Shown here: positions 1 through 32,000 of the stretch, piece after piece
How the letters are laid out: each line of letters begins with the position of its first letter
How positions within the stretch are numbered: the first letter of the stretch is position 1
Assembly: GCA_005524015.1 (NCBI GenBank)
Contig: SULG01000002.1
Coordinates: forward strand, 4,221-36,220
Length of the DNA: 32,000 nucleotides
Direction of reading: 5' to 3'
Source: Candidatus Jettenia ecosi
GTDB taxonomy: Bacteria; Planctomycetota; Brocadiia; Brocadiales; Brocadiaceae
Translations under genes and position numbers: made by a program
The notes under the pieces: model-generated
What the model was told of the DNA's origin: nothing
Database searches by the model: none
The model's input: the letters and a program-made list of their open reading frames with translations, nothing else

Positions 1-1343
1 CACACGAGGGGATAAAATACTTAAGCGTCAATGCCTCTCTTATGGAGAAAGTCGACGCCGAAGAAGCTGGTACTATAATTAGTATCTGGCGGGATATTAC
101 AAAACAAAAGCAAATTGAAGAAGAGCTGAAAATCCTCAACAAATCTCTGGAGCAACGGGTAATAGAAAAGACATTGGCGCTGATAAAATCAAACGAAGAA
201 CTTCGTGTGAAAATTGCAGAGCATAAACTATTTGAAGAAGCGCTGCGTACGAGTGAGAGCAAGTACCGGTTGCTTCTGGAGAATCTTCCCCAGAAAATCT
301 TTTATAAAAATAAAGACTCAATGTATATATCCTGTAATGAGAATTATGCCGGGGATATACGTATCAAACCGTATGAAATTCGGGGAAAGACGGATTATGA
401 TTTCTTTCCGAAGGCGCTTGCTGAAAAATACCGGGCAGATGACAAGAGAATTATGGAATCAGGGAAAGCTGAGGAGATTGAGGAAAAATACGTCAAAGAT
501 GGGCAGGAATATATTGTACATACCGTGAAAACTCCTGTGAAAGATGAAAGGGGCGCTATCATCGGTATATTGGGTATTTTCTGGGATATCACGGAAAAGA
601 TAGCTATGGAGAAGGAGGCTATACGCTCCAGACACCTGGTATCATTGGGTGAACTGGCGGCAAGTGTTGCTCATGAAGTGAATAATCCCATAACCGGTGT
701 TATCAACTACGCCCAGATACTGTGTAATAAAAGCAATGAGGGAAGCAAGGAAAAAGATATAGCAAACCGGATTATCAGGGAAGGCGACCGCATAGCAAGC
801 ATCGTTCAAAGCCTTCTTTCTTTTGCCAGGATCAGTGATAAAAAAGAGAAAAAGAGTATTATCAGTGTTCATGAAATATTATCTGACACCCTTATCCTGA
901 CAAAGGCACAGTTGCGGCAAGAGGGTATCAGGATAAAATTGGATATCCCTCAAAGATTACCCGAAATAGTTGCAGACCCCCAACAACTACAGCAGGTATT
1001 TTTGAATGCCATAAGTAATGCACGATATGCCTTAAATCAAAAATATCCGGAGGCACATGATAACAAAATCCTCGAGGTCTTAGGTGGAGAGATGACTATA
1101 GATAATCAACAGTATGTAAAAATCACCTTCTATGATCATGGCATGGGTATACCTGCTGAGATACGAGACAAGATAATGGACCCGTTTTTTACCACAAAGC
1201 CCCGTGGCAAGGGAACAGGTTTGGGATTAAGCATTAGTCAGAGTATTATACAAGATCATCATGGTAAACTTACCATCGAGAGTATCGAAGGTGAGTTTAC
1301 CAAAGTTGCAATTATTTTTCCGGTAATGGTGAAAACCGGGTAA
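1..1343 (+). CDS. PAS-domain sensor histidine kinase (5' end outside window)
   Basis: Frame 3 is open from nt 3 with no stop before the listed Met at 42, so the CDS enters from upstream. PAS-type segments end in WRDIT/FWDIT and are followed by a coiled-coil linker. H-box 'AHEVNNPIT', N-box 'NAISNARYA', G-boxes 'DHGMGIP' and 'GTGLGLSIS'. Confidence 0.9.
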
Positions 1344-1458
1344 CTACCCAAATACGGTATAAAACTATTACACTGTCAAGATGATTCATGATACAACGGC
1401 TGGCTCAATCGTCCGCGATTGAATCAGGACGTTAAGCATTTCTCTTAGGTATTATCTT

Positions 1459-1539
1459 GTCATTGCGAGGGTATTGTCCGAAGCAATCTCTTGAATAGTT
1501 CAGAAGAGATTGCTTCGGGAAAAAACCCCTCGCAATGAC
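1459..1539. repeat. Nested-palindrome intergenic element, copy 1 of 3 (outer arms GTCATTGCGAGGG/CCCTCGCAATGAC, inner arms CCGAAGCAATCTCTT/AAGAGATTGCTTCGG)
   Basis: An 81-nt near-perfect long hairpin lying 116 nt after the kinase stop. The same element occurs at 4806-4884 and, inverted, at 8971-9052. Confidence 0.85.
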
Positions 1540-1580
1540 AAATACGAGAAAGCCTATTGTGGTATATCCAGATTGCTCCC

Positions 1581-1728
1581 GGGGCAAGGCTAACCAGGCT
1601 GTCCGAGAATTCATTGGCAACTTTAAACATATACTATTTATTGTCTAATATTAATACAATCGGTCAATATATAGTATAGCATCTAGTGCTCAAAGTAATT
1701 CTCGGACAGCCTGTAACGCCTTGCCCTA
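1581..1728. repeat. MITE/REP-like unit: ~30-bp inverted arms (GGGCAAGGC-N4-CAGGCTGTCCGAGAAT) around an 87-bp AT-rich core
   Basis: Left arm 1581-1610 and right arm 1698-1728 are reverse complements apart from the 4-nt linker. A sister unit lies at 2286-2440. Confidence 0.7.
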
Positions 1729-1882
1729 CGTCTTAATTATTAAGGTAATTATACGCCCTGGCAGGGATATAGCCCATATGCATCAAGCCAAGAATAGTAT
1801 TCCATAAAAAAGGAGGTATCCCCCTGGAAAAAGAGCAAGGTGCGTCCATGTTCCCCTCTAATCCCCCCTAACCCCCCTTTAA

Positions 1883-2041
1883 AAAAGGGGGGAACGAAGG
1901 ATAAGTTTAGAAAAGGGGGGAACGAAGGATAAGTTTAGAAAAGGGGGGAACGAAGGATGAGTTTAGAAAAGGGGAGAACGAAGGATGAGTTTAGAAAAGG
2001 GGAGAACGAAGGATGAGTTTAGAAAAGAGGGGAACGAGGGA
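1883..2041. repeat. 28-bp head-to-tail tandem repeat, about 5.6 copies (AAAAGGGGGGAACGAAGGATAAGTTTAG)
   Basis: Units start at 1883, 1911, 1939, 1967, 1995 and 2023 (partial). Units 1-2 are identical. Unit 3 changes ATAAG to ATGAG, and units 4-5 additionally change GGGGGG to GGGGAG. There are no spacers, and the period is not a multiple of 3. Confidence 0.9.
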
Positions 2042-2150
2042 TTTCCTCCTTTTCTAAAACACCCATATATTTCCCCCTTTTTTAAAGGGGGATTATGTTA
2101 TTCTTCACCGTTTCCACATGTTAGCTTGATGCTTATGGAATATAGCCGAT

Positions 2151-2264
2151 GTAGGGCAAGGCGTTAGAGCTTGTGCAAAAAGTATGACTATTTTTAGTCA
2201 CAATACACTATACTGTATATGACCCTGCTTAGGACTTTTTGCACAGGCTCTTTAGCCTTGCGCA
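2151..2264. repeat. MITE/REP-like unit with GTAGGGCAAGGC terminus and arms GAGCTTGTGCAAAAAGT / ACTTTTTGCACAGGCTC
   Basis: Left arm 2151-2183 and right arm 2234-2264 are imperfect reverse complements around a 50-bp AT-rich core. The terminal GGGCAAGGC motif is shared with the units at 1581 and 2286. Confidence 0.6.
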
Positions 2265-2285
2265 CCCCCGCTTGAATACCCGCCA

Positions 2286-2440
2286 CAGGGGCAAGCACTC
2301 CTAAACAGGCTGTCCGAGAATGCTTTCACATGACAAATCCTATACTCTATGTTGACAAAATATTAGCATGATAACAATATTTAGTATGGCATTTGTGGGT
2401 CGATTGAATTCTCGGACAGACTGTAAAGGGTTGCCCTACA
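2286..2440. repeat. MITE/REP-like unit, second copy of the CAGGCTGTCCGAGAAT-armed element
   Basis: CAGGCTGTCCGAGAAT at 2306-2321 pairs with ATTCTCGGACAGACTG at 2408-2423. The outer GGGGCAAG / TTGCCCTACA termini and the 86-bp AT-rich core match the architecture of 1581-1728. Confidence 0.7.
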
Positions 2441-2782
2441 ATCCATCGATTCCAGGCAAGAATTTTAATAATTTTTTTTAATAGATTATTTAAGTACCTT
2501 GGTTATATCATATTACGATAGTTTTGATTTGATTATGGAGTAGTTTGTGTTATTATAAGGGAACTTAATCAAATTGATACTTGTTCTACCACCATAGAAA
2601 TGATTCTGTTATAAATATTTAGGGTATAAAAAAGTAAATAAATAGTGTATAATTAACACTACGAATAGTGGATTATTTTTATTGGATTTACTGGAGAAGG
2701 AAATGGTTAATTTTAAAATTTCTATGAGAGAGATCAGACATCAAACTTACCTTCAAAGGTTTTTAGAAGGGAGGGGGATGAT

Positions 2783-4486
2783 ATGAAGGCTAAAATTCTT
2801 ATTATCGATGACGAAGAAAACATCAGATTTACCTTTGAGAGTTTTCTTTCGGACGAGGGGTATGATGTAAAAACTGCCAGCAATTACCATGAGGCAATAA
2901 ACATGATTGGCGCCTCTGATTTTGATTTAATTTTTGCTGATATTATCCTGGAAGGTAAAACCGGAATCGATATTCTAAAAAAAGTTAAGGAAAAAAAACT
3001 TGCATGTCCGGTTGTTATGATTACCGGGGCTCCTAATATCGAAACATCCTTAGATGCGCTGAGATTAGGCGCCTTTGACTACGTTCTCAAACCGGTGCGG
3101 CAGGAAACCCTCCTGCACGTTACCGAGAAGGCATTACAGCACAAACTATTGGTGGACGAAAAGGAACGATATCGATCAAACCTGGAGGCAATCTTTAGTA
3201 GTGTAAAAGATGCAATTGTTACCGTAGATAAGGAATTGATTGTGGTTGAGGTTAACGAGGCAACAAAAGGCATGTGCAATTTATCCCGCAACGCAATTGG
3301 AAAGCACTTCGCTTCTTTTCCGAAATATTGCAATGAAGAGTGTCTCCATGCGCTTGAGAAAACCATTCAAACAAAACAACCGGTAGAAATATATCGCCTG
3401 GAGTGTAAACATGAGCTTCGTCCGCACCAGGTGGTAAATGTTACGACATATCCTCTCCTGCACAATAAAAGTATATTTGCCGGGGCAGTGCTGGTAATAA
3501 GAGACGAGACGCATCTGGTAGATCTTGAGCGGGATATGAAGGAACGTCAACAGTTACATAATATCGTAGGCAAGAGTGATAAAATGCAAATGATTTATTC
3601 CCTCATAGAAAACTTATCGGATGTTCAGACAACCGTCCTCATTACGGGAGAAAGCGGAACTGGCAAGGAGTTAGTTGCTGAAGCGCTCCATTATAAGGGG
3701 GGAAGGGATAAGAAACCCTTTGTGAGGGTAAACTGTTCAGCTTTGTCAGAGAATTTGCTCGAGAGTGAGCTTTTTGGACACGTGAAAGGCGCTTTTACCG
3801 GCGCTGTCAGTAATAGAGTTGGCAGGTTTGAGAAGGCAGATGGCGGAACCATTTTTTTAGATGAAATAGGCGATATTACACCCCGGACGCAACTGCAGCT
3901 CTTAAGGGTATTACAGGAAAGAGAGTTTGAAAAAGTTGGCGATTCAACTCCCATTAAAGTGGATGTTCGCGTCATTGCTGCTACAAACCAGAACCTGAAG
4001 GAAAAAATCGAGCGCGGTGAATTCCGGAAAGATCTTTACTATCGTCTCAAGGTTGTTGAAATAACCTTGCCACCATTAAGAGACCGACGGGAGGATATAC
4101 CGCTGCTGGTAAATTTCTTTTTAAATAAGTTCAATAAAAAATTAAATAAAGAGATTACCGGTATTTCTTCCGATGTTCAAAAAATATTTATGGAATATCA
4201 ATGGCCTGGCAATGTCAGGGAGCTGGAACATGTCATAGAGCATGCCTTTGTCCTTTGCCACCAGGATACCATAACCGTTAATCATCTTCCGCCTGATTTA
4301 AAGGAATTTCTCGGGCAAAAAATTTCTTTCCTTGGAGATATGAGAGTTGATGAACCAAAGGCAATTCTTCAGGCGCTGAAAAAGACCTCATGGAATAAGG
4401 TCATGGCTGCTCATCTGCTCGGTATGAGCCGAAGAACCATTTACCGGAAAATCCATAATTACAAGATAAAGATGAGGGACTCATAG
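2783..4486 (+). CDS. Sigma-54-dependent response regulator (REC-PAS-AAA+-Fis HTH), paralog 1
   Basis: REC motifs 'IIDDEENIRF', acceptor Asp in 'DLIFADII' and 'VLKP'. AAA+ core: Walker A 'GESGTGKE', 'GAFTGA', Walker B 'GGTIFLDEIG', 'RVIAATN'. C-terminal HTH 'LGMSRRTIYRKI'. Strong SD GGGAGGGGG just upstream of the ATG. Confidence 0.95.
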   Translation: MKAKILIIDDEENIRFTFESFLSDEGYDVKTASNYHEAINMIGASDFDLIFADIILEGKTGIDILKKVKEKKLACPVVMITGAPNIETSLDALRLGAFDYVLKPVRQETLLHVTEKALQHKLLVDEKERYRSNLEAIFSSVKDAIVTVDKELIVVEVNEATKGMCNLSRNAIGKHFASFPKYCNEECLHALEKTIQTKQPVEIYRLECKHELRPHQVVNVTTYPLLHNKSIFAGAVLVIRDETHLVDLERDMKERQQLHNIVGKSDKMQMIYSLIENLSDVQTTVLITGESGTGKELVAEALHYKGGRDKKPFVRVNCSALSENLLESELFGHVKGAFTGAVSNRVGRFEKADGGTIFLDEIGDITPRTQLQLLRVLQEREFEKVGDSTPIKVDVRVIAATNQNLKEKIERGEFRKDLYYRLKVVEITLPPLRDRREDIPLLVNFFLNKFNKKLNKEITGISSDVQKIFMEYQWPGNVRELEHVIEHAFVLCHQDTITVNHLPPDLKEFLGQKISFLGDMRVDEPKAILQALKKTSWNKVMAAHLLGMSRRTIYRKIHNYKIKMRDS

Positions 4487-4729
4487 TATAAATGTTATCT
4501 CCATCGAAAATGAGGGATGAGATCAATTTCTCAGAAAACAGGTTTTATGGAGTACCGTTACTGCCGGGAAGTTGCTTCTTTTCCTACAAAATTCTCTATC
4601 CAGCATGGACAAACCTTTCCGCTTAAAGCCTAACGGTATGAGGTTTGTCCATGCCACCCCAAAGAACAAAGATATGGGTAATGATGGGCTTGACATCGAA
4701 TCGATAAGCTGATCAAAATCTTTATCTAT

Positions 4730-4788
4730 ATGAGCTATCGACCATGCAAAATATAGGGGTTCAATTTGCAAAATTGAACCCGCAAGGG
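4730..4788. repeat. 59-bp dispersed repeat containing hairpin GGGGTTCAATTT-N3-AAATTGAACCC
   Basis: Reverse complement of 11090-11148 with 2 mismatches. Weaker similarity extends further upstream (about 4690-4729 versus about 11230-11270). Confidence 0.8.
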
Positions 4789-4805
4789 GAAAGATTATCC
4801 CGCTA

Positions 4806-4884
4806 GTCATTGCGAGGGTATTGTCCGAAGCAATCTCTTCTGAAACATACAAAGGATTGCTTCGGAAAAGACCCTCGCAATGAC
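4806..4884. repeat. Nested-palindrome intergenic element, copy 2 of 3
   Basis: Same outer and inner arms as 1459-1539, in the same orientation, 320 nt after the paralog-1 stop. Confidence 0.85.
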
Positions 4885-5044
4885 CTTTTTAGGGATTTCG
4901 TAACGTTCCCCTATACCAACATACAACCAAAGACTCAACTTGCACCATATTTTGTCCGGTTCCATCTATTGGATGCTATAGGTAACGAAATAGCAATTTG
5001 AATCTACCATGGTTCCTCCTCTTTCCCACGAGTTGTATCGTTTG

Positions 5045-5090
5045 GTGTCATGTCACATCCTCGTGGTGACACATCTTTGTGACATGGCAC
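5045..5090. promoter_or_regulatory. Cluster A of GTGnCATGnCAC palindromic sites (candidate enhancer/UAS for a sigma-54 activator)
   Basis: GTGTCATGTCAC at 5045-5056, degenerate GTGGTGACACAT at 5063-5074, GTGACATGGCAC at 5079-5090. The motif recurs at 7198-7242 and 27980-28027. Confidence 0.55.
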
Positions 5091-5323
5091 GTTTTTTTAA
5101 TGTATCATATGGACTATTCCATCCCGTGCCAATTTAATTTGATTAAATTTGAATTATACCAGCAATAAAATAGCTTTTGGATAAAAACGACTCGGGGGGT
5201 ATTACTGGTCTCATATGAGAATCTGTGGAGAGGGGATGTTTTCTTCGTATAATTTTTAAAATGAAAGAATTTACCGGCATCTCACAATAAAAATTTAATT
5301 ATTCTTTGCTCCTTATATACCAT

Positions 5324-5339
5324 TGGCACAATTTTTTCT
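5324..5339 (+). promoter_or_regulatory. Sigma-54-like promoter TGGCAC-N5-TTTCT
   Basis: GG at 5325-26 and the -12 C at 5338 have canonical spacing (G to C = 12). The -12 reads TTTCT rather than TTGCW. The site is about 120 nt upstream of the paralog-2 ATG and nearly identical in layout to 28361-28376 (ATTGGCAnAnnTTTTTCTAT). Confidence 0.45.
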
Positions 5340-5460
5340 ATGATAAGCTGTGTAGAAAAAGTAAAAGTATTTCTCGTTGAAGGGTATGAGATAAATTACT
5401 CAAATTACTTCTATTGCTTGGTATCCTGGCTATAGTTTGTTTTAATCTCAGGGAGGATTG

Positions 5461-7164
5461 ATGAAGGCAAAAATTCTTGTAATCGATGACGAAGAAAGTA
5501 TTCGTTTTACCTTTGAAAGATTCCTTCAGGATGAGGGATATGAGGTAATTGTTGTCAAAGATTATAATGAAGCTTTACTAAAAGTCTCGGACTCAAATTT
5601 TGATTTAATATTTGCAGATGTTATCCTGGAGAATAATACGGGGATTGATTTCCTGAGAGAAATCAGAAAGAAAAGCTTTAGTTCTCCCGTTGTTATGATA
5701 ACGGGAAGCCCCAATATCGAGACTGCATCCGATGCCCTCAGGTTGGGCGCTTTTGATTATATTCCAAAGCCTGTGCGCCAGGAAACCTTGTTGCGCATTA
5801 CCAAAATAGCATTGCAGCACAAGGAGTTAGTCGATGAAAAGGAGAAGTACCGGTCAAATTTAGAGGCCATTTTCAGTAGTGTAAAAGACGCAATTATTAC
5901 GGTAGATAAGGAACTGCTTGTACTTGAGATTAATGAAGCTGCAAAAGGCATCTGTAATTTATCACGGGATGCTATCGGTCAGCCGTTAGGCTCCATATCA
6001 AAATTCTGCAACGGACAGTGTCTCAAGGCGCTCGAGGAAACGATTAAGGAAAAACAGCCGGTAGAAATATATCGTTTAGAGTGCAAACATAAATTTCATT
6101 CGCAACAGGTTGTAAACGTTACCACCTATCCGCTTCTGGATAATAAAAGCGTGTTTTCCGGGGCAATATTAGTGGTGCGGGATGAGACACATCTGGCAGA
6201 CCTTGAGCGGGATATGAAAGAGCGTCAGCAATTTCATAATATCATAGGAAAAAGCGAAAAGATGCAGTTGGTGTACTCTCTTATGGAAAATCTGGCAGAT
6301 GTGCAGACAACAGTTCTGGTTACCGGAGAAAGTGGAACAGGCAAGGAGTTAGTTGCTGAAGCGCTTCATCATAAAGGCGAGCGTAATAATAAGCCCTTTG
6401 TTAAGGTAAACTGCTCAGCTTTGTCAGAGAATTTGCTTGAGAGTGAGCTTTTTGGACACGTGAAAGGCGCTTTTACCGGCGCTGTTCAGGATAGGATCGG
6501 CAGGTTTCAAAAGGCAAATAGCGGGACTATCTTTTTAGATGAGATAGGGGACGTATCACCCAGGATGCAATTACAGCTCTTAAGGGTATTGCAGGAAAGA
6601 GAATTTGAGAGGGTTGGAGACTCGACGCCTATCCGGGTGGATGTCCGGGTTGTTGCTGCTACCAATCAAAATTTAAAGGAAAAAATACGGCGTGGCGAGT
6701 TCCGTGAAGATCTGTATTACCGTCTGAAGGTAGTGGAGGTGAATTTGCCACCATTAAGAGACCGGAGGGAGGATATACCACTCCTGGTTAATCATTTTTT
6801 AAATAAGTTCAATAAGAAGTTAATGAAGGAAATTGTAGCAGTTTCTTCCGATGTTCAAAAAATATTCATGGAATATCAATGGCCTGGTAATATCAGGGAG
6901 CTTGAGCATACCCTTGAACATGCGTTTATTCTGTGCCGCCAAAAGACCATTACTGTTAATCATTTACCAAGTACATTTAAGGACTTTGTTGGAACAAAGA
7001 CATCCTTTCTGGAAGATATGAAGATTGATGAGCCTCAGGCCATCCTTCAGGCATTGAAAAAAGCATCGTGGAATAAAGCAATGGCAGCCCGTTTATTGGG
7101 AATGAGCCGACGTACCATCTACCGAAAAATTCATGATTACAAAATAAAAATACAAGACTTATAA
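5461..7164 (+). CDS. Sigma-54-dependent response regulator (REC-PAS-AAA+-Fis HTH), paralog 2
   Basis: Collinear with 2783-4486 at roughly 80% aa identity by eye. Motifs 'GESGTGKE', 'GAFTGA', 'SGTIFLDEIG' and HTH 'LGMSRRTIYRKI'. ATG at 5461 with SD GGGAGG 5 nt upstream (the track's first M at 5458 is TTG). Confidence 0.95.
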   Translation: MKAKILVIDDEESIRFTFERFLQDEGYEVIVVKDYNEALLKVSDSNFDLIFADVILENNTGIDFLREIRKKSFSSPVVMITGSPNIETASDALRLGAFDYIPKPVRQETLLRITKIALQHKELVDEKEKYRSNLEAIFSSVKDAIITVDKELLVLEINEAAKGICNLSRDAIGQPLGSISKFCNGQCLKALEETIKEKQPVEIYRLECKHKFHSQQVVNVTTYPLLDNKSVFSGAILVVRDETHLADLERDMKERQQFHNIIGKSEKMQLVYSLMENLADVQTTVLVTGESGTGKELVAEALHHKGERNNKPFVKVNCSALSENLLESELFGHVKGAFTGAVQDRIGRFQKANSGTIFLDEIGDVSPRMQLQLLRVLQEREFERVGDSTPIRVDVRVVAATNQNLKEKIRRGEFREDLYYRLKVVEVNLPPLRDRREDIPLLVNHFLNKFNKKLMKEIVAVSSDVQKIFMEYQWPGNIRELEHTLEHAFILCRQKTITVNHLPSTFKDFVGTKTSFLEDMKIDEPQAILQALKKASWNKAMAARLLGMSRRTIYRKIHDYKIKIQDL

Positions 7165-7197
7165 CCATTCCTTAATCTCTATCTTCCTCACGCATAT

Positions 7198-7242
7198 GTG
7201 TCATGTCACAGTGCGTGGCAAGACACTCCTGTGTCATGTCAC
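7198..7242. promoter_or_regulatory. Cluster B of the palindromic sites
   Basis: GTGTCATGTCAC at 7198-7209 and 7231-7242, with degenerate GTGGCAAGACAC at 7215-7226 (17/16-bp spacing). The cluster starts 34 nt after the paralog-2 stop. Confidence 0.5.
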
Positions 7243-7661
7243 ATTTCATGTTGGTAAAATAGGTACGATAATCTGATCCTGAAAGTGTCTGTTAATAGCT
7301 TTATCTATTTACTATGAAATGAGATAAGAATATTCTATTCCGGTGTTATACATAATGAATTCATGATGAAATTCATCGTGTAGATTAAGAGTCAATTCTG
7401 GTTGAATGTTGTGTCATCTTACCCATGATTCTGGATTATCGATCATGTTAGAAAAACCATACTTATGTAGCCTTATGATTTAGTATCTTTTAGCACAAAA
7501 GGTATGGAAGACTTTTCCTGCAGTAAATGAAATTTCATAAGGTTATATGTTAGCTAAATTTATGTACACACCATATTGAAATTCTGCCAAAATTTAGCGC
7601 TTTAAATCAACGATATAAAGTCTTTTTCTTTTCTCTGTTTCCTCTTTGCGTTTGTACATTA

Positions 7662-8861
7662 ATGGTCTGTTTTTTGCTTACAAGACTAATTGGAGATTTC
7701 AGATTGGAGATATCAAAATTTATTCATACATTGACTGAAAATGAACAGGCGAGGCTATTGCTCGCTGGCTTGAATGACCTTGCGTATATCTATGATACAG
7801 AGGGAAATATTGTATTTGTAAACAAAGTATTTGAGAAGCTGACAGGACATAGACCGGAAGAATTCTTTGGAAAATCATTCACGTCTCTTTTTGAAGAAGA
7901 GGATATAAAAAAGGCGCTGGATACTTATACAAGAACGCTTCAGGGGGAGAGCCCCCACTATGAAATCTATTTTAGAAATACAAAAGTGTTCTGTGAGTAT
8001 AAGAATTCTCCTTTGACAGATGAGAGGGGAAATATAATTGGAGTTGCTGGTATTGCCAGAGATATTACCCTCCGTAAGGAACGCGAAGAAGAATTGAAAA
8101 CACTTAACAAATCTTTAGAGAAGCGGGCAGTTGAACATTCAACAAAACTCATGAAGATAAATGAAGAATTAACAGAAGAAATGAACGATCATAAACGGAT
8201 AGAGACAGAATTCAAACAAGATATTGAGAAGTTACAGAGGTCTTTAAGGATAATTATTCATATTCTTGCCTCTACGATTGAGTCGAAAGACATTTTTGCG
8301 GCGGATCACCAAAAACGTGTAACCCGGCTTGCCCGATGTATAGCAGAGGAGATGGGTCTTTTAAAGGACAGGGTTGATAGTATCTGTTTGGCAGCCGCTC
8401 TTCATGATATAGGAAAAGTGTCTGTGCCGGCAGAGATCCTTGGAAAAGTTGAGCAGCTTACCGAGAGTGAATTGAATGTGCTTAAGGCTCATTCGAGGGT
8501 AGGCTATGATATAGTAAGAGAAATAGAATTTCCTTCCCCTGTTGCTCAAATTGTGCTTCAGCATCATGAAAGAATTGATGGTTCCGGATATCCCATGCGT
8601 CTGACAAGTAAAGATATACTTTTGGAAGCCAAGATTTTAAGTGTGGCCGATGTTGTAGAGGCGATATCCTTTCCTCGTCCTTACCGGTCAACCTTTGGTC
8701 TGGATAATGCGCTGGAGGAAATCTCCAGAAACAAGGGCATTCTTTACGATTTTAATGTGGTGAACGCCTGTCTGACTGTTTTTCATGAAAAAGGATTTAC
8801 CTTTGAACAGGAATTGTACTCAAATGTAAAACTTTTCGACGATGTTTTATTGAGGAGATAA
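7662..8861 (+). CDS. PAS-domain HD-GYP phosphodiesterase (c-di-GMP hydrolysis)
   Basis: PAS segment ending 'ARDITLRK', a coiled coil, then HD-GYP motifs 'HDIGK' and 'HHERIDGSGYP'. The exact start is uncertain. Confidence 0.85.
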   Translation: MVCFLLTRLIGDFRLEISKFIHTLTENEQARLLLAGLNDLAYIYDTEGNIVFVNKVFEKLTGHRPEEFFGKSFTSLFEEEDIKKALDTYTRTLQGESPHYEIYFRNTKVFCEYKNSPLTDERGNIIGVAGIARDITLRKEREEELKTLNKSLEKRAVEHSTKLMKINEELTEEMNDHKRIETEFKQDIEKLQRSLRIIIHILASTIESKDIFAADHQKRVTRLARCIAEEMGLLKDRVDSICLAAALHDIGKVSVPAEILGKVEQLTESELNVLKAHSRVGYDIVREIEFPSPVAQIVLQHHERIDGSGYPMRLTSKDILLEAKILSVADVVEAISFPRPYRSTFGLDNALEEISRNKGILYDFNVVNACLTVFHEKGFTFEQELYSNVKLFDDVLLRR

Positions 8862-8970
8862 TTTTGTTGTCTAATAGCGGGACACAGATTAACACAGATA
8901 AGTACAAAATGTAGCGAAAGTTGATCTTTGGTTGTATGCAAATGTAGGGAACATACGGAACCTTAAACAT

Positions 8971-9052
8971 GTCATTGCGAGGGGTATTTTCCCGAAGCAA
9001 TCTCTTTTGAAATGTCCAAGGGATTGCTTCGGACAATACCCCTCGCAATGAC
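8971..9052. repeat. Nested-palindrome intergenic element, copy 3 of 3 (inverted)
   Basis: Same arms as the other copies. The asymmetric TATTGTCCGAAGC segment is on the opposite side, showing inverted orientation. Lies 110 nt after the HD-GYP stop. Confidence 0.85.
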
Positions 9053-9197
9053 ACAGCCCCATGCAGTTGAACCGATACAAATCGTATTATCATGAATTAT
9101 ATTGACAGTGTACTGGTCTGATCAGAACGTTCGGTATCGTCGTATTTCCTAACACAAGTTTAAAATCTGGAGTACCTTCGAAAGAGGATAATAGTAC

Positions 9198-9476
9198 ATG
9201 AGAACCAATAAATTCTTTGTATGTCCAAACTGTGGCAATATCAAAAAATTTAAAGTATTTATGAGTAATTTTCAAATAGTTACGCAATCCCCGGAATTAG
9301 GAATACGCATGAATGAAAGCGGTGTTTTGCCTAATTTGCGGCAGGCAGATAATTATATTGAGTGTCAACTATGTTTTAAAAAATCAGAATACGACGCAGC
9401 TGTAAATCTTGGTGAGAAATATATCAAAGACATATCAAATCAACCGAGGGAATTAAGGCGGTATACTGAGATGTAA
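9198..9476 (+). CDS. Small hypothetical zinc-ribbon protein (CPNC...CQLC)
   Basis: 92-aa ORF with SD AGAGGA about 9 nt upstream of the ATG and two CxxC pairs. No recognisable family. Confidence 0.5.
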   Translation: MRTNKFFVCPNCGNIKKFKVFMSNFQIVTQSPELGIRMNESGVLPNLRQADNYIECQLCFKKSEYDAAVNLGEKYIKDISNQPRELRRYTEM

Positions 9477-9864
9477 CAAGTAGTTAATCTGACAAAGCAA
9501 AATGTATGTTATGCATACAGTGTTGTATGATTTAAAAACAGATAAACATACATATAAAGATTTTATTTTAGAATACTTATGATAATTTATAGGTAAAACA
9601 GTATGAACAACATACAGAAAGTACGAATAAAAATTTCTCTTTATGGAAAAGGGATACTCCAATAAATTAAATACATGTATTGTAATAAGTTATATTTTAA
9701 ATAGTTATACATTATCCTTATAAAAATTTTCACATAAGGCATTTCCTGGCAAGTACATTGCTTATGATGGGATGGCAATGTTATACAGCATTAAAAATAA
9801 TTTTGCATGGTATCTTGTTTCGGGTGTCTGTTTGAAGAAATAAACAAGATTAATAAAAGATGCA

Positions 9865-10857
9865 ATGAAACTAATTGAAAACTATAAAAAAATAAGAGTT
9901 GTGAATAAAGCGTTAAATACAGCGCCAAATCATGTGAAGATGGAAGTAAACCATTATGCCCTTGTTGAAACATTTGTAGATGCTATTATATCGGCAAATC
10001 AGGAAGGGTGTATTGTTTACTGTAACCCTGCGGCAAAAAAGATGTTTGGATATCAGGAAGAAATCATTGGTTGCGATATTACCATCCTTATGCCTGAACG
10101 ATATCGGCTAAAATATCAAATAGGTATGACGAAGTACATAAATACAGGGCTAACAAGGATTATGGGACAAACCATAGAGTTAGTTGGTTTAAAGAAGGAT
10201 GGTATTGAATTTCCCATAGAGTTATCTGTATCGGCATGCGTGGTTGATGATCGATATTTTTTTACCGGTATTATCCGGGATATTACTGAAAGAAAGTGTA
10301 CGGAGTCTAAACTCCTTGAATCTAACAGGAAATTGCAAGAGCTTTCTATTAAGGATAGTTTAACGAATTTATATAATCGGCGTCATACCTTTCATGTAAT
10401 GGAAATTGAATTCAACAGGGCAAAAAGATATCAAAACTCTCTCTCATGTTTAATGATCGATATAGATTATTTTAAAAATATCAATGATATTTATGGTCAT
10501 CCCTTTGGAGATAAAGTACTCATACATTTTTCCTCCTTTTTACTCAATATGATACGCTCTACCGATATAGTTTCCCGGTATGGAGGTGAGGAGTTTCTTG
10601 TTATTCTTCCTGATGTAGATATAAAGGGCGCTACGGACTTTGCTGAAAGATTACGGGAAGCCGTATCTAGACATACTATAGAGGATAAAGAAAGGAATAT
10701 AAATGTGGCGTTGAGCATTAGTGTTGGAGTCAGCTCTTTTACCGATAGCACACTTAATAAAGAAGAAATAATAAGCCTGGCAGATAAAGCCCTTTACGAG
10801 GCCAAGCGATCGGGAAGAAACAGAGTTTGCTGTATTCAAACTTGTAAGACTGTTTAA
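9865..10857 (+). CDS. PAS-domain diguanylate cyclase (GGDEF)
   Basis: PAS segment ending 'IRDITERK'. GGDEF domain with active site 'RYGGEEF' and I-site 'RSTD' five residues upstream. Confidence 0.9.
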   Translation: MKLIENYKKIRVVNKALNTAPNHVKMEVNHYALVETFVDAIISANQEGCIVYCNPAAKKMFGYQEEIIGCDITILMPERYRLKYQIGMTKYINTGLTRIMGQTIELVGLKKDGIEFPIELSVSACVVDDRYFFTGIIRDITERKCTESKLLESNRKLQELSIKDSLTNLYNRRHTFHVMEIEFNRAKRYQNSLSCLMIDIDYFKNINDIYGHPFGDKVLIHFSSFLLNMIRSTDIVSRYGGEEFLVILPDVDIKGATDFAERLREAVSRHTIEDKERNINVALSISVGVSSFTDSTLNKEEIISLADKALYEAKRSGRNRVCCIQTCKTV

Positions 10858-10922
10858 AAAGCATAACTGTATCCGTATCTTTAAAACACTAAGAGGAACA
10901 CAAGACGTAGAGACGCAAGGTT

Positions 10923-10948
10923 TAGAGACGCAAGATTTTGCGTCTCTA
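10923..10948 (+). terminator. Hairpin TAGAGACGCAA-GATT-TTGCGTCTCTA after the GGDEF gene
   Basis: 11-bp perfect stem with a 4-nt loop, 66 nt after the stop. It is preceded by a direct half-copy (TAGAGACGCAAG at 10908-10919). No U-tract follows, so terminator function is uncertain. Confidence 0.4.
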
Positions 10949-10962
10949 CAGAGGAATGAACC

Positions 10963-11148
10963 CCATATGCATCAAGCTAACATGTGTAAACGGTGAAGAA
11001 TAACATAATCCCCCTTTAGAAAAGGGGGAAATCCAATCCCCCTTTGATCCCCCTTTAAAAAAGCTTATCCTTACCCACATCTTTTCAATCCCTTGCGGGT
11101 TCAATTTTGTAAATTGAACCCCTATATTTTGCATAGTCGATAGCTCAT
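10963..11148. repeat. Composite of dispersed repeats (inverted copies of 2084-2132 and 4730-4788, plus CCCCCTTT/AAAGGGGG motifs)
   Basis: 10969-11017 is the reverse complement of 2084-2132 (1-2 mismatches). 11090-11148 is the reverse complement of 4730-4788. CCATATGCATCAAGC is also found at 1776. Confidence 0.8.
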
Positions 11149-11426
11149 AGCGTTTTCATGGTTAAATACATAAGGAAATATTCCAAATTGAGGGTTCAGG
11201 TTATAAACCCGAACCCGCCCAAGGATCGATCATTGATCAGATTATCGTTCGAATGTCAGGTTCCATAACAATAATGCAAGCCCGAAGAGCGGCATGATTA
11301 TAGAGAATGCACTACGAGAGAATTTTAAGCAGTTGAAATTGTCATTGACATTAATTTTGTAAACTTGTAAAATGCCATTTTCTCAGTGACAGATACTTGT
11401 ATGATAAGTAGTTACAATAATTCCCA

Positions 11427-11822
11427 TTGTTGCATGAAATAAATATGTATATTGGCATTGATATAATAGAAATAAAACGTATTGAGAGATTATTTTCTTC
11501 TAATGAGGGTTTTCTGAGGAAAATTTATACGGAAAAAGAAGTAGAATACTGTAATCAAAAAAAGAATAAGTATCAGCATTTTGCAGCACGTTTTGCTACC
11601 AAAGAGGCTGTATTCAAGGCGTTAGGGACAGGCTGGATAGGCGCTATGAAATGGACAGATATTGAGTTGTTAAACGACGAAATGGGAAAACCGTATTTGA
11701 ACCTTTATGGAAGTGTAAAAGAACTGGCAAATAAAAAGAATATTAACAATATTTCCGTATCAGTATCCCATTGCCGGGATTATGCTATTGCTCAGGTATT
11801 ATTAGTGCCGGGTAGTATGTGA
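11427..11822 (+). CDS. acpS: Holo-[acyl-carrier-protein] synthase (AcpS-type 4'-phosphopantetheinyl transferase)
   Basis: 'IGIDIIEIKRI' N-terminus and 'FATKEAVFKALG' motif, with AcpS-like size. The track start is TTG at 11427. The ATG at 11445 (MYIGIDI...) is the more likely start. Confidence 0.85.
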   Translation: MLHEINMYIGIDIIEIKRIERLFSSNEGFLRKIYTEKEVEYCNQKKNKYQHFAARFATKEAVFKALGTGWIGAMKWTDIELLNDEMGKPYLNLYGSVKELANKKNINNISVSVSHCRDYAIAQVLLVPGSM

Positions 11823-11912
11823 AAATCTCAAACAGGGAAAAGTATAAAGGGTATCGATGTGATTTTTATAGATAAGTTTTGACAATACTTACTAACGCCA
11901 GAGGGAACTTTC

Positions 11913-13391
11913 ATGAAAAAACTCGTACTGATTAATCCTCATCCGATTGGAAATGTTGGGGAGGAAAATGTATCTGTGCTAAATCAAATGCCGGTGAATC
12001 TCGGTTATCTTAAGAGATTGACACCGCGGCATTGGCAGGTTGATATTATTGATGAGACCCAGGAGCTTGCTATTGATAGCGCAGGAAATATTACTTTCAG
12101 TGGGGCAGATCTGGTGGGTATTACATCGGTGAGTTATCAGGCTCATCGCGCCTACCAAATAGCTACTGCCTGCAAAAAAAAAGGCATACCTGTCATTATG
12201 GGCGGAATTCATGCTACGAGCTATCCGGAAGAGGTTGCAAAATATGTGGATTGTGTTGTTACGAGAGAGGCTATAACAATCTGGGAAAAGATACTGGCTG
12301 ATTTTGAAAATGGTGTTCTTCAAAAGAGATACGATGGTAATCTGACACCTATGGAGCTTTATCGTGATCTGAGGTCCGATAGGGAATATTTGAAGAATAA
12401 ATACAAATATAGATATTCAGGCATCATAACGACGGCCGGATGCCCGTTTAGTTGCGAGTTTTGTTCTGTTCCTCAATTTCAGGGTAAAAAATATCGGGAA
12501 AGGCCTGTTGAAGACGTCCTGGATGAATTAGAATCCATTAAGGGTCAATATCGTGGCCTGATATTAACGGATGAAAACTTTTATGGACATAGTAAAAAAT
12601 CCAACGAGCGTGTTCGTGCACTTTTCAAGGGTATGGTAGAAAGAGGTATTTATCAAAACTGGTTTGGTTTTACCTCTCTTAATATTTACTCAGATGACGA
12701 AACCCTTGAATATATGGTCAGGAGTGGATGCGTTGGGATGCTTATTGGAATTGAATCTATCAACGAAGAAGCCCTGAAAACCATGAATAAGAATGTGAAT
12801 TTGCGTATCTCAATAGAGAAGTACTTCGAGGCAATTGCTAACATCCGTAAACACGGTCTTGCTGTATGGGGGACTATGGTTTTCGGAAACGATGCCGATA
12901 CGCCTGAGACATTTAAGCAAGTTGCTGATTTTGTCTTGGATTCTCATGTAGATATTATGACGTGCGGTATTTTATGTCCATTTATTAACACGCCGCTTTA
13001 TCATAGATTAAAAAGCGATAATAGACTTTTTCGGACAAATTTTCCTGAGGACTGGAAGTACTATACATCTCATCACCTTACCTATATCCTCAAAAATATG
13101 TCTCTCCAGGAGCTTATTGATGGCTTTCAATATCTCTATGATAAAATTTATGCTACGGAGGTGTTACGGCAAAGATTCCAGAATGCTAAGGACGTGTTGA
13201 GTAAGAATATGAATGCCGCTATGTTTGCATTCAGGGTCAATTTAGATTGGCAGAACGTGTATCAGCACCTGATCCAAAATTTAAAAGCATTGCAGGTATC
13301 GGGATTTTACGATAGGGTCCTGAAGCTCTATAATGAATCGGAAAGACAAGGGGAAAAAACATCATTGACGCCAATTGAGGTCCCATCATAA
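11913..13391 (+). CDS. B12-binding-domain radical SAM enzyme (class B rSAM)
   Basis: N-terminal flavodoxin-like B12-binding-type segment ('DLVGITSVSYQAHRAYQIATACKKKGIPVIMGGIHAT'). Radical SAM cluster motif CxxxCxxC in 'AGCPFSCEFCSVPQF'. SD AGAGGGA upstream. Confidence 0.85.
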   Translation: MKKLVLINPHPIGNVGEENVSVLNQMPVNLGYLKRLTPRHWQVDIIDETQELAIDSAGNITFSGADLVGITSVSYQAHRAYQIATACKKKGIPVIMGGIHATSYPEEVAKYVDCVVTREAITIWEKILADFENGVLQKRYDGNLTPMELYRDLRSDREYLKNKYKYRYSGIITTAGCPFSCEFCSVPQFQGKKYRERPVEDVLDELESIKGQYRGLILTDENFYGHSKKSNERVRALFKGMVERGIYQNWFGFTSLNIYSDDETLEYMVRSGCVGMLIGIESINEEALKTMNKNVNLRISIEKYFEAIANIRKHGLAVWGTMVFGNDADTPETFKQVADFVLDSHVDIMTCGILCPFINTPLYHRLKSDNRLFRTNFPEDWKYYTSHHLTYILKNMSLQELIDGFQYLYDKIYATEVLRQRFQNAKDVLSKNMNAAMFAFRVNLDWQNVYQHLIQNLKALQVSGFYDRVLKLYNESERQGEKTSLTPIEVPS

Positions 13392-13450
13392 AACCTGTCA
13401 ACGATGGAAGCTTATTCTCATGGTCTTTTTACGTTATATTAACAATTAAC

Positions 13451-13501
13451 AGGTCAACGTATCCACGGGAGATGAGTGAATACGTTGACCTCTGTTGTTT
13501 T
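13451..13501 (+). terminator. Rho-independent-type terminator after the radical SAM gene
   Basis: Perfect 12-bp stem AGGTCAACGTAT (13451-62) / ATACGTTGACCT (13480-91) with a 17-nt loop, followed by the T-rich CTGTTGTTTT. Confidence 0.5.
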
Positions 13502-13762
13502 ACCAGTTAAAATAGATATACCAGTAGAGTTCATAATTACAGAAAATAGCGCACGGGCAAGAATGGAGCATAGGTTATGCCATCCACAAAGGATAAATCA
13601 AGAAGCAGGGAGTTTGATATAATCGCTTTTATCGAGGCACTGAAAGAGGTTTACGATTACTTTCCCGAGTATAAAGGAAAAAGAATAATTCCCATATTTT
13701 CTTCCCTTTCTATTTTACTTGAGTAATTACAATTTTAACAACCTACGAATGAGGTATTATTT

Positions 13763-14995
13763 CTGATTACTGAAAAAAATAAGTCAAAAGTAGTAATTAC
13801 CGGATTAGGACTGGTTACCCCTGTTGGGATAGGTGTTCAAAAAAGTTGGGAATCTTTTATCCATGGCTGCGATGGAGCTAATGAGATGAAGTCGTTCGAT
13901 ACCTCCCGGTACAAGGTTCACCGTTCTTGTGAGGTAAAGGATTTTCATCTGGATGTTGAATTAGAGAACCAGATAAAGGAAAACACCATCCATAAATATG
14001 TTTATTATGCAGCCCGGGAGGCGTTACAGGAAAGCGGTTTGTTGCATGATAAGAGCAGTTTTGATAAGGAACGTTTTGGTATTGCTATGGGAACCTTAGC
14101 TGCTGAATTAACACCTCATGAAAGACTTTTACGATTACATGCCTCAAAAAAAGATAACGGTTTTGATAAGATTGTCGCTGCTGTTTATCCTCCGAATTCT
14201 ATTACGAATATCCTTGCTCAATATTTTCACTTTGAAGGGCCTGCCATGGTCTCACTGAATGCCTGTTCTTCAGGTAATCATGCCATTGCATGGGCTTACG
14301 ACCTTCTTAGAGAAAATAAGGTAGATGTTGTAATGGTTGGTGGAGGGGATATGATCCCTCAAACGGAATTTACTCATTTCCATAATCTCAAAGCGCTTGC
14401 TCCTGAACACTGTCAGCCTTTTGATAAAAACAGGCAAGGACTCATGATTGGAGAAGGAGCCGGTATCTTGATCATGGAACGTTATGAATTTGCCAGGAAA
14501 AGGGGGGCGGTTATTATTGCTGAAATGGCGGGTTATGGATTAAGCTGTGATGGATTCCATATGACAGCGCCTCATCCGGAAGGTGAAGGTGCTGTAAAAT
14601 GTATGGGTGATGCGCTAAAAATGGCAAGGCTTTCTCCGTCTGATATTGGCTATATCAATGCACATGGTACGGGTACGCCACATAATGATAAGGCGGAGAC
14701 TATTGCTATAAAACACTTGTTCAAAGATCATGCTTATACCATTCCCTGCAGTTCTACAAAATCCATGATAGGCCATCTTATGGGTGCAGCAAGCGCTGTA
14801 GAATCTGTTATATGCTGTCTTGCATTACGATACGGAATATTGCCTCCGACAATTCATTACCATACACCTGATCCGGAGTGTGACCTTGATTACTTACCTA
14901 ACAGGGCGCGGGAGTTAACCGTTCAGCATGTTTTAAATAACTCATTTGCCTTTGGTGGTAATAACGCTACCACGATATTCAGTAAAATAGAATAG
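13763..14995 (+). CDS. Beta-ketoacyl synthase, FabF/KS-alpha type, catalytically complete
   Basis: Cys-His-His triad present: 'NACSSGNHAI', 'FHMTAPHP', 'NAHGTGTPHNDKAE', plus 'KSMIGHLMGAA'. The track ORF starts at ATG 13886, but the same frame is open from 13739 and encodes the conserved KS N-terminus 'KVVITGLGLVTPVGIG'. No ATG/GTG/TTG is available, so the proposed start is CTG 13763 with SD GAGG 8 nt upstream. Confidence 0.85.
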   Translation: MITEKNKSKVVITGLGLVTPVGIGVQKSWESFIHGCDGANEMKSFDTSRYKVHRSCEVKDFHLDVELENQIKENTIHKYVYYAAREALQESGLLHDKSSFDKERFGIAMGTLAAELTPHERLLRLHASKKDNGFDKIVAAVYPPNSITNILAQYFHFEGPAMVSLNACSSGNHAIAWAYDLLRENKVDVVMVGGGDMIPQTEFTHFHNLKALAPEHCQPFDKNRQGLMIGEGAGILIMERYEFARKRGAVIIAEMAGYGLSCDGFHMTAPHPEGEGAVKCMGDALKMARLSPSDIGYINAHGTGTPHNDKAETIAIKHLFKDHAYTIPCSSTKSMIGHLMGAASAVESVICCLALRYGILPPTIHYHTPDPECDLDYLPNRARELTVQHVLNNSFAFGGNNATTIFSKIE

Positions 14996-15008
14996 TCTTT
15001 ACATACGT

Positions 15009-16238
15009 ATGAAACGAAGAGTCGTAGTTACAGGAATAGGGATTGTATCACCTCTTGGATTTACCAAAGAGGATTTTTGGAATAACCTCATAGAGGGAAA
15101 ATCGGGCATTGTGCCAATGACATCTCTTGATCTCTCACCCTATACATGCAAGCTTGGCGGAGAGGTTAGAGACCTTCATCCCGAGATCTATCTTGGCAAT
15201 AAAGGTTTGAAGTACTTACATAAAGGCACAAGGTTCTTAGGGTCGGCCACGAAGATGGCGCTTGATGATGCAAAGTTACCACAGGATAGTTCTTTATCGG
15301 ATCAAATAGGTGTGGTTATTGGGTCGTCTTTAGGCAATTTTTCTGAAACAACAGATTATTTCTATGAGATTATCAGAAATAATCCTTCAGAATTATCGCC
15401 GATGGTCAGCTATGATGTTGCATTAAATTCTTCAATTAACTACGTTTCTGTTACCTTTAAGATAAAAGGACTTGCACGGACTATATCAGCAGGTTTCACA
15501 TCAAGTGCGGATGCGATAGGGAATGCATATGGTATAATTCAGCGAGATATGGCCAAAGTTATTGTTGCGGGCGGAGTCGAGCAGATTTCCATCGATCTGT
15601 ATCTCATATTTTACCTGCGGGGTCTCTTATCAGGTCTCGATGGCACAAAGGAGGCTAGTTTACCCTTCGATAACAAAAGGAATGGTTTTGTAATGTCTGA
15701 AGGCAGTTATGTAGTTATTCTCGAAGAGCTTCAGCATGCTCTGGACAGAGGAGCGCCTATCTACGCAGAAGTAAGAGGCTTTGGAAATGCCTTTGTAGGT
15801 GGTAAAAATTATTCGAAAGAGGAAAGGGCGCGCCGTGTTGAAAGGGCTATGTACAGCGCCTTAGAAGAAGCAGATATTAAGAAAGAAACTATTGATCTTA
15901 TCAGCGCAAATGCAAATGGATGCAAGATGCAGGATGCTATTGAAGCACAGACAATCCAATCCTTTTATGGCTCAAAGGGCAATGATATTCCTATCTCGGC
16001 AATAAAATCGAATATGGGTGAATCTTATGGCGCCGCAGGCGCTGCTCAGTTTATTTCTGCTGTCATGTCTATACATACCGGCACAATACCCCACATCATC
16101 AATCACAACGAAAAAGATCCGAAAGTTAATCTGAATCTTATCCTGCAGAATCCCGTCAGGAAAGAAATTCAAAATGCAATGGTAAACACCATGGATTACG
16201 ATGGAAATAATTCATGTTTGGTGATAAGTAAATTATGA
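15009..16238 (+). CDS. Ketosynthase-like protein lacking the catalytic triad (chain-length-factor / KS-beta-like)
   Basis: KS fold throughout (MKRRVVVTGIGIVSPLG...). By eye against E. coli FabF, the active-site Cys position is Phe ('SAGFTSSADAIG'), the HxTAP His is absent ('GFGNAFVGGKNY'), the second His is Asn ('SANANGCKMQD') and the KSxxGH His is Glu ('KSNMGESYGAAG'). Confidence 0.85.
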   Translation: MKRRVVVTGIGIVSPLGFTKEDFWNNLIEGKSGIVPMTSLDLSPYTCKLGGEVRDLHPEIYLGNKGLKYLHKGTRFLGSATKMALDDAKLPQDSSLSDQIGVVIGSSLGNFSETTDYFYEIIRNNPSELSPMVSYDVALNSSINYVSVTFKIKGLARTISAGFTSSADAIGNAYGIIQRDMAKVIVAGGVEQISIDLYLIFYLRGLLSGLDGTKEASLPFDNKRNGFVMSEGSYVVILEELQHALDRGAPIYAEVRGFGNAFVGGKNYSKEERARRVERAMYSALEEADIKKETIDLISANANGCKMQDAIEAQTIQSFYGSKGNDIPISAIKSNMGESYGAAGAAQFISAVMSIHTGTIPHIINHNEKDPKVNLNLILQNPVRKEIQNAMVNTMDYDGNNSCLVISKL

Positions 16239-18259
16239 GCAAACTGTTTGAAGAAATACCTGTCGGTCAGATGACAGTAAAAAACAGGATAATCATGTCT
16301 GCCATGGATTTGGGATTTACTTCTGACGGTACAGTGAATGACCGGATTATTCGTTTTTACGAGGATCGTGCCAAAGGCGGTGTCGGCCTCATTGTTGTAG
16401 GCGGTTGTTATCCGGAAATAAATGGCAAGGTTTGGAAGAGTATTATTGGATTAGACAAGGATGAGCTTATTCCGGGATTACGAAGATTGACAGATACTGT
16501 TCATGCCTATTATCAGGTGCGTATCGCCGCTCAGTTGCTTCACGGTGGCCGCAGCGCCTCATCCTTCTTTACAAAAATGCAGCCTGTTTCTCCCTCTCCC
16601 CTGGTGCACAGAAGTATCAAACAGGAACCTCATGCCCTGACAGTTTCAGAGATTAAAACGGTTATCGGTAATTATGTCAGCGCAACCGTAAGGGCAAAAA
16701 AGGCCGGCTTCGATGCCGTGGAGCTTCACGGTGGCATGGGATACCTCATTAATCAATTCCTTTCAAAGGCTACTAATAAGCGTGATGATGAGTATGGTGG
16801 AAGTCTTGAAAACAGGGTTCGTTTTGCCAGGGAGATAATAATCGCCATAAAAGAAGCCGTTGGGAAGGACTACCCCATCATCTTTCGAATGTCAGGAGAT
16901 GATCTTGTTGCGGAAGGGCTCAAAATAGATGAGAGTCTGGAAATTGCCCGGATGTTAGAGCAATCAGGCGCTGATGCCTTTAACGTATCTCCTGGCTGGC
17001 ATGAAAGCAGAACGCCTATCCTGTCAATGATTATTCCACGGATGGCTTACACCTTTCTTTCACAAAGGATCAAATCATGCGTAAAAGTTCCGGTAATTGC
17101 CTCAGTCAGAATAAACGATCTTACCTTGGCCGGAGAGATCTTAGACAATGAGCAGGCAGACATGGTATCCCTTGGCAGACCACTCATCGTAGATCCTGAT
17201 CTGCCGAATAAATATAAAAACGGGCAATTTGATGATATCAGAACATGCATTGCTTGTAATCAGGGTTGCTTTGATTCTTTGCTGAATTTTAAATCCGTTT
17301 CCTGTACGTATAATGCAATGGCAGGGCATGAAGGTGAATATAAAATAATTCCATCGGGCAAACCGAAAAAGGTGGTGGTCGTAGGTGGAGGACCTGCCGG
17401 TATGGAAGCTGCCCGTGTTTTGGCATTACGGGGACACAGGGTTACCTTGTATGAGAGGAAAAAACACCTGGGTGGTCAATTACGGTATGCCTTTATTCCT
17501 CCGGGACGTGAAGAAATACAAAATATTATCACCTACCTGGAAAAACAGATTTTCAGGCTTAAGGTACATATAAAAATCGGAAAAGAGGCTGATTTACAAA
17601 CGTTACAGGAGGAACATCCCGATGCCATAGTTGTAGCCACGGGCGGAAATCCTGTCATGCCCGACCTTCCCGGTATAAAAGGGAAACAGGTGTATACAGC
17701 AAGTACTATATTGGAGGGAAAAGTTTTATCGGGAAAGGACGTGGTCATACTTGGCGGTGGAACTGTAGGATGTGAGGTGGCGTTGCACATAGCCAAACAG
17801 GGAACAATGAGGCCTGATGTGGCTTGTTTTCTGTTAAAACACAAGGTGCTCAGCGACAGGGATGTCATTGAATACACTACAAGGGGAAATAAGAGTGTCA
17901 CCATTCTGGAAATGAAAAAGAAAATAGGTGGCGGATTTGGTATTTCCACACGATGGGTTATTCTCAATGAATTAAAAGATGCGGGGGTAAAAGAAATAAC
18001 AGAAGTGCGGGTGAAGGAAATAATAAATACGAATGAAAATGGCAGAAAAACGGAAGGCGTCGTTTATGAAAAGGGCGGAAAAGATTATTTTATCAAGGCC
18101 GATACCGTTATTATTGCTGTCGGGTACAGTCCTTATAACGATATACAAAAGCAGATAGAAGGAAAGTTTCCGGAGATGTATTGTATTGGTGATTGCGTTA
18201 AGGTTCGCACTGTATTAGAAGCTATTCACGAAGGTTTTGAAGTCGCCTTAAAGATATAA
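16235..18259 (+). CDS. 2,4-dienoyl-CoA reductase (FadH)-like flavoprotein: OYE-type FMN barrel + 4Fe-4S + FAD/NAD(P)H domain
   Basis: 'ELHGGMGYLINQFLS...NKRDDEYGGSLENRVRF' (old-yellow-enzyme barrel). Cys cluster 'CIACNQGCFDSLLNFKSVSC'. Dinucleotide fold 'VVVVGGGPAGMEAA' and a second 'VVILGGGTVGCEVA'. The ATGA start overlaps the upstream stop. Confidence 0.9.
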   Translation: MSKLFEEIPVGQMTVKNRIIMSAMDLGFTSDGTVNDRIIRFYEDRAKGGVGLIVVGGCYPEINGKVWKSIIGLDKDELIPGLRRLTDTVHAYYQVRIAAQLLHGGRSASSFFTKMQPVSPSPLVHRSIKQEPHALTVSEIKTVIGNYVSATVRAKKAGFDAVELHGGMGYLINQFLSKATNKRDDEYGGSLENRVRFAREIIIAIKEAVGKDYPIIFRMSGDDLVAEGLKIDESLEIARMLEQSGADAFNVSPGWHESRTPILSMIIPRMAYTFLSQRIKSCVKVPVIASVRINDLTLAGEILDNEQADMVSLGRPLIVDPDLPNKYKNGQFDDIRTCIACNQGCFDSLLNFKSVSCTYNAMAGHEGEYKIIPSGKPKKVVVVGGGPAGMEAARVLALRGHRVTLYERKKHLGGQLRYAFIPPGREEIQNIITYLEKQIFRLKVHIKIGKEADLQTLQEEHPDAIVVATGGNPVMPDLPGIKGKQVYTASTILEGKVLSGKDVVILGGGTVGCEVALHIAKQGTMRPDVACFLLKHKVLSDRDVIEYTTRGNKSVTILEMKKKIGGGFGISTRWVILNELKDAGVKEITEVRVKEIINTNENGRKTEGVVYEKGGKDYFIKADTVIIAVGYSPYNDIQKQIEGKFPEMYCIGDCVKVRTVLEAIHEGFEVALKI

Positions 18260-18316
18260 CACATTTTTACCCCAGATAGACACAGAAAAGCAGAGATAAC
18301 AATAAGGGTTTTGACA

Positions 18317-19123
18317 ATGAAAGATATCCGCATGAATCGTGGTGATAACTCCGGTTATGATCACATTGAATTCGAGGAAATCAGGGCACATAATGGTAAG
18401 GCCATCGGTATTATTTATCTGAAAAAACCTCCACGAAACTCTATAGGCTCATGGCTTCTGGATGCCCTCTATGATAAGATGGATCAGTATGAGGGTGATG
18501 AAAGGGTGGGCGCTATTATTATTGCCAGTAAACTAAGGAGCGTCTTTAGTGACGGCGCTGACCGTGATGAGCTCTTTGGCGCCTGGATATCGGGTCTTGT
18601 AGCTGATAAGAACTATGAACGGTTTCATCGCGCTCATGAGATGTTTGTGGAGATTGAAAATTGTAAAAAGCCTGTTATTGCTGCCATAAACGGAGTTACG
18701 ATCGGCGCTGGTTTAGAGCTTGCTATGCTGTGTGACCTGCGTATTGCATCTGAACTTTCCTTTTTCAGCCTGCCAGAGGCAAAGCCTGAACTGAGTATTA
18801 TTCCCGGTCTTGGAGGCACGCAGCGTTTGCCCCGTTATATCGGTATGGCGCGTGCTAAGGAGATGCTGTTTTTAGGAAAGATGATCCGTGCTGAGACCGC
18901 TTTGGAATGGGGTCTCATTAATCAAATTTCACCTCATAAAGAGGTTATAGACCATGCCGTAGTTTTGGCAGAAACGCTGTTAGAACGAGATGCAAGGGCG
19001 CTCAAAGAGATGAAGAAATGTATCAACTTTGCGGGAGAGAACGATATCCTGAAAGGTATCGAATATGAGGTAGGTCTCTTTGCAGAGATGATGCGATTAA
19101 AATTTTCGAATAAGGGTAAATAA
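18317..19123 (+). CDS. Enoyl-CoA hydratase/isomerase (crotonase) family protein
   Basis: 'AAINGVTIGAGLELAMLCDLRIA' and 'LPEAKPELSIIPGLGGTQRL', so both catalytic Glu positions are present. ATG 18317 with SD AAGGG 8 nt upstream (the track starts at TTG 18311). Confidence 0.9.
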   Translation: MKDIRMNRGDNSGYDHIEFEEIRAHNGKAIGIIYLKKPPRNSIGSWLLDALYDKMDQYEGDERVGAIIIASKLRSVFSDGADRDELFGAWISGLVADKNYERFHRAHEMFVEIENCKKPVIAAINGVTIGAGLELAMLCDLRIASELSFFSLPEAKPELSIIPGLGGTQRLPRYIGMARAKEMLFLGKMIRAETALEWGLINQISPHKEVIDHAVVLAETLLERDARALKEMKKCINFAGENDILKGIEYEVGLFAEMMRLKFSNKGK

Positions 19124-19195
19124 GGCATATTTTTGAAAATGCTTCCCATATTTTTTACCTTATAAAGAAAAACGACTAATCAAAAGGAGGTAATT

Positions 19196-19939
19196 ATGGA
19201 GTTCAAGGATACCGTAGCAATTGTTACAGGTGGTACCCGGGGTATAGGCAAGTCAATCGCATTGGAACTGGCAAAAAACGGCTGCAACATAGCCTTTAAC
19301 TACAATAAAAATACCGATGCCGCCCATCTTCTGGTAAAGGAAATTGAATCGATGGGTACCAAGGCCATTTCTTTCCAGGTAAATGCAGCCAGTTTTGAAG
19401 GCGCTAAGAATATGGTAAAAGAAGTGAAGGATAGATTTGGAAAGATTGATTTCCTGGTAAATAATGCCGGTATTACCCGTGATAAACTCCTCGCTTTAAT
19501 GGCAGAGAATGATTGGGACGATGTTATCAATACCAATCTCAAAAGTGTTTATAATTTTTCTAAATCGGTGATTACCCAGATGATCAAACAAAAATCCGGT
19601 AGTATCCTGAATATAACCTCAGTAAGCGGAATAACGGGAATAGCGGGTCAGGTAAACTATTCTTCCTCCAAGGCCGGTATGATAGGATTTACCAAGGCCC
19701 TTGCCAAAGAGGTGGGGAAGGCAAATATTACGGTAAATGCGATAGCCTGCGGCTTTATTGAAACAGATATGACGGCAGTTTTACCTCAGGAATATAAGGA
19801 TAAAATGATTGAGATGATTCCGGTAAGAAGATTTGGCACACCTGATGATGTTGCCAAAGCCGCGATTTTCCTGTTATCAGACCATGCTAAATACATTACC
19901 GGTCATGTAATTAGTGTCGATGGTGGTTTAGCAATGTAG
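19196..19939 (+). CDS. fabG: 3-oxoacyl-[ACP] reductase (SDR family)
   Basis: 'TGGTRGIGKSIA', 'NNAGITRD', catalytic 'YSSSKAG' and FabG-like length. Strong SD AAGGAGG. Confidence 0.9.
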   Translation: MEFKDTVAIVTGGTRGIGKSIALELAKNGCNIAFNYNKNTDAAHLLVKEIESMGTKAISFQVNAASFEGAKNMVKEVKDRFGKIDFLVNNAGITRDKLLALMAENDWDDVINTNLKSVYNFSKSVITQMIKQKSGSILNITSVSGITGIAGQVNYSSSKAGMIGFTKALAKEVGKANITVNAIACGFIETDMTAVLPQEYKDKMIEMIPVRRFGTPDDVAKAAIFLLSDHAKYITGHVISVDGGLAM

Positions 19940-20016
19940 AAAGAGAGTGGAGTCCTGATTCCTGCAGGAAACGTTACCGTACTGTTGCACCTATTGTAAA
20001 TTGAAAGGTAAAGACT

Positions 20017-20328
20017 ATGCTATTTTTATTAAAAGTTGAAATAAAACAAATGCCTCCTTTGCCGGTAAAAGACTTTTTGGAATATGTGATAAAAGAATGG
20101 GAATATTTTTCACGATTTCAAAGGCGTGGCAAGATTATAGCAGGTGGGAAATTGGCCGGTAAGAGGGGGGCTGCGGCTATAATCGATGCTGAATCCAATG
20201 AAGAGATGGAAGAGATCGTCTCAAAATTACCGCTCTTTCCGTTCTTTACCGATATAGAAATCACGCCCCTTGTGCCTATGGAGAAGGCGCTTCTGGATAC
20301 CAGGAGGATTCATTCGCTGATGAAGTAG
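20017..20328 (+). CDS. Muconolactone delta-isomerase-fold (dimeric alpha+beta barrel) small protein
   Basis: 103 aa. 'MLFLLKVEI...' N-terminus and 'AAIIDAESNEEMEEIVSKLPLFPFFTDIEITPLVP' match the MIase-like family pattern by eye. Last gene of the co-directional lipid cluster. Confidence 0.6.
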   Translation: MLFLLKVEIKQMPPLPVKDFLEYVIKEWEYFSRFQRRGKIIAGGKLAGKRGAAAIIDAESNEEMEEIVSKLPLFPFFTDIEITPLVPMEKALLDTRRIHSLMK

Positions 20329-20333
20329 CGGCG

Positions 20334-21620
20334 CTAATGTTGAGGATGGTCCGTATGATGAAAAATTCCAAATAACTTTTTGATGGTTTCCACATATCGA
20401 TATCCACCTCCGTTTTTCGCCTCTTGTTTTGCTACCTTTGCCGGGTGGTGAAGGAGTTTATTAATGGTACGTTCAATAGTATAAACAACTTGTTCCCATT
20501 CTCCATCTTGCATGTTTTTCAGTTTTGGTTTTAAACGATTTAACTCTTCCCTGCCGATCGCATGAAAATGATTCCGCAACAGGGTTATTGCAGGTTCTAT
20601 CTTTATTTCCTCAAGCTTTGCCATAAAATGTTCTACTTCCTCTTCAATAATACTACGGCATTTTTCTATCTCTCTGGTTCGCTCATCGATGTTTTGGCTT
20701 ACGACAGATTGTAAATCATCAATGTTGTAGAGATATACATTGTCAATTTTGGCAATATCAGGTTCAATATCTCTTGGAACGGCAATATCTATGAGGAATA
20801 TAGGATTTCCCCTCCGGTGTTTAATGGCCTCTTTTATCTGCTGGGTATGAATCACATAGTGAGGAGCGGAGGTGGAGCTAATAATAATATCAGCCTTTGC
20901 GAGGTATTCTCCCAGTAATTCATATTTAATGGCCTGGCCATGGTATGTGTGAGCAAGTTCCTGTGCACGTTCAAATGTGCGGTTTGCAACCACGAATGTA
21001 CGCGCTCCTTCTTCATACAGATGCTTTATGAGGAGTTCGCACATTTCACCGGCGCCTACCACGAGAACTATTTTTCCGGTAAAATCCTGAAATATTTTTT
21101 CGGCAAATTCTACTGCTACAGAACTTATAGAGACCTTTCTCTTTCCAATAGAAGTTTTCGTATGCACGATTTTAGCGACATTGAGCGCCTGCTGAAATAG
21201 CTGATTAAGAACCTTTCCTGTGGATTCCTGCAAAGACGCTATGGTGTAAGCTTCTTTAACCTGTGACAGGATTTGTGATTCTCCTAATACCATAGAATCA
21301 AGACTGGTAGTGACAAAGAAAAGATGATTAACCGCCCGGCCATCCTTGTTATGGTACATATAAGGGGAAAAAACAGGTAACTCAACCTTGTGGAAATCAG
21401 CAAGGAATGAAAGGACATCCTCTGCCTGAATAGCGCCATCTAAAGAGGATACATATATTTCAACCCGGTTACAGGTCGATAAGATAACAGCTTCTGCCTT
21501 TTGATATTTTTGAAGAAAACAGGATAAAGCTGTGGGAATATTATTAGCATTAAAAGCAAGTTTTTCTCTAACCTCTACAGGGGCTGATTTATGGTTCAAC
21601 CCTACAACTAAAATACTCAT
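20334..21620 (-). CDS. hemA: Glutamyl-tRNA reductase
   Basis: 'ILVVGLNHKSAPVEVREKLAF', catalytic Cys in 'STCNRVEIY', Rossmann 'VLVVGAGEMCE'. ATG at 21620 with SD AAGGA (the track starts at TTG 21626). Confidence 0.95.
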   Translation of the reverse strand: MSILVVGLNHKSAPVEVREKLAFNANNIPTALSCFLQKYQKAEAVILSTCNRVEIYVSSLDGAIQAEDVLSFLADFHKVELPVFSPYMYHNKDGRAVNHLFFVTTSLDSMVLGESQILSQVKEAYTIASLQESTGKVLNQLFQQALNVAKIVHTKTSIGKRKVSISSVAVEFAEKIFQDFTGKIVLVVGAGEMCELLIKHLYEEGARTFVVANRTFERAQELAHTYHGQAIKYELLGEYLAKADIIISSTSAPHYVIHTQQIKEAIKHRRGNPIFLIDIAVPRDIEPDIAKIDNVYLYNIDDLQSVVSQNIDERTREIEKCRSIIEEEVEHFMAKLEEIKIEPAITLLRNHFHAIGREELNRLKPKLKNMQDGEWEQVVYTIERTINKLLHHPAKVAKQEAKNGGGYRYVETIKKLFGIFHHTDHPQH

Positions 21621-21675
21621 GTCCAATCCTTAGTCAAATAGAAACGATATAGAATTTCGGTTGCAGCCTAATTTT

Positions 21676-22545
21676 TTATTGAATATGTAAAATCTTTGTA
21701 TGAGATTGTTCGTTGACATTCTGAAAGGCATGTTTAGACCCCATAAAGAAGGTACCGATAAAGGTAAAAAGCACAAGGCAAAAACCTGCAATAGTCAAAC
21801 ATGCGATCTTTGTGCCGTGAAAAGATGCGACAAGGCGCATATGCAGCAACGCTGCGTATATGAGCCAGGTTGCCAAACCAAGAATAACCTTGTAATCCAA
21901 ATACCACATCTCGCCTAAAATATTTTGTGTTTTTACCCAAAAAGTACCAAATACAAGTCCTAAGGTGAGGAGAGGAAAGCCAAAAGAAATTGTTTTCCAC
22001 ATAAGCTTGTCAATTCCTTCCAATGAGGGCAATTTATTGAAAAGAGGGCCAAATAACTTATGTTTTAATTGTCTTTGCTGTGTTAAATACATGATACTCA
22101 GGCTAAAGGATATGGTAAAGGCGGCGTATCCTACAAATATAGGGATAATATGCGCTATAAGCCAAAAGTTCTGAAGATGCACGGTAATGAGCAGATTTCC
22201 TCCATCAAATGTAAGCGCCCATAGTGAAAGCGCTGTAACAACAGGAATTAAAAAAGTATCCAGAGAGGGTAATCTGTAAAGATAATCCAGGTTGATGTAA
22301 ACAAAGAGAATACACCAGAGTAATGATATGAAGGATTCGTATACATTGGTTATCGGGATATTGCTTGATTCAAAACCCAGGAATACCAGAAAACCGCTGT
22401 GAATAAAGAATCCCATCATCATAGACCACTTGACTACTTTTCTATTGAAAGCATGCGGTTTTACGATGGATCCTATAGACCATACCGAAGATATGAAATA
22501 GAGGATTATAACAATTATAAAAGGAGTATGTGGTAACGATATCAT
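21676..22545 (-). CDS. Cytochrome c assembly family membrane protein (CcsA/HemX-like)
   Basis: Polytopic membrane protein immediately upstream of hemA, as in hemA-hemX type arrangements. The Trp-rich region 'FGTFWVKTQNILGEMWYLDYKV' looks like a degenerate WWD-type motif. ATG at 22545 is preferred over TTG at 22584. Confidence 0.7.
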   Translation of the reverse strand: MISLPHTPFIIVIILYFISSVWSIGSIVKPHAFNRKVVKWSMMMGFFIHSGFLVFLGFESSNIPITNVYESFISLLWCILFVYINLDYLYRLPSLDTFLIPVVTALSLWALTFDGGNLLITVHLQNFWLIAHIIPIFVGYAAFTISFSLSIMYLTQQRQLKHKLFGPLFNKLPSLEGIDKLMWKTISFGFPLLTLGLVFGTFWVKTQNILGEMWYLDYKVILGLATWLIYAALLHMRLVASFHGTKIACLTIAGFCLVLFTFIGTFFMGSKHAFQNVNEQSHTKILHIQ

Positions 22546-22716
22546 ATTCCTAGATAATTTAAGGGATAAACATTCATTAATCAACCAAAATCTTAAAACA
22601 TCATCTTAATTTTTGCATTTTTTTTATTTGACAAAGACACGGTTGTCCGATAACCTAAGATTCTATCGTACTATGAACGTAATTATCTGAAATAATGTTC
22701 ATATTGAGGAATTGTC

Positions 22717-22953
22717 ATGGATGAAAATATAAAGAAGATAACGAAAAAGACCAGTATTGGGGATGTGATTAAGCAATATCCTGAGACGGAACCTGTTATA
22801 AAAAAATATTTCGGTTCCGGTTGTTTTACATGTCCAGGCTCAAAGATGGAAGACATTTCATTTGGCGCCACGATGCATAATATTGATCCTGATATTGATC
22901 CTGAAGTAATTATTAAAGAATTGAATGAAGTTATTAGTAAGAAAAAAGGTTAA
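22717..22953 (+). CDS. DUF1858-type redox-disulfide small protein
   Basis: 'IGDVIKQYPETEPVIKKYFGSGCFTCPGSKMEDISFGATMH' has the family-typical CxxC and layout. SD GAGGAA. Confidence 0.7.
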   Translation: MDENIKKITKKTSIGDVIKQYPETEPVIKKYFGSGCFTCPGSKMEDISFGATMHNIDPDIDPEVIIKELNEVISKKKG

Positions 22954-22985
22954 CTATTTCATAACATAATCAAGGAGATTGATCA

Positions 22986-23204
22986 ATGAGAGAAAAAGTA
23001 GAAGAAGCGCTTAATCATATTAGACCTGCACTTCAGGCGGATGGTGGTGATATTGAATTAGTAGATATAGAGGGAGGTATTGTGAAGGTGCGCCTGAAAG
23101 GAGCTTGCGGAACTTGCCCAAGCGCGCTCATGACGCTAAAGTATGGTGTGGAAGAACGTCTTAAAGAAGAGATCCCTGAAGTAGAATCTGTGGAACTTGC
23201 ATAG
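22986..23204 (+). CDS. NifU C-terminal-domain (Nfu-type) Fe-S scaffold/carrier protein
   Basis: 'IRPALQADGGDIELVDIEGGIVKVRLKGACGTCPSALMTLKYGVEERL' is the classic Nfu motif with CxxC. Confidence 0.9.
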   Translation: MREKVEEALNHIRPALQADGGDIELVDIEGGIVKVRLKGACGTCPSALMTLKYGVEERLKEEIPEVESVELA

Positions 23205-23367
23205 TTCGGTTTTATTTTGTTAATAGTTTACCGCAGAGTTATGGAAGATTTTATAGAAAAGATAACAAATGAATTGTGTGCTTCTTTAAGAAAAACAAAT
23301 TCTTGTATTGCATTATCCTCTGCGGTAGGCTTATCCTTATGAGAATACTACTATTAAGGAGTTTTAC

Positions 23368-24045
23368 ATGAGTTTAGTACTTGGTCCCATACATCACTGG
23401 ATGTACGGGAAAATAAAAACCACGGAGGCGCGGGAGTCTGCTATCATTTCTGCATTTAAATCAAAGTACGGTGCAGAAGCGGACGACCTTCTTGTGCAGG
23501 TATATAAAAAATATCCAAAATCGAGTGTTAACAAACCGCTTGAAGAATTATTGGCCAACAAATCAATTCATCAGGGAATCCAAAGCCTTATTATAGAGGT
23601 GGAGACGAGAGAAGCTGCTGTGATTGCTGCTTTCTGTTCCAAATATCATGATGCTGCAAAAGTAGCCGCAGAGGCTGCGCATAAACACGGAATAAACTGT
23701 GGTAAAGAAGCCATCAAGAACAAAGGACTGTCAGGAGCCGATTGCAACAATACATCAAAAGCATTTGAGGTAATGGGAGATTATCACAGTGATGGGATGC
23801 CCTGTGACCGGGGAGCACAGATAGTATCAGAATCTGACAAACGTACCTTATGGGATCACGAAAGTTGTATTCATGAGCAATACTGGAAGAACGCAGGAGC
23901 GGATTTTTTAACCATGTGTACTGTCATTAATGAATGGATCGCAGGGTTTGGTGAAGGAATACAGAGTAAGATCAGATATAAGAGAGAAAAAGCTATTGCA
24001 GCAGGTGATCCATCCTGTTTAGGTAGTTTCGAAATTAAAGACTAA
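23368..24045 (+). CDS. Hypothetical Cys-rich protein (unknown family)
   Basis: Strong SD AAGGAG. The stop lies 7 nt before the thiF-like start. Internal helical duplication (EARESAIISAFKSKY / ETREAAVIAAFCSKY). C-terminal Cys/His-bearing segment 'CDRG...HESCIHEQYW...TMCTV...GDPSCLGSFEI'. Confidence 0.6.
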   Translation: MSLVLGPIHHWMYGKIKTTEARESAIISAFKSKYGAEADDLLVQVYKKYPKSSVNKPLEELLANKSIHQGIQSLIIEVETREAAVIAAFCSKYHDAAKVAAEAAHKHGINCGKEAIKNKGLSGADCNNTSKAFEVMGDYHSDGMPCDRGAQIVSESDKRTLWDHESCIHEQYWKNAGADFLTMCTVINEWIAGFGEGIQSKIRYKREKAIAAGDPSCLGSFEIKD

Positions 24046-24052
24046 ATAAGGC

Positions 24053-25078
24053 ATGTCAGAACGTTATGTCCGGCAGACAATGTTTTATGGTATAGGCAAT
24101 CATGGCCAAAAAATACTTATGGATAAGTCTGCCGTGCTTATCGGTTGCGGCGCCTTAGGCTGCACCTCAGCAAACCTTCTTGTCCGCAGCGGAATTGGAT
24201 GCCTGAAAATTGTAGACCGTGATTATATTGAAGAAAGTAATTTGCAACGCCAATCCTTATTTGATGAAGAAGATATAAAAAAAAACCTCCCCAAATCTGT
24301 CGCCGCACAAAAAAAACTTCAAGCAGTTAATTCCCATATCCGGATTGAATCCTGTGTTGCTGACCTTAATCCATCGAATATAGGATCCCTTTTAGAGAAT
24401 ACCGATATTGTTATTGATGGAACTGATAATTTTGAAACACGGTTCCTGATGAATGATTATTGTGTGAAAAAAGAGATACCCTGGATTTATGGGGCATGCA
24501 TCGGGTCTGTAGGTTTAATCATGGATATTGTTCCGTCAAAAACGCCCTGTTTGCGGTGTCTGCTTGAACATATCCCGCCTTTTGGCACCACAGAAACATG
24601 CGATACGGCAGGGATTATTGCGCCCATTGCAAGTATTATTGCTTCTATCCAGGTAGCAGAAGCATTAAAGATCTTAACAAACAACTTTGATGCCTTAAAT
24701 AACGGTCTTTTAAAGATAGACATCTGGCAAAATGAGATAAAAAGATTGCATGTCGGGGAGATCAAAAGGAAGTCTGACTGTGTAACATGCAAACAACATT
24801 ATTATGAATTCCTGTCCAAAGATAGCTATTCAATGACCACCTCTTTGTGTGGCAGAAATGCCGTACAAATTTTACACCCCAACAGATCAAAATTAGATTT
24901 AACGCAGCTTGCAGCACGACTTGAAAAAGTAGGAACGGTCTCTTTTAATAACTTTTTATTACGGTTAAAGACAGAGAAATATGATATAACAATATTTCCT
25001 GATGGACGCTCAATTATTTCTGGCACAAATGATGTGTCTCTGGCAAAAGGGCTTTACGCAAAATATATAGGAATGTAA
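24053..25078 (+). CDS. ThiF/MoeB/HesA-family E1-like adenylyltransferase (long, Bacillus-ThiF-like form)
   Basis: 'RYVRQ', Rossmann 'LIGCGALGC', 'DRDYIEESNLQRQ', 'DGTDNFETRF', Zn-type CxxC pairs 'CLRC' and 'CVTC', plus a C-terminal ~90-aa extension ('LCGRNAVQI...FPDGRSIISGT'). Confidence 0.85.
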   Translation: MSERYVRQTMFYGIGNHGQKILMDKSAVLIGCGALGCTSANLLVRSGIGCLKIVDRDYIEESNLQRQSLFDEEDIKKNLPKSVAAQKKLQAVNSHIRIESCVADLNPSNIGSLLENTDIVIDGTDNFETRFLMNDYCVKKEIPWIYGACIGSVGLIMDIVPSKTPCLRCLLEHIPPFGTTETCDTAGIIAPIASIIASIQVAEALKILTNNFDALNNGLLKIDIWQNEIKRLHVGEIKRKSDCVTCKQHYYEFLSKDSYSMTTSLCGRNAVQILHPNRSKLDLTQLAARLEKVGTVSFNNFLLRLKTEKYDITIFPDGRSIISGTNDVSLAKGLYAKYIGM

Positions 25079-25084
25079 TACATT

Positions 25085-26233
25085 ATGATCTATCTCGATA
25101 ATGCAGCAACAACATTTCCAAAACCGGAAATTGTTTATAAGACAATGGACACATTCTATCGGACCTTAGGAGCGAACCCTGGCCGCTCAGGCCACAGGAT
25201 GGCAGTGGCGGCAGAAAAAGAAATTGAGGATACACGCGATGTTGTTGCGCGATTATTTGGTATCAAGGATTTGCGGCGATTTGTTTTTACGTTTAATGCC
25301 ACTGATGCGATAAATATGGGAATTAAAGGATTACTCAAAACGGGCGACCATGCCATTACAACTCATCTTGAACATAATGCTGTATCCCGGTCTCTTTATA
25401 GTCTTGAGAAAAAGGGCATCATCACAATAACCAAGGTTAAAAATTCTCCGGAAGGTCTTATTGATCCAAATGATATCAAGGCTGCTATTACGTCCAAAAC
25501 CCGATTAATCGTTATGGCGCATGCTCCTAATGTTCTGGGTACGATTCAACCAATTAAGGAAATTGGCTGCATTGCAAGAGAACATGATATTTTGTTTATG
25601 GTAGATGCTGCTCAAACGGCGGGGGTATGTGAAATCGATGTTAATAAGTATGCCATTGACATGCTTGCCTTTACAGGACACAAAGGTACGTTAGGACCAA
25701 CAGGGACTGGCGGATTGTATGTAGGAGAGCGATTAACGCTTGACCCCTGGCGGGAAGGCGGTACAGGTTTTGAGCCTGCATCATTATCGCAACCGGAAGA
25801 GTTACCGTTCAAACTCGAGAGTGGGACACCCAATACGGTGGGTATAGCAGGTCTGAGGGCCGGTATTGAATATATTGCATCCACAGGTATCCATACCATC
25901 AGAATGCATGAACAAAAATTAATCAATAAACTCATACTGGCGCTAAAAGATGATCAGCGTTTTATCCTGTATGGAACGCAGGAGATATCGAAGAAAGTAG
26001 GCATTCTTTCTCTCAATGTAAAAGGATTTAAGCCGGCGGAGATTGGAGCCATCCTTGATCAGTCTTTCGATATTGCGGTGCGTCCGGGTCTTCATTGTGC
26101 TCCTTTTGCGCATCAAATGATGGGGACATTTCCCGATGGAACCGTAAGGATAAGCCCCGGATGTTTTACTACAGAGGAAGAGATAGATCAACTCATAGCT
26201 GCACTCGGTCAAATTGCGAGTGAGAAAATATAA
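25085..26233 (+). CDS. Class V aminotransferase-fold cysteine desulfurase family protein
   Basis: 'IYLDNAATTFPKP', PLP lysine in 'FTGHKGTLGPTG', active-site Cys in 'RPGLHCAPFAH'. Confidence 0.85.
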   Translation: MIYLDNAATTFPKPEIVYKTMDTFYRTLGANPGRSGHRMAVAAEKEIEDTRDVVARLFGIKDLRRFVFTFNATDAINMGIKGLLKTGDHAITTHLEHNAVSRSLYSLEKKGIITITKVKNSPEGLIDPNDIKAAITSKTRLIVMAHAPNVLGTIQPIKEIGCIAREHDILFMVDAAQTAGVCEIDVNKYAIDMLAFTGHKGTLGPTGTGGLYVGERLTLDPWREGGTGFEPASLSQPEELPFKLESGTPNTVGIAGLRAGIEYIASTGIHTIRMHEQKLINKLILALKDDQRFILYGTQEISKKVGILSLNVKGFKPAEIGAILDQSFDIAVRPGLHCAPFAHQMMGTFPDGTVRISPGCFTTEEEIDQLIAALGQIASEKI

Positions 26234-26524
26234 TCAGGCCGGAAAGATAAAACATCTGCAAAAATGCGTGAAGATATACCTGTTTTTATCAATTTCACAA
26301 AATAATATTTTCTGTTTGCATTATTTCCTTTTGTTCATGTATAATCCACATTCGATTGATAAGTAGGTTGTTCGCTTAGATAGTTTACAAGTCATTTTCT
26401 GTTTGATTTGGTTTTATAGGTTTGCTCTTTTGTGGAAGCGAAGTACTTAAGAATAATTGTAGTTTGAGGTATCATGTATAAGCTTTGTATATATCGGGAA
26501 ACTATAATATCCTAATACGGTAAA

Positions 26525-27745
26525 GTGAATAATCTAATAAAATATTTTAAGACAAGATCCTTCGTAGTTCTTTTTGCAGTTTTTTTCATAGCTGCCCATC
26601 CAAATGCTTATTCTTTTGACTATCACGAGCCAGTTCTCTCAATTACCAACTTTCTTGATTCACTCTCGTATGATTATAAAGGTTTTAACATAAAACTTAC
26701 AGGAATATCAGTTGGTGAGACCTATGATGATAATGTTACCTTTCAAAATGAGAATGAAGAAGGCGATTTTATAACGGATGCGAGTATCGGATTCGGTATA
26801 AGCTACACCGGTAAAGCCAGTAGTTTTGCATTAATAGGTAATTTACACAGTCAGGCATTTATGAAGAATAGTGAATTCAACAATATCTCTGAAGATATTG
26901 ATTTTAGTTTTAATCATGAATTCTCAGAAAATGATCGCTTGAGTTTAAAAAATGTCTTTGTTTATTCAGAGGCTCCTCTCTTTTTCCGGGATGATTTTTT
27001 TGATGAGCAGTTTGTAAGAGAAGGGGGAAGATTTAAACATTATACAAATCGTTTCAATATTGACTATACAAAAGATATCAGCAGACAGATTTCTGTTACC
27101 GTGCGATATATGAATGATCTAAATGCATTTTCTGAGGTTGATATACAAACTTCATATCTCAATAGTGGAGGTTTTGAAATAGGTTACTTATTAAGCTCTG
27201 CTACCCGTTTCTCTGTATCGTACGATATCCTTCACAGACAATTTGAAAATGCTGAGGATGCCTTAGTAAACACCATTACTACGGGAATAAGGCAATATAT
27301 AACGAAAAAGCTTTATTTTGATGGTGGAGTTGGTGTCGATTTCATAGATTCTTTTGACGATAAAAACTACACCAGACCGCTTTATTTCGCATCAGTTACG
27401 TATGAAGTAGATGAAAGAACGAGTGCAGGCATTTCATTCTTAAAGAAAAATAGTACCAATGCTTATACCGCAGATATTTTTAATGAGTGGAGGACAGCAA
27501 TTAACTTCGAACGGCAGATTTTAGAAAGATTTGGATGCGCATTTTCTGTTTTTTATGGCGATGGTGAATATGTTTCTTCAAATTTCCAAAGAGAACTGTT
27601 TGGAGTAAAAACAGGCTTAACTTATGATATAAATAAGAATTTGCGTGCGGATCTAACCTATTCCTATTCAGATTTGAGCTCTAATATTCAGACTACTGAA
27701 TACGAAAAAAATACTATTTTCTTAGGATTAATTGCAGAGTTTTAA
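26525..27745 (+). CDS. Outer-membrane beta-barrel protein of the polysaccharide locus
   Basis: GTG start. Signal peptide 'FVVLFAVFFIAAHPNAYS'. Alternating hydrophobic beta-strand pattern rich in Y/F/S/T/N. C-terminal 'FLGLIAEF' with terminal Phe. Confidence 0.7.
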   Translation: MNNLIKYFKTRSFVVLFAVFFIAAHPNAYSFDYHEPVLSITNFLDSLSYDYKGFNIKLTGISVGETYDDNVTFQNENEEGDFITDASIGFGISYTGKASSFALIGNLHSQAFMKNSEFNNISEDIDFSFNHEFSENDRLSLKNVFVYSEAPLFFRDDFFDEQFVREGGRFKHYTNRFNIDYTKDISRQISVTVRYMNDLNAFSEVDIQTSYLNSGGFEIGYLLSSATRFSVSYDILHRQFENAEDALVNTITTGIRQYITKKLYFDGGVGVDFIDSFDDKNYTRPLYFASVTYEVDERTSAGISFLKKNSTNAYTADIFNEWRTAINFERQILERFGCAFSVFYGDGEYVSSNFQRELFGVKTGLTYDINKNLRADLTYSYSDLSSNIQTTEYEKNTIFLGLIAEF

Positions 27746-27799
27746 CATAATAAAAAATTAATTAAAGACTCTATATACAAAATTCCAATTCCCTTTGTC

Positions 27800-27865
27800 A
27801 TTCCCAGGCAAGTGGGAATCCGGATAAAATAACATCTTCCATCACGGACAAACGGAGTTTGTCCG
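27800..27865 (+). terminator. Two short hairpins after the OMP gene (ATTCCCA-N6-TGGGAAT; CGGACAAA-N5-TTTGTCCG)
   Basis: 7-bp stem at 27800-27819 and 8-bp stem at 27845-27865, 55-120 nt after the stop. There is no clear U-tract. Confidence 0.35.
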
Positions 27866-27979
27866 CACCATTCTACATATCAATTTACCTATTTATTGAT
27901 TGTGAACCCTTTGAGCATAAAAAGTTCTTCCTAAAATATTCTCCATAAAATCCTCAAAATTTTTACTTTTCCTTACTGT

Positions 27980-28027
27980 GTGACATGTCACGCCTTTGTG
28001 ACATGTCACAGAAGCGTGACATGTCAC
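27980..28027. promoter_or_regulatory. Cluster C: three perfect 12-bp palindromes GTGACATGTCAC at exact 18-bp spacing (candidate UAS)
   Basis: Sites at 27980-27991, 27998-28009 and 28016-28027, all identical and perfectly dyad-symmetric. Confidence 0.65.
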
Positions 28028-28360
28028 GTTTTCTGTGTTTCATTTTGGTAATCTCTTGTTTTGTAATTATACCATCTATACTATTCTGCATGTATCCGTA
28101 AATCTAAATCCGTAAAAAAATACTATCGCAAGGCTATTTCCTGTGTCTATCCTTATGACATTGTTATACCTTGTCTATTTTCCTGCCATAATTATCCTTA
28201 CTTCATATGAAAACAACCCACCTGGATAACATCTTATTTTTCATTATTCTCTCCTGCCACAATAAATGACACTCATTTCTCTATGTTTTTTACGATCTAA
28301 AGGTGTACAGAAGTTTACTCTTAAAAATAAAATAATCAATTTCCACATTCCTTGAGATAT

Positions 28361-28376
28361 TGGCATATATTTTTCT
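28361..28376 (+). promoter_or_regulatory. Sigma-54-like promoter TGGCAT-N5-TTTCT upstream of the EPS operon
   Basis: GG at 28362-63 and the -12 C at 28375 have canonical 12-nt spacing. The extended sequence ATTGGCATATATTTTTCTAT mirrors 5322-5341. Lies 37-70 nt upstream of the candidate starts of the sugar-transferase gene. Confidence 0.45.
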
Positions 28377-28412
28377 ATATACACTCTCAAGTAATTAAAA
28401 AAGATTTTTTCA

Positions 28413-29852
28413 ATGTGTTTTTCACCGTGCCATATAAATAGTGCTATGTTAAAAGAACATTATGTCATATTCAGAGGCCTGATGACGTTTTCAGACATGT
28501 GTATAGTCTTTGCTACTTTCTTTTTAGGATTTTACTTAAGAAAACATCCTAATGGTTATTATCAGATGAGTGATTATCTTATCCTTATACCTATACTTCT
28601 TATTATTTGGGGAGTCCTTTTATACTGCTTTGGAATGTATAACTCCTTCAGAACCAAACATATATCAGATGTCTTATTTATTGTAATCGAAGCAGCTCTT
28701 GTTGGATGTAGTCTTTTTGGAAGCTTCATCTTCATCACAAAAATGAATTCCGTTAGCAGACTCCATATCGTTTACTCATTTCTTTTCGCAGTAATGTTCA
28801 TAAGTATTGAAAAAATTGCTCTCATACAATTTTTTCGGTATCAACGGAAAAAAGGTTTTAATACAAGGAATATTTTAATCGTTGGAACAGGTGTAAGGGC
28901 GCAACATCTTATCAATTTAATTAACAATCATCCTGAATGGGGAATCAGGATAATCGGTCTCGTCGATAATGATACAACAAAAATAAACACGATGATCTGT
29001 GGATACAAAGTAATCGGATCCTTTAACGATGTAAGTGATATTCTTCATAATTGTGTTGTTGACGAGGTTATATTTGTTGTTCCGCGCTCATGGCTCAGCA
29101 AGATTGAAAAGATAATGTCTATGTGTGAGATTGAGGGATTAAAGGTAAGTGTGGCGCTTGATTTATTTGAACTTAAATTATCAAAGGCAAAATATAGTAA
29201 TTTGGAAAAGCTTCCTTTGCTTACCTTTGAGAGTACACCCGATAAATTATTGCATCTTTTTATTAAGCGATTATTTGACTTAGGTATTTCTACAACTGCC
29301 CTTGTCTTATCATCGCCGGTTTTTGCGTTAGCTGCTATAACGGTAAAAATGACATCAAGAGGGCACATCTTTTTTAAACAGCAAAGATGTAGCCTGAATG
29401 GCAGAACATTTACCATGTATAAGTTCAGAACAATGGTTGAAGATGCCGAAAGCAAACTCAACGACCTTCTTAAATATAATGAAATGAAAGGCCCTGCCTT
29501 TAAAATGAAAAACGATCCCAGAGTAACGAGGGTTGGGAAATTTTTAAGAAAATTTAGTATAGATGAACTACCACAATTATGGAGTGTATTTAAAGGTGAT
29601 ATGAGCCTGGTGGGCCCAAGGCCTCCCATTCCGAATGAAGTAAGTAAATATGAGCCCTGGCAACGAAGACGGCTCAGTATGCGACCAGGTTTAACATGCC
29701 TTTGGCAGGCATGCGGAAGAAATAAAATAACTGATTTTAACGAATGGATGCGGCTGGACTTAACGTATATTGATAACTGGTCGCTCTGGCTTGATTGTAA
29801 AATATTATTAAAAACACTACCGGTAGTGTTGTTTGGAGTAGGAGCAAAATAG
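28413..29852 (+). CDS. Polyprenyl-phosphate hexose-1-phosphate transferase (bacterial sugar transferase, priming glycosyltransferase)
   Basis: N-terminal TM helices and a central Rossmann-like segment 'ILIVGTGVRAQ'. C-terminal catalytic domain 'KRLFDLGIS', 'YKFRTM', 'DELPQLWSVFKGDMSLVGPRPP'. The start may be the internal Met at 28446. Confidence 0.9.
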   Translation: MCFSPCHINSAMLKEHYVIFRGLMTFSDMCIVFATFFLGFYLRKHPNGYYQMSDYLILIPILLIIWGVLLYCFGMYNSFRTKHISDVLFIVIEAALVGCSLFGSFIFITKMNSVSRLHIVYSFLFAVMFISIEKIALIQFFRYQRKKGFNTRNILIVGTGVRAQHLINLINNHPEWGIRIIGLVDNDTTKINTMICGYKVIGSFNDVSDILHNCVVDEVIFVVPRSWLSKIEKIMSMCEIEGLKVSVALDLFELKLSKAKYSNLEKLPLLTFESTPDKLLHLFIKRLFDLGISTTALVLSSPVFALAAITVKMTSRGHIFFKQQRCSLNGRTFTMYKFRTMVEDAESKLNDLLKYNEMKGPAFKMKNDPRVTRVGKFLRKFSIDELPQLWSVFKGDMSLVGPRPPIPNEVSKYEPWQRRRLSMRPGLTCLWQACGRNKITDFNEWMRLDLTYIDNWSLWLDCKILLKTLPVVLFGVGAK

Positions 29853-29935
29853 AATCAAAATTGGAAAATCAAATACCGAATAGTTTTAATCACGCTTTGA
29901 TTTTTGAATTACTCTTTCATGAGGGGGTAAAGAAA

Positions 29936-30775
29936 TTGAAAAACATATTCATAAGTTTGTTGATATTTTCTAGTGTGTTTATAGCAATGGCATTCAATTA
30001 TGCTGATGAATCTGCAAAACAATATACCGTTGGGGTAGACGATGTACTTGAGATAAGTGTGCTAGGACATGATGAACTAAAAACGGTAGCACATGTCGCA
30101 TCAGATGGGGCAATATCTTTTCCCTATGTAGGAGTGCTTTATGTGAAAGGCATGAGCCTTTCAGAAATAGAAAAGGAACTATCGAAAAAGCTCTCCGGCG
30201 GTTACATAAAGTATGCAGTAGTATCGGTAACCCTATCAAGTTATAAGAGCATGAAGTTTTTTGTGTACGGTGAAGTCGGAAGCCCGGGAAGGTTTGATCT
30301 CGAAGATAATATCACTGTATTAAAAGCTATTTCAACAGCCGGCGGTATTACTCCAGACGGCCTTTATGGCAATGTAAAACTAAGGAGGAAACAGAAAACT
30401 AAACCCGGATACAAGGAAATCAATATAAATCTAAAAAACACAAAAGAGAGTCATTTACATGCAGATATGCCTATTGAAAGTGAAGATATAGTGATTGTAG
30501 AGCGTAGTAATAGTTTTTTTGTCTATGGTGAGGTTTTAAAACCAGGTAAATTTATTCTTGAGGAAAATACTACAGTCCTTAAGGCTATATCTCTTTCCGG
30601 CGGTTTTGCAAAATATGGTTCTCCTGACAGGGTTAAGATACTCAGGACAGAACAGGGCAAATCAGGATATAAAAGTATCAAAGTTGATATGAAAGGCGCT
30701 GTAAACGGTCAAATAGGAAAAGATATTCTTATAGAACCAGAAGATATAGTAATTGTATTAGAAGGAATTCTTTAG
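29936..30775 (+). CDS. Polysaccharide export protein (Wza-like: Poly_export + two SLBB domains)
   Basis: 'YTVGVDDVLEISVLGHDEL...DGAISFPYVG', with two repeats of 'FFVYGEV..PG.F.LE.N.TVLKAIS..GG'. The track starts at TTG 29861. TTG 29936 follows SD GAGGGGG and begins a signal-peptide-like 'KNIFISLLIFSSVFIAMA'. Confidence 0.85.
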   Translation: MKNIFISLLIFSSVFIAMAFNYADESAKQYTVGVDDVLEISVLGHDELKTVAHVASDGAISFPYVGVLYVKGMSLSEIEKELSKKLSGGYIKYAVVSVTLSSYKSMKFFVYGEVGSPGRFDLEDNITVLKAISTAGGITPDGLYGNVKLRRKQKTKPGYKEININLKNTKESHLHADMPIESEDIVIVERSNSFFVYGEVLKPGKFILEENTTVLKAISLSGGFAKYGSPDRVKILRTEQGKSGYKSIKVDMKGAVNGQIGKDILIEPEDIVIVLEGIL

Positions 30776-30784
30776 GGGATTACC

Positions 30785-32000
30785 ATGAATTTGAATTTTT
30801 CAGGAAGTACGTTACGAGACTATCTCAGGATTATATTCGGGCACAAGACTGTAATCATCAATACGCTGGTGATCATCATGATAAGTGTCTTAATTGGTCA
30901 GGAGCTTAAGACTCCCGTTTACCAAGCTCAGGTTAAGATGTTAGTTTCGGCAGAAAAACAATTTGAGAGCCCCTATTATAGAGTTTTGGAAGGCTATCAA
31001 CATATGACTCAGAATGAGATTGTATTCTCAAATCCTGTAATTGAACGTGCTGTTAAAGTGCTTAAGCTCCACGAGCGCCCGAGTGATTATGAACTAAATT
31101 ACTGTTCTGTGTTTAAAGCATGGTTAATTCATGTAAAAGACAAATACCTGGTGAATTTAAAGCCCAACTGGCTGACGGAACTCCAGCAGAAGAAACTGGA
31201 ATCAAAACATATTTCACCTGAACAAGAGCGGGCGTATGCCTTCCGGATGAATGTTGAAAATTTAAAAACTACCATAACCGTTGAACCAATAAAAGATACA
31301 AACATATTTACCATAGGCGCTACTGATTTTGATCCTGTAGCAGCAGCTACGATTGCCAATGTGGTAAGCCGCTCATATATTATTTTTGATCTTGAACAGC
31401 AATTGGCGCAACTCCAACTGCAATATGAGAAAAAACATCCTATTATCATACAATTGAGAAATGAAATTGATAAGATGACGAGAAATCTTGCAGGCGATAC
31501 ACTTCCCGATTTAGAGGCAATCGGGCCTGCAACTGTTAAGGTTATTGAGCAAGCACAGATCCCTCTCAGACCAATAGGAATAAGCAAGCGTATTACTATG
31601 GTTATTGCGCTTTTTATGGGTTTATTTGTGGGAGTTATGCTTACATTTGGGCTTGAATATATTGATCATACCCTTAAGTCGCCACTTGATGTAGAGACAT
31701 TTCTCAATGTACCGCTTTTGGGTTCTCTCCCACGGAAAGGATTTAAAGATAAAAAGTTAATTAAGGATAAAAGGCGGACAACTCCTCTTGCGCAGTTTTA
31801 TCACAACCTTTCCGATCGGGTACAAATATTGATGAAAGAGAAAAATGTAAGGTCTATTTTGATAACAGCCTCTTCACCCTCTGACGGCTCTACAACTATT
31901 ATCGCTAATCTGGGTAATTTCTTATCCAACAAAGCAGGCCATAAAGTACTTATCATAGATGCTAACTTAAAAACTCCCACTATGCATAAAATATTTAAAA
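30785..32000 (+). CDS. Wzz/GumC-type chain-length determinant fused to a BY-kinase-like P-loop domain (3' end outside window)
   Basis: Hand translation from ATG 30785 (SD AGGGGA) stays open to the window end. TM1 'TVIINTLVIIMISVLIG', coiled-coil periplasmic region, TM2 'ITMVIALFMGLFVGVMLTF', then 'ILITASSPSDGSTTIIANLG...KVLIIDANL'. It is not in the ORF track because no stop is reached. Confidence 0.85.
   Translation, partial: MNLNFSGSTLRDYLRIIFGHKTVIINTLVIIMISVLIGQELKTPVYQAQVKMLVSAEKQFESPYYRVLEGYQHMTQNEIVFSNPVIERAVKVLKLHERPSDYELNYCSVFKAWLIHVKDKYLVNLKPNWLTELQQKKLESKHISPEQERAYAFRMNVENLKTTITVEPIKDTNIFTIGATDFDPVAAATIANVVSRSYIIFDLEQQLAQLQLQYEKKHPIIIQLRNEIDKMTRNLAGDTLPDLEAIGPATVKVIEQAQIPLRPIGISKRITMVIALFMGLFVGVMLTFGLEYIDHTLKSPLDVETFLNVPLLGSLPRKGFKDKKLIKDKRRTTPLAQFYHNLSDRVQILMKEKNVRSILITASSPSDGSTTIIANLGNFLSNKAGHKVLIIDANLKTPTMHKIFK

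Follow-up and report, generated by a model that had tools for sequence, protein, structure and literature searches.

Does the unusual set of fatty acid synthesis-like genes at positions 11427–20328 of a 32,000-nucleotide stretch of the Candidatus Jettenia ecosi genome (contig SULG01000002.1; hereafter the window) take part in making ladderane lipids, and how does it relate to the genes already put forward for that pathway? A preliminary description, made from the sequence of the window, proposed that eight co-directional genes formed a candidate pathway for a possibly ladderane-type lipid and held that the source taxon could not be established. The latter point must be abandoned, as the catalytically dead ketosynthase-like protein of the window matches a Ca. 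Jettenia ecosi protein with 100% identity; the source is thus an anammox bacterium of a ladderane-producing genus.

All eight open reading frames are present, on the forward strand, and the Pfam search recovered every domain that had been anticipated. They encode a holo-ACP synthase (4'-phosphopantetheinyl transferase; acpS, 11427–11822; ACPS, 71.4 bits), a cobalamin-type (class B) radical SAM enzyme (rSAM, 11913–13391; B12-binding and Radical_SAM, to which the search adds DUF4070), a ketosynthase with the Cys-His-His triad (KS, 13763–14995) and a dead KS-like protein (KSL, 15009–16238), both with the N- and C-terminal ketosynthase domains (ketoacyl-synt and ketoacyl-synt_C), a FadH-type Fe-S flavoprotein of the 2,4-dienoyl-thioester/enoate reductase family (16235–18259; Oxidored_FMN and Pyr_redox_2), a crotonase-fold enoyl-thioester hydratase/isomerase (ECH, 18311–19123; ECH_1, 164 bits), a FabG-type 3-oxoacyl-ACP reductase (19196–19939; adh_short) and a small MIase-fold (muconolactone-isomerase-like) protein (20017–20328; MIase, 52.9 bits for a gathering score of 26.7). 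A codon-by-codon comparison with a second Jettenia genome (Jettenia sp., locus L006), covering all genes but the FadH-like one, whose length differs by one codon, revealed mostly synonymous differences (31 synonymous and 10 non-synonymous in the KS gene), so that the seven genes are under purifying selection and are not chance ORFs. Judging by the gene calls of homologues, acpS probably begins at ATG 11445 and the crotonase gene at ATG 18317. The acpS product scores 103.6 bits on NCBIfam TIGR00516 (cut-off 59.8), and its gene comes first in the cluster at most of the loci compared (L001–L006, L008, L009, L092, L093, L131, L136, L149 and L151), but is not upstream of the cluster in L089. The best promoter match of the region precedes it on the same strand (11345–11373, TTGACA-17-TAAAAT, 11 of 12 consensus positions), a consensus-based prediction in a region where such sites are not more numerous than expected from shuffled sequence.

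The first four proteins share 73, 82, 79 and 80% identity with the first 128 residues of Kuenenia stuttgartiensis kuste2802, kuste2803, kuste2804 and kuste2805, respectively, which identifies them at sequence level as orthologues. These Kuenenia genes were put forward as ladderane candidates in 2009 (PMC2649909), a candidacy also cited in reviews, and their expression in E. coli in 2016 left most of the protein insoluble and produced no novel fatty acids (PMC4790861); the core ladderane idea is therefore already known and still unproven. The field treats another gene set, Cluster I, and not the kuste2802–2805-type cluster, as central to ladderanes. We thus regard the window cluster as the Jettenia copy of this ladderane candidate, with a putative function. 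As a candidate assignment, the proposal draws support from the anammox genus, the orthology, the distribution of the genes and the ketosynthase phylogeny; as a novelty, it was anticipated by the 2009 publication.

The ketosynthase pair links the window cluster to Cluster I. KSL lacks the Cys, His and His that are intact in KS, as the preliminary description had noted, and carries Phe, Asn and Glu in their place, its Phe/Asn/Lys/Glu pattern being the one published for Kuste2805; the Phe sets it apart from the chain length factors of type II PKS, which have Gln. The best solved relatives of KS and KSL are two chains of the same structure, 9s5h_B (406 bits versus 301 for canonical FabF) and 9s5h_C (311 versus 231 bits). 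We identify PDB 9s5h as the amxFabF2/amxFabFmut heterodimer of a preprint that recently showed the Cluster I pair to be a KS/chain-length-factor-like heterodimer (10.64898/2026.05.19.726425). In a neighbor-joining tree, the KS and KSL clades each comprise two branches, one Cluster I-type and one window-type, and both fall outside the six canonical FabF sampled, a result that favors the preliminary description over an origin of the pair within housekeeping FabF. KS also scores below the cut-off of the NCBIfam fabF equivalog model (408 versus 493.75), although it passes the broad ‘KAS II’ subfamily model (397 versus 387 bits). By these comparisons, KS is an orthologue of kuste2804 and a paralogue of amxFabF2, and KSL an orthologue of kuste2805 and a paralogue of amxFabFmut; KSL is predicted to act as the chain-length-factor-like partner of KS.

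The radical SAM enzyme tells a similar story. Its motif CPFSCEFC (residues 177–184) contains the sole invariant cysteines among 14 homologues, and it is 71–90% identical across anammox orders and 59% identical to the N-terminus of kuste3608, so that by sequence it is an orthologue of kuste2803, closely paralogous to the rSAM of Cluster I. In addition, two metagenomic contigs place Cluster I-type and window-type genes side by side: in L090, FabZ-KS-KSL-amine oxidase-rSAM is directly followed by rSAM-rSAM-KS-KSL-ECH, and in L154, ACP-FabZ-KS-KSL-amine oxidase-rSAM converges with FabG-MIase at a distance of about 1.6 kb.

On balance, we favor the view that the cluster is a second specialized ACP-dependent type II FAS-like module which, together with Cluster I, builds acyl chains specific to anammox bacteria, namely those of ladderanes. 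We infer its working, from heterodimer formation and ACP-bound substrates to each chemical step and the product, as follows. AcpS would activate a carrier protein, possibly amxACP or AcpP acting in trans since no ACP is encoded in the window, and KS and KSL would form a KS/chain-length-factor-like heterodimer elongating short acyl-ACP with malonyl-ACP. FabG would then reduce the 3-keto group, and the crotonase, or the Cluster I FabZ where the crotonase is missing, would dehydrate or isomerize. The FadH-type flavoprotein would reduce a C=C bond conjugated to the thioester, which would entail enoyl or 2,4-dienoyl intermediates, and the single-cluster cobalamin-type rSAM might carry out the unusual step on the chain, either radical C-C bond formation or cyclization or C-methylation, while the MIase-fold protein might shift a double bond or assist ring closure. 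The normal substrates of FadH and crotonases are CoA esters, not ACP esters. The order of events initially proposed, a polyene subsequently cyclized by the rSAM and isomerase-fold proteins, finds no support in our sequence analysis or in the literature, and a 2026 review considers such a route to ladderanes not supported by data.

Alternatively, although we consider it unlikely, the cluster might make non-ladderane branched fatty acids, with the rSAM serving as a C-methyltransferase for an unactivated carbon of the chain, which the KS/CLF pair and the reductases would supply or finish. Class B radical SAM enzymes are for the most part methyltransferases, methyl transfer being their most frequent reaction, and anammox bacteria do contain mid-chain methyl-branched acids. 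Among the NCBIfam models nearest to the rSAM are those of the methylases PhpK and HpnR, although on all of them it scores far under the cut-off. The absence of FabA from Kuenenia (PMC2649909) makes the usual olefin-methylation route unavailable there, which counts for a methylating rSAM. A less exotic product would also fit a non-anammox metagenome-assembled genome (MAG) labeled as Blastocatellia, which encodes KS (51% identical), dead KS (42%) and two rSAM paralogues (59 and 53%); known ladderane producers therefore do not have the module strictly to themselves, since this MAG carries a close relative of its core triad. To our knowledge, ladderanes have not been reported from Acidobacteriota. 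Nevertheless, apart from this one small clade, the distribution agrees with the restriction to ladderane producers implied by the preliminary description: the dead-KS family occurs almost only in anammox lineages, all named top matches being Brocadiales or Planctomycetes MAGs, and among 1.84 billion proteins very few representatives of 50%-identity clusters are more than 40% identical. Mid-chain methyl acids, by contrast, are made by many other bacteria. Moreover, the rSAM is closely paralogous to that of Cluster I, with the two modules contiguous in L090 and adjacent in L154, and a single methylation would not need a dedicated KS/CLF pair together with a dienoyl-type reductase and a protein of isomerase fold.

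The proposed ladderane module also includes the downstream half of the cluster. The 4-nt ATGA overlap between the KSL and FadH-type genes is confirmed (16235–16238) and recurs in a lineage with ~70% identity as ATGAGTAA. The FadH-type protein aligns over its full length with E. coli FadH (1PS9; E 4.6e-110) and keeps the Cys-x2-Cys-x3-Cys-x11-Cys motif. Also conserved are the residues that align with the ‘GY’ and ‘GWHE’ motifs of FadH, which we take to hold the proton donors Tyr166 and His252; its gene adjoins KSL in at least 9 divergent loci. The crotonase shows by eye both catalytic Glu positions (GLELAM, SLPE). The FabG-type protein passes TIGR01830 (321.8 bits, cut-off 297.75) and, being 40% identical to the N-terminus of kuste3341, is a paralogue of that FabG and not its counterpart. 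Where a locus has sequence on that side, its gene almost always directly precedes the MIase-fold gene. The MIase-fold protein fails the CatC equivalog (42.5 versus 130.6), shares 66–67% identity with its homologues in the deep lineages L008 and L092, and has 75 metagenomic homologues, nearly always paired with FabG.

The full eight-gene order occurs in Jettenia (L006 and L093) and in the ~70% lineage (L131 and L136); in L135 and L144, whose contigs break off at the rSAM gene, the remaining order is the same. A seven-gene version without ECH occurs in L008, L092 (labeled as Ca. Hypogeohydataceae), L149 and L151, and Brocadia-like contigs (L100, L101 and L109) carry KS-KSL and, 3.4 kb further, FadH-ECH-FabG-MIase. 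Linkage of the downstream genes to the core extends from Jettenia and the ~70% lineage to deep-branching anammox-affiliated lineages, where the crotonase is missing, and this makes an ancestral origin of the eight-gene layout probable. Core and downstream block are not linked in several Brocadia-like genomes or in Loosdrechtia, so that co-function is not obligatory at the operon level.

This variation bears on a second and still less probable explanation, namely that two unrelated units, an acpS-rSAM-KS-KSL lipid module and a CoA-dependent FadH-ECH-FabG-MIase set (for example for degrading or remodeling unsaturated acyl-CoA), are neighbors by history. FadH and ECH are indeed classical auxiliary enzymes of beta-oxidation, the four-gene set or FabG-MIase alone lacks the core in many Brocadia-like contigs (L094, L095, L110, L115, L118 and others), and unrelated genes follow KSL in L001/L002 and L004. 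In the window, a stable hairpin followed by a run rich in T, CTCTGTTGTTTT (13451–13491, forward strand; dG −24.7 kcal/mol, z −4.9 versus shuffles), kept in L006, upholds the candidate terminator proposed after the rSAM gene, its function being predicted; a simple scan for terminators overlooked it, the loop being long, and a promoter-like site (13485–13513) overlaps its 3' side. The gap of 370–490 nt noted there is correct in length (371 nt from the rSAM stop at 13391 to CTG 13763, 494 nt to ATG 13886) but not empty: it holds, on the forward strand, a 49-codon remnant (13577–13726) of a 217-aa coiled-coil ORF, which L006 retains intact (8034–8687) and which, according to the DNA alignment, has suffered four deletions in J. 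ecosi. The rSAM-KS spacing is only about 10–170 nt in other genera, and we interpret the remnant, from these comparisons, as a lineage-specific insertion outside the pathway. Hairpin, promoter-like site and decayed ORF separate acpS-rSAM from the rest, though not KSL from FadH. That junction persists where KSL is only 50–56% identical (L008, L009, L089, L092, L131 and others), with start-stop overlap in two lineages. Furthermore, no acyl-CoA dehydrogenase, thiolase or CoA ligase lies beside the block in the window, the short-chain reductase passes the cut-off for an ACP reductase, and FabG-MIase adjoins the Cluster I-type set in L154.

The gap also concerns the KS start. From about 13757 on, the frame is open and its sequence conserved, with KVVITGLGLVTPVGIG standing before ATG 13886, which is therefore internal and is ruled out as the start because the conserved N-terminus is encoded upstream. 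No ATG, GTG or TTG start precedes it in the KS gene; the TTG of the gene call in L006 is TTA in J. ecosi, as seen again in an independent Logan assembly. GAGG at 13751–13754 stands 8 nt before CTG 13763, and the gene probably starts at this non-canonical CTG (or at ATT 13766).

A role in secondary metabolism, as in aryl-polyene, flexirubin or type II PKS pathways, with a pigment or polyene as the product instead of a membrane lipid, is very improbable. KS/CLF pairs are the hallmark of these pathways, the pair has more distant relatives beside ApeI/ApeP-like dehydratases (L091), and the FabG-type protein scores on the flexirubin FlxB model, though below its cut-off (267.6 versus 340). However, the ORFs and Pfam matches of the window include no ACP, ApeI/ApeP dehydratase, aromatic starter ligase, LolA-like/export or cyclase/aromatase gene, the dead KS has Phe in place of Gln, identities of 50–90% across anammox lineages resemble those of a core function, and the cluster holds the only acpS of the organism as listed by Rattray et al. 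Ordinary housekeeping fatty acid synthesis, to which acpS, a bona fide FabG-type reductase and the ‘KAS II’ score might point, is scarcely credible, as Kuenenia has a separate canonical fabH-fabD-acpP-fabF cluster (kustd1386–1391) with 60–449 FPKM versus 24–35 FPKM for kuste2802–2805 (Javidpour S-table), KS fails the fabF equivalog and branches with amxFabF2, and FAS II does not employ a dead KS, a B12-rSAM, a FadH-type reductase or an MIase-fold protein.

Beyond the known candidacy, four aspects of the putative ladderane module are new. Its KS pair and rSAM are paralogues of their counterparts in Cluster I (kuste3603–3608), genes of both types adjoin each other in two metagenomic contigs, the family hardly occurs outside anammox lineages, and the published four-gene cluster would be the front half of an older, conserved unit of seven to eight genes, of which the Kuenenia- and Brocadia-type four-gene clusters are probably fragments.

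The gene cluster at 11427-20328 is the Jettenia version of a published candidate for ladderane synthesis. The ketosynthase-like (KS-like) protein of the window matches a Candidatus Jettenia ecosi protein at 100% identity, and Jettenia, Brocadia, Loosdrechtia and unclassified Planctomycetes MAGs are the sources of all its named close relatives, which places the window in an anammox (Brocadiales) bacterium. Rattray et al. (2009) proposed four fatty-acid gene clusters of Kuenenia stuttgartiensis as candidates for ladderane synthesis (PMC2649909). One of them consists of kuste2802 (acpS), kuste2803 (a B12-radical SAM protein, highlighted as a potential catalyst of cyclisation), kuste2804 (fabF) and kuste2805 (a non-canonical ‘fabB’), the latter with Phe163, Asn298, Lys328 and Glu333 (PMC2649909, Table 2). 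The same order of genes is found in the window and in comparison loci L001-L006, L008, L009 and L092, taken from genomes or metagenomes. Over the first 128 residues, translated from the first 128 codons of the synthetic genes in Table S2 of PMC4790861 and thus not full-length, the window proteins are 73% (AcpS), 82% (radical SAM), 79% (KS) and 80% (KS-like) identical to kuste2802, kuste2803, kuste2804 and kuste2805, respectively. Gene order and identity together indicate that the first four genes are the Jettenia orthologues of kuste2802-2805, with which they also share identical Phe, Asn, Lys and Glu residues in the inactive (“dead”) KS. The Kuenenia literature treats kuste2802-2805 as four genes forming ‘a complete cluster’ (PMC2649909; PMC4790861). 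By contrast, the window has four more genes directly 3’, and Jettenia differs further by a decayed inserted ORF and the loss of the canonical KS start codon. Expression of kuste2802-2805 in E. coli yielded mainly insoluble protein and no fatty acid that was new; in Kuenenia these genes are transcribed at 24-35 FPKM, compared with 28-122 for Cluster I (kuste3603-3608) and 60-449 for the housekeeping cluster (PMC4790861).

All eight ORFs run in one direction, and the Pfam search recovered every domain that the preliminary description had predicted for them: ACPS (acpS, 11427-11822); B12-binding, Radical_SAM and, beyond the prediction, DUF4070 (radical SAM gene, 11913-13391); ketoacyl-synt and Ketoacyl-synt_C in two proteins (KS, 13763-14995, and KS-like, 15009-16238, 13 nt apart); Oxidored_FMN and Pyr_redox_2 (FadH-type, 16235-18259); ECH_1 (crotonase, 18311-19123); adh_short (FabG, 19196-19939); and MIase (20017-20328). 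The overlap of the KS-like and FadH-like genes is likewise present, as ATGA at 16235-16238, and the terminator suspected 3’ of the radical SAM gene corresponds to a stable hairpin with a T-rich tract on its 3’ side at 13451-13491 (dG -24.7 kcal/mol, z -4.9), detected by folding and not reported by a simple terminator scan. Promoter-like hexamers at 11345-11373 and 13485-13513 are consensus matches only. An Rfam search of the window returned no riboswitch and no other RNA, hence no cobalamin or SAM riboswitch there. The most probable starts of acpS and of the crotonase gene are ATG 11445 and ATG 18317.

The start of the KS gene is more peculiar. ATG 13886, one of the options entertained at first, does not hold: the frame is open and conserved further upstream, where it encodes the conserved KS N-terminus KVVITGLGLVTPVGIG, and no ATG, GTG or TTG occurs in that frame upstream of ATG 13886. 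In other genera the protein starts M-x-K-V-V-I-T-G, and the corresponding ATG codon is AAG in Jettenia; an upstream TTG of Jettenia sp. (L006) reads TTA in the window, as it does in an independent Logan assembly. Judging from these codons, ATG is the predicted ancestral start and the canonical start codon is lost in Jettenia. A GAGG at 13751-13754, 8 nt ahead of CTG 13763, suggests that the KS likely initiates at this CTG (or at an ATT), a rare start codon. The gap between the radical SAM and KS genes has the spacing first described and is not empty: 13577-13726 is a 49-codon remnant, with four deletions relative to L006, of a 217-aa ORF. This ORF, with a coiled-coil EFKDEMK repeat, is intact between the radical SAM and KS genes of Jettenia sp. 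(L006, 8034-8687) and absent there from other genera, which points to a lineage-specific insertion now decaying. Codon by codon, the two Jettenia genomes differ mostly at synonymous positions in seven genes (the FadH-like gene, whose length differs by one codon, was left out of the comparison), implying that these seven genes are maintained by selection.

The DNA on either side of the cluster has similar neighbours in Jettenia sp. L006. Upstream, a dense signalling block (42-10857), partly shared also with Brocadia pituitae (L003), begins with a PAS histidine kinase (42-1343) and continues with a tandem pair of sigma-54-dependent response regulators (2783-4486 and 5458-7164; 77% identity to each other), followed by PAS/HD-domain (7662-8861) and PAS-GGDEF (9865-10857) proteins. 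The intergenic region 10900-11125 ahead of acpS contains a perfect 12-nt inverted repeat (10907-10918/10938-10949), two occurrences of the motif ATCCCCCTTTA(G/A)AAAAG, at 11008 and 11047, and two terminator-like hairpins, at 11009-11029 (minus strand) and 11097-11121 (plus strand). The genes 3’ of the cluster (20334-26233), the same as in L006, are not lipid-related: hemA for glutamyl-tRNA reductase (20334-21626, minus strand), convergent with the MIase-fold gene and only 5 nt from it; a minus-strand gene for a cytochrome c assembly protein (21676-22584); and, further on, genes for a ThiF/MoeB-like protein (24053-25078) and for a cysteine desulfurase-like aminotransferase (25085-26233).

The alignment columns agree with the earlier claim of an active KS beside a partner devoid of the catalytic triad. 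The first KS keeps Cys-His-His, and in the adjacent protein these residues are replaced by Phe, Asn and Glu while the Lys is retained; this Phe/Asn/Lys/Glu combination occurs in the window protein and in all aligned anammox orthologues. The nearest solved structures are two chains of the same PDB entry, chain B of 9s5h for the KS (406 bits) and chain C for the KS-like protein (311 bits), compared with 301 and 231 bits for the best canonical FabF. We take 9s5h (and 9s5i) to be the Cluster I heterodimer amxFabF2/amxFabFmut, kuste3605/3606, on the basis of a preprint and of the active-site residues in the alignment with the entry, the PDB record itself not carrying that name. This KS/chain-length-factor-like heterodimer decarboxylates malonyl-ACP, with a preference for short chains and for amxACP (10.64898/2026.05.19.726425). 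In a neighbour-joining tree, active and dead KSs form two clades, each divided into a Cluster I-type and a window-type branch, which implies that the heterodimer is older than the duplication that gave rise to the two clusters. Both clades lie outside the six canonical FabF sequences, drawn from loci of a genome-contig pattern scan and used as outgroup; placement within housekeeping FabF, which the preliminary description had singled out for checking, is therefore not what the phylogeny gives. In addition, both proteins fall below the cut-off of the NCBIfam fabF equivalog TIGR03150 (493.75 bits), with 408.3 bits for the KS and 319 for its partner. By analogy with the Cluster I paralogues only, the two window proteins are predicted to form a heterodimer acting on ACP-bound chains.

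Such KS/chain length factor (CLF) heterodimers are iterative and ACP-dependent, and their inactive KS-homologous subunit gives the substrate tunnel its shape. Type II PKS, aryl-polyene and ishigamide systems likewise combine an active KS with an inactive homologue, as predicted for the window pair. In the classical CLF, which decarboxylates malonyl-ACP, Gln takes the place of the Cys. All window-type dead KSs have Phe, not Gln (KSQ), and we rejected a classical type II PKS chain length factor; the similarity of the pair to actinorhodin KS/CLF is also lower than to FabF. Among distant KS relatives, P0123, P0125/P0273 and about 30 other proteins consist of two fused KS-like halves of about 800-870 aa in all, one of these fused KS-KS proteins being labelled Candidatus Helarchaeota archaeon.

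The radical SAM enzyme is the best-conserved protein of the cluster, with 71-90% identity across anammox orders. Its sequence displays the hallmarks of class B (cobalamin-dependent) enzymes, namely an N-terminal B12-binding domain (38.1 bits, gathering score 32.1) and, within the Radical_SAM domain (74.3 bits), a single CxxxCxxC motif, CPFSCEFC, at residues 177-184. The three cysteines of this motif are the only invariant ones among 14 homologues, so that nothing points to auxiliary clusters. At the N-terminus, the enzyme shares 59% identity with Cluster I kuste3608 and only 20% with kuste3342. Membership in TIGR04072 (‘rSAM_ladder_B12’) was rejected, at 82.7 bits compared with a cut-off of 360, and this model evidently describes another radical SAM protein. 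No named NCBIfam family fits, all matches lying far under their cut-offs (at most 94 bits), and no solved structure is closer than 48 bits. The chemistry of the enzyme is not readable from its sequence. The combination of B12-binding domain and radical SAM core is shared with the hopanoid methylase HpnR, HpnJ and BchE (class B) and with Jaw5, the iterative cyclopropanase of jawsamycin. In line with the Jaw5-like model, in which the radical SAM enzyme acts during iterative elongation (PMC13459092), the window enzyme may act on an unactivated or enoyl acyl chain as it grows.

Of the four downstream proteins, the flavoprotein (674 aa) can be aligned from end to end with the E. coli 2,4-dienoyl-CoA reductase FadH (1PS9; E 4.6e-110). 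It has the Oxidored_FMN domain, the Fe-S linker with its four cysteines and the FAD/NADPH domains, an architecture also shared by 2-naphthoyl-CoA reductase, BaiCD and enoate reductases. Residues corresponding to the ‘GY’ and ‘GWHE’ motifs of FadH are conserved as well, and we take them to be the proton donors Tyr166 and His252. Unlike FadH, it is encoded in a biosynthetic KS cluster, where its gene overlaps that of the dead KS, with no beta-oxidation context. The short-chain dehydrogenase passes the FabG equivalog TIGR01830 (321.8 bits versus 297.75) and is only 40% identical to kuste3341, the listed fabG of Kuenenia. Both catalytic glutamates can be read off the crotonase sequence, for which a PDB search at E <= 1e-35 found no match. 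The 103-aa protein scores 52.9 bits (versus 26.7) with Pfam MIase, which assigns a fold family only. We rejected the muconolactone delta-isomerase CatC (TIGR03221, 42.5 versus 130.6 bits), and catechol-pathway genes are not nearby.

To follow the linkage of these genes to the core (acpS, radical SAM, KS and dead KS), gene neighbourhoods of KS-like homologues were combined with a metagenome scan using the MIase-fold protein (75 loci), and all eight proteins were searched by tblastn in both sets of loci. The complete order AcpS, radical SAM, KS, dead KS, FadH, crotonase, FabG, MIase occurs in Jettenia (L006, L093) and in L131 and L136, two members of a lineage with identities of about 70% in the MIase-fold protein and 56% in the dead KS; in two others of this lineage (L135, L144) it is seen from the radical SAM gene at the contig edge. 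Four loci have the full order minus the crotonase, namely the groundwater Planctomycetota MAG L008, L149, L151 and L092, which is labelled Ca. Hypogeohydataceae, a proposed deep anammox order. The core is followed by FadH in L009 (Ca. Subterrananammoxibius), L089 and L005, the last also with the crotonase. At the KS-like/FadH junction, the genes overlap not only in Jettenia (ATGA) but also in the lineage of L131, as ATGAGTAA. In the Brocadia-like L100, L101 and L109, 3.4 kb of other DNA separate the KS pair from FadH-crotonase-FabG-MIase, and other Brocadia-like contigs carry these four genes alone or only FabG-MIase. The core has unrelated genes downstream in L001/L002 and L004, and only the crotonase in Brocadia pituitae (L003). 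The simplest reading is that a cluster of seven to eight genes is ancestral and was fragmented in some Brocadiaceae, so that the four-gene cluster of the Kuenenia literature is its front half. Literature searches on a FadH/crotonase extension of ladderane clusters found nothing relevant in the searchable literature, and a 2024 proteomics preprint makes no mention of FadH/crotonase-type enzymes; we believe the extended ancestral cluster to be new. In L001/L002 (Brocadia sp. CP054188 and a near-identical assembly), positions 14190-16437, a few kb 3’ of the core and adjoining an ISL3 transposase, hold 10.5 tandem copies of a 215-nt unit that are 95% alike, each with a 48-aa ORF on the minus strand.

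The window cluster also resembles Cluster I, in which active and dead KS genes lie side by side with a cobalamin-type radical SAM gene, as reflected in the affinity of the enzyme to kuste3608 and of the KS pair to 9s5h. It differs from it by the Phe of the dead KS, where Cluster I dead KSs have Val, Thr or Glu, and represents a different set of paralogues with no ACP, FabZ or phytoene-dehydrogenase homologue. The two look complementary in content: ACP, dehydratase (FabZ), KS/CLF, desaturase-like flavoprotein and radical SAM enzyme in Cluster I; PPTase, KS/CLF, keto-reductase, crotonase, dienoyl-type reductase, isomerase-fold protein and radical SAM enzyme in the window. Both sets meet on one strand of L090 (Logan SRR13254584_18761, 1-12202, 56% G+C), a ‘supercluster’ whose first part runs from FabZ through a Cluster I-type KS pair, which scores 602 and 480 bits with 9s5h_B and 9s5h_C, and an amine-oxidase/phytoene-dehydrogenase-like gene to a radical SAM gene. 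Directly 3’ follow two further radical SAM genes, a window-type KS pair and a crotonase, so that three B12-radical SAM paralogues are consecutive. In L154, ACP-FabZ-KS-dead KS-amine oxidase-radical SAM is convergent with FabG-MIase, about 1.6 kb away. In L131, a Cluster I-like B12-radical SAM gene lies on the opposite strand 9.4 kb past the MIase-fold gene; its 3’ half (19692-20309) is within the fetched locus and the remainder beyond the edge. As far as we can judge, the paralogy and complementarity with Cluster I, and contigs physically joining both sets, have not been described before.

Outside anammox bacteria, homologues are rare. A search of 1.84 billion cluster representatives gave only a handful of single-domain proteins with more than 40% identity to the KS-like protein. 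About 40 sequence clusters make up a clade around the homologous protein P0122 and L090 that includes the protein labelled Ca. Hypogeohydataceae, and a further small clade, of five clusters, bears the label Blastocatellia. In a MAG with this last label (L088, DASRDY010000236.1, 8799-15133), a KS (51%) and a dead KS (42%, Phe/Ser/Lys/Glu) are accompanied by two radical SAM genes, one window-type (59%) and one Cluster I-like (53%), and by a DUF374 gene in the reverse orientation. The neighbours on this contig are typically non-planctomycete. The set could be a horizontally acquired minimal module or reflect related lipid chemistry outside anammox bacteria, and we think that these non-anammox homologues are reported here for the first time. 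A restriction of the gene set to ladderane producers, raised in the preliminary description, is borne out as strong enrichment in anammox lineages, not as exclusivity, given the Blastocatellia-labelled clade. The genome-contig pattern scan gave at least two orthologous loci (L008, L009) and at least about 78 canonical FabF loci and is no census; the latter are numerous because the back-translated pattern RNGF[VI][ML][SAG]EG also matches ordinary FabF.

We consider it very probable that the cluster encodes a specialised acyl-chain pathway of anammox bacteria, separate from housekeeping FAS, and somewhat favour its being a part of ladderane biosynthesis together with Cluster I. The direct basis is the gene set, catalytic motifs, orthology, paralogy with Cluster I, linkage, phyletic pattern and transcription in Kuenenia, and we infer all steps of the following mechanism. 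AcpS would load a carrier protein encoded in trans, and the KS/dead KS heterodimer would set chain length and extend short acyl-ACPs. The beta-carbon would be processed by FabG and the crotonase (or amxFabZ), and the FadH-type enzyme would reduce a double bond conjugated to the thioester; its presence hints at conjugated dienoyl intermediates. The cobalamin-type radical SAM enzyme may carry out the unusual step on the chain, be it radical C-C bond formation/cyclisation or methylation, and the MIase-fold protein may shift a double bond or help ring closure. In the boldest version of this reading, improbable when taken as a whole, the eight-gene unit might be the missing half of the ladderane machinery and form one iterative pathway with Cluster I, the two paralogous cobalamin-type radical SAM enzymes closing cyclobutane rings on enoyl- or dienoyl-ACP and the FadH-type and MIase-fold enzymes reducing and repositioning the remaining double bonds. 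In that case, earlier heterologous attempts would have failed partly because four partner genes were omitted.

Among other explanations, synthesis of the methyl-branched fatty acids of anammox bacteria, in which the radical SAM enzyme would serve as C-methyltransferase, is chemically plausible and would accommodate the Blastocatellia homologues, yet the near-restriction of the cluster to anammox lineages and its links with Cluster I make us regard this as unlikely; a literature search on methyl-branched acids in anammox bacteria gave nothing usable. That the front and rear genes are two unrelated units that merely became neighbours would explain their fragmentation in Brocadia. We find this quite improbable, as the dead KS/FadH junction is conserved and overlapping in distant lineages and the FabG-MIase pair adjoins a Cluster I-type set. 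An aryl-polyene or type II PKS pigment cluster, to which the inactive KS partner might point, is very improbable given the Phe of the latter and the lack of hallmark genes: the 32-kb window has no ApeI/ApeP-type dehydratases, dedicated ACP, aromatic starter ligase or LolA/MMPL-type export genes, nor any cyclase/aromatase, and Ape-type genes appear only beside more distant KS relatives (L091). Housekeeping FAS, despite the FabF-like and FabG-like proteins, can be practically dismissed, since the fabF equivalog cut-off is failed and the KS pair stands apart from the sampled canonical FabF.

Ladderanes are chains of fused cyclobutanes, and how anammox bacteria make them has been an open question since 2002. 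Reviews and preprints up to August 2026 still consider their biosynthesis unsolved, and papers from 2023-2026 state that almost nothing is known about it and that there is no in vitro or genetic system. The window leaves the problem unsolved, its core having already been on the list of candidates, and the new comparative results fall short of proving function. What the comparison changes is the content of a reconstitution: the extended, conserved unit brings in activities missing from Cluster I, namely those of a keto-reductase, a dehydratase/isomerase, a dienoyl-type reductase and an isomerase-fold protein, and Cluster I plus the eight genes becomes a concrete, testable gene set. The Blastocatellia-labelled MAG and the L090 contig, in turn, are places to seek ladderane-like lipids or to falsify the assignment.

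What the first reader, a model, noticed from the sequence alone, without database searches (positions are those of the whole stretch)
11913..13391. A class-B (B12-binding) radical SAM enzyme is paired with acpS at the head of the lipid cluster
Seen: this 492-aa protein has an N-terminal B12-binding-type Rossmann segment and the motif CPFSCEFC. The start lies 90 nt after the acpS stop. A 12-bp-stem hairpin follows at 13451-13501. Established: class B rSAM enzymes catalyse methylation of unactivated carbons, ring contractions and other difficult C-C chemistry. Inference: co-expression with a PPTase suggests the substrate is carrier-protein-bound. This enzyme is the prime candidate for the non-canonical step (methylation, cross-linking or cyclisation of an acyl chain).
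Basis: partly seen in the sequence, partly recalled or inferred. Interest (0 to 1): 0.7.

Follow-up and report, generated by a model that had tools for sequence, protein, structure and literature searches.

The report
Known anammox ladderane-candidate radical SAM enzyme

Summary
ORF 11913-13391 encodes a 492-aa protein with a B12-binding Rossmann domain, a radical SAM core (CPFSCEFC, invariant Cys177/181/184) and a DUF4070 tail. It starts 90 nt after acpS and is followed by a 12-bp-stem hairpin. The window comes from the anammox bacterium Ca. Jettenia ecosi. The protein is 100% identical to GenBank TLD43504.1 and 79.6% identical to Kuenenia Kuste2803. Kuste2803 was proposed as a ladderane cyclisation catalyst in 2009 and expressed heterologously in 2016, and it is still uncharacterised. 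The order acpS-rSAM-KS-inactive KS (CLF-like, Cys→Phe) is conserved in Jettenia, Brocadia, Kuenenia, Subterrananammoxibius and Scalindua. Scalindua shares the full eight-gene cluster, which adds an enoate/dienoyl reductase, a crotonase, FabG and a muconolactone-isomerase-like protein. The protein is not BchE, HemN, HpnJ or PhpK, because every curated model scores far below its cut-off, and hemA adjacency is not conserved. Three additions: a three- to four-clade paralogue family; a conserved terminator-like hairpin separating acpS-rSAM from the KS genes; and homologous modules in GC-rich, apparently non-anammox genomes, one holding three tandem paralogues in a single supercluster. The enzyme's chemistry (ring formation or methylation) remains unproven.

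The parts
11345..11373 (+). Sigma-70-like promoter candidate (TTGACA-17-TAAAAT, 11 of 12 matches) upstream of acpS
   Evidence: This is a consensus match only, and the number of such sites in the region is not above the shuffle expectation.
11427..11822 (+). acpS, holo-ACP synthase. The ORF is listed from TTG 11427; the likely real start is ATG 11445 (MYIGIDII...).
   Evidence: Pfam ACPS at 71 bits; TIGR00516 at 103.6 bits against a cut-off of 59.8. It lies directly upstream of the rSAM in L003, L004, L085, L088 and L091.
11913..13391 (+). B12-binding-domain radical SAM protein, 492 aa. It is the ortholog of Kuenenia Kuste2803 and is identical to Ca. Jettenia ecosi TLD43504.1.
   Evidence: AF2 model pLDDT 91.7.
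11991..12272 (+). Cobalamin-binding-type Rossmann segment (aa 27-120). It has no DxHxxG motif. G97-G98-x-H100 are invariant.
   Evidence: Pfam PF02310; invariant columns; alternating beta-alpha pattern in the model; Foldseek matches to TsrM, TokK, CysS, OxsB and MgmA.
12441..12464 (+). CPFSCEFC: the CxxxCxxC motif that ligates the radical SAM [4Fe-4S] cluster (Cys177, 181, 184)
   Evidence: Read directly from the sequence; invariant in 45 homologues.
12990..13352 (+). C-terminal helical domain (DUF4070 at aa 360-432, then long helices to about aa 480)
   Evidence: Pfam PF13282 at 27.8 bits against GA 22; model secondary structure.
13441..13505 (+). Conserved hairpin (12-bp stem 13451-13462 / 13480-13491) with a T-rich tail. 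It looks like an intrinsic terminator or attenuator, or alternatively an operator palindrome.
   Evidence: dG -24.7, z -4.9. The sequence is conserved in L003 and L085. No compensatory changes were seen, so RNA structure versus DNA palindrome is not resolved.
13485..13513 (+). Sigma-70-like promoter candidate (TTGACC-17-TAAAAT) overlapping the 3' arm of the hairpin, upstream of the KS genes
   Evidence: consensus match only.
13763..14995 (+). KSa: active beta-ketoacyl synthase with an intact Cys-His-His triad. It is the Kuste2804 ortholog and is 47% identical to amxFabF2. Homology begins near 13787, upstream of the first ATG (13886).
15009..16238 (+). KSb: catalytically dead, chain-length-factor-like KS (Cys→Phe, His→Asn, His→Glu). 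It is the Kuste2805 ortholog and is 100% identical to a Ca. Jettenia ecosi protein.
   Evidence: The residue pattern equals Kuste2805 in Table 2 of PMC2649909.
16235..18259 (+). OYE/FadH-type Fe-S flavoprotein (enoate or 2,4-dienoyl reductase family). It overlaps KSb by 4 nt.
   Evidence: Pfam Oxidored_FMN plus Pyr_redox_2. NCBIfam scores are all below cut-off. It sits in the same position in Scalindua L088 (64% identity) and in L004.
18311..19123 (+). Crotonase-fold enoyl-CoA hydratase/isomerase
   Evidence: 77% identity to the Scalindua cluster gene.
19196..19939 (+). FabG-type 3-oxoacyl-ACP reductase
   Evidence: TIGR01830 at 321.8 bits against a cut-off of 297.75.
20017..20328 (+). Muconolactone-isomerase-like small protein, the last gene of the cluster
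   Evidence: Pfam MIase at 52.9 bits; 72% identity to the Scalindua cluster gene and 49% to the one in L083.

Best explanation
Shown. The gene encodes the Jettenia ortholog of Kuste2803. This protein has a cobalamin-type (class B architecture) radical SAM fold with one [4Fe-4S] site and a DUF4070 tail. It belongs to a tight family confined mainly to anammox bacteria (Brocadiales). It is always encoded as acpS-rSAM-KS-CLF-like KS.

Inferred. The enzyme works with the neighbouring KS/CLF-like pair and the cluster's reductive enzymes (FabG, crotonase, enoate/dienoyl reductase, MIase-like isomerase) on a thioester-tethered, probably ACP- or pantetheine-bound, unsaturated acyl intermediate. Reductive cleavage of SAM gives a 5'-deoxyadenosyl radical. 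That radical abstracts a hydrogen from the chain, and the substrate radical then forms a C-C bond (ring closure), with cobalamin assisting radical or redox control rather than methyl transfer. This would be one of the non-canonical steps of ladderane lipid synthesis, shared with or divided between this enzyme and its paralogue in the amxACP cluster.
For: Identity: 100% to TLD43504.1 and 79.6% over 491 aa to CAJ73554.1 (Kuste2803). The protein falls in clade A of the NJ tree.

Architecture: Pfam B12-binding, Radical_SAM and DUF4070. CxxxCxxC is invariant. The AF2 model has pLDDT 91.7. The best PDB matches are all Rossmann-plus-rSAM enzymes: AprD4, MgmA, TsrM, TokK, CysS and OxsB, with TM 0.57-0.68.

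Synteny: acpS-rSAM-KS-KS is found in the window, L003, L004 and L085, in Scalindua L088 and in Kuenenia-type L091. The complete eight-gene order is identical in Scalindua and Jettenia.

KS partner: KSa has an intact triad and KSb has C→F, H→N and H→E. This parallels amxFabF2/amxFabFmut, which were shown to form a KS/CLF-like functional heterodimer (bioRxiv 10.64898/2026.05.19.726425).

Precedent: CysS and TokK were crystallised with pantetheinylated substrates (descriptions).

Literature: Kuste2803 is named as a candidate cyclobutane-forming catalyst (PMC2649909, PMC9204698). As of August 2026 the responsible enzymes are still unknown (PMC13459092).
Against: No biochemical data exist for any family member. 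Heterologous expression of kuste2802-2805 in E. coli gave no new fatty acids, and the proteins were mostly insoluble (PMC4790861).

Most characterised class B enzymes are methyltransferases.

Close relatives (54-61% identity) with the same KS/Phe-CLF partner occur in genomes that do not look like anammox bacteria. L089 has GC 0.51 and a 90%-cluster mate labelled Blastocatellia. L083 has GC 0.65 and L090 has GC 0.58. This argues against a strictly ladderane-specific role.

The best structural hit, AprD4, is classed in PMC12931638 as unrelated to the B12-dependent rSAMs, and to my knowledge it binds no cobalamin, so the cofactor is not assured.

Crotonase and FadH-type enzymes usually act on CoA thioesters, not ACP thioesters.

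A terminator-like hairpin separates the rSAM from the KS genes in Jettenia and Brocadia.
Confidence: 0.4

Rival explanations
1. The enzyme is a conventional cobalamin-dependent radical SAM C-methyltransferase. It would methylate an unactivated carbon of an acyl chain. The product would be either one of the methyl-branched fatty acids reported in anammox bacteria (this point rests on my own knowledge of the lipid literature, not on a tool result) or methyl carbons that are later rearranged.
For: Most characterised class B enzymes are methyltransferases (PMC9204698, PMC12931638). The highest, though sub-threshold, NCBIfam score is to the PhpK P-methyltransferase family (93.6 bits). The structural neighbours MgmA, TsrM, TokK and CysS are methyltransferases. 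Occurrence in non-anammox-looking genomes fits a more generic modification.
Against: All methyltransferase models score far below their cut-offs. In published similarity networks the 'ladderane' enzyme sits with the non-methylating BchE and HpnJ (PMC9204698). Why a methylase would be strictly coupled to a KS/CLF pair in every lineage remains unexplained.
Confidence: 0.3
2. The rSAM plus KS/CLF module makes some other modified fatty acid or polyketide-like lipid that is not ladderane-specific and is shared with non-anammox bacteria. The ladderane rings would be made elsewhere, for example by the Kuste3608-type paralogue or by the kuste3335-3352 cluster.
For: Sister clade A' carries the same gene neighbours: L089 has KS, a Phe-CLF and the rSAM; L083 and L090 are superclusters with amxACP-like (52-53% identity) and amxFabZ-like (41-51%) genes. 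These loci have GC 0.51-0.65, against 0.39-0.45 for named anammox loci. A Blastocatellia label is attached to a 90%-cluster mate of the L089 rSAM. Recent experimental work has concentrated on Cluster I (kuste3603-3608), not on this cluster.
Against: The taxonomy of L083 and L090 is unresolved, and MAG labels can be wrong. Those organisms could make ladderane-like lipids that nobody has looked for. Clade A is present in every anammox family sampled.
Confidence: 0.2
3. The enzyme is cobalamin-independent, like AprD4. The N-terminal Rossmann domain would be structural or substrate-binding, and the enzyme would perform a dehydration, 1,2-shift or desaturation on the acyl chain.
For: AprD4 is the top hit both by sequence profile (E 7e-16) and by fold (TM 0.64-0.68). 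There is no DxHxxG motif.
Against: The N-terminal domain is very strongly conserved, with more than 20 invariant positions including GGxH. PF02310 scores above its gathering threshold. Absence of DxHxxG is normal for class B enzymes (my own knowledge).
Confidence: 0.08
4. The enzyme belongs to tetrapyrrole metabolism (BchE-, HemN-, BchQ- or BchR-like), as database names such as 'BchE/P-methylase family' and 'bacteriochlorophyllide d C-8(2)-methyltransferase', together with the nearby hemA, might suggest.
For: Names given by the sources. hemA and ccsA lie 7 kb downstream on the opposite strand.
Against: TIGR02026 BchE scores 84.6 bits against a cut-off of 481. There is no HemN domain. hemA is convergent, lies outside the cluster, and is absent from the homologous loci L003, L004, L085, L088 and L091. 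KS synteny is conserved instead.
Confidence: 0.02

Closest known systems
Kuste2803 (CAJ73554.1, UniProt Q1Q0N1) of Ca. Kuenenia stuttgartiensis, in the kuste2802-2805 cluster
   Same: 79.6% identity over the full length, the same domain set, and the same clade. The neighbours are also the same: acpS upstream, then an active KS and a Phe163-type inactive KS downstream.
   Different: In Kuenenia the cluster stops after the two KS genes and the rSAM-KS gap is 12 nt (L091). In Jettenia four more genes follow (OYE, ECH, FabG, MIase-like), and a 395-nt spacer with a conserved hairpin separates the rSAM from the KS genes.
Kuste3608, the B12 radical SAM of 'Cluster I' (amxACP-amxFabZ-amxFabF2-amxFabFmut-PDH-rSAM)
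   Same: It is a paralogue in the same family with 54% identity and the same architecture. It too is encoded next to a KS/CLF-like pair.
   Different: It belongs to a different clade (B). It has a 2-residue deletion and a GCPNxCD motif in place of GCPFSCE. It lies at the end rather than the head of its cluster, next to a phytoene-desaturase-like gene and an ACP.
BchE and HpnJ, the non-methylating cobalamin radical SAM enzymes (anaerobic Mg-protoporphyrin cyclase; hopanoid ring contraction)
   Same: B12-binding plus rSAM plus DUF4070-type layout. They group with the 'ladderane' enzyme in published similarity networks (PMC9204698). The proposed chemistry, C-C bond formation or rearrangement, is of the same type.
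   Different: Sequence scores are far below the family cut-offs: 84.6 against 481 for BchE and 81.3 against 578 for HpnJ. The genomic context is unrelated.
TokK and CysS, cobalamin radical SAM methyltransferases acting on pantetheinylated substrates
   Same: Fold matches with probability 1.0. They provide a precedent for class B enzymes acting on pantetheine- or carrier-linked substrates.
   Different: Only 14-16% identity. They are about 130-170 residues longer. They are methyltransferases from antibiotic pathways.
AprD4, radical SAM 1,2-diol dehydratase
   Same: It is the best match among solved structures by both sequence profile and fold, and it is of similar length.
   Different: 16% identity. 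It acts on an aminoglycoside substrate. It is listed as an 'unrelated enzyme' to the B12-dependent group in PMC12931638.

Membership tests
Radical SAM superfamily | CxxxCxxC motif within a partial TIM-barrel core | tested here: met
   C177/C181/C184 are invariant. PF04055 E 1.7e-20. The model and Foldseek matches are to rSAM cores.
Class B (cobalamin-dependent) radical SAM enzymes | N-terminal cobalamin-binding Rossmann domain fused to the rSAM core | tested here: met
   PF02310 scores 38.1 bits against a gathering score of 32.1. The best fold matches are TsrM, TokK, CysS, OxsB and MgmA.
Class B (cobalamin-dependent) radical SAM enzymes | Actually binds and uses cobalamin | not testable with these tools
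   AprD4, the top structural match, has the same domain but is classed as unrelated to the B12-dependent group. Spectroscopy or metal analysis of purified protein is needed.
Kuste2803 orthologous group (anammox acpS-linked B12 rSAM, clade A) | High full-length identity to Kuste2803 and placement in its clade rather than with Kuste3608 | tested here: met
   79.6% identity to Kuste2803 against 54.1% to Kuste3608; NJ tree.
Kuste2803 orthologous group (anammox acpS-linked B12 rSAM, clade A) | Gene order acpS - rSAM - active KS - inactive KS with Phe at the catalytic Cys position | tested here: met
   The Kuste2805 residue pattern from PMC2649909 Table 2 is reproduced in KSb.
BchE (TIGR02026) | Score at or above the curated equivalog cut-off (481.35 bits) | tested here: not met
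   84.6 bits.
HpnJ (TIGR03471), HpnR (TIGR04367) and PhpK (TIGR04479) | Score at or above the curated cut-off (578, 650 and 600 bits) | tested here: not met
   81.3, 69.1 and 93.6 bits. The same failure is seen for Kuste2803, Kuste3608, P0078, P0080 and P0065.
TIGR04072 'lipid biosynthesis B12-binding/radical SAM protein' (rSAM_ladder_B12) | Score at or above the curated cut-off (360 bits) | tested here: not met
   82.7 bits for the window protein, 77 for Kuste2803 and 87 for Kuste3608. That model describes a different lipid-linked rSAM family.
HemN-type coproporphyrinogen dehydrogenase | HemN_C domain and no B12 domain | tested here: not met
   No HemN family appears among the Pfam or NCBIfam hits.

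The most novel reading that the evidence does not exclude
The acpS-linked B12 radical SAM and its KS/CLF partner may be part of an ancestral, self-contained carbocycle-forming lipid pathway that is not restricted to anammox bacteria. In locus L083 (GCA_037446155.1, GC 0.65) all three rSAM paralogue types lie in one roughly 16-kb supercluster. The same supercluster holds both KS/CLF pairs, amxACP-like and amxFabZ-like genes, MIase-like, ECH and SDR genes, a second ACP, FabH and acpS. If that organism is not an anammox bacterium and the cluster makes ladderane-like or other polycyclic lipids, it would be a compact, expressible route to solving ladderane biosynthesis.
Probability: 0.15. Interest if true: 0.85.

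Novelty: already known. Interest (0 to 1): 0.42.

Why it matters
Ladderane lipids are the only known natural concatenated cyclobutanes. Their biosynthesis has been unsolved since 2002, and reviews from 2026 still state that the ring-forming enzymes are unknown. This enzyme family is one of two or three leading candidates, so it is biologically important. However, the finding as written repeats a hypothesis published in 2009 and does not move it forward.

This re-analysis adds three practical points:
- The conserved unit is larger than the four genes usually cited. Eight genes are identical in order from Scalindua to Jettenia and encode a full condense-reduce-dehydrate-reduce set plus an isomerase-like protein.
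- The KS next to the rSAM is a second KS/CLF-type pair, parallel to the one just characterised in Cluster I.
- GC-rich homologous superclusters exist that may give more soluble proteins, or a single expressible gene set.

Tried and rejected
(1) BchE/HemN/tetrapyrrole reading. Rejected, because curated models score far below their cut-offs and hemA adjacency is not conserved.

(2) Riboswitch or other known RNA in the 395-nt rSAM-KS spacer or anywhere in the window. Rfam gave no hit at E≤1 for 10800-14000 and none at gathering score for the whole window. No tRNAs were found.

(3) The 49-aa ORF at 13577-13726 in the spacer. It has no Pfam family, and the orthologous spacers in L003, L004, L085 and L091 are too short to hold it (12-181 nt). 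I treat it as non-coding.

(4) First impression that the best Kuenenia homologue was Kuste3608, which suggested the window gene was a relocated Cluster I gene. This was resolved: Kuste2803 was hidden as an unnamed member of the 90% cluster P0033.

(5) Taxonomic placement of L083 and L090. Exact look-ups of ten flanking proteins returned no names. A homology search with the L083 acyl-CoA dehydrogenase gave only Myxococcota, Gemmatimonadota and Nitrospirae-labelled relatives at 52-59%. A paper search for the accession found nothing, and its third term was poorly chosen. Further cluster look-ups gave no taxon. The placement is unresolved.

(8) Covariation test of the hairpin. With three sequences there were no compensatory pairs, so RNA structure versus DNA palindrome is undecided.

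(9) A link to bacterial membrane-spanning-lipid synthases (PMC13159169) was considered because of the Blastocatellia label. Nothing in that paper connects them, and the idea was not pursued.
Full report
**1. Observation**

The ORF at 11913-13391 (+) is real and encodes 492 aa.
- Pfam finds a B12-binding domain (aa 27-120, above the gathering score), a Radical_SAM core (aa 171-340, E 1.7e-20) and DUF4070 (aa 360-432).
- CPFSCEFC lies at nt 12441-12464. Its three cysteines (C177, C181, C184) are invariant in alignments of 18 and 45 homologues.
- The acpS stop ends at 11822 and the rSAM ATG is at 11913, which gives 90 nt.
- The hairpin is real. It has a 12-bp stem (13451-13462 paired with 13480-13491), dG -24.7 kcal/mol and z = -4.9, and none of 200 shuffles folds as well. 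A U-rich tail follows.

**2. Source and identity**

- The neighbouring KS (15009-16238) is 100% identical to a protein of Candidatus Jettenia ecosi.
- The rSAM itself is 100% identical over 492 aa to TLD43504.1, annotated 'BchE/P-methylase family protein [Ca. Jettenia ecosi]'. It is 97.6% identical to the Ca. Jettenia caeni protein. The window is therefore from an anammox bacterium.
- It is 79.6% identical to CAJ73554.1 of Kuenenia stuttgartiensis. Rattray et al. give CAJ73556 for Kuste2805, so CAJ73554 is Kuste2803 by consecutive numbering. [quoted passage not shown]
- A Kuenenia-type contig shows ACPS-rSAM-KS-KS, as expected (L091).

**3. What is already published**

- Rattray et al. 2009 (PMC2649909) singled out Kuste2803 as a possible catalyst of cyclisation or radical cascades in ladderane synthesis.
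- Javidpour et al. 2016 (PMC4790861) expressed kuste2802-2805 ('a complete cluster') in E. coli. They saw no new fatty acids and mostly insoluble protein.
- Bridwell-Rabb et al. 2022 (PMC9204698) list Kuste2803 as a potential cyclobutane-forming Cbl-dependent rSAM that clusters with BchE and HpnJ in the similarity network.
- Reviews from 2026 still say the ring-forming enzymes are unknown (PMC13459092; PMC12931638).

**4. Family structure**

Outside this family, identity falls abruptly.
- In a species-level genome scan, hits go from 88, 77, 52 and 50% (Brocadiales) to 36% or less.
- In the library clustered at 50% identity, only three representatives score better than E 1e-100. The rest have at most 41% identity, apart from a few truncated fragments.

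An NJ tree of about 130 sequences resolves four groups:
- Clade A is the Kuste2803 type. It contains the window protein and proteins from Brocadia, Loosdrechtia, Kuenenia, Scalindua, 'Wujingus', Subterrananammoxibius and Hypogeohydataceae.
- Clade A' is a sister group containing P0064, P0065, P0070, P0080, P0091 and P0106.
- Clade B is the Kuste3608 type. These genes lie in Cluster I, amxACP-amxFabZ-amxFabF2-amxFabFmut-PDH-rSAM (L001, L005, L006).
- Clade C is a third paralogue. In L087 it stands alone between futalosine-pathway genes and Mla genes.

No member of any clade reaches a curated NCBIfam cut-off. PhpK, BchE, HpnJ, HpnR, MgmA and TIGR04072 all score 60-100 bits against cut-offs of 360-650.

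**5. Structure**

An AlphaFold2 model built from 45 sequences is confident (pLDDT 91.7, pTM 0.90). It shows an N-terminal five-stranded Rossmann domain, a partial-barrel rSAM core and a long C-terminal helical domain.
- The best solved matches are AprD4, MgmA, TsrM, MiaB, TokK, CysS and OxsB, with TM 0.55-0.68 and 13-20% identity. Profile searches of PDB sequences agree.
- This supports the class B architecture. It also shows that no close structural relative has been solved.
- The top match is AprD4, which PMC12931638 classes as unrelated to the B12-dependent group. Cobalamin use therefore cannot be taken for granted.
- Only one conserved Cys triad is present, so there is no sign of an auxiliary cluster domain.

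**6. Genomic context**

The core order acpS-rSAM-KS-KS is found in:
- Jettenia (the window),
- two Brocadia-type loci (L003, L085),
- Subterrananammoxibius (L004),
- Scalindua (L088),
- Kuenenia (L091)

.

The acpS-rSAM spacer is only 8-28 nt in L088, L003, L004 and L091. It is 90 nt here and 367 nt in L085.

In Scalindua the whole eight-gene order matches the window: ACPS, rSAM, KS, KS, OYE/FadH-type reductase, ECH, SDR and MIase-like. The shared proteins are 58-77% identical. Scalindua and Jettenia belong to different anammox families, so the eight-gene layout may predate their split (inference). Kuenenia and Brocadia appear to have lost or moved the last four genes.

- KSa keeps the Cys-His-His triad.
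- KSb has Phe, Asn and Glu at those positions. This is exactly the pattern reported for Kuste2805.
- The pair parallels amxFabF2/amxFabFmut, which were recently shown to act only as a KS/CLF-like heterodimer.

Together with FabG, a crotonase and an Fe-S flavin enoate/dienoyl reductase, the cluster encodes a complete condense-reduce-dehydrate-reduce cycle. It also has an isomerase-like protein and the rSAM. It encodes no ACP.

**7. Transcription signals**

A strong promoter-like site lies upstream of acpS (11345-11373). Another overlaps the 3' arm of the hairpin (13485-13513). These are consensus matches only.

The hairpin sequence (AAGGTCAAC..ATTCAC / GTGAAT..GTTGACCT plus CTCTTGTTTT) is conserved in L003 and L085. 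It is absent in Kuenenia, where the rSAM and the KS gene are 12 nt apart. In the Jettenia/Brocadia group, acpS-rSAM may therefore be partly uncoupled from the KS genes. This weakens any 'co-expression' argument within the lipid cluster. With three sequences there is no covariation, so an operator palindrome is equally possible.

**8. Relatives outside typical anammox genomes**

- L089 carries KS, a Phe-type CLF and the rSAM. It comes from a forest-soil assembly and has GC 0.51. The rSAM is 57% identical to the window protein, and the KS genes are 50% and 43% identical. A 90%-cluster mate of the rSAM is labelled Blastocatellia.
- L090 (GC 0.58) carries rSAM, an amxACP-like gene, a FabZ-like gene, a second rSAM, KS, CLF, ECH and further genes.
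- L083 (GCA_037446155.1, GC 0.65) carries, in order: an amxACP-like gene (53%), an amxFabZ-like gene (51%), a FabF2-like KS (57%), a degenerate KS, a clade-B-like rSAM, a clade-C-like rSAM, the clade-A' rSAM P0080, KS, CLF, MIase-like (49%), ECH (44%), SDR (50%), ACP, FabH, ACPS and KS.
- L084 has an rSAM that is 61% identical but has no KS gene nearby.

Named anammox loci have GC 0.39-0.45. I could not place L083 or L090 taxonomically.

These loci show two things. First, the two 'separate' Kuenenia clusters (2802-2805 and 3603-3608) can be physically joined. Second, the gene set may not be unique to classical anammox bacteria. This cuts both ways for the ladderane hypothesis.

**9. Mechanism**

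Shown:
- a radical SAM core with one cluster site;
- a cobalamin-type domain;
- obligatory linkage to a KS/CLF pair and to acpS;
- membership of an anammox-centred paralogue family.

Inferred: the enzyme generates a 5'-deoxyadenosyl radical, abstracts hydrogen from a thioester-tethered unsaturated acyl intermediate supplied by the neighbouring enzymes, and closes a C-C bond. This fits the 'type c' stepwise ring-formation scheme of Dietl et al. (PMC10139942), or alternatively a polyene cyclisation.

I give the ring-closure mechanism about 0.4. A conventional methyltransferase role gets about 0.3. A non-ladderane lipid role shared with other bacteria gets about 0.2. A cobalamin-independent AprD4-like role gets about 0.08. 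A tetrapyrrole role gets about 0.02.

**10. Verdict**

It is overstated on two points: acpS as evidence for a carrier-bound substrate, and 'prime candidate' status despite paralogues.

Novelty of the finding as stated: already known.

Its interest comes from the unsolved ladderane problem and from the extra leads found here, namely the eight-gene conserved unit, the second KS/CLF pair and the GC-rich superclusters.

Noticed in passing
window 13739-13900: KSa has no ATG, GTG or TTG where its homologues start. The codon aligned with the ATG start of L003, L085, L004 and L088 is AAG (13781-13783). KS homology (KVVITGLGLV...) runs from about 13787, but the first canonical start is ATG 13886, which would remove about 35 N-terminal residues. 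Possible rare starts are CTG 13763 and ATT 13766, 9-12 nt after a GAGG. The same sequence is present in an independent Logan assembly (L086).
   Followed up: partly
window 13441-13505; L003 about 11527-11575; L085 about 8577-8620: The hairpin after the rSAM gene is conserved in sequence in Brocadia-type relatives (AAGGTCAAC..ATTCAC / GTGAAT..GTTGACCT, then CTCTTGTTTT). It is absent in Kuenenia, where the rSAM and the KS gene are 12 nt apart. It could be a terminator or attenuator, or a protein-binding palindrome.
   Followed up: partly
window 15009-16238: KSb is a catalytically dead, chain-length-factor-like ketosynthase (Cys→Phe, His→Asn, His→Glu). This is the same pattern as Kuste2805. It suggests a second KS/CLF heterodimer parallel to amxFabF2/amxFabFmut.
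   Followed up: yes
window 11427-20328 and L088 965-9755: The eight-gene order acpS, rSAM, KS, CLF-like KS, OYE/FadH reductase, ECH, FabG and MIase-like is identical in Scalindua and Jettenia. The literature treats only the first four genes (kuste2802-2805) as the cluster.
   Followed up: yes
L083 3954-18974 (GCA_037446155.1, GC 0.65): This supercluster has three tandem B12 rSAM paralogues (clade-B-like, clade-C-like and clade A'). It also holds two KS/CLF pairs, amxACP-like and amxFabZ-like genes, MIase-like, ECH, SDR, a second ACP, FabH, ACPS and another KS. An acyl-CoA dehydrogenase lies just upstream. The host taxon is unresolved.
   Followed up: partly
L089 5477-9476; L090 5980-13164; L084 10001-13821: Sister-clade rSAMs (55-61% identity) occur in GC 0.51-0.58 contigs. 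L089 has KS, a Phe-CLF and the rSAM, with a Blastocatellia label on a 90%-cluster mate. L090 has two rSAMs plus an amxACP-like gene, a FabZ-like gene, KS/CLF and ECH. L084 has the rSAM followed by a GCV_T-like gene and an acyl-CoA dehydrogenase, with no KS.
   Followed up: partly
L087 10001-11425: A third paralogue clade (C) of the rSAM stands alone, between futalosine-type menaquinone genes and an Mla lipid-transport operon. It is not next to any KS gene.
   Followed up: no
window 42-10857: Upstream of the cluster lies a dense signalling region. It holds a PAS histidine kinase, two paralogous sigma-54-dependent response regulators (2783-4486 and 5458-7164, which look very similar by eye; identity not computed), a PAS protein that resembles an HD-domain enzyme (7662-8861; assignment inferred from the Pfam annotation of the corresponding gene in L085, not scanned here) and a PAS-GGDEF cyclase (9865-10857, confirmed by Pfam). 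A similar kinase, sigma-54 regulator and HD-domain arrangement precedes acpS in Brocadia L085.
   Followed up: no
window 20334-22584 (-): hemA (glutamyl-tRNA reductase) and a CcsA-type cytochrome c assembly gene lie convergent to the lipid cluster. This adjacency is not seen in the homologous loci, so it gives no tetrapyrrole link for the rSAM.
   Followed up: yes
window 23368-26233: This stretch holds an unknown 225-aa protein (weak ATC_hydrolase-like hit), a ThiF-family E1-like enzyme and a class V aminotransferase/cysteine desulfurase in one operon-like run. It may be a sulfur-transfer module and appears unrelated to the finding.
   Followed up: no
window 13577-13726: A 49-aa ORF lies in the 395-nt rSAM-KS spacer. 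It has no family match, and the orthologous spacers in L003, L004, L085 and L091 are too short to hold it (12-181 nt). It is probably non-coding.
   Followed up: partly

Follow-up and report, generated by a model that had tools for sequence, protein, structure and literature searches.

A Tandem Ketosynthase Gene Pair of Candidatus Jettenia ecosi, Orthologous to kuste2804/kuste2805, Probably Encodes a Heterodimer With One Catalytically Dead Subunit

To our knowledge, ladderane biosynthesis has remained unsolved for more than 20 years, and anammox bacteria are without genetics. Recent ladderane work has centred on Cluster I. From this cluster, Brocadia amxFabF2 and amxFabFmut (kuste3605/3606) form a heterodimer, "amxFabFhet," with a B. 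fulgida structure in PDB 9S5H/9S5I (Granatino et al., bioRxiv 10.64898/2026.05.19.726425, preprint). The subunits co-purify, each alone shows neither activity nor probe crosslinking, and the heterodimer decarboxylates malonyl-ACP via its active subunit, forms acetoacetyl-ACP and prefers C6–C8 chains, with F135 and V139 of amxFabFmut narrowing the acyl tunnel and tuning chain-length preference (bioRxiv 10.64898/2026.05.19.726425). A helix-loop-helix of amxFabFmut lacks order in the homodimer crystal and acquires it only in the heterodimer; since S. brodae amxFabFmut alone crystallises as a homodimer, dead ketosynthase (KS) proteins can self-associate (bioRxiv 10.64898/2026.05.19.726425). The other relevant system is Kuenenia kuste2802–2805. 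For kuste2805, Phe163/Asn298/Lys328/Glu333 were tabulated in 2009, when kuste2802 was listed as the sole Kuenenia AcpS (Rattray et al., 2009, PMC2649909), and expression of kuste2802–2805 in E. coli gave almost wholly insoluble proteins and no new fatty acids (Javidpour et al., 2016, PMC4790861). In these papers kuste2805 was viewed as an enzyme in its own right, with an unknown substrate, rather than as one subunit of a pair, and the cluster was ended at this gene (PMC2649909, PMC4790861); the kuste2804/kuste2805 pair is not treated by Granatino et al. (bioRxiv 10.64898/2026.05.19.726425).

Here we analysed a 32,000-nt stretch of contig SULG01000002.1 from Candidatus Jettenia ecosi ("the window"), in which an active FabF-like ketosynthase (KS1) is followed by a catalytically dead homologue (KS2; Table 1). 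The four-gene core of AcpS, B12 radical-SAM, KS1 and KS2 is the orthologue of kuste2802–2805, and KS1/KS2 is the Jettenia copy of an anammox pair already catalogued as kuste2804/kuste2805; to this extent the locus was largely anticipated.

Table 1. Features of the KS1/KS2 locus, in window coordinates.
Feature	Position	Strand	Assignment
AcpS-type holo-ACP synthase, first conserved-core gene	11427..11822	+	kuste2802 orthologue; Pfam PF01648 7.6e-20
B12-binding radical-SAM enzyme	11913..13391	+	kuste2803 orthologue; Pfam PF02310 + PF04055 + DUF4070
Hairpin/palindrome, 15-16 bp stem, AGGTCAAC...GTTGACCT, then T-rich tract	13451..13491	+	inverted repeat
KS1, active FabF-like ketosynthase	13763..14995	+	kuste2804 orthologue; Pfam KS N + C domains
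KS2, catalytically dead ketosynthase homologue (TLD43508.1)	15009..16238	+	kuste2805 orthologue; predicted CLF-like partner
FadH/Old-Yellow-Enzyme family Fe-S flavoenzyme, 2,4-dienoyl-CoA-reductase-like	16235..18259	+	Pfam PF00724 6e-71 + PF07992 2e-32
Crotonase-family enoyl-CoA hydratase/isomerase	18311..19123	+	Pfam PF00378 5e-48
FabG-type 3-oxoacyl-ACP reductase	19196..19939	+	NCBIfam TIGR01830 321.8 vs cutoff 297.75
Small muconolactone-isomerase-like protein	20017..20328	+	Pfam PF02426 4e-14

Both proteins are full-length two-domain ketosynthases (Pfam PF00109 and PF02801, E 1e-25 to 1e-39), and neither is a housekeeping FabF: they score 408.3 (KS1) and 319.0 (KS2) against the TIGR03150 cutoff of 493.75, and the triad is absent from KS2. 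Residue register was taken from alignments made with MAFFT (E. coli FabF and FabB) and with HMMER (B. subtilis FabF, 4LS5). These agree that KS1 retains its Cys (LNACSSG), His (NAHGTGT), Lys/His (TKSMIGH) and gate Phe, bearing out an earlier sequence-only reading of this DNA, which had called the Cys, the AHGTGT His and the KSxxGH motif intact. That reading had also counted the "FHMTAP" His, which corresponds to FabF H268 and is not a residue of the triad (C163/H303/H340). Relative to E. coli FabF, KS2 carries C163F (SAGFTSS), H303N (SANANGC) and H340E (KSNMGE) with K335 kept, and the Phe, Asn and Glu first assigned by eye were upheld in the alignments with FabF, FabB and 4LS5. The FHMTAP motif, by contrast, had been called absent from KS2, where it is in fact replaced by GGKNYSK, with Lys at the His position. 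Further changes are E349Q and, at the gate residue, F400Y, within a loop altered from FGFGG to DYDG.

The loss of catalytic residues has not been accompanied by loss of fold or of constraint. An AF2 model of the KS2 monomer (pLDDT 90.2, pTM 0.91) has B. subtilis FabF (4ls5) as its top Foldseek match (TM 0.92), with ranks 1–21 all FabF: the fold and Lys335 are retained, the Cys and both His are lost. Estimates of dN/dS are 0.06–0.19 for KS2 vs 0.08–0.11 for KS1, and the Brocadia orthologues of KS2 are ~80% identical. KS2 is under purifying selection, and on dN/dS and conservation we rejected the idea of a decaying pseudogene. KS2-type proteins are still annotated "KASII" although unable to condense.

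Best PDB matches fall on the two chains of the Cluster I heterodimer, 9s5h_B for KS1 (1.3e-120) and 9s5h_C for KS2 (9.8e-92). In a neighbour-joining tree (distance-based only, 200 bootstraps, deep nodes inside the dead-KS clade weak at 6–46%), KS1 and amxFabF2 form a sister clade with 90% bootstrap, while all single-domain dead ketosynthases, KS2 and amxFabFmut included, split from the active ones (91%). Within this large dead-ketosynthase clade KS2 lies in a subclade other than that of amxFabFmut; as its Cys position, tunnel residues, neighbours and subclade all differ, KS2 is not a member of the Cluster I amxFabFmut orthologue group.

The pairing itself is strongly conserved. As noted from the sequence at the outset, the Jettenia genes are 13 nt apart (TAG 14993–14995, ATG 15009), and in every locus with both genes KS1 (CHKH at the four catalytic positions) precedes KS2 (FNKE) on one strand, with gaps of 0–1089 nt plus one 4.4 kb insertion; the order extends to Hypogeohydatales (L090), a 37%-GC lineage (L086) and high-GC contigs (L087, L089). 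Because F/N/K/E recurs in all 34 anammox-type loci (two with His instead of Asn), it is not a product of chance. An active ketosynthase followed immediately by a dead one was seen in 47 of 51 loci, as tandem pairs that include Omnitrophota and Planctomycetia, and the architecture is therefore widespread.

Gene content around the pair is conserved most firmly on its 5' side. The AcpS gene product (TIGR00516 score 103.6 vs cutoff 59.8) is encoded upstream of rSAM-KS1-KS2 in most of 29 loci (L001–L029), and a B12 radical-SAM gene always lies directly 5' of KS1 among the loci examined; the Jettenia radical-SAM protein, an exact match to TLD43504.1, passes no curated NCBIfam cutoff (TIGR04072 "rSAM_ladder_B12," 82.7 vs 360). 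On the 3' side, linkage of FadH, crotonase and FabG to the pair is not universal. Specifically, the start of the FadH-like gene (protein TLD43509.1) overlaps the KS2 stop by 4 nt (ATGA), and this gene immediately follows KS2 in Jettenia, L021, L027, L086 and L090, yet in many Brocadia it is displaced or absent within 10 kb. In L087, L088 and L089 the KS2-like gene has a crotonase homologue (43% identity) after it; downstream genes of L088, L089 and L090 include an SDR, comparable to the FabG-type reductase of the window; and the muconolactone-isomerase-like gene, the final co-oriented gene before a convergent hemA, is kept after FabG in L014, L081–L083 and L090. Pfam scans found no ACP gene in the window. 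A DUF8196 gene that neighbours the pair is deleted in this Jettenia genome.

The spacer between rSAM and KS1 holds a 16-nt inverted repeat (94% complementary), found a single time in the window where 0 are expected. It recurs in 20 other loci, one per locus and always between these two genes, with folding energies of -16 to -24 kcal/mol and compensatory changes in the inner stem. Its right arm includes a -35-like TTGACC; promoter and terminator scans of the locus returned background level only, and Rfam gave no match for the hairpin or anywhere in 10800–20500.

Three high-GC contigs (L087, L089 and the frameshifted L088) carry both the Cluster I type and the KS1/KS2 type of pair in a single, tightly packed, co-oriented array, in the order DH, amxFabF2-like, amxFabFmut-like, PDH, three B12-rSAM, KS1-like, KS2-like, ECH, SDR, rSAM. 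This fusion links KS1/KS2 to Cluster I, and is evidence, genomic and independent, for the view that both clusters belong together. A KorA/PorA-like protein flanking these superclusters shares 75% identity with a "Candidatus Binatia" protein and 73% with one from a "Deltaproteobacteria bacterium" MAG; judged solely by this protein, the hosts may be Binatia-like. For heterologous expression, the superclusters provide a gene set that is compact and of different composition; that of the L089 type spans about 15 kb at 70% GC.

From these data we consider it probable that KS1 and KS2 form an obligate heterodimeric ketosynthase of the amxFabF2/amxFabFmut kind, in which KS2 shapes the acyl tunnel, and that it serves a specialised lipid pathway. 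The sequence-only reading had likewise proposed a heterodimeric elongating module dedicated to a specialised chain rather than to bulk fatty-acid synthesis; this is the best-supported reading, given the 9S5H B/C matches, the adjacency of the genes and purifying selection, with the heterodimer as its inferred element. KS1 would provide the only catalytic centre (Cys-His-His plus Lys), responsible for acyl transfer, malonyl-ACP decarboxylation and Claisen condensation. KS2 keeps the thiolase fold but would perform no catalysis, its helix-loop-helix (~110–140) completing the wall of the KS1 acyl tunnel and setting which acyl chains enter. In line with this, residues 110–140 are the low-confidence part of the KS2 model (pLDDT 53–59), and they match the amxFabFmut segment that is disordered unless the heterodimer is formed. 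The amxFabF2 tunnel residues A110, A164, F203, M337 and F394 are conserved in KS1, and S134/V137/A138 replace F135/T138/V139 of amxFabFmut in KS2 and all its orthologues (the high-GC group has G/A/A, and F/T/V persists in a separate dead-KS clade). With Ser134 and Ala138 in place of Phe135 and Val139, a wider tunnel, accepting chains longer or bulkier than C6–C8, is predicted by alignment to the residues named in the preprint. A one-dimensional charge count (helix-loop-helix 110–140 and interacting helix 196–206) gave a net charge of -4 for the KS2 helix-loop-helix and 0 to +1 for that of KS1, conserved in orthologues; the same count gave -3/-3 for the published pair despite its reported opposite 3D electrostatics, i.e., it does not reproduce the published asymmetry of the sister pair. 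Within the dead-KS clade amxFabFmut has closer relatives than KS2, so that heterodimerisation is here extrapolated across a deep split. Further points that speak against the model are the insolubility of the kuste2802–2805 proteins in E. coli, the homodimeric S. brodae crystals, the lack of an ACP gene in the window and the variable linkage of FadH, crotonase and FabG.

Partners of the pair would be the B12 radical-SAM enzyme encoded upstream of it and, in Jettenia, co-transcribed FabG, crotonase and FadH-like reductase, which together could supply a complete non-canonical cycle of keto-reduction, dehydration and enoyl/dienoyl-reduction. Cluster I may serve the same pathway, presumably the synthesis of ladderane lipids. 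If the kuste2804/2805 type is indeed a second, wider-tunnel CLF-type ketosynthase, reconstitution with Cluster I only misses an elongation module, and this could be why only acetoacetyl-ACP has been obtained in vitro.

Other readings of the same data can be set against this one. KS2 might act alone, as a non-condensing homodimer that binds, chaperones, transfers or "couples" acyl- or ladderane-ACP, leaving KS1 as an ordinary homodimeric FabF paralogue. Such a role would fit the retention in KS2 of Lys335 and of a strongly conserved, family-specific pocket set (F163, N303, E340, Q349, Y400) under purifying selection, more than a structural brace might require; it also accords with the homodimeric S. 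brodae crystals and with the proposal of Rattray et al. (PMC2649909) that non-canonical FabF paralogues have a different substrate and function, as a "coupling" enzyme. Yet the nucleophile and both histidines of KS2 are gone and its gate-residue loop is rewritten, the subunits of the sister system are inert alone with a disordered interface motif in the homodimer, and KS1 adjoins KS2 in every genome; we regard a solitary KS2 as unlikely. Partnering across clusters, i.e., KS1 or KS2 with amxFabF2, amxFabFmut or housekeeping FabF in combinatorial heterodimers, is conceivable in genomes with several FabF paralogues, three of them dead (kuste3606, 2805, 3348; PMC2649909), and draws on the tunnel residues common to KS1 and amxFabF2 and on the single arrays of L087 and L089. 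In those same arrays, however, the pair-pair order is unshuffled; each dead ketosynthase lies immediately 3' of its own active one, and KS1 and KS2 have diverged together across the same lineages, which makes exchange of partners very unlikely.

The start of KS1 raises a different concern, that the Jettenia module is a decaying, non-functional relic. In 26 loci of other genera the orthologous start is ATG, two codons 5' of VVITG (GTG in one). All four Jettenia assemblies have AAG in place of this ancestral ATG, and the window has no in-frame ATG, GTG or TTG before 13886; KS1 must therefore use a non-canonical start, either CTG at 13763 or ATT at 13766. The deleted DUF8196 gene might also be taken as a sign of decay. 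Against this, all 41 codons 5' of 13886 are preserved and code for the conserved first strand VVITGLGLVTPVG, a GAGG lies 8–11 nt 5' of CTG/ATT, J. caeni has TTG at this start, and both genes show the low dN/dS given above. Functional loss is thus scarcely credible, and a KS1/KS2 heterodimer remains the reading we prefer.

A bolder extension of the heterodimer reading is that two KS/dead-KS heterodimers act in relay, with Cluster I building a short C6–C8 stem and KS1/KS2, its tunnel opened by Ser/Ala in place of Phe/Val, elongating long or cyclobutane-bearing intermediates from the adjoining B12 radical-SAM enzymes. The full pathway, as a single operon-like array of both pairs, PDH, four radical-SAM genes, ECH and SDR, would then be present in soil bacteria of high GC, probably Binatia-like, as well. 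We offer this as speculation, on balance rather doubtful; if true, it would imply that ladderane-type lipids or close relatives occur beyond anammox bacteria and that the gene set has moved between phyla.

How, then, does the pair compare with known systems? With the KS-alpha/KS-beta enzymes of type II polyketide synthases (actinorhodin, 1TQY; ishigamide Iga11/Iga12, 6KXD) it shares the side-by-side arrangement of an active ketosynthase and an inactive homologue that shapes the acyl tunnel. The affiliation to type II PKS CLFs or aryl-polyene systems suggested by the sequence-only reading nevertheless fails in its details. Aromatic-PKS CLFs typically have Gln at the Cys position, whereas KS2 and all anammox orthologues have Phe163, Gln occurring in one distant relative, P0286; KS2 is nearer B. 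subtilis FabF (2.3e-67) than actinorhodin KS-beta (1tqy_B, 3.8e-41), and we rejected it as a classical CLF. The best 50 Foldseek matches of KS2 comprise FabF-type enzymes and active KS chains, with no inactive CLF (KS-beta) chain among them, and no gene for a PKS ACP, cyclase or aromatase came up in the window when all neighbours were scanned with Pfam. An aryl-polyene KS/CLF was likewise rejected, the dedicated ACP, ApeI/ApeP dehydratases, thioesterase and LolA/MMPL export genes being absent from the window. The accompanying suggestion that a Phe-bearing partner would not decarboxylate as Gln-type CLFs do is consistent with the sequence, although the sister heterodimer still decarboxylates malonyl-ACP through its active subunit. 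Dead partners in Omnitrophota and Planctomycetia differ in another way, with [R/K]-D-K-N at the four positions, 30–35% identity to KS2 and a neighbourhood lacking the rSAM pattern.

Nearer at hand, amxFabFhet resembles KS1/KS2 in that an active FabF-like ketosynthase adjoins a dead one, in the same group of organisms and in a cluster with a B12 radical-SAM gene, and amxFabFmut and KS2 have H303N, K335, H340E and E349Q in common. The two pairs are nonetheless paralogues, not orthologues (46% identity for KS1, 39% for KS2): amxFabFmut has Val/Thr at the Cys position and F/T/V in the tunnel where KS2 has Phe and S/V/A, and Cluster I places amxACP, amxFabZ and PDH beside its pair, as against AcpS, FadH-like, crotonase, FabG and muconolactone-isomerase-like genes around KS1/KS2. 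Finally, kuste2802–2805 shows the same order of AcpS, B12-rSAM, FabF and "non-canonical FabB" and the same deviant residues as KS2; what Jettenia adds to the cluster as described is a set of FadH-like, crotonase, FabG and muconolactone-isomerase-like genes translationally or closely coupled at its 3' end.

We consider it likely that KS1, an active FabF-like ketosynthase, and KS2, a dead homologue encoded just downstream, form a heterodimer; the ladderane assignment of their locus we regard as about evenly balanced. Both open reading frames encode complete two-domain ketosynthases, and the residue register set by eye in an earlier sequence-only reading is the same in HMMER alignments to solved FabFs and in a MAFFT alignment with E. 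coli FabF and FabB. In FabF numbering, KS1 keeps Cys163, His303, Lys335, His340 and the gate Phe400, and KS2 carries Phe163, Asn303, Lys335, Glu340 and Tyr400 plus E349Q, with GGKNYSK in place of the HMTAP motif. The residue changes behind that reading's “four positions” are thus real, but the HMTAP His lies outside the catalytic triad, so the four amount to the triad and one extra motif. The 13 nt that it counted between the genes is also the measured spacing.

AlphaFold2 models KS2 with confidence (pLDDT 90.2, pTM 0.91) except at residues about 110–140, a low-confidence helix-loop-helix at the dimer interface. The equivalent segment of amxFabFmut, from the paralogous anammox Cluster I (kuste3605/3606), is disordered in the homodimer crystal and ordered only in the heterodimer (Granatino et al., bioRxiv 10.64898/2026.05.19.726425). 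Foldseek placed B. subtilis FabF first (TM 0.92), as it likewise is for amxFabFmut (Granatino et al., 2026), and the top 50 matches, from a library older than PDB 9S5H, were all FabF-type enzymes apart from a few active ketosynthase chains of type II PKSs. This ranking marks the modelled KS2 as a FabF that lost catalysis, outside the actinomycete KS-beta family, a placement that we rejected given the FabF-type fold matches and the absence of Gln. KS2 clears the cutoff of no curated NCBIfam model. An aromatic-PKS or aryl-polyene cluster was also rejected, as the gene neighborhood holds nothing of either, and the type II polyketide/aryl-polyene affiliation first suggested for the pair falls on these same grounds.

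The nearest CHARACTERISED system is the amxFabF2/amxFabFmut heterodimer (PDB 9S5H), whose chains B and C are the best solved relatives of KS1 (E 1.3e-120) and KS2 (E 9.8e-92), respectively. The 9S5H sequences match the Brocadia fulgida heterodimer of the May 2026 preprint, an identity verified by the preprint's numbering (Cys165/His298/His335 and Phe135/Thr138/Val139 each coincide with the residue named). The Cluster I subunits co-purify, are inactive apart and, when combined, decarboxylate malonyl-ACP and form acetoacetyl-ACP, with C6–C8 probes preferred; the dead subunit contributes Phe135 and Val139 to the lining of the active one's tunnel, where they influence chain-length preference (Granatino et al., 2026). 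KS1/KS2 is a paralogue of this pair, not an orthologue (46% identity for KS1–amxFabF2, 39% for KS2–amxFabFmut), and KS2 orthologues at roughly 80% identity are present in Brocadia genomes. The amxFabF2 tunnel residues Ala110, Ala164, Phe203 and Met337 and the gate Phe394 are all identical in KS1, whereas the partner positions Phe135/Thr138/Val139 align with Ser134/Val137/Ala138 in KS2. This S/V/A signature is invariant in all Brocadiia KS2 orthologues and becomes G/A/A in high-GC relatives; a separate dead-ketosynthase clade retains F/T/V. As stripping those amxFabFmut side chains abolished C6/C8/C16 probe discrimination (Granatino et al., 2026), we infer from this alignment that KS1/KS2 takes longer or bulkier acyl chains.

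The order AcpS, B12-binding radical-SAM enzyme (rSAM), KS1, KS2 is conserved over 29 Brocadiales loci (AcpS in most) and in the sister order Hypogeohydatales, and a 37%-GC lineage has rSAM, KS1, KS2 and FadH. In every locus with both genes, an F-N-K-E protein (F-H-K-E in two) is encoded downstream of an intact-triad ketosynthase and on its strand, with gaps mostly of 0–340 nt, now and then larger. Decay of the module in Jettenia is one rival explanation, against which dN/dS within the genus (KS2 0.06–0.19; KS1 0.08–0.11) argues that KS2 is maintained by selection. KS2 acting independently in a non-condensing role, and cross-pairing of subunits between clusters, are rivals to the heterodimer too. 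In the heterodimer that we favor, KS1 would be the catalytic subunit and KS2 its obligate structural partner, completing the acyl tunnel and setting its size. Acting alongside FabG, the crotonase and the FadH-like reductase, the two could give the locus a full non-canonical elongation–reduction cycle around the radical-SAM step(s).

In a neighbor-joining tree (200 bootstraps), single-domain ketosynthases split into active and dead groups (91%), KS1 groups with amxFabF2 (90%), and KS2 falls in a fully supported (100%) dead clade, mostly with Phe at the Cys position and including one Blastocatellia member; amxFabFmut lies in another dead group. Among 1.8 billion representatives, nearly all of the closest KS2 relatives lack the triad and keep Lys335 and Glu340. 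Four proteins among them (P0133, P0135, P0143, P0144; about 800 aa) join an active domain to a C-terminal triad-less one; they are natural KS–CLF fusions, which support an intramolecular or heterodimer-type arrangement in the superfamily. In P0286, a KS2-like-clade relative of the high-GC proteins, Gln replaces the Cys, as it typically does in classical polyketide chain length factors. Separately, 47 of 51 Omnitrophota and Planctomycetia MAG loci (L030–L080) encode an intact-triad ketosynthase and, immediately after it, a dead one of a different kind ([Arg/Lys]-Asp-Lys-Asn at C163/H303/K335/H340). By sequence, tandem live/dead pairs are widespread and of several independent-looking types.

Features of the KS1/KS2 locus and of related loci (window positions unless a locus is named)
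Feature	Position	Strand	Remark
Regulatory block	42-10857		upstream of lipid genes
AcpS	11427-11822	+	
B12-binding radical-SAM enzyme	11913-13391	+	exact match TLD43504.1
Hairpin/palindrome	13451-13491		AGGTCAAC(N)GTTGACCT
Mini-ORF	ATG 13749 to TGA 13764-13766		MRYYF, five codons
KS1	13763-14995	+	
KS2	15009-16238	+	exact match TLD43508.1
FadH/Old-Yellow-Enzyme Fe-S flavoenzyme	16235-18259	+	exact match TLD43509.1; start overlaps KS2 stop (ATGA)
Crotonase	18311-19123	+	
FabG	19196-19939	+	above curated 3-oxoacyl-ACP reductase cutoff
Small muconolactone-isomerase-like protein	20017-20328	+	
Coiled-coil-like ORF, other Jettenia	L081:8034-8687		weak DUF8196
KS1 in two HSPs, groundwater Planctomycetota MAG	L016:8469-9898		different frames
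Supercluster	L087:1-12051		56% GC
Supercluster	L088:1-12543		frameshifted
Supercluster	L089:1-14276		about 70% GC

The window comes from the anammox bacterium Candidatus Jettenia ecosi, to whose proteins the exact matches in the table belong. The locus comprises nine plus-strand genes at 11.4–20.3 kb (eight itemized in the table) before meeting convergent hemA; the window encodes no ACP gene. The dense regulatory block combines PAS proteins (a histidine kinase, a PAS-HD(-GYP-like) protein and a PAS-GGDEF cyclase) with two paralogous sigma-54 response regulators and a 92-aa ORF that is conserved but matches no Pfam family. In many Brocadiaceae the HD protein and this ORF, sometimes joined by the GGDEF gene, are syntenic with the lipid cluster.

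The KS1 reading frame first placed at 13763 is real, but that codon is CTG, and the window holds no canonical start before 13886. Orthologues in 26 loci of other genera begin two codons ahead of VVITG, with ATG in all but one, which has GTG; this codon is AAG in four independent Jettenia assemblies, whose agreement rules out assembly error and points to genus-wide loss of the canonical start. Candidate starts are CTG 13763 or ATT 13766, 8–11 nt past a GAGG, with a TTG two codons upstream in J. caeni; the mini-ORF's end overlaps CTG/ATT, making termination-reinitiation conceivable. In L016, a frameshift or a misassembly would account for the split KS1.

The hairpin (15–16 bp stem, T-rich tail) recurs once per locus in the rSAM–KS1 spacer across several genera (21 genomes); its inner stem shows compensatory changes, and it belongs to no Rfam family. 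A −35-like TTGACC sits inside its right arm, and it could be an attenuator, an mRNA-stabilizing stem-loop or a palindromic operator. In other Jettenia genomes, a 203–217 aa coiled-coil-like ORF lies between hairpin and KS1; most of it is deleted in the window (13500–13740 compared), leaving a 370-nt spacer.

That the pair and Cluster I serve one pathway is best supported here by three superclusters, each a one-strand array with gaps of a few nucleotides. They encode a FabA/ApeI-like dehydratase, an amxFabF2-like ketosynthase (64% identity with 9S5H_B) and an amxFabFmut-like protein (57%), then an amine-oxidase/phytoene-desaturase-like protein, three enzymes of the B12 radical-SAM type, KS1-like (57%) and KS2-like (43–44%) proteins and a crotonase; L088 and L089 add an SDR and one more radical-SAM gene, their fourth. 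The dehydratase, the amxFabF2-like and amxFabFmut-like proteins, the desaturase-like protein and B12 radical SAM are of Cluster I type, and radical SAM with the KS1-like and KS2-like proteins is of kuste2803–2805 type, so the two anammox clusters are one array there. In L088, a flanking KorA/PorA-like oxidoreductase subunit shares 75% identity with a “Candidatus Binatia” protein, so the organisms are probably not Brocadiia, and the “anammox-specific” ladderane candidate gene set seems to occur outside that class.

The window cluster is orthologous to Kuenenia stuttgartiensis kuste2802 (AcpS), kuste2803 (B12 radical SAM), kuste2804 (FabF) and kuste2805 (“non-canonical FabB”). Rattray et al. (2009; PMC2649909) tabulated kuste2805 as Phe163/Asn298/Lys328/Glu333, and kuste2802–2805 expressed in E. 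coli gave almost entirely insoluble proteins and no new fatty acids (Javidpour et al., 2016; PMC4790861); with Liao et al., these reports place the observation itself already in the literature, and the Cluster I preprint mentions neither kuste2804/2805 nor Jettenia (Granatino et al., 2026). To a specialist the main point is expected more than surprising: the pair and its deviant residues have been known since 2009, and that anammox FabF paralogues can work as heterodimers has been known, for the sister pair only, since 2026. New here are the clade-specific tunnel signature, the Jettenia start-codon loss, the conserved hairpin upstream of KS1, the fused superclusters, probably outside Brocadiia, and the assignment of KS1/KS2 to the amxFabF2/amxFabFmut kind of heterodimer.

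Follow-up and report, generated by a model that had tools for sequence, protein, structure and literature searches.

Three identical palindromes stand in front of a polysaccharide export operon of Candidatus Jettenia ecosi, and the question is what they do there and which protein would read them. In the window, by which we mean the whole 32,000-nt stretch of DNA analysed, GTGACATGTCAC was found without mismatch at 27980-27991, 27998-28009 and 28016-28027, with a centre-to-centre phasing of exactly 18 bp, as a sequence-only reading of this DNA had described. This array (27980-28027, strandless) is a candidate enhancer (UAS) of the exopolysaccharide (EPS) operon, and we put at about 72% the probability that the palindromes are the enhancer for a pair of two-component activators of the NtrC class (genes at 2783-4486 and 5458-7164).

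The dyad array and the genes around it

With up to two mismatches, GTGACATGTCAC had 7 matches in the window against 0.67 expected from shuffled sequences, none of which reached 7. The relaxed dyad GTGNCANGNCAC gave 8 sites (15 strand-matches) where 0.08 would be expected; all of them are intergenic and fall into three clusters (5045/5079, 7198/7215/7231 and 27980/27998/28016). The core GTGACATGTCAC sits inside a 14-bp dyad, TGTG-N-CATG-N-CACA, the central CATG of which is 96-100% invariant. Across clusters the spacing between dyads is variable (16-18 and 22-23 bp) and the structure within the dyad is constant; the outer dyads of the clusters are 32-36 bp apart, and in clusters other than the EPS ones the central dyad is degenerate. 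No Rfam match to a structured RNA was obtained anywhere in the window.

Downstream of the array, on the + strand, the first EPS gene (28413-29852) encodes a priming polyprenyl glycosylphosphotransferase (PGT; TIGR03025, 437.5 bits vs a cutoff of 295.55; Bac_transf) with 99% identity to the sugar transferase of Ca. Jettenia sp. AMX1. It is followed by a Wza-like outer-membrane polysaccharide export protein (29861-30775, +; Poly_export and SLBB domains) and a Wzc-like polysaccharide co-polymerase/tyrosine-autokinase (30782-32000, +), which shows the chain-length determinant and the start of the kinase domain and is interrupted by the window end. These domain matches bear out the earlier assignment of the three genes. 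The PGT, the Wza-like protein and the co-polymerase with its kinase start place the locus with the Wzx/Wzy-dependent (group 1-like) export loci, and the syntenic locus of Loosdrechtia runs on into glycosyltransferases and Wzy_C. Upstream of the array lies the gene of an outer-membrane β-barrel (OMP; 26525-27745, +; BBP2_2, with a weak match to TIGR03016), and the order OMP-then-PGT is kept in four Brocadiaceae lineages.

Membership of the PEP-CTERM/XrtA type of EPS locus was rejected, all NCBIfam models being below cutoff: PrsR (TIGR02915, 354.7 and 362.7 bits for the two activators vs 502.6), the PEP-CTERM PGT (TIGR03013, 236.7 vs 393.35), the export protein (TIGR03027, 121 vs 180), the OMP (TIGR03016, 57.4 vs 90.85) and the chain-length determinant (TIGR03007, 49.2 vs 278.85, for a protein incomplete at the window end). 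The window and the Loosdrechtia EPS locus (L164) showed neither an exosortase nor PEP-CTERM proteins.

The activators and their association with the dyads

The two activators, EBP1 (2783-4486, +) and EBP2 (5458-7164, +), share the architecture REC-PAS-Sigma54_activat-HTH_8. They are 77% identical to each other (67% in the receiver domains) with an identical HTH recognition helix, and EBP2 is 97% identical to a protein of Ca. Jettenia caeni. The σ54 AAA+ domain (PF00158) was matched with E = 2e-71 and 5e-72, the C-terminal Fis-type HTH (PF02954, HTH_8) is present in both, and GAFTGA (residues 336/337) and the Walker A motif GESGTGKE are intact in both paralogs, so both look functional. Their best NCBIfam and PDB similarities were to AtoC, NtrC, Aquifex NtrC1/NtrC4 and ZraR. 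The gene at 42-1343 (+) encodes a PAS histidine kinase that may partner EBP1, EBP2 or both; every syntenic locus has a kinase ahead of the EBP. The gene rpoN is not in the 32,000-nt window, and its presence in the genome is implied solely by the intact GAFTGA activators.

Two dyad clusters flank EBP2; they had been overlooked in the sequence-only reading and are weaker than the EPS triplet. The cluster at 5045-5090, a candidate enhancer before EBP2 and possibly autoregulatory, contains dyads at 5045 and 5079 and a central half-site GTGACA at 5066. A candidate σ54 promoter of EBP2 (5322-5341, +; ATTGGCACAATTTTTTCTAT; PWM score 13.7) lies 233 bp past this cluster and 135 bp ahead of the start. 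Cluster and promoter element are both kept in J. caeni (L156) and in Loosdrechtia (L168), where the element reads TGGCACAAGTTTTTCTATG. The other candidate enhancer (7198-7242) follows directly after the EBP2 stop, with dyads at 7198, 7215 (weak) and 7231, and stands ahead of a gene for a PAS-HD-GYP c-di-GMP phosphodiesterase (7704-8861, +; likely true start TTG 7704, mechanical ORF start 7662). No good −24/−12 element for this cluster was found in the window; a tentative one with a weak −24, TGGTCTGTTTTTTGCT, is located at 7663-7678 (+), and its J. caeni equivalent, TGGCCTGTTTTTTGCT, scores 14.2. The clusters flanking EBP2 are the strongest link between motif and activator within the window.

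The association was followed through other genomes in both directions. A motif-only scan of 185,579 GTDB genomes with a pattern of 17 specified bases returned at least 119 loci, most of them chance matches. Among the matches listed, those in Geothermobacter (L080), Malonomonas (L009), Desulfobulbaceae (L118) and Geobacter (L066), all of Desulfuromonadota/Desulfobacterota, each adjoin a full-length REC-PAS-AAA+-HTH ortholog (48-55% identity), and a Gemmatimonadota locus (L008) carries a dyad pair directly 3' of another σ54-AAA+/HTH_8 gene. Conversely, all loci chosen by EBP protein identity (J. caeni, B. sinica, Scalindua, Wunengus) have dyads just past the EBP stop, a position also occupied in the Geothermobacter, Geobacter and Desulfobulbaceae loci. 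Downstream at the Geobacter locus is an operon that includes cheW. The recognition helix LLG[MI]SRRT[IL]YR[KH] is common to all motif-linked orthologs; a Nitrospiraceae ortholog that lacks the motif reads MDRKTIYRK instead, and neighbouring unrelated EBPs also differ. By this genome comparison we showed that the motif is specifically associated with the REC-PAS σ54 activator family. The proposal that the dyads are sites of the activators thus gained from a two-way, cross-phylum co-occurrence and from a recognition helix that tracks the motif.

The same palindrome also occurs in unrelated contexts, in arrays of Sorangium and in Providencia, with no EBP ortholog within 8 kb. The dyad arrays at three further loci (L109, L015 and L075) were discarded as unrelated coding or cyanobacterial repeats.

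Downstream of many clusters in Brocadia and Desulfobacterota loci, −24/−12-like elements are found at about 110 bp, and TGGCAYRYATTTTGAT is conserved downstream of clusters in Brocadia, Wunengus and Scalindua. When a stringent −24/−12 pattern was applied to 241 kb of anammox DNA, 6 of the 11 matches followed a dyad cluster at 256-378 bp, where position would predict a share of 4.6%. Because the half-site pattern of the dyads, TGNCAC, also admits the −24 hexamer TGGCAC, the association of promoters with dyads may look stronger than it is.

The EPS spacer and its candidate promoter

Footprinting of the window against J. caeni was uninformative, the intergenic DNA being about 90% identical. The OMP-PGT spacer barely aligns between Jettenia (L136), Loosdrechtia (L164) and a third Brocadiaceae MAG (L167), and only two blocks in it are conserved: the three dyads, which all three genera hold at a phasing of exactly 18 bp, and ATTGGCAYATNTTTTTCTATA, 51-107 bp before the ATG. 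The second block contains TGGCAY-N5-TTTTCTATA, which is present in all three, 319-354 bp downstream of the dyads. Between these loci the spacers separating the dyads vary and the dyads do not. In Loosdrechtia the three dyads read GTGCCTTGTCAC, GCGACATGTCAC and GTGACATGTCAC. From these alignments we showed that the dyads and the promoter element are under purifying selection across genera.

In the window the second block corresponds to a candidate σ54 (−24/−12) promoter of the EPS operon at 28359-28378 (+; ATTGGCATATATTTTTCTAT; GG at 28362-28363), with a predicted transcription start at about 28387. Its TGG is 334 bp past the last dyad and 52 bp ahead of the ATG at 28413. It had been read as a near-duplicate of the element before EBP2, and 17 of the 20 positions are indeed identical to ATTGGCACAATTTTTTCTAT. 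Taken by itself, this −24/−12 match is not significant: its score in a crude PWM (11.9) is at about the 95th percentile of random 400-bp windows, and the −24/−12 consensus with up to two mismatches had 17 matches in the window vs 12 expected. The earlier call of a −24/−12 promoter can be kept with a qualification. The TGGCAY −24 and the spacing are canonical and are conserved as a block in three genera, but the −12 reads TTTC and not the canonical TTGC. In σ54 promoters (consensus TGGCAC-N5-TTGCW) no part is more conserved than the GC of the −12, and TTTC has T in place of G−13. Variants that stand in place of TTGC are TTTC in the Jettenia type and TTGA in the Brocadia type. Enhancer and promoter are about 330 bp apart, where 80-150 bp is usual, and the IHF consensus had no match in six enhancer-promoter spacers, that of the EPS operon included. 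A σ70 scan of 27700-28450 found 6 candidates vs 3.7 ± 1.8 expected and thus no enrichment, and TTGGCA/TATATA was rejected as a −35/−10 pair, its spacer of 10 nt being too short.

The dyads have a limited distribution at EPS loci. They are missing from the PGT loci of Brocadia (L165) and Kuenenia (L166), and they are absent beside metagenomic PGT relatives of 51-65% identity (L120-L133); among the closer PGT orthologs (71-77% identity) they are kept in Loosdrechtia and in the third Brocadiaceae MAG and not in Brocadia or Kuenenia. A species-specific EPS link is ruled out by this conservation; on the loci compared, the link is lineage-specific, limited to Jettenia, Loosdrechtia and a single further lineage of Brocadiaceae. 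At other loci the motif has mostly signalling genes for neighbours, so that EPS appears to be an add-on and not the core of the regulon. The earlier suggestion that the activators drive the EPS operon is supported for these lineages, where motif and activator co-occur and the spacer blocks are conserved, and does not extend to Brocadia and Kuenenia, where the link is missing.

Alternative readings and the proposed enhancer

The arrays might instead be primarily intrinsic (Rho-independent) terminators or REP-like elements of the upstream genes (OMP, EBP2). A terminator scan called 27997-28028 together with TTTTCTGTGT (13-bp stem), and the RNA of the EPS array folds with −34.4 kcal/mol (z −6.0), the other clusters of the window with −24.8 and −25.0, and the array past the B. 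sinica EBP with −41.3 kcal/mol as a perfect 22-bp hairpin followed by CUUUUU. Each cluster of the window is 3' of a + strand gene, that at 7198 just 34 bp past the EBP2 stop, and at the EPS loci all three genera keep a T-run past the last dyad and have no A-run to match it on the left. Terminators conserve structure, however, and here a 14-bp sequence with its CATG core is kept at three loci of one genome and again across Planctomycetota, Desulfuromonadota/Desulfobacterota and Gemmatimonadota. Substitutions in the dyads are non-compensatory, as in the Loosdrechtia triplet given above and in a locus with two identical non-palindromic dyads (L030). A terminator is not expected between divergent genes, where three of the clusters lie (L096, L099 and L159), and most Brocadiaceae clusters are 320-431 bp from the downstream start, with a distance to the upstream stop that ranges widely (20-870 bp) and fits a terminator poorly. 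Moreover, a hairpin has two arms, but three phased dyads are conserved. We regard a primary terminator function as improbable; that the array is an enhancer with a secondary role as terminator or insulator is conceivable, and we put it forward tentatively. A triplet that arose by chance or by recent local tandem duplication, without function, would explain the regular period of 18 bp and the identical copies. Yet the observed count was reached in 0 of 100 shuffles, in keeping with the earlier view that such a triplet is unlikely by chance. The two 6-bp spacers of the EPS triplet (GCCTTT vs AGAAGC) are unlike each other and TRF did not report the array as a tandem repeat, so the triplet is not a recent duplication. 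The triplet in the same phase in three genera with barely alignable flanks effectively refutes this reading, to which we assign a negligible probability.

It is also to be considered that the dyads are operators of another protein, of the CRP/FNR type or a repressor oligomerising on three sites, and that the EBP genes are mere targets. EBP1 and EBP2 are assigned to the dyads by sequence association, the TGTG…CACA arms resemble the half-sites of CRP-type sites (TGTGN-N4-NCACA), and the palindromes of Sorangium and Providencia evidently can be used by other proteins. A CRP/FNR-type site was nevertheless rejected, the central CATG being invariant, unlike the free centre of such sites. The triplets and other clusters lie 140-430 bp upstream of genes and not at −41.5, −61.5 or overlapping the promoter, and the conserved elements past them are of the −24/−12 and not the −35/−10 type. 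Across phyla the motif adjoins specifically the genes of a single orthologous EBP family, in which the recognition helix changes with the presence of the motif, and no other regulator gene was consistently near the clusters in the loci compared. We give this explanation little credence.

The reading we prefer is thus an enhancer bound by EBP1 and EBP2; within it we infer that the EBPs bind the dyads and assemble there as hexamers, that transcription depends on σ54, and in which direction regulation runs. One EBP dimer would occupy each TGTG-N-CATG-N-CACA dyad through its C-terminal Fis-type HTH, the expected recognition motif being TGTGNCATGNCACA. Three dimers on dyads 18 bp apart could nucleate a hexameric AAA+ ring, as in NorR. 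On phosphorylation of the receiver, and perhaps PAS input, the ring would loop over about 330 bp of DNA with 67-72% A+T, contact σ54-RNA polymerase at TGGCAT-N5-TTTC (28361-28376) and open the promoter of the PGT-Wza-Wzc genes. From the weaker triplets the same activators may drive EBP2, by positive autoregulation, and the PAS-HD-GYP phosphodiesterase gene. With activators shared between the EPS and HD-GYP genes, EPS export would be tied to c-di-GMP turnover. A more elaborate picture, which we consider rather doubtful, would combine mixed hexamers of the two paralogs with their diverged receivers on the array, array RNA acting as an EPS-insulating terminator, a class of σ54 promoters with weakened −12 (TTTC/TTGA), specific to positions downstream of this enhancer and extending from Planctomycetota to Desulfuromonadota, and an activator duplication that coincided with the recruitment of EPS in Jettenia and Loosdrechtia. 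If mixed hexamers do form, two kinase inputs would be integrated at one enhancer.

By analogy the array is most likely a NorR-like, three-dimer type of NtrC-class enhancer with an undescribed site sequence. Activators of the NtrC (GlnG)/AtoC type share REC, σ54 AAA+ and HTH_8 with EBP1 and EBP2. The 32-36 bp between outer dyads is similar to the spacing of the two strong NtrC sites at glnAp2, and an activator gene directly upstream of its target promoter is also known from atoSC-atoDAEB. EBP1 and EBP2 differ by the PAS domain that separates REC from AAA+, by the motif and by a third, central dyad, and their presumed targets are signalling and EPS genes, as opposed to nitrogen or acetoacetate metabolism. 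SypG of Vibrio fischeri is a two-component σ54 activator of the syp polysaccharide locus that acts via upstream enhancers. Like PrsR, it is a σ54 response regulator on a polysaccharide locus, but there is no orthology and the enhancer sequence and geometry differ. In E. coli, NorR requires all three dyad sites of norVW, which assemble three dimers into a hexamer (PMC2831303). NorR is likewise a σ54 bEBP with a Fis-type HTH and three consecutive dyads within about 50-66 bp, conserved in many genomes. Its core is GT-N7-AC (11 bp), compared with GTG-N-CATG-N-CAC (12-14 bp) in Jettenia; its sensor is an NO-sensing GAF and not a response regulator, compared with REC-PAS; and it uses IHF between enhancer and promoter, whereas the Jettenia spacer has no IHF consensus and is longer. 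Orthology to NorR was rejected on the REC-PAS N-terminus and the scores with NF003451 (325-326 bits vs a cutoff of 476). GlrR/QseF binds TGTC-N10-GACA sites, three of them upstream of a σ54 promoter, at glmY/glmZ (PMC3045617). Adjacent dyads at 18-bp phasing spell a GlrR-like TGTC-N10-GACA across the spacer; this reading was rejected because the spacing between dyads varies and the unit is the abutting dyad. GlrR has no PAS domain, and the GlrR model scores the EBPs below cutoff. The motif string was not found in the literature searched, and EBP1 and EBP2 are below every NCBIfam equivalog cutoff, in agreement with the earlier statement that no named system corresponds. The σ54 regulome paper on D. 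vulgaris gives one REC+PAS EBP (DVU0774) and no motif, and a survey of σ54 regulons from 2025 contains no Brocadiales-specific information. Control of the cell exterior by σ54 is a general theme (PMC3162934; PMC1569441), into which σ54 activators of polysaccharide loci fit.

In conclusion, a conserved and unstudied two-component σ54 activator appears to be tied to a defined site, three copies of TGTG-N-CATG-N-CACA; it would be connected, by way of this site, with the operon for polysaccharide export, with a c-di-GMP phosphodiesterase and with its own gene. Next to that of NorR, the array would be a second natural bEBP enhancer with three dyads in strict phase, and it comes with a set of candidate promoters with non-canonical −12 elements. 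Anammox bacteria are not yet in pure culture and are not genetically manipulable; the same activator-motif pair occurs in relatives of Geobacter and Desulfuromonas, which are genetically tractable. The control of anammox exopolysaccharide and of granule and biofilm formation is a practical issue for wastewater reactors.

Dyad clusters and their candidate activators

The palindrome GTGACATGTCAC was found without mismatch at 27980, 27998 and 28016, as the sequence-only reading had reported, and with up to two mismatches it occurred seven times in the window (0.67 expected; shuffles far below). The relaxed dyad GTGNCANGNCAC gave eight sites (0.08 expected; shuffles again far below), all within three intergenic clusters, namely the exopolysaccharide (EPS) triplet and two clusters missed by that reading, one upstream of the activator gene EBP2 (5045/5079, central half-site 5066) and one beginning 34 bp past the EBP2 stop codon (7198/7215/7231). 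Since the EPS triplet has two unrelated 6-bp spacers, GCCTTT and AGAAGC, and no tandem repeat was called there by TRF, the identity of its dyads is not due to recent duplication.

The window encodes a PAS histidine kinase (42-1343), the REC-PAS-σ54 AAA+-HTH_8 activators EBP1 (2783-4486) and EBP2 (5458-7164), a PAS-HD-GYP and a PAS-GGDEF protein, a B12-radical-SAM/ketosynthase lipid cluster, hemA, ccsA, thiF with a class-V aminotransferase (NifS-like) gene, an outer-membrane β-barrel (OMP, 26525-27745), a priming glycosylphosphotransferase (PGT, 28413-29852, above the TIGR03025 cutoff), a Wza-like exporter and a co-polymerase (PCP) with the start of a tyrosine-kinase domain, incomplete in the window. 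The source is an anammox planctomycete, since the best protein matches are Jettenia (EBP2, 97%, Candidatus Jettenia caeni; PGT, 99%, Ca. Jettenia sp. AMX1). EBP1 and EBP2 share 77% identity over their whole length and have diverged most in the receiver domain (67%), and the GAFTGA and Walker A motifs are intact in both. The lipid cluster (11427-19939) lies immediately 3' of the regulator genes, a synteny shared with Brocadia, Wunengus and J. caeni; it encodes two ketosynthases, an OYE/FAD oxidoreductase, an enoyl-CoA hydratase, an SDR and a B12-binding radical SAM protein that weakly matches the ladderane-type TIGR04072 model.

Several repeats were also observed. An intergenic hairpin element of ~80 bp, REP/MITE-like in look (GTCATTGCGAGGGTATTGTCCGAAGCAATCTCTT … GATTGCTTCGG…CCCTCGCAATGAC), is present three times, at 1456-1540, 4803-4884 and 8962-9041, the copies being 84-97% alike. 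The long non-coding stretch between kinase and EBP1 holds 5.9 copies of the 28-bp tandem repeat TTTAGAAAAGGGGGGAACGAAGGATGAG (1878-2042), bracketed by complementary C-rich/G-rich inverted arms (1869-1894 and 2070-2095). Two related hairpin-like elements of ~150 bp (1582-1732 and 2295-2436) are direct copies, 71-77% alike, with common arms GGGCAAGGC…CAGGCTGTCCGAGAAT and no Rfam match.

Association of motif and activator in other genomes

One genome per GTDB species was scanned with the loose paired-dyad pattern CATGNCAC-N4-24-GTGNCATGNCAC, which gave at least 119 loci; most of those listed are chance matches. Among the matches listed, Brocadiaceae recurred, with the common architecture aaaagt-GTGNCATGNCAC-ac..gt-[gtgacgtcac]-..gt-GTGNCATGNCAC-actttt, and four loci came from Desulfuromonadota/Desulfobacterota (Geothermobacter L080, Malonomonas L009, Desulfobulbaceae L118 and Geobacter L066). 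Chosen by the DNA motif alone, all four carried a full-length activator ortholog adjoining it (48-55% identity to the window activators over ~560 residues), and in three the cluster lies directly 3' of the activator stop codon, as at window 7198. This co-occurrence is not chance, since a family present at 1-2 copies per genome is expected in only ~0.2% of random 8-kb loci. On a Gemmatimonadota contig (L008), a dyad pair directly follows another σ54-AAA+/HTH_8 gene.

When loci were fetched by activator protein identity instead, dyads were found immediately 3' of the activator in J. caeni (L156), Brocadia sinica (L157), Scalindua (L159) and Wunengus (L160). The order kinase, EBP, PAS-HD-GYP, lipid cluster is kept in the Jettenia, Brocadia and Wunengus loci, not in Scalindua. 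The recognition helix LLG[MI]SRRT[IL]YR[KH] occurs in every motif-linked ortholog, is identical between EBP1 and EBP2 and differs in unrelated neighbouring EBPs; the Nitrospiraceae ortholog L162, with no motif at the stringency used, reads MDRKTIYRK. Both dyad pools (35 from Brocadiales, 17 others) gave the same consensus, TGTG-N-CATG-N-CACA, with the central CATG 96-100% invariant. Adjacent dyads are spaced 16-18 bp (mode 18) and outer pairs 32-35 bp (mode 34).

Tandem duplication of the activator (window 2783-7164; L156 7502-11704; Loosdrechtia L168 3546-7704) was seen only in Jettenia and Loosdrechtia among the compared loci, and in this small sample the same lineages carry the EPS enhancer; a single activator gene is present in the loci of Brocadia, Wunengus and Scalindua.

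The palindrome also occurs in unrelated contexts. Sorangium spp. carry arrays in which 3-5 identical cGTGACATGTCACg units, separated by near-identical spacers, repeat every 21-23 bp (L043 1846-1923, L095 4064-4144, L040 1489-1542, L007 6122-6177, L100 4951-5006), at many places in several genomes and beside unrelated genes; no EBP ortholog lies within 8 kb, and they are possibly another protein's binding array or a repeat family. In Providencia alcalifaciens (L107 2890-2933, L114 778-822), cGTGACATGTCACg pairs 32-33 bp apart adjoin a P2-type phage replication gene A in one case and a cation-diffusion-facilitator gene in the other, contexts unrelated to bEBPs. Five GTGGCATGGCAC copies, spaced 18 bp apart on a contig of a 'Gammaproteobacteria' MAG (L109 1680-1781), were rejected as a false positive for the enhancer pattern and appear, judged by sequence alone, to be part of an in-frame hexapeptide-coding tandem repeat.

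Candidate promoters, the EPS locus and the terminator explanation

Downstream of the EPS triplet, ATTGGCATATATTTTTCTAT (28359-28378) is identical at 17/20 positions to 5322-5341 in front of EBP2, the near-duplication noted before. Such candidate promoter elements lie 51-135 bp before start codons and are likely σ54 dependent, as both the −24 hexamer and the GG-to-(T)C spacing follow the canonical form and the block is retained in different genera. The pattern TGGCAY-N5-TT[GT]C has 11 matches on both strands of 241 kb of anammox DNA, six of which (~3 independent promoters) have a dyad cluster 256-378 bp upstream, vs 4.6% expected by position. Further −24/−12-like elements occur ~110 bp past clusters in several Brocadia and Desulfobacterota loci, including both sides of a divergent gene pair in L099. 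Counting against the σ54 reading, the −12 is TTTC or TTGA instead of TTGC, the single-site promoter score is only at about the 95th percentile of background, and TGGCAC is itself a permitted dyad half-site. A σ70 reading was rejected, with TTGGCA and TATATA just 10 nt apart and no enrichment in a σ70 scan of the region. After the post-EBP cluster, TGGCAYRYATTTTGAT, with TTGA at −12 rather than TTGC, is kept in Brocadia (L157 12045), Wunengus (L160 12124) and Scalindua (L159 12068), and the TTGAT ending recurs in L096, Geothermobacter L080 and Nitrospiraceae L162, which suggests that the promoters downstream of the enhancer include a subclass whose −12 element is weakened.

The best canonical σ54 match in the window, TGGCAAGTACATTGCT (9747-9762; one mismatch, crude PWM 15.5, 99th percentile), precedes the PAS-GGDEF gene (9865-10857) by 118 bp; because no dyad cluster is nearby, it may be served by another activator or by the distant 7198 enhancer. 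The mechanical ATG of the HD-GYP gene (7662) overlaps the −24/−12-like element TGGTCTGTTTTTTGCT; in J. caeni (L156, ~12230-12770) an insertion of ~540 bp directly follows this element, and the gene starts at the TTG equivalent to window 7704.

The proposal that the activators drive the EPS operon was compared across relatives. In Loosdrechtia L164, synteny with the window is complete between the MIase (muconolactone isomerase-family) gene and PGT, and the dyads are GTGCCTTGTCAC / GCGACATGTCAC / GTGACATGTCAC at 7528, 7546 and 7564; those of a third Brocadiaceae MAG (L167; order OMP-PGT-Wza-PCP) are GTGACATGTCAC / GTGACGTGTCAC / GTGTCATGTCAC at 2988, 3006 and 3024. The 18-bp phasing is exact in both, and both have TGGCAC-N5-TTTTCTATA 319-354 bp past the dyads and 77-107 bp before the ATG. 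In a three-way alignment, the dyads and the TGGCAC-type element are the sole conserved blocks of the OMP-PGT spacer. Neither was found at a Brocadia PGT locus (L165; same OMP-PGT order) or at the Kuenenia one (L166; different context), and among metagenomic PGT relatives only the near-identical L136 had dyads, those at 51-65% identity having none. The proposed link thus holds for Jettenia, L164 and L167 and not for these Brocadia and Kuenenia loci; judged by this conservation, it is real but lineage-specific. The candidate enhancer and promoter before EBP2 show the same pattern: Loosdrechtia retains the dyads, at 5407/5441, and has TGGCACAAGTTTTTCTATG 359 bp further on, within a spacer otherwise unlike that of Jettenia.

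Being palindromic, the arrays form RNA folds from either strand, with energies of −25 to −41 kcal/mol (z −2.3 to −8.6), and the last dyad is followed by a T-run, as transcription terminators would have. Termination is unlikely to be the main explanation: conservation across phyla extends from the structure to the sequence, the dyads differ from one another in non-compensatory ways, clusters lie between divergent genes (L096, L099, L159), and the distance to the downstream start is mostly 320-431 bp, vs 20-870 bp to the upstream stop. An additional role of the EPS array as OMP-gene terminator is plausible, since the T-run is on the downstream side only at the EPS loci of all three genera.

Proposed mechanism and relation to known systems

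As an enhancer, each dyad would bind one activator dimer. The outer dyads are ~3.3 helical turns apart, roughly on the same helix face, with the central dyad in between; the two strong NtrC sites likewise lie roughly on one face. EBP1 and EBP2, with a common recognition helix and their greatest difference in the receiver domain, would probably convey the inputs of two kinases to shared sites, possibly as mixed oligomers, by analogy with reported paralog pairs such as RedR1/RedR2. Three dyads would template a hexamer by analogy with NorR, whose three dyad sites are all required and whose three dimers make the ring (PMC2831303). The ring would reach σ54-polymerase over an A+T-rich spacer of ~330 bp, which gave no match to the IHF consensus.

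The system would work like a classical bEBP enhancer, most closely resembling the NorR three-site type. By defining features the activators are not members of the NorR, NtrC, AtoC, ZraR, GlrR or PrsR families, and both fall short of all NCBIfam equivalog cutoffs, among them those for AtoC, NtrC, ZraR, NorR and PrsR (PEP-CTERM regulator). The motif string was not found in a literature search, nor is the motif described in σ54-regulon papers on Desulfovibrio and across phyla, which agrees with the earlier failure to recognise a named system. What is new is that an uncharacterised family of activators is given a defined candidate site and regulon. Unusual features of the system are the strict 18-bp three-dyad phasing, the long enhancer-promoter distance, the non-canonical −12 elements and, possibly, the terminator duality of the arrays.

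Across taxa, motif-adjoining genes mostly encode signalling proteins (HD-GYP and GGDEF enzymes, other bEBPs, MCP, CheW and CheY-like proteins, one ECF σ factor), and in the Jettenia/Loosdrechtia group the EPS operon is a putative addition to this set. The overall picture is of a lifestyle (aggregation/motility) regulator. Not surprising in kind, the finding offers a concrete, testable regulator-site-target chain for EPS control in organisms not yet manipulable, and the activator-motif pair is also conserved in tractable Geobacter relatives.
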